DNA of 46,158 bases from Nemertoderma westbladi. Taxonomy: Eukaryota; Animalia; Xenacoelomorpha. Below, in pieces: positions 1 to 46,158 of the stretch (positions within the stretch are counted from its first letter, which is position 1; each line of letters opens with the position of its first letter). The stretch is from contig JAUCBJ010000450.1 of NCBI GenBank assembly GCA_032718475.1, positions 1 through 46,158 on the forward strand, given 5' to 3'. The notes under the pieces are model-generated. The model was not told the origin of the DNA, ran no database searches, and worked only from the letters and a program-made list of their open reading frames with translations. Position numbers and translations under genes: made by a program.

Positions 1-742
1 GACACAAGCCGATCCCAAATCGTCCCATAAATTCTACTCGCCAGCGCCACCCGCCACTCGCCACCACTATTATTTGATTAATAGAGGGTTATGATATTTT
101 GTTTGTTTTGGGGTTGGGAATTAAGTGCCCCCACTCGGCTATAGAGAGTACCTCTTGGTGGTTTCACTGGATGTATGGGCCAGTTCCGTTTACGTAAGGT
201 CCGTAGGACTACGAACATCACTCCGGCCCAAAGCCCGACGACGGCCACCTCGCTGAACTGGTTTCGGAAAATTAATGATAGCCTTTTTTAGAGAGCTGGA
301 GGTTATCTCGAGAACTAGGCCAAAACCACCAATAAAATGTTCCTAGACCCCCCCCCCAAATTTAATTATAAGACTTTTAGTGAAACTCGGCGACTCGTGA
401 ATCTCGACGGTTCTCCGGCTAGAGCCAATTTGAGTCAAAAAGTCAGCCTCCTTAGCAACCTCGTTGCTATGGAGCTACAGCCAAAACGGCTAATGCTACG
501 GAGTTGGGACCGGCGCCAATCGATAGGCAGCATATGGGTTTACATTGAAAAGTGTTATTTTTAAAAGCGCCCGATCATGATCTTGGCCGCGATCAGTAAA
601 GATCAGTTTTGATCTGCAATCGGACACTCAAGGCTTGCTCCAATCGAAAAACTTAACATTACAAAAAGATTCAGCGACCCCACATTAGTCATGATTCCCG
701 TTAAAAGAATTTCAAAAAAGTGAATTCTTCCTGATCAAAACG

Positions 743-1663
743 CAAGATCATGATCGCGCAAAGATCGGACTTTGTAAAATCGTAACTAAGCATTTTGGAT
801 ATAAACAATTACTGTAGGAAACGTTCAGAACACCGCCCTAAGTCGATTAAAAAAAAAATTGGTTCGATCGGACAACCGGTTCTCGAGATCTGATACCTGA
901 TCATTAAAGATCGTATTTTTCGGTTTTTTCAAATTTTCTCGAAAACTTTGTTTGAGACCCCCGATTTTTTTTTTACGAATCGACTTCTATGGTGAAGGGG
1001 CACCTTTTGTGCATTTCGAAATTTCCAAAAAGCGATTTGATCAGGCCGTGATCAGAAAAGATCGTGTTTTCGGTTTTATTTCGAAGACCAAGTCCTGTGA
1101 GTTCACCGTATGGAAAAACTTAACATCACAAAAAGATTCCTCACCCTCGACTTAGGGGGGGTAGCCAAAATTTGGGCATAAAAAAGTTCAAGTCTAGTGG
1201 GTCAAAACTCAAGATCATGATCGCGAAAAGATCAGTACTTTTAAAATCGAATCTAAGCATTTTTCTAATAAACATTCATTGTAGGAAATGTTTACTGGAC
1301 CATTCTGAGTTGATTAAAAAAAAAATTGGCTCGATCGGACCAATGGTTCTCGAGATCTGATACCTGATCATAAGAGATCGTGTTTTTTTAGTTTTTTTGA
1401 ATTTTCTCGAAAACTTTGTTTGAGACCCCCGATTTTTTTTTTACAAATCGACTCCAATGGTGAAGGGGCAACGTTTGTGCATTTCGAAATTTTCAAAAAG
1501 CGATTTGATCAGGCCGTGATCAGAAAAGATCGTGTTTTCGGTTTTATTTCGAAGACCAAGTCCTGTGAGTTCACCGTATGGAAAAACTTAACATTACAAA
1601 AAGATTCCTCACCCTCGAATTATGGGGGGTAGCCAAAATTTGGGCATAAAAAAGTTCAATTCT
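743..1663. repeat. Two tandem ~467-bp GATC-rich copies (plus a degenerate upstream part), probably the internal array of a non-autonomous transposon
   Basis: CAAGATCATGATCGCG at 743 and 1210. The duplicated small ORFs at 952 and 1420 are 468 bp apart. Confidence 0.85.
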
Positions 1664-3124
1664 ATCAACGCAGAGTACTACTACAGTAGGCCTAGTCAGT
1701 CATACCGTAGATGGTGCACACTGCACAACTTGTACTCGTAGGCCTACAGCTACAATCACAAGTATCCTTTACGAAGGCCGAATTATTATTCATAGCTAAG
1801 AAATATACCGACAACTGAAACAGCCCTATGCATCCTTATGCATATTCTGCATAAATTTATTATACAGTGGCTAAGCAATGCAATATTGTTCGTCAACAAA
1901 TCAAAGAAATCACTCGAGGCGATTTCTGAGCTTTATAATCCCTGGGGATGCAGCACACTGAGCCTACCACCGCGACCGCCACCGGCTAAAATCCCTTGTC
2001 GGTTGGATTAATTTATATAAATTAGCTCCCGAGGAAAGTAGGTAGCAGCTAAGTGTGTCAGTGGTGTGTCAAAATGGAGGAGAATCTGATTACCGAGTAG
2101 TATTTCGGACAAAGTGGGGTCACATTGGCAATTTAATTAGCAGCACTGCCTACAGTTGTTGTGTATAATGGGTGGGTATTGGCTCAGGCTCGTAGAGGAA
2201 CCGTGAATAACCCTGTGTCCCAGGCGAGTTAGCCCCCATCCCCGAAAATAATATGCACCCCTGCCCTCTAATCGCCTAGCGATAGTATACAGTGTAGCCC
2301 TACCGTATAACAACAGAACTGTGGCTAAATCAACACATTGATTTTGATTTATATACAGTAGGTTTATTGTTTATACTGTATTTGTGTTAGTAGGCCACGC
2401 CCAAACCCTACTTAAAACTACCATGTAAACCCTACTGTACTCTAAGAGACTCCAATCTTCTAAATAATTTTATTCTGGACATCAGGCCTACCATTATTGG
2501 TGTTTTTTCAGGCATCTATATTCCATCAATAGAGTTCGTAAAACTTCTTCAGACATACAGTATTTCATTTTCATCAGAGTTTTAATTAGCATTTCTGGCT
2601 GCCACTCTTGTAACCTTGGATGTAAATGCTCACATATGAAGCTAGAAGAGGGGTGGGGGGGGGGGGGGTGGGTTATGAGGAGATTACCTGCACCTGTGAC
2701 ACCGGCAGTTGTATCCAAAGAAAGTCGTAAGGCAGATTCGTTTACTTCCATTTGTGTTCCAAACGGTACATGTTCCATTGTAACGTATGGAACACCAATG
2801 AGCAATTTAGTGGTGCAGTGTATGTTTATCGACAATTATTAAATAAAACAATAAGTCAAACAATAAGTCATAAGTCATGAAAAAAGCAATTTAATTTGCA
2901 AGAAATAAAAATTACAGTAAAATATTAACATCTGCTCAACAATATTAATTAACCTTTAACATTATTGTACTTGATTGTGGTGATTCTGTGTGGGTGTGTG
3001 GATGCGTGCTGATATTTTCCAAGCTGATATTTTCCATGATTGAATTTTGTAAACGAGATTTATGGATCGAGGACAATTATTCAACAATTGTCTTTCCAAT
3101 TCCCAAAAATAAAGTTTCAAAAAA

Positions 3125-3312
3125 AGACTACTGTAAGAAAAGCGAACCGACGGGCGAAACCGGAGGCGACCCGAAGGCTCCTCTTTCGATAGCGACTACC
3201 CATCCGAAGGTAGTGGGCGCTACTACTATCGCAAATTTTGCTCCCAATAATTTAACTGGTCCGCATTTTAATAACCGCAGTGAAAGGCGAAGTGAACTGC
3301 GCCCGAACCTAC
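3125..3312 (-). mobile_element. SINE fragment (3' part)
   Basis: GGCGACCCGAAGGCTCCTCTTTCGATAGCGACTAC...GGGCGCTACT resembles a SINE body I recall from marine invertebrates. GC-rich block in AT-rich DNA. No tRNA head seen. Confidence 0.5.
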
Positions 3313-6300
3313 AGTAAAACCAATAAACTTTAAGCTGGACTCTCAAAATTATACTAGTACTCTAACCCAGGACTATTGTTCACAATTCATAGACTGATAG
3401 ACCACGCCTGATTAGAGAATGCCATTGAAAAAAAACATAAGGGCCCTTAAATGGTAGACAACGGATAGCAGAAGCCAATGTCGTAAATATTCATTCCAAA
3501 AGAACATGTGATAATTATTTGAATTTAATTTGAGGTGAACCAGTATTGTGATAAGCAAGGAGTTACATTTTACTACTGTATGTTACCTCGACTCGTCTAC
3601 CCAGACAGCCGTACTATCGACTCGGCTACTATGCAGATAGGCAGAGGGTGGAGGTCACCTTCACAACTCGACCTTCACAAATAATTGGAAAATGAGTTAA
3701 TCATATTGGTTGTCTGGCTTGGCTTGCTGCATAGCTCAAGGGCTTTCCACCCATCATCATAATGTAGTCGTATCGTATACAGTAATTAGTGTGTATTGTT
3801 AATAATATTTTAAATATATTATCTATCCTCTGCTGAAATAATTTATACCGTGACACACTTGCCATACCCCTTTTTAGCAATTTTTACCTATATAAGTTGT
3901 AACCATAATGATATTTTTAGACTTTTACTTAATTTTTACATTATTTCACTTATGAGCCATAATTATACTGATACCATATTTTATTTTATGCTGTGTTTCC
4001 AAATGTTTGGAAGAAATTAATATTTATATTATTAATAGGCCTAATATTTTAATTATTTTAGACACAGCACGGATTCTTACGAATGTAAATATTATTATGT
4101 TACTTTCTTTTTGTATAATTAAATAAAATAATTAAATTAAAATTACTTAAAGTCCCGCCGGGATATACATACAGTACCGTACAGTATGTACATACAGTGT
4201 TCCATATCATGTTTAATAATGTTTAAAGTGTATAAAAAAATGTTTAAATAAATGTTTAAAGGAAAACGTTAGCAAAATAAGTGGATTTAAAATAAGCAAC
4301 GTCTCAATTTCATGTAATAAATACAAAATAGTAAATTATTACTGCATTATTTACAATTTTAATTAACATTCACTTTTATTTTCAATTACAGTAGATTTAT
4401 CTGAAATCATTCACAAGTTCAGTATTCACAAGGCTAGGTAAATGGTTTTTTTTTACGTAATTGTTGTGTCTAATATGGTTGACAAATATATTTTCAAAAT
4501 GATATCACAATCAAAGTCACACATTACTGTATTTCTCAGTATGTCACTACCCAACGCGTTTACGGTTTCACTGCAGTAATGTTAGTGTTCTGGGGTTTGT
4601 CTTCTCCCCAGTTTGTGTACAGGTCACCACCATACCGGTATGCAGTGAACTAAACAGCTTCATTTATTCGGTTTATTATTGGGGTGCATTTGCGAGCTAG
4701 AATGAGAGGGCTTTCAGATATTATCCGTCAATAACGGAAATAGTGTTAAATAGAAAAGAAACTACGTAATATCAATTGTTGATGGACCACCCCTTTAAAT
4801 TAATATTCCTCTGGTGTATCACACATGTTACTACATATTCCATTTTCGGCTATTGTGGATAAGAAGGCACTGATATACTTACTGTTGTCATTTACTTTAA
4901 TGTTAAGGTAAAGTAAGTAAATATGTCCGCCAAAATATCAGTGTATTTATTTATTTCCTTACTGTAAACAGTTTAATTTAGATTTGTACTTAATAATATA
5001 AATTTATATTGCATTTTTTATTTGCGCTATTGTTTTCGATTAACAATTTATTGTTTAATAAACTAGAAAGATATGAATGGGCGATCCAGAGTGAAACCTT
5101 GAGATTATGTCTGATTAGTATTGATCTTTTGAAATAATATAACTTTTTACCACATCTATTTCAGAAAAGTGTATAAGTAGGCCTATGTATAATAACTCTT
5201 TGATTCAAGCAATGTTGCAATGCAATTTGATTCAAAATACAAAAAGATAATTAATTAGTATGGGTATCATTGATACACGATTGAAACCAAAGCACCACTA
5301 CTGCCTAGGCTTTGATGAATGAATCAACCAGAAATGATATTAAGATAATTAAAATGTAATTAATACCAAAATATTATTGGTCAATAACGATATTAATTAA
5401 TTACAACAGCTACTAGATTTCAGCTGTATAGATTACAATGCACAGTTAATATTTGCTTAGAGTCTAAGAGATAGTGACAGAGCAATAAGCAGCCTTATGT
5501 CATAAGCGAAAATGTGGAAAAATTTTCTCTGCTCGCCATTGTATATAGTATAAGTGCAATCTATCAAGTGTAAAATGTGTAAAATAGATTTTATATAGTT
5601 ATACAGCATACTGTTAGATATATAATATTTAAGAAAACAACGTCATAATAGAAAAGTTTAAATTATTGAAGGTAGGGGGGGGGGGGGGGGGGGGGCGCCA
5701 TCTCAGCTTCATTCCTCTGGGCGCCAGAAGGGCTCGCTACGCCTCTGCTCTCACCCACTCCATGATTTCGGTTAAATCTTTGGTGTTGGGGTGCTTCGCA
5801 GCCTTATACCATACGTATACAGTATGTCTGTCTATATGGCAAATAAATTTCAATGAAAGGCCCTAATTATCAACACGTACGCGTTGCTATGCAAGTCCGA
5901 GCGGGATTTTTAAATTGCGTAATTGATACAGGCCTAATGGCATCTGTAGGTACTGTCGCGTCTGACAGACTGTTGCAAAGATTCAGAGATGTGTATGTCC
6001 ATTTAAATAACAGCGGAACAGGTCATGATGACATGACAAGGACCTAGCCTTCAAAATTATCGTAGGCTGATGTTATGGTATTGGTATGGTACCTACTGTA
6101 CCTAACACCTAACTACATACCGGTACCGAAGCTACATACCGTTGGTTATAGGCAAATGCGAGGGGCCTGGTAATATCATGCGGGCCGCAGACGAGTTTCT
6201 CACTCCGGTCACCTTGGAGTGCGGCAGGAAGAGTCCGGTCCGACATACGTCTACGAGGATAGAGGATTGTGATCTGGGTTTAGGAGCGGCGGCCCGGATC

Positions 6301-6544
6301 GCCGGGGGAAGTGGTTGAACGTCGGGCAGGGGTGTTTAGTTTAGACAAAAGCACATGCCGACATATCTAGAAGCAGTACAGTACAGCAGTAGAGTACCGG
6401 TATATTTAACCAAGTTTATTTATAAGGTAAGATCTTAGATCCTGAATGGCAGATATTCTTTACATTCTACATTTTACTTTCGCTTTTATGATTTACCTTT
6501 GTATTTGTATTGTCATTTTCATTTTAAGCGGATGAAAATGCGAT

Positions 6545-6812
6545 ATTATAATAATAATAATATAATAATATTGGTTATTTATATAGCGCTTTTCTACGCT
6601 CAGCATACTCATAGCGCTTTTAATATCATTACCCCAGCAAAGCCAGGTTCCCATTATACCGCTGGGTTGACGTAGGCACTAATGTCTAAATTGTCTTGCC
6701 TAGGGATACAACAGTGCGAAATTTGTACAGCCTTTAGTCGGATTCGAACCTGCGCCAGCAAACACTATTGTGTAAGCAATTCAGGCGCCGTATCCACTCG
6801 GACACTGCGACA
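6545..6812 (-). mobile_element. tRNA-derived SINE with L2-type 3' tail
   Basis: Minus strand: A box TGTCCGAGTGG, B box GGTTCGAATCC, body, then AAGCGCTATGAG...AAAAGCGCTATATAAAT and (ATT)n tail. Confidence 0.85.
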
Positions 6813-7486
6813 TTACACCAATTACACCGCAGTGATTCTTCAAATTTGTAGTGATTTGTTGGTAATGTTATAAAACTGGACATTCAGGGATTCCGAATAT
6901 GTAACATAATTTTGATTCCATTGAATACTTGCTGAGATACTTTAGAGTTTTGAAAGTTGCTTGGTTTTGCATCTGTGCGGGGCTATTTTATTAAATTCAA
7001 TAGATAGGCATTAGGGTGTATTACAATGGAACATTTTATTTTTATCTCGAGTATCTGGGCAACAATGCAATACCTCTGTAATAATACTTGAAGGTGGCAG
7101 CTATAGATAGATACGTACATAAACAAAAATGTTCCAGACTATGGCCGTTCGAACGCCCATATCTCAGCTATTTTTCAACGAAATTCAATTGTATATTCAA
7201 TTTAGATTCCTTACATGATCAGCTTTCATAATACCAACAAATCTCTCTAAGATTGAAGAATAACTTGTGAAATAGGCCTAATATCATCGGAGACCCTTTT
7301 ATCAAACGCTTGTACGTATAGTTAAAGAATGAAAGCAAAAATTTAAATTCTGACTGAATTTGCAGAATTTGTGAATTTACAGAAAGGCACGGAAACTAAA
7401 AATACTTACTCAACAGAAGGAAAATTGAAGGGGGGTGAGCATACTTTTAAATTTCATGAGAATCAATTTAAAATTTATATTTTTAG

Positions 7487-7625
7487 AAAAGCCATTAACT
7501 TAGGAATTCATGACGCATCCAACAATAGCGGTGTGACGTCATCAACACAAATAATCTTTACACCCGAAGCTTTGAAAACTGCGGACCCGAGGGAGATTAT
7601 AACTCAAGCAAAGATAGATTGGACT
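7487..7625 (+). CDS. DGKZ: Diacylglycerol kinase type IV (zeta/iota-like), internal coding exon A: (R)KAINLGIHDASNN...IITQAKIDWT
   Basis: Acceptor ttttag|A AAA GCC ATT (phase 2) and donor GAT TGG ACT|gtaagt (phase 0). The ends match the recalled vertebrate DGKZ segment R-KAITKS...STVDWS that directly precedes ESATYGEHIW. Splices in frame to exon 38929 giving IDWT-DNSRLGEHLW. The middle of the exon is poorly conserved. Confidence 0.82.
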
Positions 7626-10600
7626 GTAAGTTATTATTGGTCAGTTACTTATAGGATTGTAAGTTGCTATTGGTCAGTTACTTATTGGAAAGTAAGTTGC
7701 TATTGGTCAGTTACTTATTGGATTGTAAGTTGCTATTGGTCAGTTACTTATTGGAAAGTAAGTTGCTATTGGTCAGTTACTTATTGGACTGTAAGTTGCT
7801 ATTGGTCAGTTACTTATTGGAAAGTAAGTTGTTATTGGTCAGTTACTTATTGGAAAGTAAGTTGCTATTGGTCAGTTACTTATTGGATTGTAAGTTGTTA
7901 TTGCAGTTACTTATTGGATTGTAAGTTGTTATTGGTCAGTTACTTATTGGATTGTAAGTTGTTATTGGTCAGTTACTTATTGGATTGTAAGTTGTTATTG
8001 GTCAGTTACTTATTGGATTGTAAGTTGTTATTGGTCAGTTACTTATTGGATTGTAAGTTGTTATTGGTCAGTTACTTATTGGATTGTAAGTTGTTATTGG
8101 TCAGTTACTTATTGGATTGTAAGTTGTTATTGGTCAGTTACTTATTGGATTGTAAGTTGTTATTGGTCAGTTACTTATTGGATTGTAAGTTGTTATTGGT
8201 CAGTTACTTATTGGATTGTAAGTTGTTATTGGTCAGTTACTTATTGGATTGTAAGTTGTTATTGGTCAGTTACTTATTGGATTGTAAGTTGTTATTGGTC
8301 AGTTACTTATTGGACTGTAAGTTGCTATTGGTCAGTTACTTATTGGACTGTAAGTTGTTATTGGTCAGTTACTTATTGGAAAGTAAGTTGTTATTGGTCA
8401 GTTACTTATTGGATTGTAAGTTGTTATTGGTCAGTTACTTATTGGATTGTAAGTTGTTATTGGTCAGTTACTTATTGGATTGTAAGTTGTTATTGGTCAG
8501 TTACTTATTGGACTGTAAGTTGTTATTGGTCAGTTACTTATTGGATTGTAAGTTGTTATTGGTCAGTTACTTATTGGACTGTAAGTTGTTATTGGTCAGT
8601 TACTTATTGGACTGTAAGTTGTTATTGGTCAGTTACTTATTGGATTGTAAGTTGCTATTGGTCAGTTACTTATTGGATTGTAAGTTGTTATTGGTCAGTT
8701 ACTTATTGGATTGTAAGTTGTTATTGGTCAGTTACTTATTGGACTGTAAGTTGTTATTGGTCAGTTACTTATTGGAAAGTAAGTTGCTATTGGTCAGTTA
8801 CTTATTGGACTGTAAGTTGTTATTGGTCAGTTACTTATTGGATTGTAAGTTGTTATTGGTCAGTTACTTATTGGACTGTAAGTTGCTATTGGTCAGTTAC
8901 TTATTGGAAAGTAAGTTGTTATTGGTCAGTTACTTATTGGAAAGTAAGTTGCTATTGGTCAGTTACTTATTGGACTGTAAGTTGTTATTGGTCAGTTACT
9001 TATTGGATTGTAAGTTGTTATTGGTCAGTTACTTATTGGACTGTAAGTTGTTATTGGTCAGTTACTTATTGGATTGTAAGTTGTTATTGGTCAGTTACTT
9101 ATTGGATTGTAAGTTGTTATTGGTGAGTTACTTATTGGATTGTAAGTTGCTATTGGTCAGTTACTTATTGGAAAGTAAGTTGTTATTGGTCAGTTACTTA
9201 TTGGATTGTAAGTTGTTATTGGTCAGTTACTTATTGGACTGTAAGTTGCTATTGGTCAGTTACTTATTGGAAAGTAAGTTGTTGGGTCAGTTACTTATTG
9301 GACTGTAAGTTGCTATTGGTCAGTTACTTATTGGAAAGTAAGTTGTTATTGGTCAGTTACTTATTGGACTGTAAGTTGCTATTGGTCAGTTACTTATTGG
9401 ACTGTAAGTTGTTATTGGTCAGTTACTTATTGGAAAGTAAGTTGCTATTGGTCAGTTACTTATTGGACTGTAAGTTGTTATTGGTCAGTTACTTATTGGA
9501 AAGTAAGTTGCTATTGGTCAGTTACTTATTGGACTGTAAGTTGTTATTGGTCAGTTACTTATTGGAAAGTAAGTTGCTATTGGTCAGTTACTTATTGGAC
9601 TGTAAGTTGTTATTGGTCAGTTACTTATTGGATTGTAAGTTGTTATTGGTCAGTTACTTATTGGATTGTAAGTTGTTATTGGTCAGTTACTTATTGGATT
9701 GTAAGTTGTTATTGGTCAGTTACTTATTGGAAAGTAAGTTGCTATTGGTCAGTTACTTATTGGACTGTAAGTTGTTATTGGTCAGTTACTTATTGGAAAG
9801 TAAGTTGTTATTGGTCAGTTACTTATTGGATTGTAAGTTGTTATTGGTCAGTTACTTATTGGATTGTAAGTTGTTATTGGTCAGTTACTTATTGGATTGT
9901 AAGTTGTTATTGGTCAGTTACTTATTGGATTGTAAGTTGTTATTGGTCAGTTACTTATTGGACTGTAAGTTGTTATTGGTCAGTTACTTATTAGATTGTA
10001 AGTTGTTATTGGTCAGTTACTTATTGGATTGTAAGTTGTTATTGGTGAGTTACTTATTGGACTGTAAGTTGTTATTGGTCAGTTACTTATTGGAAAGTAA
10101 GTTGCTATTGGTCAGTTACTTATTGGACTGTAAGTTGTTATTGGTCAGTTACTTATTGGATTGTAAGTTGTTATTGGTCAGTTACTTATTGGATTGTAAG
10201 TTGTTATTGGTCAGTTACTTATTGGATTGTAAGTTGTTATTGGTCAGTTACTTATTGGAAAGTAAGTTGCTATTGGTCAGTTACTTATTGGACTGTAAGT
10301 TGTTATTGGTCAGTTACTTATTGGAAAGTAAGTTGTTATTGGTCAGTTACTTATTGGATTGTAAGTTGTTATTGGTCAGTTACTTATTGGATTGTAAGTT
10401 GTTATTGGTCAGTTACTTATTGGATTGTAAGTTGTTATTGGTCAGTTACTTATTGGATTGTAAGTTGTTATTGGTCAGTTACTTATTGGACTGTAAGTTG
10501 TTATTGGTCAGTTACTTATTGGATTGTAAGTTGTTATTGGTCAGTTACTTATTGGATTGTAAGTTGTTATTGGTGAGTTACTTATTGGATTGTAAGTTGC

Positions 10601-13600
10601 TATTGGTCAGTTACTTATTGGAAAGTAAGTTGTTATTGGTCAGTTACTTATTGGATTGTAAGTTGTTATTGGTCAGTTACTTATTGGACTGTAAGTTGCT
10701 ATTGGTCAGTTACTTATTGGAAAGTAAGTTGTTGGGTCAGTTACTTATTGGACTGTAAGTTGCTATTGGTCAGTTACTTATTGGAAAGTAAGTTGTTATT
10801 GGTCAGTTACTTATTGGACTGTAAGTTGCTATTGGTCAGTTACTTATTGGACTGTAAGTTGTTATTGGTCAGTTACTTATTGGAAAGTAAGTTGCTATTG
10901 GTCAGTTACTTATTGGACTGTAAGTTGTTATTGGTCAGTTACTTATTGGAAAGTAAGTTGCTATTGGTCAGTTACTTATTGGACTGTAAGTTGTTATTGG
11001 TCAGTTACTTATTGGAAAGTAAGTTGCTATTGGTCAGTTACTTATTGGACTGTAAGTTGTTATTGGTCAGTTACTTATTGGATTGTAAGTTGTTATTGGT
11101 CAGTTACTTATTGGATTGTAAGTTGTTATTGGTCAGTTACTTATTGGATTGTAAGTTGTTATTGGTCAGTTACTTATTGGAAAGTAAGTTGCTATTGGTC
11201 AGTTACTTATTGGACTGTAAGTTGTTATTGGTCAGTTACTTATTGGAAAGTAAGTTGTTATTGGTCAGTTACTTATTGGATTGTAAGTTGTTATTGGTCA
11301 GTTACTTATTGGATTGTAAGTTGTTATTGGTCAGTTACTTATTGGATTGTAAGTTGTTATTGGTCAGTTACTTATTGGACTGTAAGTTGTTATTGGTCAG
11401 TTACTTATTGGATTGTAAGTTGTTATTGGTCAGTTACTTATTGGACTGTAAGTTGTTATTGGTCAGTTACTTATTGGACTGTAAGTTGTTATTGGTCAGT
11501 TACTTATTGGATTGTAAGTTGCTATTGGTCAGTTACTTATTGGATTGTAAGTTGTTATTGGTCAGTTACTTATTGGATTGTAAGTTGTTATTGGTCAGTT
11601 ACTTATTGGACTGTAAGTTGTTATTGGTCAGTTACTTATTGGAAAGTAAGTTGCTATTGGTCAGTTACTTATTGGACTGTAAGTTGTTATTGGTCAGTTA
11701 CTTATTGGATTGTAAGTTGTTATTGGTCAGTTACTTATTGGACTGTAAGTTGCTATTGGTCAGTTACTTATTGGAAAGTAAGTTGTTATTGGTCAGTTAC
11801 TTATTGGAAAGTAAGTTGCTATTGGTCAGTTACTTATTGGACTGTAAGTTGTTATTGGTCAGTTACTTATTGGATTGTAAGTTGTTATTGGTCAGTTACT
11901 TATTGGACTGTAAGTTGCTATTGGTCAGTTACTTATTGGAAAGTAAGTTGTTATTGGTCAGTTACTTATTGGACTGTAAGTTGCTATTGGTCAGTTACTT
12001 ATTGGAAAGTAAGTTGTTATTGGTCAGTTACTTATTGGACTGTAAGTTGCTATTGGTCAGTTACTTATTGGACTGTAAGTTGTTATTGGTCAGTTACTTA
12101 TTGGAAAGTAAGTTGCTATTGGTCAGTTACTTATTGGACTGTAAGTTGTTATTGGTCAGTTACTTATTGGAAAGTAAGTTGCTATTGGTCAGTTACTTAT
12201 TGGACTGTAAGTTGTTATTGGTCAGTTACTTATTGGAAAGTAAGTTGCTATTGGTCAGTTACTTATTGGACTGTAAGTTGTTATTGGTCAGTTACTTATT
12301 GGACTGTAAGTTGTTATTGGTCAGTTACTTATTGGAAAGTAAGTTGCTATTGGTCAGTTACTTATTGGACTGTAAGTTGTTATTGGTCAGTTACTTATTG
12401 GACTGTAAGTTGTTATTGGTCAGTTACTTATTGGATTGTAAGTTGCTATTGGTCAGTTACTTATTGGAAAAGTAAGTTGTTATTGGTCAGTTACTTATTG
12501 GAAAGTAAGTTGCTATTGGTCAGTTACTTATTGGACTGTAAGTTGTTATTGGTCAGTTACTTATTGGAAAGTAAGTTGCTATTGGTCAGTTACTTATTGG
12601 ACTGTAAGTTGTTATTGGTCAGTTACTTATTGGAAAGTAAGTTGCTATTGGTCAGTTACTTATTGGACTGTAAGTTGTTATTGGTCAGTTACTTATTGGA
12701 AAGTAAGTTGCTATTGGTCAGTTACTTATTGGACTGTAAGTTGTTATTGGTCAGTTACTTATTGGACTGTAAGTTGTTATTGGTCAGTTACTTATTGGAC
12801 TGTAAGTTGTTATTGGTCAGATACTTATTGGACTGTAAGTTGTTATTGGTCAGTTACTTATTGGATTGTAAGTTGCTATTGGTCAGTTACTTATTGGAAA
12901 AGTAAGTTGTTATTGGTCAGTTACTTATTGGAAAGTAAGTTGCTATTGGTCAGTTACTTATTGGACTGTAAGTTGTTATTGGTCAGTTACTTATTGGACT
13001 GTAAGTTGTTATTGGTCAGTTACTTATTGGATTGTAAGTTGCTATTGGTCAGTTACTTATTGGAAAAGTAAGTTGTTATTGGTCAGTTACTTATTGGAAA
13101 GTAAGTTGCTATTGGTCAGTTACTTATTGGACTGTAAGTTGCTATTGGTCAGTTACTTATTGGAAAGTAAGTTGCTATTGGTCAGTTACTTATTGGACTG
13201 TAAGTTGTTATTGGTCAGTTACTTATTGGATTGTAAGTTGTTATTGGTCAGTTACTTATTGGAAAGTAAGTTGCTATTGGTCAGTTACTTATTGGACTGT
13301 AAGTTGTTATTGGTCAGTTACTTATTGGATTGTAAGTTGTTATTGGTCAGTTACTTATTGGACTGTAAGTTGCTATTGGTCAGTTACTTATTGGAAAGTA
13401 AGTTGTTATTGGTCAGTTACTTATTGGACTGTAAGTTGCTATTGGTCAGTTACTTATTGGAAAGTAAGTTGTTATTGGTCAGTTACTTATTGGACTGTAA
13501 GTTGCTATTGGTCAGTTACTTATTGGAAAGTAAGTTGCTATTGGTCAGTTACTTATTGGACTGTAAGTTGTTATTGGTCAGTTACTTATTGGACTGTAAG

Positions 13601-16600
13601 TTGTTATTGGTCAGTTACTTATTGGACTGTAAGTTGTTATTGGTCAGTTACTTATTGGATTGTAAGTTGCTATTGGTCAGTTACTTATTGGAAAAGTAAG
13701 TTGTTATTGGTCAGTTACTTATTGGACTGTAAGTTGTTATTGGTCAGTTACTTATTGGACTGTAAGTTGTTATTGGTCAGTTACTTATTGGACTGTAAGT
13801 TGTTATTGGTCAGTTACTTATTGGATTGTAAGTTGTTATTGGTCAGTTACTTATTGGATTGTAAGTTGTTATTGGTCAGTTACTTATTGGATTGTAAGTT
13901 GCTATTGGTCAGTTACTTATTGGAAAAGTAAGTTGTTATTGGTCAGTTACTTATTGGACTGTAAGTTGTTATTGGTCAGTTACTTATTGGACTGTAAGTT
14001 GTTATTGGTCAGTTACTTATTGGATTGTAAGTTGTTATTGGTCAGTTACTTATTGGATTGTAAGTTGTTATTGGTCAGTTACTTATTGGATTTTAAGTTG
14101 CTATTGGTCAGTTACTTATTTGAAAAGTAAGTTGTTATTGGTCAGTTACTTATTGGACTGTAAGTTGTTATTGGCCAGTTACTTATTGGATTGTAAGTTG
14201 TTATTGGTCAGTTACTTATTGGACTGTAAGTTGTTATTGGTCAGTTACTTATTGGATTGTAAGTTGTTATTGGTCAGTTACTTATTGGATTGTAAGTTGC
14301 TATTGGTCAGTTACTTATTGGACTGTAAGTTGTTATTGGTCAGTTACTTATTGGACTGTAAGTTGTTATTGGTCAGTTACTTATTGGATTGTAAGTTGTT
14401 ATTGGTCAGTTACTTATTGGATTGTAAGTTGCTATTGGTCAGTTACTTATTGGACTGTAAGTTGTTATTGGTCAGTTACTTATTGGACTGTAAGTTGTTA
14501 TTGGTCAGTTACTTATTGGACTGTAAGTTGTTATTGGTCAGTTACTTATTGGATTGTAAGTTGTTATTGGTCAGTTACTTATTGGATTGAAAGTTGCTAT
14601 TGGTCAGTTACTTATTGGACTGTAAGTTGTTATTGGTCAGTTACTTATTGGATTGTAAGTTGTTATTGGTCAGTTACTTATTGGATTGTAAGTTGCTATT
14701 GGTCAGTTACTTATTGGACTGTAAGTTGTTATTGGTCAGTTACTTATTGGACTGTAAGTTGTTATTGGTCAGTTACTTATTGGATTGTAAGTTGTTATTG
14801 GTCAGTTACTTATTGGATTGTAAGTTGTTATTGGTCAGTTACTTATTGGATTGTAAGTTGTTATTGGTCAGTTACTTATTGGATTGTAAGTTGCTATTGG
14901 TCAGTTACTTATTGGACTGTAAGTTGTTATTGGTCAGTTACTTATTGGATTGTAAGTTGTTATTGGTCAGTTACTTATTGGAAAGTAAGTTGCTATTGGT
15001 CAGTTACTTATTGGAAAGTAAGTTGCTATTGGTCAGTTACTTATTGGACTGTAAGTTGCTATTGGTCAGTTACTTATTGGAAAGTAAGTTGCTATTGGTC
15101 AGTTACTTATTGGACTGTAAGTTGTTATTGGTCAGTTACTTATTGGATTGTAAGTTGTTATTGGTCAGTTACTTATTGGATTGTAAGTTGCTATTGGTCA
15201 GTTACTTATTGGACTGTAAGTTGTTATTGGTCAGTTACTTATTGGATTGTAAGTTGTTATTGGTCAGTTACTTATTGGATTGTAAGTTGCTATTGGTCAG
15301 TTACTTATTGGACTGTAAGTTGTTATTGGTCAGTTACTTATTGGACTGTAAGTTGTTATTGGTCAGTTACTTATTGGACTGTAAGTTGTTATTGGTCAGT
15401 TACTTATTGGACTGTAAGTTGTTATTGGTCAGTTACTTATTGGACTGTAAGTTGTTATTGGTCAGTTACTTATTGGACTGTAAGTTGTTATTGGTCAGTT
15501 ACTTATTGGACTGTAAGTTGTTATTGGTCAGTTACTTATTGGATTGTAAGTTGTTATTGGTCAGTTACTTATTGGATTGTAAGTTGCTATTGGTCAGTTA
15601 CTTATTGGACTGTAAGTTGTTATTGGTCAGTTACTTATTGGACTGTAGGTTGTTATTGGTCAGTTACTTATTGGATTGTAAGTTGTTATTGGTCAGTTAC
15701 TTATTGGATTGTAAGTTGTTATTGGTCAGTTACTTATTGGACTGTAAGTTGTTATTGGTCAGTTACTTATTGGATTGTAAGTTGTTATTGGTCAGTTACT
15801 TATTGGATTGTAAGTTGTTATTGGTCAGTTACTTATTGGATTGTAAGTTGTTATTGGTCAGTTACTTATTGGATTTTAAGTTGCTATTGGTCAGTTACTT
15901 ATTGGAAAAGTAAGTTGTTATTGGTCAGTTACTTATTGGACTGTAAGTTGTTATTGGTCAGTTACTTATTGGATTGTAAGTTGTTATTGGTCAGTTACTT
16001 ATTGGACTGTAAGTTGTTATTGGTCAGTTACTTATTGGATTGTAAGTTGTTATTGGTCAGTTACTTATTGGATTGTAAGTTGCTATTGGTCAGTTACTTA
16101 TTGGACTGTAAGTTGCTATTGGTCAGTTACTTATTGGACTGTAAGTTGTTATTGGTCAGTTACTTATTGGACTGTAAGTTGTTATTGGTCAGTTACTTAT
16201 TGGATTGTAAGTTGTTATTGGTCAGTTACTTATTGGATTGTAAGTTGCTATTGGTCAGTTACTTATTGGACTGTAAGTTGTTATTGGTCAGTTACTTATT
16301 GGACTGTAAGTTGTTATTGGTCAGTTACTTATTGGACTGTAAGTTGTTATTGGTCAGTTACTTATTGGATTGTAAGTTGTTATTGGTCAGTTACTTATTG
16401 GATTGTAAGTTGCTATTGGTCAGTTACTTATTGGACTGTAAGTTGTTATTGGTCAGTTACTTATTGGATTGTAAGTTGTTATTGGTCAGTTACTTATTGG
16501 ATTTTAAGTTGCTATTGGTCAGTTACTTATTGGAAAAGTAAGTTGTTATTGGTCAGTTACTTATTGGACTGTAAGTTGTTATTGGTCAGTTACTTATTGG

Positions 16601-19600
16601 ATTGTAAGTTGTTATTGGTCAGTTACTTATTGGACTGTAAGTTGTTATTGGTCAGTTACTTATTGGATTGTAAGTTGTTATTGGTCAGTTACTTATTGGA
16701 TTGTAAGTTGCTATTGGTCAGTTACTTATTGGACTGTAAGTTGCTATTGGTCAGTTACTTATTGGACTGTAAGTTGTTATTGGTCAGTTACTTATTGGAC
16801 TGTAAGTTGTTATTGGTCAGTTACTTATTGGATTGTAAGTTGTTATTGGTCAGTTACTTATTGGATTGTAAGTTGCTATTGGTCAGTTACTTATTGGACT
16901 GTAAGTTGTTATTGGTCAGTTACTTATTGGACTGTAAGTTGTTATTGGTCAGTTACTTATTGGACTGTAAGTTGTTATTGGTCAGTTACTTATTGGATTG
17001 TAAGTTGTTATTGGTCAGTTACTTATTGGATTGTAAGTTGCTATTGGTCAGTTACTTATTGGACTGTAAGTTGTTATTGGTCAGTTACTTATTGGATTGT
17101 AAGTTGTTATTGGTCAGTTACTTATTGGATTGTAAGTTGCTATTGGTCAGTTACTTATTGGACTGTAAGTTGTTATTGGTCAGTTACTTATTGGACTGTA
17201 AGTTGTTATTGGTCAGTTACTTATTGGATTGTAAGTTGTTATTGGTCAGTTACTTATTGGATTGTAAGTTGTTATTGGTCAGTTACTTATTGGATTGTAA
17301 GTTGTTATTGGTCAGTTACTTATTGGATTGTAAGTTGCTATTGGTCAGTTACTTATTGGACTGTAAGTTGTTATTGGTCAGTTACTTATTGGATTGTAAG
17401 TTGTTATTGGTCAGTTACTTATTGGAAAGTAAGTTGCTATTGGTCAGTTACTTATTGGAAAGTAAGTTGCTATTGGTCAGTTACTTATTGGACTGTAAGT
17501 TGCTATTGGTCAGTTACTTATTGGAAAGTAAGTTGCTATTGGTCAGTTACTTATTGGACTGTAAGTTGTTATTGGTCAGTTACTTATTGGATTATAAGTT
17601 GTTATTGGTCAGTTACTTATTGGATTGTAAGTTGCTATTGGTCAGTTACTTATTGGACTGTAAGTTGTTATTGGTCAGTTACTTATTGGATTGTAAGTTG
17701 CTATTGGTCAGTTACTTATTGGACTGTAAGTTGTTATTGGTCAGTTACTTATTAGACTGTAGGTTGTTATTGGTCAGTTACTTATTGGATTGTAAGTTGT
17801 TATTGGTCAGTTACTTATTGGATTGTAAGTTGTTATTGGTCAGTTACTTATTGGACTGTAAGTTGTTATTGGTCAGTTACTTATTGGATTGTAAGTTGTT
17901 ATTGGTCAGTTACTTATTGGATTGTAAGTTGTTATTGGTCAGTTACTTATTGGACTGTAAGTTGTTATTGGTCAGTTACTTATTGGACTGTAAGTTGTTA
18001 TTGGTCAGTTACTTATTGGATTGTAAGTTGTTATTGGTCAGTTACTTATTGGATTGTAAGTTGCTATTGGTCAGTTACTTATTGGATTGTAAGTTGTTAT
18101 TGGTCAGTTACTTATTGGATTGTAAGTTGTTATTGGTCAGTTACTTATTGGATTGTAAGTTGCTATTGGTCAGTTACTTATTGGACTGTAAGTTGTTATT
18201 GGTCAGTTACTTATTGGATTGTAAGTTGTTATTGGTCAGTTACTTATTGGATTGTAAGTTGCTATTGGTCAGTTACTTATTGGACTGTAAGTTGTTATTG
18301 GTCAGTTACTTATTGGACTGTAAGTTGTTATTGGTCAGTTACTTATTGGATTGTAAGTTGTTATTGGTCAGTTACTTATTGGATTGTAAGTTGTTAGTGG
18401 TCTGTTACTTATTGGATTGTAAGTTGTTATTGGTCAGTTACTTATTGGATTGTAAGTTGCTATTGGTCAGTTACTTATTGGACTGTAAGTTGTTATTGGT
18501 CAGTTACTTATTGGATTGTAAGTTGTTATTGGTCAGTTACTTATTGGAAAGTAAGTTGCTATTGGTCAGTTACTTATTGGAAAGTAAGTTGCTATTGGTC
18601 AGTTACTTATTGGACTGTAAGTTGCTATTGGTCAGTTACTTATTGGAAAGTAAGTTGCTATTGGTCAGTTACTTATTGGACTGTAAGTTGTCATTGGTCA
18701 GTTACTTATTGGATTGTAAGTTGTTATTGGTCAGTTACTTATTGGATTGTAAGTTGCTATTGGTCAGTTACTTATTGGACTGTAAGTTGTTATTGGTCAG
18801 TTACTTATTGGACTGTAAGTTGTTATTGGTCAGTTACTTATTGGATTGTAAGTTGTTATTGGTCAGTTACTTATTGGATTGTAAGTTGTTATTGGTCAGT
18901 TACTTATTGGACTGTAAGTTGTTATTGGTCAGTTACTTATTGGACTGTAAGTTGTTATTGGTCAGTTACTTATTGGATTGTAAGTTGTTATTGGTCAGTT
19001 ACTTATTGGACTGTAAGTTGTTATTGGTCAGTTACTTATTTGACTGTAAGTTGTTATTGGTCAGTTACTTATTGGACTGTAAGTTGTTATTGGTCAGTTA
19101 CTTATTGGACTGTAAGTTGTTATTGGTCAGTTACTTATTGGACTGTAAGTTGTTATTGGTCAGTTACTTATTGGACTGTAAGTTGTTATTGGTCAGTTAC
19201 TTATTGGACTGTAAGTTGTTATTGGTCAGTTACTTATTGGATTGTAAGTTGTTATTGGTCAGTTACTTATTGGATTGTAAGTTGCTATTGGTCAGTTACT
19301 TATTGGACTGTAAGTTGTTATTGGTCAGTTACTTATTGGACTGTAGGTTGTTATTGGTCAGTTACTTATTGGACTGTAAGTTGTTATTGGTCAGTTACTT
19401 ATTGGATTGTAAGTTGTTATTGGTCAGTTACTTATTGGATTGTAAGTTGTTATTGGTCAGTTACTTATTGGATTGTAAGTTGTTATTGGTCAGTTACTTA
19501 TTGGATTTTAAGTTGTTATTGGTCAGTTACTTATTGGAAAAGTAAGTTGTTATTGGTCAGTTACTTATTGGACTGTAAGTTGTTATTGGTCAGTTACTTA

Positions 19601-22600
19601 TTGGATTGTAAGTTGTTATTGGTCAGTTACTTATTGGACTGTAAGTTGTTATTGGTCAGTTACTTATTGGATTGTAAGTTGTTATTGGTCAGTTACTTAT
19701 TGGATTGTAAGTTGCTATTGGTCAGTTACTTATTGGACTGTAAGTTGCTATTGGTCAGTTACTTATTGGACTGTAAGTTGTTATTGGTCAGTTACTTATT
19801 GGACTGTAAGTTGTTATTGGTCAGTTACTTATTGGATTGTAAGTTGTTATTGGTCAGTTACTTATTGGATTGTAAGTTGCTATTGGTCAGTTACTTATTG
19901 GACTGTAAGTTGTTATTGGTCAGTTACTTATTGGACTGTAAGTTGTTATTGGTCAGTTACTTATTGGACTGTAAGTTGTTATTGGTCAGTTACTTATTGG
20001 ATTGTAAGTTGTTATTGGTCAGTTACTTATTGGATTGTAAGTTGCTATTGGTCAGTTACTTATTGGACTGTAAGTTGTTATTGGTCAGTTACTTATTGGA
20101 TTGTAAGTTGTTATTGGTCAGTTACTTATTGGATTTTAAGTTGCTATTGGTCAGTTACTTATTGGAAAGTAAGTTGTTATTGGTCAGTTACTTATTGGAC
20201 TGTAAGTTGTTATTGGTCAGTTACTTATTGGATTGTAAGTTGTTATTGGTCAGTTACTTATTGGACTGTAAGTTGTTATTGGTCAGTTACTTATTGGATT
20301 GTAAGTTGTTATTGGTCAGTTACTTATTGGATTGTAAGTTGCTATTGGTCAGTTACTTATTGGACTGTAAGTTGCTATTGGTCAGTTACTTATTGGACTG
20401 TAAGTTGTTATTGGTCAGTTACTTATTGGACTGTAAGTTGTTATTGGTCAGTTACTTATTGGATTGTAAGTTGTTATTGGTCAGTTACTTATTGGATTGT
20501 AAGTTGCTATTGGTCAGTTACTTATTGGACTGTAAGTTGTTATTGGTCAGTTACTTATTGGACTGTAAGTTGTTATTGGTCAGTTACTTATTGGACTGTA
20601 AGTTGTTATTGGTCAGTTACTTATTGGATTGTAAGTTGTTATTGGTCAGTTACTTATTGGATTGTAAGTTGCTATTGGTCAGTTACTTATTGGACTGTAA
20701 GTTGTTATTGGTCAGTTACTTATTGGATTGTAAGTTGTTATTGGTCAGTTACTTATTGGATTGTAAGTTGCTATTGGTCAGTTACTTATTGGACTGTAAG
20801 TTGTTATTGGTCAGTTACTTATTGGACTGTAAGTTGTTATTGGTCAGTTACTTATTGGATTGTAAGTTGTTATTGGTCAGTTACTTATTGGATTGTAAGT
20901 TGTTATTGGTCAGTTACTTATTGGATTGTAAGTTGTTATTGGTCAGTTACTTATTGGATTGTAAGTTGCTATTGGTCAGTTACTTATTGGACTGTAAGTT
21001 GTTATTGGTCAGTTACTTATTGGATTGTAAGTTGTTATTGGTCAGTTACTTATTGGAAAGTAAGTTGCTATTGGTCAGTTACTTATTGGAAAGTAAGTTG
21101 CTATTGGTCAGTTACTTATTGGACTGTAAGTTGCTATTGGTCAGTTACTTATTGGAAAGTAAGTTGCTATTGGTCAGTTACTTATTGGACTGTAAGTTGT
21201 TATTGGTCAGTTACTTATTGGATTGTAAGTTGTTATTGGTCAGTTACTTATTGGATTGTAAGTTGCTATTGGTCAGTTACTTATTGGACTGTAAGTTGTT
21301 ATTGGTCAGTTACTTATTGGATTGTAAGTTGTTATTGGTCAGTTACTTATTGGATTGTAAGTTGCTATTGGTCAGTTACTTATTGGACTGTAAATTGTTA
21401 TTGGTCAGTTACTTATTGGACTGTAAGTTGTTATTGGTCAGTTACTTATTGGACTGTAAGTTGTTATTGGTCAGTTACTTATTGGACTGTAAGTTGTTAT
21501 TGGTCAGTTACTTATTGGACTGTAAGTTGTTATTGGTCAGTTACTTATTGGACTGTAAGTTGTTATTGGTCAGTTACTTATTGGACTGTAAGTTGTTATT
21601 GGTCAATTACTTATTGGATTGTAAGTTGTTATTGGTCAGTTACTTATTGGATTGTAAGTTGCTATTGGTCAGTTACTTATTGGACTGTAAGTTGTTATTG
21701 GTCAGTTACTTATGGGACTGTAGGTTGTTATTGGTCAGTTACTTATTGGATTGTAAGTTGTTATTGGTCAGTTACTTATTGGATTGTAAGTTGTTATTGG
21801 TCAGTTACTTATTGGACTGTAAGTTGTTATTGGTCAGTTACTTATTGGATTGTAAGTTGTTATTGGTCAGTTACTTATTGGATTGTAAGTTGTTATTGGT
21901 CAGTTACTTATTGGACTGTAAGTTGTTATTGGTCAGTTACTTATTGGACTGTAAGTTGTTATTGGTCAGTTACTTATTGGATTGTAAGTTGTTATTGGTC
22001 AGTTACTTATTGGATTGTAAGTTGCTATTGGTCAGTTACTTATTGGATTGTAAGTTGTTATTGGTCAGTTACTTATTGGATTGTAAGTTGTTATTGGTCA
22101 GTTACTTATTGGATTGTAAGTTGCTATTGGTCAGTTACTTATTGGACTGTAAGTTGTTATTGGTCAGTTACTTATTGGATTGTAAGTTGTTATTGGTCAG
22201 TTACTTATTGGATTGTAAGTTGCTATTGGTCAGTTACTTATTGGACTGTAAGTTGTTATTGGTCAGTTACTTATTGGACTGTAAGTTGTTATTGGTCAGT
22301 TACTTATTGGATTGTAAGTTGTTATTGGTCAGTTACTTATTGGATTGTAAGTTGTTATTGGTCAGTTACTTATTGGATTGTAAGTTGTTATTGGTCAGTT
22401 ACTTATTGGATTGTAAGTTGCTATTGGTCAGTTACTTATTGGACTGTAAGTTGTTATTGGTCAGTTACTTATTGGATTGTAAGTTGTTATTGGTCAGTTA
22501 CTTATTGGAAAGTAAGTTGCTATTGGTCAGTTACTTATTGGAAAGTAAGTTGCTATTGGTCAGTTACTTATTGGACTGTAAGTTGCTATTGGTCAGTTAC

Positions 22601-25600
22601 TTATTGGAAAGTAAGTTGCTATTGGTCAGTTACTTATTGGACTGTAAGTTGTCATTGGTCAGTTACTTATTGGATTGTAAGTTGTTATTGGTCAGTTACT
22701 TATTGGATTGTAAGTTGCTATTGGTCAGTTACTTATTGGACTGTAAGTTGTTATTGGTCAGTTACTTATTGGACTGTAAGTTGTTATTGGTCAGTTACTT
22801 ATTGGATTGTAAGTTGTTATTGGTCAGTTACTTATTGGATTGTAAGTTGTTATTGGTCAGTTACTTATTGGACTGTAAGTTGTTATTGGTCAGTTACTTA
22901 TTGGACTGTAAGTTGTTATTGGTCAGTTACTTATTGGACTGTAAGTTGTTCTTGGTCAGTTACTTATTGGATTGTAAGTTGTTATTGGTCAGTTACTTAT
23001 TGGATTGTAAGTTGTTATTGGTCAGTTACTTATTGGATTGTAAGTTGTTATTGGTCAGTTACTTATTGGATTGTAAGTTGCTATTGGTCAGTTACTTATT
23101 GGACTGTAAGTTGTTATTGGTCAGTTACTTATTGGATTGTAAGTTGTTATTGGTCAGTTACTTATTGGAAAGTAAGTTGCTATTGGTCAGTTACTTATTG
23201 GAAAGTAAGTTGCTATTGGTCAGTTACTTATTGGACTGTAAGTTGCTATTGGTCAGTTACTTATTGGAAAGTAAGTTGCTATTGGTCAGTTACTTATTGG
23301 ACTGTAAGTTGTTATTGGTCAGTTACTTATTGGATTGTAAGTTGTTATTGGTCAGTTACTTATTGGATTGTAAGTTGCTATTGGTCAGTTACTTATTGGA
23401 CTGTAAGTTGTTATTGGTCAGTTACTTATTGGATTGTAAGTTGTTATTGGTCAGTTACTTATTGGATTGTAAGTTGCTATTGGTCAGTTACTTATTGGAC
23501 TGTAAGTTGTTATTGGTCAGTTACTTATTGGACTGTAAGTTGTTATTGGTCAGTTACTTATTGGACTGTAAGTTGTTATTGGTCAGTTACTTATTGGACT
23601 GTAAGTTGTTATTGGTCAGTTACTTATTGGACTGTAAGTTGTTATTGGTCAGTTACTTATTGGACTGTAAGTTGTTATTGGTCAGTTACTTATTGGACTG
23701 TAAGTTGTTATTGGACAATTACTTATTGGATTGTAAGTTGTTATTGGTCAGTTACTTATTGGATTGTAAGTTGCTATTGGTCAGTTACTTATTGGACTGT
23801 AAGTTGTTATTGGTCAGTTACTTATTGGACTGTAGGTTGTTATTGGTCAGTTACTTATTGGATTGTAAGTTGTTATTGGTCAGTTACTTATTGGATTGTA
23901 AGTTGTTATTGGTCAGTTACTTATTGGACTGTAAGTTGTTATTGGTCAGTTACTTATTGGATTGTAAGTTGTTATTGGTCAGTTACTTATTGGATTGTAA
24001 GTTGTTATTGGTCAGTTACTTATTGGACTGTAAGTTGGTATTGGTCAGTTACTTATTGGACTGTAAGTTGTTATTGGTCAGTTACTTATTGGATTGTAAG
24101 TTGTTATTGGTCAGTTACTTATTGGATTGTAAGTTGCTATTGGTCAGTTACTTATTGGATTGTAAGTTGTTATTGGTCAGTTACTTATTGGATTGTAAGT
24201 TGTTATTGGTCAGTTACTTATTGGATTGTAAGTTGCTATTGGTCAGTTACTTATTGGACTGTAAGTTGTTATTGGTCAGTTACTTATTGGATTGTAAGTT
24301 GTTATTGGTCAGTTACTTGTTGGATTGTAAGTTGCTATTGGTCAGTTACTTATTGGACTGTAAGTTGTTATTGGTCAGTTACTTATTGGACTGTAAGTTG
24401 TTATTGGTCAGTTACTTATTGGATTGTAAGTTGTTATTGGTCAGTTACTTATTGGATTGTAAGTTGTTATTGGTCAGTTACTTATTGGATTGTAAGTTGT
24501 TATTGGTCAGTTACTTATTGGATTGTAAGTTGCTATTGGTCAGTTACTTATTGGACTGTAAGTTGTTATTGGTCAGTTACTTATTGGATTGTAAGTTGTT
24601 ATTGGTCAGTTACTTATTGGAAAGTAAGTTGCTATTGGTCAGTTACTTATTGGAAAGTAAGTTGCTATTGGTCAGTTACTTATTGGACTGTAAGTTGCTA
24701 TTGGTCAGTTACTTATTGGAAAGTAAGTTGCTATTGGTCAGTTACTTATTGGACTGTAAGTTGTCATTGGTCAGTTACTTATTGGATTGTAAGTTGTTAT
24801 TGGTCAGTTACTTATTGGATTGTAAGTTGCTATTGGTCAGTTACTTATTGGACTGTAAGTTGTTATTGGTCAGTTACTTATTGGACTGTAAGTTGTTATT
24901 GGTCAGTTACTTATTGGATTGTAAGTTGTTATTGGTCAGTTACTTATTGGATTGTAAGTTGTTATTGGTCAGTTACTTATTGGACTGTAAGTTGTTATTG
25001 GTCAGTTACTTATTGGACTGTAAGTTGTTATTGGTCAGTTACTTATTGGATTGTAAGTTGTTATTGGTCAGTTACTTATTGGATTGTAAGTTGCTATTGG
25101 TCAGTTACTTATTGGATTGTAAGTTGTTATTGGTCAGTTACTTATTGGATTGTAAGTTGCTATTGGTCAGTTACTTATTGGAAAAGTAAGTTGTTATTGG
25201 TCAGTTACTTATTGGACTGTAAGTTGTTATTGGTCAGTTACTTATTGGAAAGTAAGTTGCTATTGGTCAGTTACTTATTGGACTGTAAGTTGTTATTGGT
25301 CAGTTACTTATTGGAAAGTAAGTTGCTTTTGGTCAGTTACTTATTGGACTGTAAGTTGTTATTGGTCAGTTACTTATTGGAAAGTAAGTAGTTATTGGTC
25401 AGTTACTTATTGGAAAGTAAGTTGCTATTGGTCAGTTACTTATTGGATTGTAAGTTGTTATTGGTCAGTTACTTATTGGATTGTAAGTTGTTATTGGTCA
25501 GTTACTTATTGGATTGTAAGTTGTTATTGGTCAGTTACTTATTGGACTGTAAGTTGTTATTGGTCAGTTACTTATTGGACTGTAAGTTGTTATTGGTCAG

Positions 25601-28600
25601 TTACTTATTGGACTGTAAGTTGTTATTGGTCAGTTACTTATTGGATTGTAAGTTGTTATTGGTCAGTTACTTATTGGATTGTAAGTTGTTATTGGTCAGT
25701 TACTTATTGGATTGTAAGTTGCTATTGGTCAGTTACTTATTGGAAAAGTAAGTTGTTATTGGTCAGTTACTTATTGGACTGTAAGTTGTTATTGGTCAGT
25801 TACTTATTGGATTGTAAGTTGTTATTGGTCAGTTACTTATTGGATTGTAAGTTGTTATTGGTCAGTTACTTATTGGATTGTAAGTTGCTATTGGTCAGTT
25901 ACTTATTGGAAAAGTAAGTTGTTATTGGTCAGTTACTTATTGGACTGTAAGTTGTTATTGGTCAGTTACTTATTGGACTGTAAGTTGTTATTGGTCAGTT
26001 ACTTATTGGATTGTAAGTTGTTATTGGTCAGTTACTTATTGGATTGTAAGTTGCTATTGGTCAGTTACTTATTGGAAAAGTAAGTTGTTATTGGTCAGTT
26101 ACTTATTGGATTGTAAGTTGCTATTGGTCAGTTACTTATTGGAAAAGTAAGTTGTTATTGGTCAGTTACTTATTGGACTGTAAGTTGTTATTGGTCAGTT
26201 CCTTATTGGACTGTAAGTTGTTATTGGTCAGTTACTTATTGGATTGTAAGTTGTTATTGGTCAGTTACTTATTGGATTGTAAGTTGTTATTGGTCAGTTA
26301 CTTATTGGAAAAGTAAGTTGTTATTGGTCAGTTACTTATTGGACTGTAAGTTGTTATTGGTCAGTTACTTATTGGATTGTAAGTTGCTATTGGTCAGTTA
26401 CTTATTGGACTGTAAGTTGTTATTGGTCAGTTACTTATTGGACTGTAAGTTGTTATTGGTCAGTTACTTATTGGATTGTAAGTTGTTATTGGTCAGTTAC
26501 TTATTGGATTGTAAGTTGTTATTGGTCAGTTACTTATTGGATTGTAAGTTGCTATTGGTCAGTTACTTATTGAAAAGTAAGTTGTTATTGGTCAGTTACT
26601 TATTGGAAAGTAAGTTGCTATTGGTCAGTTACTTATTGGACTGTAAGTTGTTATTGGTCAGTTACTTATTGGATTGTAAGTTGCTATTGGTCAGTTACTT
26701 ATTGGACTGTAAGTTGTTATTGGTCAGTTACTTATTGGACTGTAAGTTGTTATTGGTCAGTTACTTATTGGATTGTAAGTTGTTATTGGTCAGTTACTTA
26801 TTGGATTGTAAGTTGTTATTGGTCAGTTACTTATTGGATTGTAAGTTGCTATTGGTCAGTTACTTATTGAAAAGTAAGTTGTTATTGGTCAGTTACTTAT
26901 TGGAAAGTAAGTTGTTATTGGTCAGTTACTTATTGGACTGTAAGTTGTTATTGGTCAGTTACTTATTGGAAAGTAAGTTGCTATTGGTCAGTTACTTATT
27001 GGACTGTAAGTTGTTATTGGTCAGTTACTTATTGGAAAGTAAGTTGCTATTGGTCAGTTACTTATTGGACTGTAAGTTGTTATTGGTCAGTTACTTATTG
27101 GAAAGTAAGTAGTTATTGGTCAGTTACTTATTGGAAAGTAAGTTGCTATTGGTCAGTTACTTATTGGATTGTAAGTTGTTATTGGTCAGTTACTTATTGG
27201 ATTGTAAGTTGTTATTGGTCAGTTACTTATTGGATTGTAAGTTGTTATTGGTCAGTTACTTATTGGATTGTAAGTTGCTATTGGTCAGTTACTTATTGAA
27301 AAGTAAGTTGTTATTGGTCAGTTACTTATTGGACTGTAAGTTGTTATTGGTCAGTTACTTATTGGATTGTAAGTTGTTATTGGTCAGTTACTTATTGGAT
27401 TGTAAGTTGTTATTGGTCAGTTACTTATTGGACTGTAAGTTGTTATTGGTCAGTTACTTATTGGATTGTAAGTTGTTATTGGTCAGTTACTTATTGGATT
27501 GTAAGTTGTTATTGGTCAGTTACTTATTGGACTGTAAGTTGTTATTGGTCAGTTACTTATTGGATTGTAAGTTGTTATTGGTCAGTTACTTATTGGATTG
27601 TAAGTTGTTATTGGTTAGTTACTTATTGGATTGTAAGTTCTTATTGGTCAGTTACTTATTGGATTGTAACTTGCTATTGGTCAGTTACTTATTGAAAAGT
27701 AAGTTGTTATTGGTCAGTTACTTATTGGACTGTAAGTTGTTATTGGTCAGTTACTTATTGGATTGTAAGTTGTTATTGGTCAGTTACTTATTGGATTGTA
27801 AGTTGTTATTGGTCAGTTACTTATTGGATTGTAAGTTGTTATTGGTCAGTTACTTATTGGACTGTAAGTTGTTATTGGTCAGTTACTTATTGGAAAGTAA
27901 GTTGTTATTGGTCAGTTACTTATTGGATTGTAAGTTGCTATTGGTCAGTTACTTATTGAAAAGTAAGTTGTTATTGGTCAGTTACTTATTGGAAAGTAAG
28001 TTGCTATTGGTCAGTTACTTATTGGACTGTAAGTTGCTATTGGTCAGTTACTTATTGGACTGTAAGTTGTTATTGGTCAGTTACTTATTGGACTGTAAGT
28101 TGTTATTGGTCAGTTACTTATTGGACTGTAAGTTGTTATTGGTCAGTTACTTATTGGAAAGTAAGTTGCTATTGGTCAGTTACTTATTGGACTGTAAGTT
28201 GTTATTGGTCAGTTACTTATTGGAAAGTAAGTTGTTATTGGTCAGTTACTTATTGGAAAGTAAGTTGCTATTGGTCAGTTACTTATTGGACTGTAAGTTG
28301 TTATTGGTCAGTTACTTATTGGAAAGTAAGTTGCTATTGGCCAGTTACTTATGGACTGGAAGTTGTTATTGGTCAGTTACTTATTGGAAAGTAAGTTGTT
28401 ATTGGTCAGTTACTTATTGGATTGTAAGTTGTTATTGGTCAGTTACTTATTGGAAAGTAAGTTGCTATTGGTCAGTTACTTATTGGACTGTAAGTTGCTA
28501 TTGGTCAGTTACTTATTGGACTGTAAGTTGTTATTGGTCAGTTACTTATTGGATTGTAAGTTGTTATTGGTCAGTTACTTATTGGACTGTAAGTTGTTAT

Positions 28601-29988
28601 TGGTCAGTTACTTATTGGACTGTAAGTTGCTATTGGTCAGTTACTTATTGGAAAGTAAGTTGTTATTGGTCAGTTACTTATTGGAAAGTAAGTTGCTATT
28701 GGTCAGTTACTTATTGGACTGTAAGTTGTTATTGGCCAGTTACTTATTGGATTGTAAGTTGCTATTGGTCAGTTACTTATTGGACTGTAAGTTGCTATTG
28801 GTCAGTTACTTATTGGAAAGTAAGTTGTTAATTGTCAGTTACTTATTGGAAAGTAAGTTGCTATTGGTCAGTTACTTATTGGACTGTAAGTTGCTATTGG
28901 TCAGTTACTTATTGGAAAGTAAGTTGCTATTGGTCAGTTACTTATTGGACTGTAAGTTGTTATTGGTCAGTTACTTATCGGAAAGTAAGTTGCTATTGGT
29001 CAGTTACTTATTGGACTGTAAGTTGCTATTGGTCAGTTACTTATTGGAAAGTAAGTTGTTATTGGTCAGTTACTTATTGGAAAGTAAGTTGCTATTGGTT
29101 AGTTACTTATTGGACTGTAAGTTGTTATTGGTCAGTTACTTATTGGAAAGTAAGTTGTTATTGGTCAGTTACTTATTGGAAAGTAAGTTGATATTGGTCA
29201 GTTACTTATTGGACTGTATGTTGTTATTGGCCAGTTACTTATTGGAAAGTAAGTTGTTATTGGTCAGTTACTTATTGGACTGTAAGTTGCTATTGGTCAG
29301 TTACTTATTGGAAAGTAAGTTGTTATTGGTCAGTTACTTATTGGAAAGTAAGTTGCTATTGGTCAGTTACTTATTGGACTGTAAGTTGTTATTGGTCAGT
29401 TACTTATTGGATTGTAAGTTGTTATTGGTCAGTTACTTATTGGAAAGTAAGTTGTTATTGGTCAGTTACTTATTGGACTGTAAGTTGTTATTGGTCAGTT
29501 ACTTATTGGACTGTAAGTTGTTATTGGTCAGTTACTTATTGGATTGTAAGTTGTTATTGGTCAGTTACTTATTGGACTGTAAGTTGCTATTGGTCAGTTA
29601 CTTATTGGAAAGTAAGTTGTTATTGGTCAGTTACTTATTGGAAAGTAAGTTGCTATTGGTCAGTTACTTATTGGAAAGTAAGTTGTTATTGGTCAGTTAC
29701 TTATTCGACTGTAAGTTGTTATTGGTCAGTTACTTATTGGAAAGTAAGTTGCTATTGGTCAGTTACTTATTGGACTGTAAGTTGTTATTGGTCAGTTACT
29801 TATTGGAAAGTAAGTTGTTATTGGTCAGTTACTTATTGGACTGTAAGTTGTTATTGGTCAGTTACTTATTGGACTGTAAGTTGCTATTGGTCAGTTACTT
29901 ATTGGAAAGTAAGTTGTTATTGGTCAGTTACTTATTGGATTGTAAGTTGTTATTGGTCAGTTACTTATTGGAAAGTAAGTTGTTATTG
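7618..29988 (+). repeat. 33-bp tandem satellite, ~678 copies, consensus ATTGGA(CT/TT/AA)|GTAAGTTG(T/C)TATTGGTCAGTTACTT, starting in the last 8 nt of DGK exon A
   Basis: Directly visible 33-bp periodicity over 22,371 bp. Occasional 31-bp (~7903, ~9283, ~10733) and 34-bp (GGAAAAGT) units. Confidence 0.99.
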
Positions 29989-31104
29989 TACCGTCCCGAA
30001 CTGCGGGGGCACTCTAATTATATGTGATTGACACTGTTGCTATAGCAACCGTACAGAAAACGTATTTAGTAAACGTTCATTAGTTTCGTTTCAGGCTGTT
30101 ATCAGTCAGGCAAACCGGAATTATATCACGTTAATTTGGCGTCATTTGGAATAAATTATCTTATAAAATTACAGGAAGTGAAATAAAATCATGAAATTAC
30201 CAATAATTATAATCCCTTCAGTGCTGACGAATCATAGATTCGAATATATTATGAGACACTATAATAAAAAACAGTTTACTCATGTTATATAGGCCTAACA
30301 CAGTACCGCTATTAATAACCGCCGTTAATACCGGGCTATACAATTTTGTACAATAAGAGAGAGAGATAAGAGAGGGGGAGGGTCATATTGAACCCCCCCC
30401 CCCCCCCCCCCAAATTTAATAAAATCGTCTTGATTTTTTTTTATTTGTACGTAGATTTTACTAGTCTGAATCAGAACGAAAAATATTTTTCGAAAAATTT
30501 ACTGGGGTGGTTTTCTTGCAGCATCAAAGTTTCATGTAGTGAACAATTTTCAAAAAATATGAAAGTTACAATTTTTACCTAATATTTTATAAATATACAG
30601 TAGGTTTTCTGGAGTGCAGAATTCATTAGAAAATATTTAAAAATCATATGGTTGTTACTATAAATAAATGGCAGTTTTAGTCCTCTACGTAGGCAAAAAA
30701 AATGAAAAAACAAGTTTCCAGCACTTTTCAGTTTGAACACAAAACTTTTAATTGACTTATATATATGATGCTACTGTATAAATTCATTTTTTCAGGTTTT
30801 CTGGGGCGCTGATTCTAATTGAATACATTTCTATTTCTTCAGATCATTGCTACTCGTGTTTTTCGGTGTAGGGGCCTATTATGGGAGATTGTTATCCTAG
30901 CACCAAATTTCGTATCCATCACCAAAAAGTACAAGTTTGAGATGTCCAGTCCCGTTTTTATTGATTCCATTGGATTCAGGACCCTCATAAACCCGTATAA
31001 CGCAAGAAACAAGATAATACTATCTATTGATCAATTTGAATATTTTCAACAATTTGAAAAGTTTCACACACCACCGAAAAATACAAGTTTGTAATATCTA
31101 GTTA

Positions 31105-34100
31105 AATAATTATTTATTTCTTTGGATTCAGAACCGCCCTAAACCTGTAAAATATGTACGATAAATTATTATTGTTATTATCGTACAGTGAATAAGAAAT
31201 AATTATGCACGTACAGTTAGACAGACATAAATAGCACAATAATATAATGTAAGATTTTATATAGTGATTATGTAATAAATAAGTAAATGTATATCTATTT
31301 TGGACCAAAAATAAACGACAATAATGATTTATATTACCTGCAATCAATCACAGCACAATTTAAATTAAAGAAAAAGAGGAAAAATCACAAAAGTAATCAG
31401 ATTTACGAACCAAAATTTACAAATTCTAAAACAGCACTATAAAGTATAAATCACATTAAATTTTATGTTTAACATTAAACATATTAAATACATTTTTACA
31501 TATCAAATTGAATTATTCGTTAAACAAAAAGTTTAATATCTGCTCAATTTCCTGTCGACTGAACCCAAAAATTCAATTTCATTTCTGCACAAGTCAATTA
31601 ACTAGAGTACAGCAAGCACAAATATACTGAATATATAATATAATATATAATATAAATATAAATATAGACTATGGTAACTAAGTAGAAATGATCAGCTTGT
31701 ACACATATACGATAACATATAATCTAATTCTTCTGCAGAAAACCCCGGCACTTCTAAAGTGCTCAGCCGGCAATCCAAAAGTTCCCTACAAATGCGCACT
31801 TTATAATTGTTAGCACCGTCACTGCATGGTACATACTTCAATATCTTAACGCGATTATGTTTTAATAATCTTAAATTGTGTTCATTACATAAATTGCCAA
31901 TTTTCCTAAAATTACACCCGCCACGAGATCTACAATCAAATAAAAATAATTCTGCCAAGAAACGAATAGATGGTTTTAAAGAGGTCAATAAACTTTGAGC
32001 AAACGAAACAAACCTAGATTGAATCATTATACATGGGTGATTGAACTGCACAATATTTTCTACGATATATCTATGTGTTGTACGGGGTAAGCCAAAAATA
32101 ATCCTAACATTGATATTCCAAGCACTATAAATACGTGTACATTGTGGAGAAAAAAGGTCCCAAAGACTACTACCATAAAAACATGTGGCATAAATTCGTT
32201 GTATGTTACACAATTGATACGGATCCGCGAAATAAAATTCTTGTCGTAATGCATTTATCTTTCCTATGAATTGACCGCGTTTACGTAAAGTATCGGGTTC
32301 CATTGAATTCTTATAATCCATTACATTCCCAAGATGCAGCGCCTGCTTCACCCACGGAAGATTAACCCCATTTAAACCGATGTGAATATGAGGCTCAGAC
32401 CATATGGAGTCGAAACGTATACATTTAGATTTCGATTTATCAGGATCGGCGTTCGTGCTAAATACGAGGTTGTGTTCCTTTGCAAAATCTTCACAAAGAG
32501 ATACCATGTATTGAAGACCAAGTATGGAGGGGCAGAGCAGAAGAATGTCATCGGCGTAAGCTAAGATCCCTAAGTAAACCTTTCCTATATGGCACCCTAC
32601 TTTCGAAGATCGTAACTTTTTTATCAACTTGTCTAGTAGTACACAGAACAAAATTGGGCTGGCCACGGAACCTTGTCTAACCCCGTTTGATAGAGTGAAC
32701 GAGTCAGAATGCGAATTATTCCACCGCACACAACAGGATTGGTTACTGTAAATCCATAATAAAACACGAAGAAATAAAGCCGAGAAACCTTTCTTAATTA
32801 GTTCTAGGAATAATTTGCCCCATTCAACCATGTCGAACGCCTTTGACAAATCTAGTAGACAACCATAGACCGGAGTAGAATGCCGGGAGTAATATCCAAC
32901 GACCTCAGAGGCCGCCCAAGTACATTGGGTAGTACTGGAGCCAGACTGGAACCCAAACTGCAATTCGTCCAATAGCAACCTTTGTGACTGGGATAGAAGC
33001 ATTACCCACTCGAACAGTTTAATCAATAACGAGGATAGAGCAATCGCCCTGTAATTATTAGATGTATTCTGATTACCCAGTTTGTCTTTAATTAATGGAA
33101 TAATAACACATGTCAGGATGAACTGCGGAACAAAACCGTGAAATAAGAAAGAGTTGAACAATTTACTAATATGTAACCGTAATTCAGGAGGACCATTAAT
33201 CAAACAATCCGAGTCGAACCCAAAAGTAACGTCCGATTTTGAACTTTTTAATCTATGTAAGGCCTCGTCAACCAACTCGGGTGAGATTTTGTGAAAATCG
33301 TCTGTAGAACCTCTTAACTTATATTCAATTGTCTGTTTTAATTGTTCAATATTAGAGTCATACGGTTGATTGAATAAATCGGAGTAAATACTGGCAAACT
33401 TATTGGCTATAGACTGTGGATCGGAACAATCATCAACTGTAGCACTAACAGTACAGGGAACTGAACGAAGTTTCTTAATCTCTCTAAATATATCTGAGTT
33501 AGTTTGCAAACAAGCCTGTATAAGTTTATCGCGGCGAACTTTATCTGCAGACTTCTTCAATCTACGTACAGCGTACTTGTACTGTGCTCTAGTAACCCGG
33601 CGCATATGAAAGAGATGTTCATTCTCGGAAGCGTTGGGGCTGCCTGCTGATACCCATAAACTGTGCCAAAATATGGCTTCTTCCTTAAAAGGTTTTACAT
33701 GATTTGACCAACCTGGCAAAATTGGCCTGTCAGCTGGTACATTGGACTCCCCTGTTTGTTTACCATTGCCAAGGCAACAACTGGAGCACCCATCAATCGC
33801 TTCAAGAATTTCCAATGTGTATTTTTCGATATCCAGTCTATGGCTAGGATCGGTGCAAAAAATATTATCACACAATACTACACCAGGTAAAGGTTCTATA
33901 TCATTTAAAGCACCAGTTAGTTTTATACCAAACTCACGCTGCTGCTCACAAGTAGCACGTTTAAAATTGACATTACTATTATTACAGCTACTATTGACAT
34001 CAGTCGTAATACCAGCTTTCAGATTAGTGACACAAATATTTAACTTTAAGTATATAGGACAGTGACCTGACAAGTTGGCACCGGAATGTATTACACCAGA

Positions 34101-34730
34101 TTCCACAGTGTTATCAAATAACAATTTATTACCAAAAAAGTGATCCAAAGTGGAGTGAAATATAGACTGATCTCTGTAACATGTATAGGTAAAATCTATA
34201 GGATTTAAATCCCACAATCGATCTAAATTAAATTCCTGTAAAAATTGGCTTATAACCTGCACATGAGTCGACAAACGTGAAAAATCTGCATTAATGTCTC
34301 CAGTAAGTAGCACATTGGAACAATCTGTTGAACTTATTATATTTTTAATATCGTTAATCAATGTCAACAACTCATCCGATACAATATTATTCCTACTATC
34401 TACTGGAAAGTAGGAATTTATTATTAACAGTGGCCTTGAGTTTTGCAACGTTAGGCTTATCACCTGTAATCTAGGGTTATTAACTTTTACAATAGTTACA
34501 TACTTGGCTAATGTTTTCCTAATAATAAAACATAAGCCGCCAGAAGGTCTACCGGAACGTACAACGTCATCAGGGTATGTAGCCGGCTGTATGATACACT
34601 GACAGTGAGAAAAAGCACTTTTTATCCTATAAATATTATCACGCAAAACAAAATGCTCTTGCAAGCAGACAATATCGGATCCCAACATTAACGCATTGAT
34701 AAATTGAATCAATAAATTGTCACAATCAAT
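31105..34730 (-). mobile_element. 5'-truncated LINE including ~580 nt AT-rich 3' UTR, antisense within the DGK intron
   Basis: ORF2 as above. On the minus strand the UTR ends ...GAATCCAAAGAAATAAATAATTATT. No ORF1 upstream, with an in-frame stop near 34765. Exact ends are uncertain. Confidence 0.8.
31692..34712 (-). CDS. Non-LTR retrotransposon ORF2: apurinic-like endonuclease plus reverse transcriptase (1006 aa, CR1/L2-group-like, possibly Daphne clade)
   Basis: APE motifs DIVCLQEH, GRPSGG, GDINAD, STLDHF, SGHCPI. RT motifs NYRAIAL, QFGF, LDLSKAFD, GVRQG..SP, YADD. No internal stops. Clade is inferred. Confidence 0.95.
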   Translation of the reverse strand: MIQFINALMLGSDIVCLQEHFVLRDNIYRIKSAFSHCQCIIQPATYPDDVVRSGRPSGGLCFIIRKTLAKYVTIVKVNNPRLQVISLTLQNSRPLLIINSYFPVDSRNNIVSDELLTLINDIKNIISSTDCSNVLLTGDINADFSRLSTHVQVISQFLQEFNLDRLWDLNPIDFTYTCYRDQSIFHSTLDHFFGNKLLFDNTVESGVIHSGANLSGHCPIYLKLNICVTNLKAGITTDVNSSCNNSNVNFKRATCEQQREFGIKLTGALNDIEPLPGVVLCDNIFCTDPSHRLDIEKYTLEILEAIDGCSSCCLGNGKQTGESNVPADRPILPGWSNHVKPFKEEAIFWHSLWVSAGSPNASENEHLFHMRRVTRAQYKYAVRRLKKSADKVRRDKLIQACLQTNSDIFREIKKLRSVPCTVSATVDDCSDPQSIANKFASIYSDLFNQPYDSNIEQLKQTIEYKLRGSTDDFHKISPELVDEALHRLKSSKSDVTFGFDSDCLINGPPELRLHISKLFNSFLFHGFVPQFILTCVIIPLIKDKLGNQNTSNNYRAIALSSLLIKLFEWVMLLSQSQRLLLDELQFGFQSGSSTTQCTWAASEVVGYYSRHSTPVYGCLLDLSKAFDMVEWGKLFLELIKKGFSALFLRVLLWIYSNQSCCVRWNNSHSDSFTLSNGVRQGSVASPILFCVLLDKLIKKLRSSKVGCHIGKVYLGILAYADDILLLCPSILGLQYMVSLCEDFAKEHNLVFSTNADPDKSKSKCIRFDSIWSEPHIHIGLNGVNLPWVKQALHLGNVMDYKNSMEPDTLRKRGQFIGKINALRQEFYFADPYQLCNIQRIYATCFYGSSLWDLFSPQCTRIYSAWNINVRIIFGLPRTTHRYIVENIVQFNHPCIMIQSRFVSFAQSLLTSLKPSIRFLAELFLFDCRSRGGCNFRKIGNLCNEHNLRLLKHNRVKILKYVPCSDGANNYKVRICRELLDCRLSTLEVPGFSAEELDYMLSYMCTS

Positions 34731-35921
34731 TGAACTATTGAGTGAACTACAGTACCAAATTTTTCATACACACCGAAAAATACAAGTTTGTTATACCTGG
34801 GTCATGTCGTTTCTAGCCCTTGCTAGCATATTTTATACATATGTATTCCATGTAATAGCGAACACCAGAAAACCGCTGTAATACAGTACAATAATAGAGA
34901 TGTTACAAATCATATTTCATGAAGTGTAATTTTCATAAAACGTCTCAAAAAGTGCCAAAAGTAGGGTTTAAAAATTGTACTCTAACTCGAAAAGTTCCTA
35001 ATATTTTTAAAAACCGTTTTCAATATTAGGAAGGCAATTAGATTTTTGGGAAAAGTCTTGAAATTCCAGATTTCTAGCTGCTAAGGTAATATTTTGGCCG
35101 TAAATTGAGATGCGAAAATGCAAAGTGTGACGTGAAGTTATGACTTGAAGAATTCCTTGTCATTTCCTCGTCAAAATTCAAATGTTATGAAATCGCCGTC
35201 AACTTCACTTAAAATTCACAACTTTTTCACAACATATTTTTTGCCCCTAGAAGTCAATGTTAGAAAAGTTTGACTTGTTGTGGCCGATATGGGCCACCTT
35301 ACTAACACAGGACCTAACTCATCAATCAACCCCATATTGTTCCAACATTCCATCAACCTACGCAGTAGCATCAAACGCCTCAGCTACAGTAGTAGGCCTA
35401 TACAGCGGTACATTAGATTACAGCGGTACCCCTTTGATGTCGCAACCTAATCTATACCAATCGATATCTTCTCTTCGTTTATGTGTTCGAAAATTAATCA
35501 ATAAAAAAGCTGATTCTGGGACATTAAAACTTTTTTCCCATTAAATATTTATGTTTAGGAAAAGTTAGGTGATTGGGTGTAGCAATATTGTGTTTAAATA
35601 GAAACGGGTATACCCAAAAGAAACCAAGGCATTGTTCCTTAAATGAATCTGCTGTCAAGAACTAAAGTAAATTGTGTCGTTCAATCAATTTGCAATTAAT
35701 TCTTTATGTAGAAACATAGAATACTAGCGGCGGTGGTTTGTTTATGTTCCTAGGATTAATTTCGTTTAGTTCAGCATCATAGGGACAGGATACGATACGA
35801 TACGAAAACGGATTTTCGTATTTCGTGTTGCAGTATTTTATTAGTATCCAATTTCGTATCGTATCATAAAAATTGACTTCGTATCGTATAATACGAATAA
35901 ATATTTTTCGTATTTCGTATC

Positions 35922-37465
35922 TTATTACTTTGTGGGGCGAGCCACGAAGTTGGCGGAGCCTTAGCGAATTGACACTGTTAGGGGGTGGGTCAATTTATGC
36001 ACGTCGTTGTCGTCGTCGTCGTCGTTGTCGTCGTCGTTACGATTTTGACATGCTAATAACTTTGTCGGATTTAAAGCTGCCAAGTTGAAAATTTGTAGGT
36101 ATCAATATGAGCAAAAGTTGAGATTTTTGAGAGACTTTCAGACACCATCAGTGCAATGGTCTCCCGCTAGAGGGCCACATGTCTAAACATTAAATGGCCA
36201 CCCATTTCTTTGCTTTTAATCCGTTTAAGCTGAAACTTGGGAAGTATGTACTAGACCATTAGCTGTAAATTTCAAAGGAGGCTAATCTGTCTGCAGTTCT
36301 CCAGTCTGCCGCTAGAGGGCGAAATGTCCCGAATGTGAAATTATTCTTCCATTTAGTTGTTTATGATCTGATTACGCTGAAACTTGTCATATATGTACTA
36401 GATGACATCCTGAGTCTTTGTGTGGATTGTAATCGGTCCGAAGTTTTCCAGTCTGCCGGTAGAGGGCCACATGTCTAAACATTAAATGGCCACCCATTTC
36501 TTTGCTTTTAATCCGTTTAAGCTGAAACTTGGGAAGTATGTACTAGACCATTAGCTGTAAATTTCAAAGGAGGCTAATCTGTCTGCAGTTCTCCAGTCTG
36601 CCGCTAGAGGGCGAAATGTCCCGAATGTGAAATTATTCTTCCATTTAGTTGGTTATGATCTGATTACGCTGAAACTTGTCATATATGTACTAGATGACAT
36701 CCTGAGTCTTTGTGTGGATTGTAATCGGTCCGAAGTTTTCCAGTCTCCCGCTAGAGGGCCACATGTCTAAACATTAAATGGCCACCCATTTCTTTGCTTT
36801 TAATCCGTTTAAGCTGAAACTTGGGAAGTATGTACTAGACCATTAGCTGTAAATTTCAAAGGAGGCTAATCTGTCTGCAGTTCTCCAGTCTGCCGCTAGA
36901 GGGCGAAATGTCCCGAATGTGAAATTATTCTTCCATTTAGTTGTTTATGATCTGATTACGCTGAAACTTGTCATATATGTACTAGAAGACATCCTAAGTC
37001 TTTGTGTGGACAGTAATCGGTCCGGAGTTTTCGAGTCTGCCGCTAGAGGGCGAAATGTAGGAAAGTGATAACCTTCGCGAATTCCTTGATCTTAATCTAT
37101 TTAAGCTGAATTTTGGAATATACAGTACCGGTATGTACTAGACCACATGCCTCGTCTTTGTGAGGAAGGTGATCGATCCGTAGTTCTTTAATATGCCGCT
37201 AGAGGGCTAAATGTATGAAAGTGAAAACCTTCCAACATTTCGTTATTTATGATCCGTCAATCGGAAACTTGGTAGATATGTAATAGACCATAGGCTGTGG
37301 CTTTGTAGGGAAACTAATCCTTCCTTCTTCAGTTACCCAGTCTCCCGCTAGAGGGTTAACGTTTTCCGGGAAAATCTTCTCCTATGTTTTTATAATCCTT
37401 TCGAGTTGATACTTAGCATTAACTCATTTCACGTGCTGCGCGAAGGCCCCACTTCGTGTAAATAT
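35922..37465 (+). mobile_element. Helentron-associated (HINE/DINE-1-like) non-autonomous element nested in the hAT element
   Basis: 5' GTGGGGC...CACGAAGT and 3' GCCCCACTTCGTG short inverted termini, (GTC)n microsatellite at ~36002-36036, central tandem array. Boundaries are approximate. Confidence 0.6.
36160..37400 (+). repeat. Tandem array of ~146-bp monomers organised as three near-identical 292-bp dimers (145+147) plus diverged monomers
   Basis: CCG(C/G)TAGAGGG anchors at 36164, 36309, 36456, 36601, 36748, 36893, 37040, 37196, 37345. Confidence 0.95.
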
Positions 37466-38928
37466 TAATGTTTTCAACAATCAAACCAGAGATCAACACC
37501 ACTTTAGTTACAATTTTTTTTCTCAAAATTGGTGTTTACAGTTTTATTATGTAATAAAATGTGTAAGACAGGAGGATCGTTAACCACATTTGTAATAATT
37601 AACTGTAGAATAATCATAAAAAGATCACTGAAATATAATCTAATTTCAGTTTGAATAAACTTGTGAGGAGAACTTTAATCGCGCTTACAAGACAATGATG
37701 TTTTAATAAAGGCAATTAGTGAGATAATCAAATCAATAAAACATGGTTTTATTCTAGTATTAGTTTAACTTTTTTTCCATATTGGTACATCAAATTCAAA
37801 ATTATTCCTAAATAAAGGTACCGGTAGCAGTTTAGTACAGTATGCATAAAGTGGCATAGTAACATGGTAACGCCTACTATTGCATTGGAGGCCGTGTTGC
37901 ATAACGTCCTTATGGATCATATAGCCAGTACACACGCTGCGGCAAGCATTCTGGAACAATGAAAAAATAATTATATTATAAAGAAACCTAGTAAGATAGA
38001 TAGTCCAATAAAGATAGCCAATTATAAAGAGATTTATATGATTTTCTAAGTTAATTACAAATATACCACATGTTTTTTAATCAACTCTTAGTAAAATACG
38101 ATACGAAAAAAATACGAAACTATATTCGTATTTCGTATCGTATCTTGGATTTTTCGTATCATATCGTATTTTCTCAAAATTGCATTCGTATCGTATCATA
38201 AAAAAATATTTATACTCGTATTTTCGTATCGTATCGTATCGTATCGTATCCTATCCTATCCATGTTCAGCATAACACTACTAGGCTACGGTATACAGTTC
38301 TATAATATCGACCTACAGAAGCTGCAACGCAACAGCCCACTAAATTTAGTGGACCAACTTTTTATTTATCATTATAACACTTCTGAAATTAATAAAAGTA
38401 ATAATACAGTAATATATATTTATATCGCGCCTGTACACATTGTTCTAGGCGCAAACAATTAGTTAAAATCGGAATAATAGGAACTTATAATTAAAACTTT
38501 TGTCTTACTTTTACGTACGTGTGATTGGCGTATATTTTTGATGCTGATTCGCAGTGGTTAGTTAAATTACTCATCTTCATTTGAGACAAGGGGGGAAACC
38601 AAAACCCGTCTTGGCGAATTAATATCCCGCCTCAATGTTAAATTATCAATTTAGGGAAAGGAGCAGGTTACAGTGGCACGTTATTTTAACCAAAACAATA
38701 AACTAAACACCTTAGAACAGGTTACAGTTTTATTTATTTTTGAGAGTAAACAGCTGTTATTTGTGTCCAATTTCCCCTGGAGAGGGATGAATTTTTATTG
38801 CGTCCAGTCCCCCCTCCCCCCCCCCCCCCCCCCCCTATCTGCTTCTTTACTACCCATTATATCTGGCTTTGGGATTTCATCTATATTACTGTAAGTTATA
38901 AATCCAGTACTTTTTCCTATGTGTTTAG

Positions 38929-39150
38929 GATAACAGCCGATTGGGGGAGCACCTTTGGGTCGATACCTCTACCACAGGGGACTATTGTTATGTTGGCGAC
39001 CTTGAGTGTCTGAAACCCCGTGTTGGGTCCCGCCGGAAATGCGTTCTCTGTCGGATTGTCGTCCATTCCGCCTGTCTACCGGTTCTAGAGAAAATGAAGT
39101 TCCATTGTCGGTTGACCTACCGGGAGGGAGCTGGAAAACATTTCCGAGAG
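38929..39150 (+). CDS. DGKZ: DGK type IV exon B, first C1 (C1A) domain: DNSRLGEHLWVDTSTTGDYCYVGDLECLKPRVGSRRKCVLCRIVVHSACLPVLEKMKFHCRLTYREGAGKHFRE
   Basis: tttag|GAT acceptor, GAG|gttggt donor, 222 nt, phase 0/0. Strong similarity to recalled DGKZ GEHIWFETNVSGDFCYVGE...[33 protein letters not shown]. Confidence 0.93.
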
Positions 39151-39223
39151 GTTGGTTGTTATGGTAACTACATACATATATTGGGACAAATTTACAGAGG
39201 GGTTGGTTGTTATAGCAACTACA
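39131..39223 (+). repeat. 51-bp imperfect tandem duplication of the exon B donor junction
   Basis: GGAAAACATTTCCGAGAG|GTTGGTTGTTATGGTAACTACAT versus GGACAAATTTACAGAGGG|GTTGGTTGTTATAGCAACTACAT. GT at 39151 and 39202. Confidence 0.85.
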
Positions 39224-39490
39224 TTGTGAGATGGTAACTGTATTTTGGTTGGTTGGTTCGAAGAAACCAAACATGCCCGAAACTGATGCGCTTTTACATC
39301 AATTCTCTATACATGGGTCTCTCCAGCAAAATTTGTAACACAAAGGGGTTCCATGAGCCAAATGCGTCATGCATCATATCTGCAACTTGTGTGCGGGAAA
39401 AGTGCTGCTCTACTGTATCACATCCCATAATGTCACTGCTAACCACTTCTTGGGCCTCTGTATGACACCGAACCGGACTGCACTACTTCC

Positions 39491-39888
39491 CACTACATTC
39501 ACAAGAATGCTACGCCGGGTTCATTGTGTCAAGTACAATGCACACATCTCCAACCAGACACTATATAACATTGGAGGTGTCTCATTGGTTCCCCCAAGCT
39601 TGACACTAGAACAAAATCGCCTCCGCTTTGCAGGACATTGCTTTCGCCGTGAGGAACAGCCAGTGCATAATCTTGTAGTTTGGCAGCCTCATGGAGTGAA
39701 TAAGCATGGTGGACAGCCCATGACTTTCTTGAGACGCATCTTAAAGGACACTGGCCTTGAAGATGCGGATGATCTAGCAAATGTCATGGGTGATAGGGAG
39801 TTGTGGCGGTGCAATTTTGTCGACAAGCCGGCACAGCATTCTTAAAAATGCAGCTGCAATGCAGCATGCCGATCCTAGTAGTATAGTA
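39491..39888 (+). mobile_element. 5'-truncated RTE-clade LINE 3' fragment with 11-bp target-site duplication
   Basis: Encodes an RTE-type C-terminus FTRMLRR...RLRFAGHCFRR...WQP.G...DTGL...MGDRELWR. TAGTAGTATAGTA tail. GCACTACTTCC at 39480-39490 and 39889-39899. Confidence 0.88.
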
Positions 39889-40205
39889 GCACTACTTCCA
39901 TGAAGGACTGGCTTTACCGGTTGATTAACATTTTAATTTTCATTCCGTTAAATATTCTACATTTTAGCTTATTTTTTATTTTTTTTATATATATAATTTT
40001 ATGATTTTATTGTGTTACAGTAGATCTGCCAATATCATGACGTAATTCAATTAAACTAACAAATTATTTTGTATTTATTAAATATAATAAAAAACATGTA
40101 ATCCTAGAATACCTATGTCTCAGATATTTCACAGTAAAATTAGAATGCTTTTACATAATATTTACTTACTTAGCAATTAATTATTTAATTACAGTAGTGG
40201 TGTAA

Positions 40206-40466
40206 GGCCCGTGCTCCACTGGTAAGTCGTGACAAGTCGTATGTCACCAGTCGAAATAAATTATGGAACACATTGGTTTCAATGGGAGCGGCTCCACTGG
40301 TATGTCATGAGTCGTTTGTTACGACCCATGCGCATGGGTCGATAGTGATTATGTCCCATGTTCCATTTTTGACATACGACCCATGTGTTCTTTCTGGCAA
40401 GAGGCCTGTGATTGGTTACTTTGGATAGCAGCATGACTTATATGACTTACCAGTGGAGCACGGGAG
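40206..40466. mobile_element. MITE, PIF/Harbinger-like
   Basis: TIRs CCCGTGCTCCACTGGTAAGTC / GACTTACCAGTGGAGCACGGG, with TAA on the left flank. Confidence 0.8.
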
Positions 40467-40698
40467 CTATTCTTTTGACAACGGACTCAAACAAATTCTA
40501 AATAAGGTTCAAATTTTTACTCATATTTATATTACATAATTTTGCCTACTTGAATGTAAGCCACAGCCACTGTCGGTAATGTATCACAATTCACCCACAT
40601 AATCTTTAAATGAACGTATAAGTAAAACGCAAGCGAAGCTGTCAGACACGTTACAAAATTACATACAACACTCTTCCGTGGCATGGATGGTGTACAGG

Positions 40699-40761
40699 CA
40701 TCTCCTCCTGTACACAAGGTCAACTCTAGAGTAGAGTTGTCCTTGTGTACAGGAGGAGATG
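40699..40761. other. 63-nt near-perfect inverted repeat (30-bp arms, 1 mismatch, 3-nt loop)
   Basis: CATCTCCTCCTGTACACAAGGTCAACTCTA-GAG-TAGAGTTGTCCTTGTGTACAGGAGGAGATG. Confidence 0.95.
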
Positions 40762-40946
40762 GTGACAACAACATGGAAGAAACATATTCATGTTTTTGGT
40801 ATTCTTCCCTTATTTACATTGAATGAATACATATGAAACCCTAGTCGCTAATTCAACAAAGCAGTAACCATTACCTTCCCTGCCCTGCCATCTCTGCCCT
40901 TCCCTTCATAGACATTGTTTATTTGATTATTATGATTCCTTAATAG

Positions 40947-41084
40947 AATGTAATTCGACACCACTGGGTACACAGAAGGCGACAAGATGGGAAATGTAAT
41001 TCCTGTAAGAAAAGCTATCGCTACCCGGCATTGTCAAGCACAAAGGATATTGTAGCAATTAGCTGCAGTTGGTGTAAAGTTTCG
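40947..41084 (+). CDS. DGKZ: DGK type IV exon C, C1B domain first part: [46 protein letters not shown]
   Basis: taatag|AAT acceptor, TCG|gtgagt donor, 138 nt, phase 0/0. Contains the DGKZ/I hallmarks [14 protein letters not shown] and [10 protein letters not shown]. Not in the supplied ORF track. Confidence 0.95.
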
Positions 41085-41678
41085 GTGAGTAAATTATCAT
41101 TGGTGGTTTTCTTCTTCAAATGTATTAGGCCTATACAGTATACACATTAGTGGGGCCTTGGCGCGGGTGGAAGTAAGCTACTGTAGCTTATGTGGCCTCT
41201 CCGCCCTCTTGCTGGATACAGTACTTTATACATACTGGAGATCAACTACCATAACAGATTAAGTGGACCATTACCCCAAATCGATTATTTTTTATTTACA
41301 AAGCTGAAATTTTGAAACTTTAACTCAATGATCTGTGATATATTACTATGAAAACTGAGTATACAGTAATTATCGTCGTAAACCCGTTTGTTCGAAAAAT
41401 GTGGCACATTTTGAGCAAGTCGGCTTTTTATATGTAAAATATATATAGAAGTACCACTAAAACCACCTGGCTTGAAGTTCTCGGTCCAAGACTTTGGCAC
41501 AATGGACTTTTATGAAAATTGCAGCTTTAAATAATTGTTTTTGAAAAATTTATGGGGGTTTTAGTACGTTTGGACTATATTTTGCGCATCATATATTTTG
41601 AGATAGACAAAGAGTAGCAGTTACAAAAACAAATCTCGTAATTAATATCAATGAGTGATATCCGTCTATATGCCATAA

Positions 41679-42151
41679 GCGGCTGCTCCATACCAAAACC
41701 CAGTAACTGAGCATTTTTTTTATTTGACCTTTGGTGTTTTCGAGGGTGTAGAATTCATCTGTGAAAGTCTCAAAGTCCCATAATGAAGATATCACTGTTC
41801 CAAAACCCAGTAAAACTACGTCATTTAATTTACATTTCACGGAATAACATTGCAAAACAAATTAACTTCCACTTACTCGGTTTCCAATTTATTTACTGTT
41901 ACATTTTTAACTTTCAAAACCCAGTATCTTCAACAAACATGGTAAAGCCTAATTATTCACCACATCAAAACCAAGTAGATGCCAGATTGTGTAGTTACTG
42001 GGTTTCTAGCAACATTTACTGGGTTTTGGGAAATTAATAATTATAATTTTTGTACTCTAGGTTGTAGAGACACCATTTTGTATGAAAAACTTCAAATGCG
42101 ATTTTCTCAAAATGAAGTTTTCACTTACTGGGTTTGGGCATGGGGCAGCCG
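41679..42151. mobile_element. MITE with symmetric internal AAACCCAGTA motifs (three forward, three reverse)
   Basis: TIRs CGGCTGCTCCATACCAAAACCCAGTAA / TTACTGGGTTTGGGCATGGGGCAGCCG with TAA near both ends. Confidence 0.75.
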
Positions 42152-42741
42152 TAAGGCATTTCCGTGTGGTACTGTACATTCTTTCTGTCTGCAGTATTTC
42201 CCCCTATGCACTAACCTCTGAGCAGCAATGAGTAGGCCTTCTATCATGTGAACTCCTATGAATGGTTTCATTCAATCTTTGATTATAAATCGATGTCGGA
42301 TATAATGATGAGTGTTTCTCCGTTGAATTTAAAATTGTCTCGCCCTCCGATTTATTGTGGACCTAGTCACTCCAAATATTTTAATAATTTAATTAGTTTC
42401 CATGAAAATTCGGATTTCCTAATAAAATCAAGGCTTTTCTTACCGAATACATATAGGTCGTCCTGATAACCCTGTATACATAAGGGTCGGGCGTAGCCGA
42501 GTAGGGTTGGAACAATAACTGCAACCAGAATAATAATTGTATTTAATCAATGCAGCCATTGTTTGGTTGTCCGACCATAGTTTGGCGGATAAGTTGATGA
42601 CTTTCACCTTGCCCCAATATCGGCCCAATGTCCCAATGTGCGCTAAGGTTCTTCCTGACTGCGTGGCTCACCCCACATTGAGATTCCGTACAAATGAATT
42701 CGTCTTCGCCTGAGTTGATAGGCCCCTTATCTTATAATATT

Positions 42742-43122
42742 TTTTAGAAGACCGTTAGGGCTTATTGCTGTAAAAAAACGTCTGTTTGTTTGTCTGTAGG
42801 CCTATATGTACAATATGTTTGTGCACATTGATATTGGCTTGAAATTTTTTTGGTAAAGTCTGATTTCACCGGTACATGTCATCCGAAATAAGGAGTATGA
42901 TATATTGATGTTGGGATACAGTTCACCAAACTGTGCAATCACATTTTAAAAAAAATTTGAATTTCGATTCTCGAGATATCATCAAATTACATTTCATTAG
43001 AACACCGTTAGGGCTTACTTGTTGAGAGGATAAGTACATGTGCAGCAATAACTGTAAAACTATCCTTCTTATGGACTGACGGTCTTCTTATAGCCAGCTT
43101 ACTGGCGGATGGCCATCTCGTG
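42742..43122 (+). mobile_element. Short HINE/DINE-1-like element ending ~30 bp before DGK exon D
   Basis: Subterminal IRs AGAAGACCGTTAG (42746) / CTGACGGTCTTCT (43076), GTCTGTTTGTTTGTCTGT microsatellite, 3' stem-loop GCCAG-CTTA-CTGGC. Confidence 0.72.
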
Positions 43123-43153
43123 ATAATCATGCGTTAACGGTTTTTTTTTTCAG

Positions 43154-43276
43154 TATCATAATAAAGTTCAGTGCTTCAGCATACAGCAGCTAGAAGAAAC
43201 TTGTAACCTAGGGCAACATGCAGGACTCATAGTTCCCCCAACATGGATAGTTAAAGTCAGTAAACAGAAACATGTG
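43154..43276 (+). CDS. DGKZ: DGK type IV exon D, end of C1B: YHNKVQCFSIQQLEETCNLGQHAGLIVPPTWIVKVSKQKHV
   Basis: Poly-T cag|TAT acceptor, GTG|gttagt donor, 123 nt, phase 0. Matches recalled DGKZ [32 protein letters not shown]. Confidence 0.93.
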
Positions 43277-43405
43277 GTTAGTATTAATTAAACTAAACAA
43301 ATTGTTAGTTATAATAAATAAATAACCTAAAAACTACTCTAGTTTCATAAAAATACATTCTGAAGTTTAGTTTTAGTAGTAGTAGTAGTAGTACAAATAA
43401 CATAA

Positions 43406-44444
43406 AGGCCCGCTCACATCCAACGGAACGGTACACCGCGCGGTGTACCGCAGGGCCAGCGGTACACCGCTGACTGTGAACGACCCAACAGGTAGTTGTG
43501 AGCTAAACCGCGCGGTCAACCGCAGCCCATTTAAACAATGTGAAAATAATTAATGTAATTTCCTGTTGAATTCACAGTCGACAGATAGACAATCAGTTAC
43601 CGCAACGGTACCAGTTACCGGCTACCGGTTACCTGCAAATGTACAGTATTACCTAATCGAATCAATTTCACAAACCATGTAGGGCTTAAATCTCGTCTGA
43701 TCGATTTATTTCATTAAACACTACTCAATTGATATTCCCTGTAGCTGGTCGGTGTGCTGCAGCTGCGTCTTGATGAACTGTAGAAATAATAACTCTCGTC
43801 TCGATGATTTATACCCATAGATAACGACTTACAGTATATTCTATAATGCTTTATTTAATTAATACAAATTTTATTACACTTCACATCCACTCTGACCATT
43901 TTAATGCGTATTTATTGCATCTCATTTTAAATTTAATACGCATATATTTTATCTCATTTTCACGACATCAAGTCCGACCCTTTTATTAATACGTATATAT
44001 ATATTTCATCTTATTTTAATACAAATATTTCTATCTAATTTCATATAACATCCTGTCTTCTGACCCTTTTAACTTCTTCGTTTAATCTCATAATTAGCAC
44101 GGCCTTTTTGAGACCAATTACATACAGTAATAATTTTAATTCGGTGTATTTTAATGTACCTTAATTAATTATGAACTCATATTTTAAACTAAGTAATGTA
44201 AGTAATCTATGTAATGTATCTTTTATGGGGGAAACCCCATCACCATATAATACTATAGTTAAATTGTCTATATGCTGTCTTTGTTCAGTTCTAAGTTATT
44301 TATATTAATAATAATATTAATAATACCGTTGGGTGTGAATGGGCTCCGGGAAGTGTACAACTTCAACACCGCTGGACATTGTGTCCAAACTACCCTGTCA
44401 ACGGGAAGTTTACCGCTCACGCACCGTTGGATGTGAACGGGGCT
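43406..44444. mobile_element. MITE, PIF/Harbinger-like (~1 kb)
   Basis: TIRs AGGCCCGCTCACATCCAACGG / CCGTTGGATGTGAACGGGGCT flanked by TAA / TTA. Confidence 0.8.
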
Positions 44445-44789
44445 TTACCCGCAACCTACTGGTAATAATTATCATGCTTCCATTTACTGAGATGTATATA
44501 GTGTAGTAGGATATGGTATGGTACACGTTATTCCCATGACCACAAAAACGAGACTAACTGTACTTTACTGTATATCAGCAACTGCTACAGGAAAAACTCA
44601 TGAAAACGTTTAGTATTTCGCGTTTAATTTAGTTTATTGTGGTTTCTATTGTGCTGCGTAATAGTCGACTATGTTCATCAACATACCAATCAATCGTCCA
44701 ATATTATTTTATTTGTTAAGCAGCTTAAGACCTGTCTCTCCCATGAAAACTATACTTATTTAGCTACAGTATACCAAATATTTAAGGAT

Positions 44790-45043
44790 GTAAATCAGAG
44801 ATATGGCAAGTTCCCACATGTGGCCATGGGCTTTGCTTATATAGCTGTGAGGTCCCGCCTTCGAAGCGGTGCATCGCTTCTTTGTTTCGCATTTCTCACG
44901 TCTACCGATCACTTTTGTAGTCTAATTAATGATTTCGTGCCGTTACGAAAACTCCCCTAGACCATTTGGGGGAGTCGAACCCACGACCTCCAGAGATACG
45001 TGGAATCTAAGCAACGGAGTTAACCACTCAGCCAAGGTGGTCC
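44790..45043 (-). mobile_element. tRNA-derived SINE (second family)
   Basis: Minus strand: A box TGGCTGAGTGG and B box GGTTCGACTCC followed by a non-tRNA body. The 3' end is approximate. Confidence 0.75.
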
Positions 45044-46069
45044 ATTAACCACACTCAGCGAGTTGCTGATGAGGATATTATTATTCAATTTTGGTGAAAC
45101 TCATTACAACCTATTTAACATTCAAAAATAACAAATTCTAAATCTTTATGGATAAATTTAAAATTATATCATCTGTATAGCCTGCGCTTATCCGGTAGTG
45201 TTTGTTTCCGTACACCAACCCAATAATGTCTGACATGTCCTGCTGCCATGTGTTCTCTGTGTGTTCGCGCTTTTGAAGACCTTTAGCAGTTTAACCTGCC
45301 AAAATTTATATGTCTTCTAGTTAATTAAAACCACTTTAGCATACGACAATATTTTATGCTAATACGCAAAACATTAGCCGAAGTCAGCCCATGCGCGATC
45401 ATTCACCCGATGGATCTACACCCGGGAGACTGAATTCGGATGCTTGAATTGTATTATTACAGTGTAAGGTTGCAGTGTATACCTAATGTATTATTCGATA
45501 GATCGTTAATAATTAATCTCTGACAGATATTATTGGCTTTCGGGAAATATTAACAGTTCCTTTAGGACGTGGCGCTTTATCTATTTAAACAGAACTAGGA
45601 CTTATACTAAACGCAACGATACTGCTTATGATTAAAGTATAAAGCGTATTCTTTAGGAAATACTTTGTTACCAATCACAATCATACACACTATTCTGCCG
45701 ACCGTCAGTATATTTGATCACACATAAAGAGAGCAGCAATTGACTCACGTAGGGTCTGCTAAATAACATTGGATTCAATACACACCACATTAATATAAAT
45801 CGCAATTGTTATGTATAGCCGGTCTCTCTAACCTGTAGTGTATCAAGAAAATTGGGAATTTGGGTGATTTATCCGTATTATCCAAATAGCAATATTTCCA
45901 TCAACAAATAGGTACAATTAATAACTGACGGTAAAATAACAGTACAAACAATATGATTAATGCAATTAAATTAAGTGAGTTAAGTGAGTTTCATTAGATT
46001 GATTAATTAGATTCGATTCGTTAAGTTAGTTAACAGTTTATACTTTCGATAATTCAAGCAGTTTACTAG

Positions 46070-46158
46070 AGTTCTTACCGAAAGGCCGGTGTTTCTGGCT
46101 TAGACAGCAATAACAACAAAGTAACAAGTAAAAGCAGTAAGACTGAACACTCTCCTTA
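46070..46158 (+). CDS. Possible next DGK exon (partial, runs off the window): SSYRKAGVSGLDSNNNKVTSKSSKTEHSP
   Basis: tttactag|AGT acceptor, open in phase 0 to the window end. S/K-rich as expected for the linker after C1B. Similarity is weak. Confidence 0.35.

Follow-up and report, generated by a model that had tools for sequence, protein, structure and literature searches.

In Nemertoderma westbladi, the 31,303-nt intron that follows exon A of a DGK gene carries a 33-bp minisatellite of 677.7 units reiterating the exon's own 5' splice site, and we observed, in one assembled transcript, that exon A is spliced to exon B from the first donor of this series. We consider that the array probably results from a neutral expansion, tolerated since the donor nearest the acceptor of exon A is chosen first. 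The first-pass annotation had kept such an expansion as a fallback, and it is the reading that fits best. The features concerned, in the window (i.e., the whole stretch of 46,158 nt that was analysed), are the following, a slash marking a splice junction:

7487..7625, + strand: exon A, 139 nt, KAINLG...KIDWT, just 5' of the first C1 domain (X4 contig, homologs)
7618..29988, + strand: 33-bp minisatellite, 677.7 units, the commonest being GTAAGTTGTTATTGGTCAGTTACTTATTGGATT, 71% of the 31,303-nt intron
7626..7631, + strand: authentic 5' splice site ACT/GTAAGT (loose end of the X4 contig identical to window 38930-38959, 30/30 letters)
7659..7895, + strand: pseudo-donors 2-9, predicted by frame translation to give an in-frame, stop-free insertion of 11 aa per unit
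38929..39150, + strand: exon B, first C1 domain (Pfam C1_1, E=1.2e-4, below the curated cut-off; library matches)
39133..39224, + strand: duplication of the exon B donor, two copies of 41 nt, 80% identical, period 51, donors at 39151 and 39202
40947..41084, + strand: exon C, start of the second C1 domain, predicted boundaries (Pfam C1_1, E=7e-7; tblastn with DGK homologs)
43154..43276, + strand: exon D, predicted boundaries (tblastn with 12/12 homologs; AG and GT ends, phase 0)

The DGK gene model proposed from the letters alone was borne out: exons B to D match type IV DGKs, exon A carries the DW[ST] ending, and a contig joins position 7625 to 38929. In a representative library, the exon B peptide retrieved 114 relatives at E up to 0.001, the best of which, 44-51% identical, are named DGK zeta, iota or eye-specific DGK. 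All ten clusters that we looked up bear the name DGK or DAGKc, the representative itself being called zeta, iota or eye-specific in five of them, and ankyrin repeats are present in 8 of the 10 long homologs scanned. By tblastn, the KAI...DWT peptide of exon A matches the KAI...DW[ST] of the homologs, just before the exon B match, and exons B to D contain two C1 domains with the type IV signature. No catalytic-domain or ankyrin exon was found in the window by tblastn with DGK homologs. From these matches, the window holds the 5' portion of a type IV DGK gene (zeta/iota/rdgA). A word-based search for homologs among longer proteins returned none, and a PDB sequence search gave one match, which we judged to be due to chance.

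Tandem Repeats Finder describes 7618-29988 as one array with a period of 33, 677.7 copies and 95% matches, i.e., a head-to-tail array whose unit lies between 10 and 100 bp. The ~680 sense copies announced by the first-pass annotation are thus confirmed: exact GTAAGT occurs 662 times within the array (first at 7626, last at 29975), always in sense orientation, and only 5 times in the remaining 23.8 kb of the window, while its reverse complement occurs 0 times in 7618-29988. Each 33-bp unit is made of two related halves, the second of which brings a further donor-like G/GTCAGT (662 in the array). The period is a multiple of three, which has a one-in-three chance of occurring anyway. As had been noticed, the common variation falls on the two bases preceding the donor and on one intronic C/T; among the 677 full units, positions -2/-1 read TT in 279, CT in 270 and AA in 128, and unit position 9 reads T in 489 and C in 186. 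It had also been proposed that the array starts exactly at the end of exon A. It is indeed anchored on the junction, its first unit lying over the real exon/intron boundary and its donor being reiterated in the intron, but it begins 8 nt within the exon (ATTGG, at 7618) and ends on ATTG, after the first half of a unit; moreover, the CT ending of the real exon A is that of the above 270 units only. In the same way, the donor described as consensus is so on the intron side, but none of the three common exon-side endings has a G at -1. We counted 47 distinct donor-to-donor segments in a nested variant pattern, the AA variant being commoner towards both ends of the array. Motif searches in 7618-29988 found neither AATAAA nor ATTAAA, the array has no GATC site, and Rfam gave no match across 6900-9000.

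An array of this length could in principle come from an assembler that over-expanded a short repeat. We therefore compared four sequencing runs (X1 to X4) with window 7400-7699. To obtain a per-copy depth, we divided the depth of each contig by the average number of times that the 31-mers of its unit class occur in the window. The depth of exon A in run X3 is 17.6, and the six array contigs, found among 13 records, have depths of 985-4,720. Their per-copy depths are 19.1, 19.2, 18.8, 17.7, 19.0 and 17.9 (for three of the six contigs, two unit classes fitted the mismatch count and the consistent class was taken). Since the per-copy depth matches that of exon A, the length of the array is no assembly artefact, and both the copy number and the variant mix of X3 agree with the assembly within ~10%. 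As the array alone explains the X3 depth, little room is left for large arrays of the 33-bp unit elsewhere, and this depth argues against them at other loci. X3 is perhaps the source of the assembly, so that the match is a technical check and brings no second individual. In run X2, which comes from another sample and another study, a contig (7400-7663) crosses the junction between exon A and the array, and the summed depth at 7653 is 10,801 vs 22.2 on exon A, which indicates hundreds of units and gives no copy number. Run X1, from the same sample as X2, has array contigs with a depth of only 142-232 each (8.5 on exon A), possibly because of library bias. This low depth, and the fact that no contig spans the whole array, are what can be said in favor of an artefact. 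On the contrary, the X3 per-copy depths, the X2 junction contig, and the 47 segments with their nested variants, unlike what collapse or stutter would give, largely refute it, and we give it practically no credit.

Which donor is used is answered by run X4. This run, listed as "DNA?", lacks the cover of flanking intron and array that the other three runs have, and was for this reason taken as RNA. It provides a single contig (1,763 nt, depth 38.9), which leaves the window at both ends, covers only 7485-7626, without any difference, and continues with the letters of 38930-38959. Since the G at 7626 is identical to the G at 38929, the junction can be placed at 7625/38929, i.e., at the first donor. 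Upstream of exon A, the contig carries sequence absent from the window, which we read as an earlier exon. The splicing of exon A to exon B that had been proposed for checking is thus confirmed in one assembled transcript. This RNA evidence consists of one contig from one run, the kind of which is only inferred, and it demonstrates the presence of the first-donor junction, not the absence of minor ones, as contigs drop rare variants. For the same reason, the lack of any X4 contig on the first two array units is not counted as absence of array RNA or of minor donors. Runs X5 (guessed to be RNA) and X7 gave intronic repeats only, and no cover on exons B or C.

Use of the most upstream donor is what is known from shorter arrays of the same kind. 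In F7 minigenes expressed in mammalian cells, the most upstream of identical reiterated donors is the only one used, and this is likewise reported for LMNB2 and PDGF, while IFI6 (6-16) and CBS use two extra donors (available part of PMC1557585). The 37-bp VNTR of F7 intron 7 resembles the DGK array in that its first unit also spans the exon/intron boundary and its donor is reiterated. However, these minisatellites are small (F7, 5-9 units; CBS, 15-20; IFI6, 26 donors; LMNB2, 10-15; PDGF, 16-18; from the same part of PMC1557585), i.e., 5-26 donors compared with 662 in the DGK array, and the mechanism was tested in mammalian cells. Among invertebrates, the amphioxus "mirage" minisatellites of Adh3 and globins, which leave splicing apparently undisturbed (available part of PMC3087553), likewise consist of exon/intron boundaries duplicated in tandem, of which a gene or genome contains several; the globin mirages have 3-6 units, compared with 678 here. 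By extension from F7, the donor closest to the acceptor of exon A would be committed first, the downstream copies remaining for the most part unused. Occasional splicing from donors 2-9 would insert 11 aa per unit; splicing from any later donor would lead to a frame shift or a stop, and the product would likely be degraded. The first-donor junction of X4 and the precedents of F7, LMNB2, PDGF and the amphioxus mirages support such a tolerated expansion. The extra donors used in IFI6 and CBS count against it, as does the X3 depth: the latter approximates the assembled copy number averaged over genome copies, so that an array of this length is perhaps no rare allele.

The closest system in scale is the VNTR of ABCA7 intron 18, with a 25-bp unit and 12 to ~427 units, reaching up to 10,678 bp (PMC5954066, 2018, in the part available; see also PMC13747324, likewise in part). 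As in the DGK array, the unit starts with the exon's own donor, directly after the exon, and hundreds of copies with varied internal units lie at a single locus; the ABCA7 unit is, however, GC-rich and frame-shifting, whereas the 33-bp DGK unit is AT-rich and in frame. Compared with the largest ABCA7 allele of the 2018 report, the DGK array is twice as long and has ~1.6 times as many copies. The comparison made by the first-pass annotation with junction-spanning VNTRs is thus apt, although its "much smaller" understates what is known, as ABCA7 demonstrates. In ABCA7, the second donor is used at a low level, producing frameshifting isoforms, and exon 19 skipping rises with length (available part of PMC5954066). 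Since one extra donor is used and skipping grows with the array, length can matter, and this counts against a purely tolerated expansion. An array of neutral origin might by now shift DGK splicing or output according to its length, which we consider unlikely. Such a shift could consist in donor 2 or 3 being used in a few percent of cases, in the skipping of exon A or B, or in slower transcription, and these forms, taken together, are no more probable. In favor of such a modifier, one-unit retention reaches a few percent in ABCA7 and exon 19 skipping increases 3- to 4-fold with length (same part of PMC5954066). Moreover, the DGK donor 2 (7659) equals donor 1 in computed U1 pairing (-5.4 kcal/mol) and is of near-equal accessibility (3.2 vs 3.1), and the ratio of summed array depth to exon A depth at 7653 amounts to 487 in X2 and 855 in X3, a weak hint of length variation. 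On the other hand, the sole assembled transcript uses donor 1, and the gap between X2 and X3 may reflect library bias, X1, of the same sample as X2, having a far lower array depth, and X1 and X2 thus differing widely between themselves. Second-donor use and a length effect were measured in ABCA7, while the DGK array is known from its sequence and one transcript contig.

If the downstream donors served a function, one would look for their conservation. The first-pass annotation had stated that GTAAGT is rarely altered, which is true (its GT is altered in 8 copies), but equally true of the rest of the unit. Rare variants amount to 16 copies at the 6 sites of the donor and to 50 at the 24 remaining non-polymorphic ones, i.e., 2.7 per site in the donor hexamer vs 2.1 in the rest (binomial p=0.36), and to 8 vs 31 distinct rare alleles (p=1.0); on these two comparisons we reject a selective conservation of the hexamer. 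Such a lack of excess conservation is a further argument for the tolerated expansion. It also bears on the proposal that large amounts of U1 snRNP gather on the nascent pre-mRNA while it is still at its site of transcription, forming a sink or a local splicing-factor condensate. This proposal can call on the 662 sense hexamers and the 662 G/GTCAGT sites, and on the chicken LL2R, a 160-kb non-coding unit made of 446-bp monomers with its own promoter, which forms snRNP condensates and whose RNA, with >5 predicted donors per 2 kb, gathers snRNPs on lampbrush loops (bioRxiv 10.64898/2026.03.19.712899, in the part available). LL2R is, like the DGK array, a long transcribed tandem array with a donor excess on one strand. 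GTAAGT reaches ~60 per 2 kb in the DGK array, the two densities coming from different methods. However, condensates are observed for LL2R, whereas the DGK array belongs to the spliced-out intron of a coding gene and is known here from sequence. Besides the hexamer not being selectively retained, the pairing is of 6 bp only, with no exon-side support, the intron is removed in the transcript seen, and passive U1 binding alone would not be a function. We thus hold a U1 sink to be very improbable. By analogy with LL2R, more than 600 U1-pairing hexamers in 22 kb might seed a condensate, array length then setting the rate of DGK transcription or splicing, and this would be a coding-gene counterpart of LL2R; we regard both statements, taken together, as improbable.

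The frame of the downstream donors is equally informative. Donors 1-9 (7626-7890) alone would give an in-frame, stop-free product, since the 31-bp unit starting at 7890 puts the later donors out of frame; read in the frame of exon A, the sequence meets its first stop at 9306. Against neutrality, a period that is a multiple of three and nine first donors that are in frame and stop-free are what selection against frameshifts predicts. In another reading, donors 2-9 would produce regulated isoforms by inserting 11-aa Trp/Tyr/Cys-rich units just before the C1 domain. The frame of these donors, and the fact that the duplicate donor of exon B would also be in frame (+17 aa), fit this idea. It covers, however, only 8 of the 661 downstream donors, leaving the other 653 unexplained; no insertion at the DW[ST] junction exists in any of the 13 homologs aligned, and the transcript was seen without one. 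We find it hardly credible. The stronger claim that hundreds of near-equivalent donors compete productively is not supported either: the assembled transcript uses the first donor, only 8 of the 661 downstream ones would preserve an open frame, and the hexamer shows no selective conservation.

Folding does not appear to single out the first donor. Using the motif that we take to be the 5' end of U1, we computed the same range of pairing for the first donor as for its copies, namely 6 bp with -5.4 to -5.6 kcal/mol. The ACTTAT of each unit can pair with the next GTAAGT, and donors 3-8 are predicted to be less accessible than the first (4.4-8.0 vs 3.1 kcal/mol). Nevertheless, 402 of the 661 pseudo-donors are computed to be at least as open as the first in 120-nt windows, and 531 of 661 in a co-transcriptional setting; for eight units, no gain in folding over shuffled sequences is seen (RNA z -1.11, DNA z 0.67). 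On these openness counts and shuffles we reject hairpin masking as a general explanation. The stepwise removal that had also been suggested finds no backing in the motifs: a search for recursive sites, limited to consensus ones, found 0 [CT]AG/GT[AG]AG in the 31.3-kb intron (7626-38928).

The structure of the array and its surroundings suggest how a tolerated expansion could have arisen. Within the array, blocks of 597-1,059 bp are exactly duplicated in a nested fashion, at offsets between 0.6 and 8.2 kb. Such block duplications and the distribution of the AA variant are the usual marks of tandem-repeat turnover, and the former support the tolerated expansion. So does an array-free locus present in runs X1, X2 and X3, which is similar to the junction (40 of 47 letters over 7594-7640) and diverges afterwards. 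Manual reading of the letters upstream in this locus shows that the frame of exon A stays open there, so that it probably represents a paralogous exon in which the junction is unexpanded. At exon B, a small duplication of the junction (22/30 match, a level reached by 1.3% of 600 random window positions) offers a candidate second donor, and suggests that such events may recur in the DGK gene. We propose that a short duplication took in 8 exonic and 25 intronic bases, probably via the ATTG(G) microhomology which bounds the array and recurs in each unit, and that growth would then have proceeded by slippage and unequal exchange.

In the literature searched, from which most subscription papers lay outside coverage, we found no report joining a DGK intron, a minisatellite and a splice site, and no larger donor-initiated array (for general context only, see the available parts of PMC10078293 and PMC2812944). 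There is so far no evidence for a function of the array. In conclusion, the DGK array is likely an unusually large, tolerated case of a repeat type known from human genes, extending this class to the largest copy number among the published arrays compared. Correct first-donor splicing is possible at a locus for which the assembly shows 661 decoys further downstream, apparently in an animal other than a mammal. The locus thus lends itself, as an extreme natural case, to testing whether 5' splice sites are chosen upstream first, and also whether donor-dense RNA sequesters U1. Its importance would grow should array length alter DGK output, as in ABCA7, or should an snRNP condensate form.

Contigs from the three DNA sequencing runs compared with the window (X1, X2 and X3, of which X1 and X2 come from one sample) contain a second locus that shares 40 of 47 letters with 7594-7640, i.e., with the end of exon A of the type IV diacylglycerol kinase (DGK) gene and its donor, and that is devoid of the 33-bp array. 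Upstream of the match, its letters appear to be open in the frame of exon A, so that it probably represents a paralogous exon of a type IV DGK. In X3 this locus is covered at roughly double the depth of exon A. The depth of the array (at 7626-7699) relative to exon A differs more than 10-fold between X1 and X2, the two runs of one sample.

We also found that the array (7626-29988) gives long open frames, of up to 653 aa, made of LLLVSYLL-type and VSCYWSVTYW-type repeats. These frames do not speak for coding, and they would mislead gene callers.

Upstream of exon A, a 468-bp unit is present twice (735-1664, copies 89% alike). In the array-bearing DGK intron, a 292-bp unit, which in turn is built of two repeats of about 146 bp, occurs about three times in near-identical form (97%; 36159-37058). 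The same intron contains, on the minus strand (31692-34763), antisense to the DGK gene, an unbroken LINE-type frame of 1,023 aa with an endonuclease and a reverse transcriptase (Pfam RVT_1, E=2e-24); this element looks like a recent insertion. Interspersed repeats of very high copy in X1 and X3 lie at 38600-38790 and 39495-39883, and what looks like the 3' part of a reverse transcriptase of a LINE is present at 39357-39845.

Palindromic words, which we take to resemble the RFX X-box, occur at three places:

30036-30049, GTTGYTATRGYAAC-like word, just beyond the array end
39156-39169, GTTGYTATRGYAAC-like word, inside the exon B duplication
39207-39220, GTTGYTATRGYAAC-like word, inside the exon B duplication

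This duplication (39133-39224, period 51) is a single one of the exon B donor, with its second copy at 39202. If used, this second donor would add 17 aa in frame between both C1 domains.
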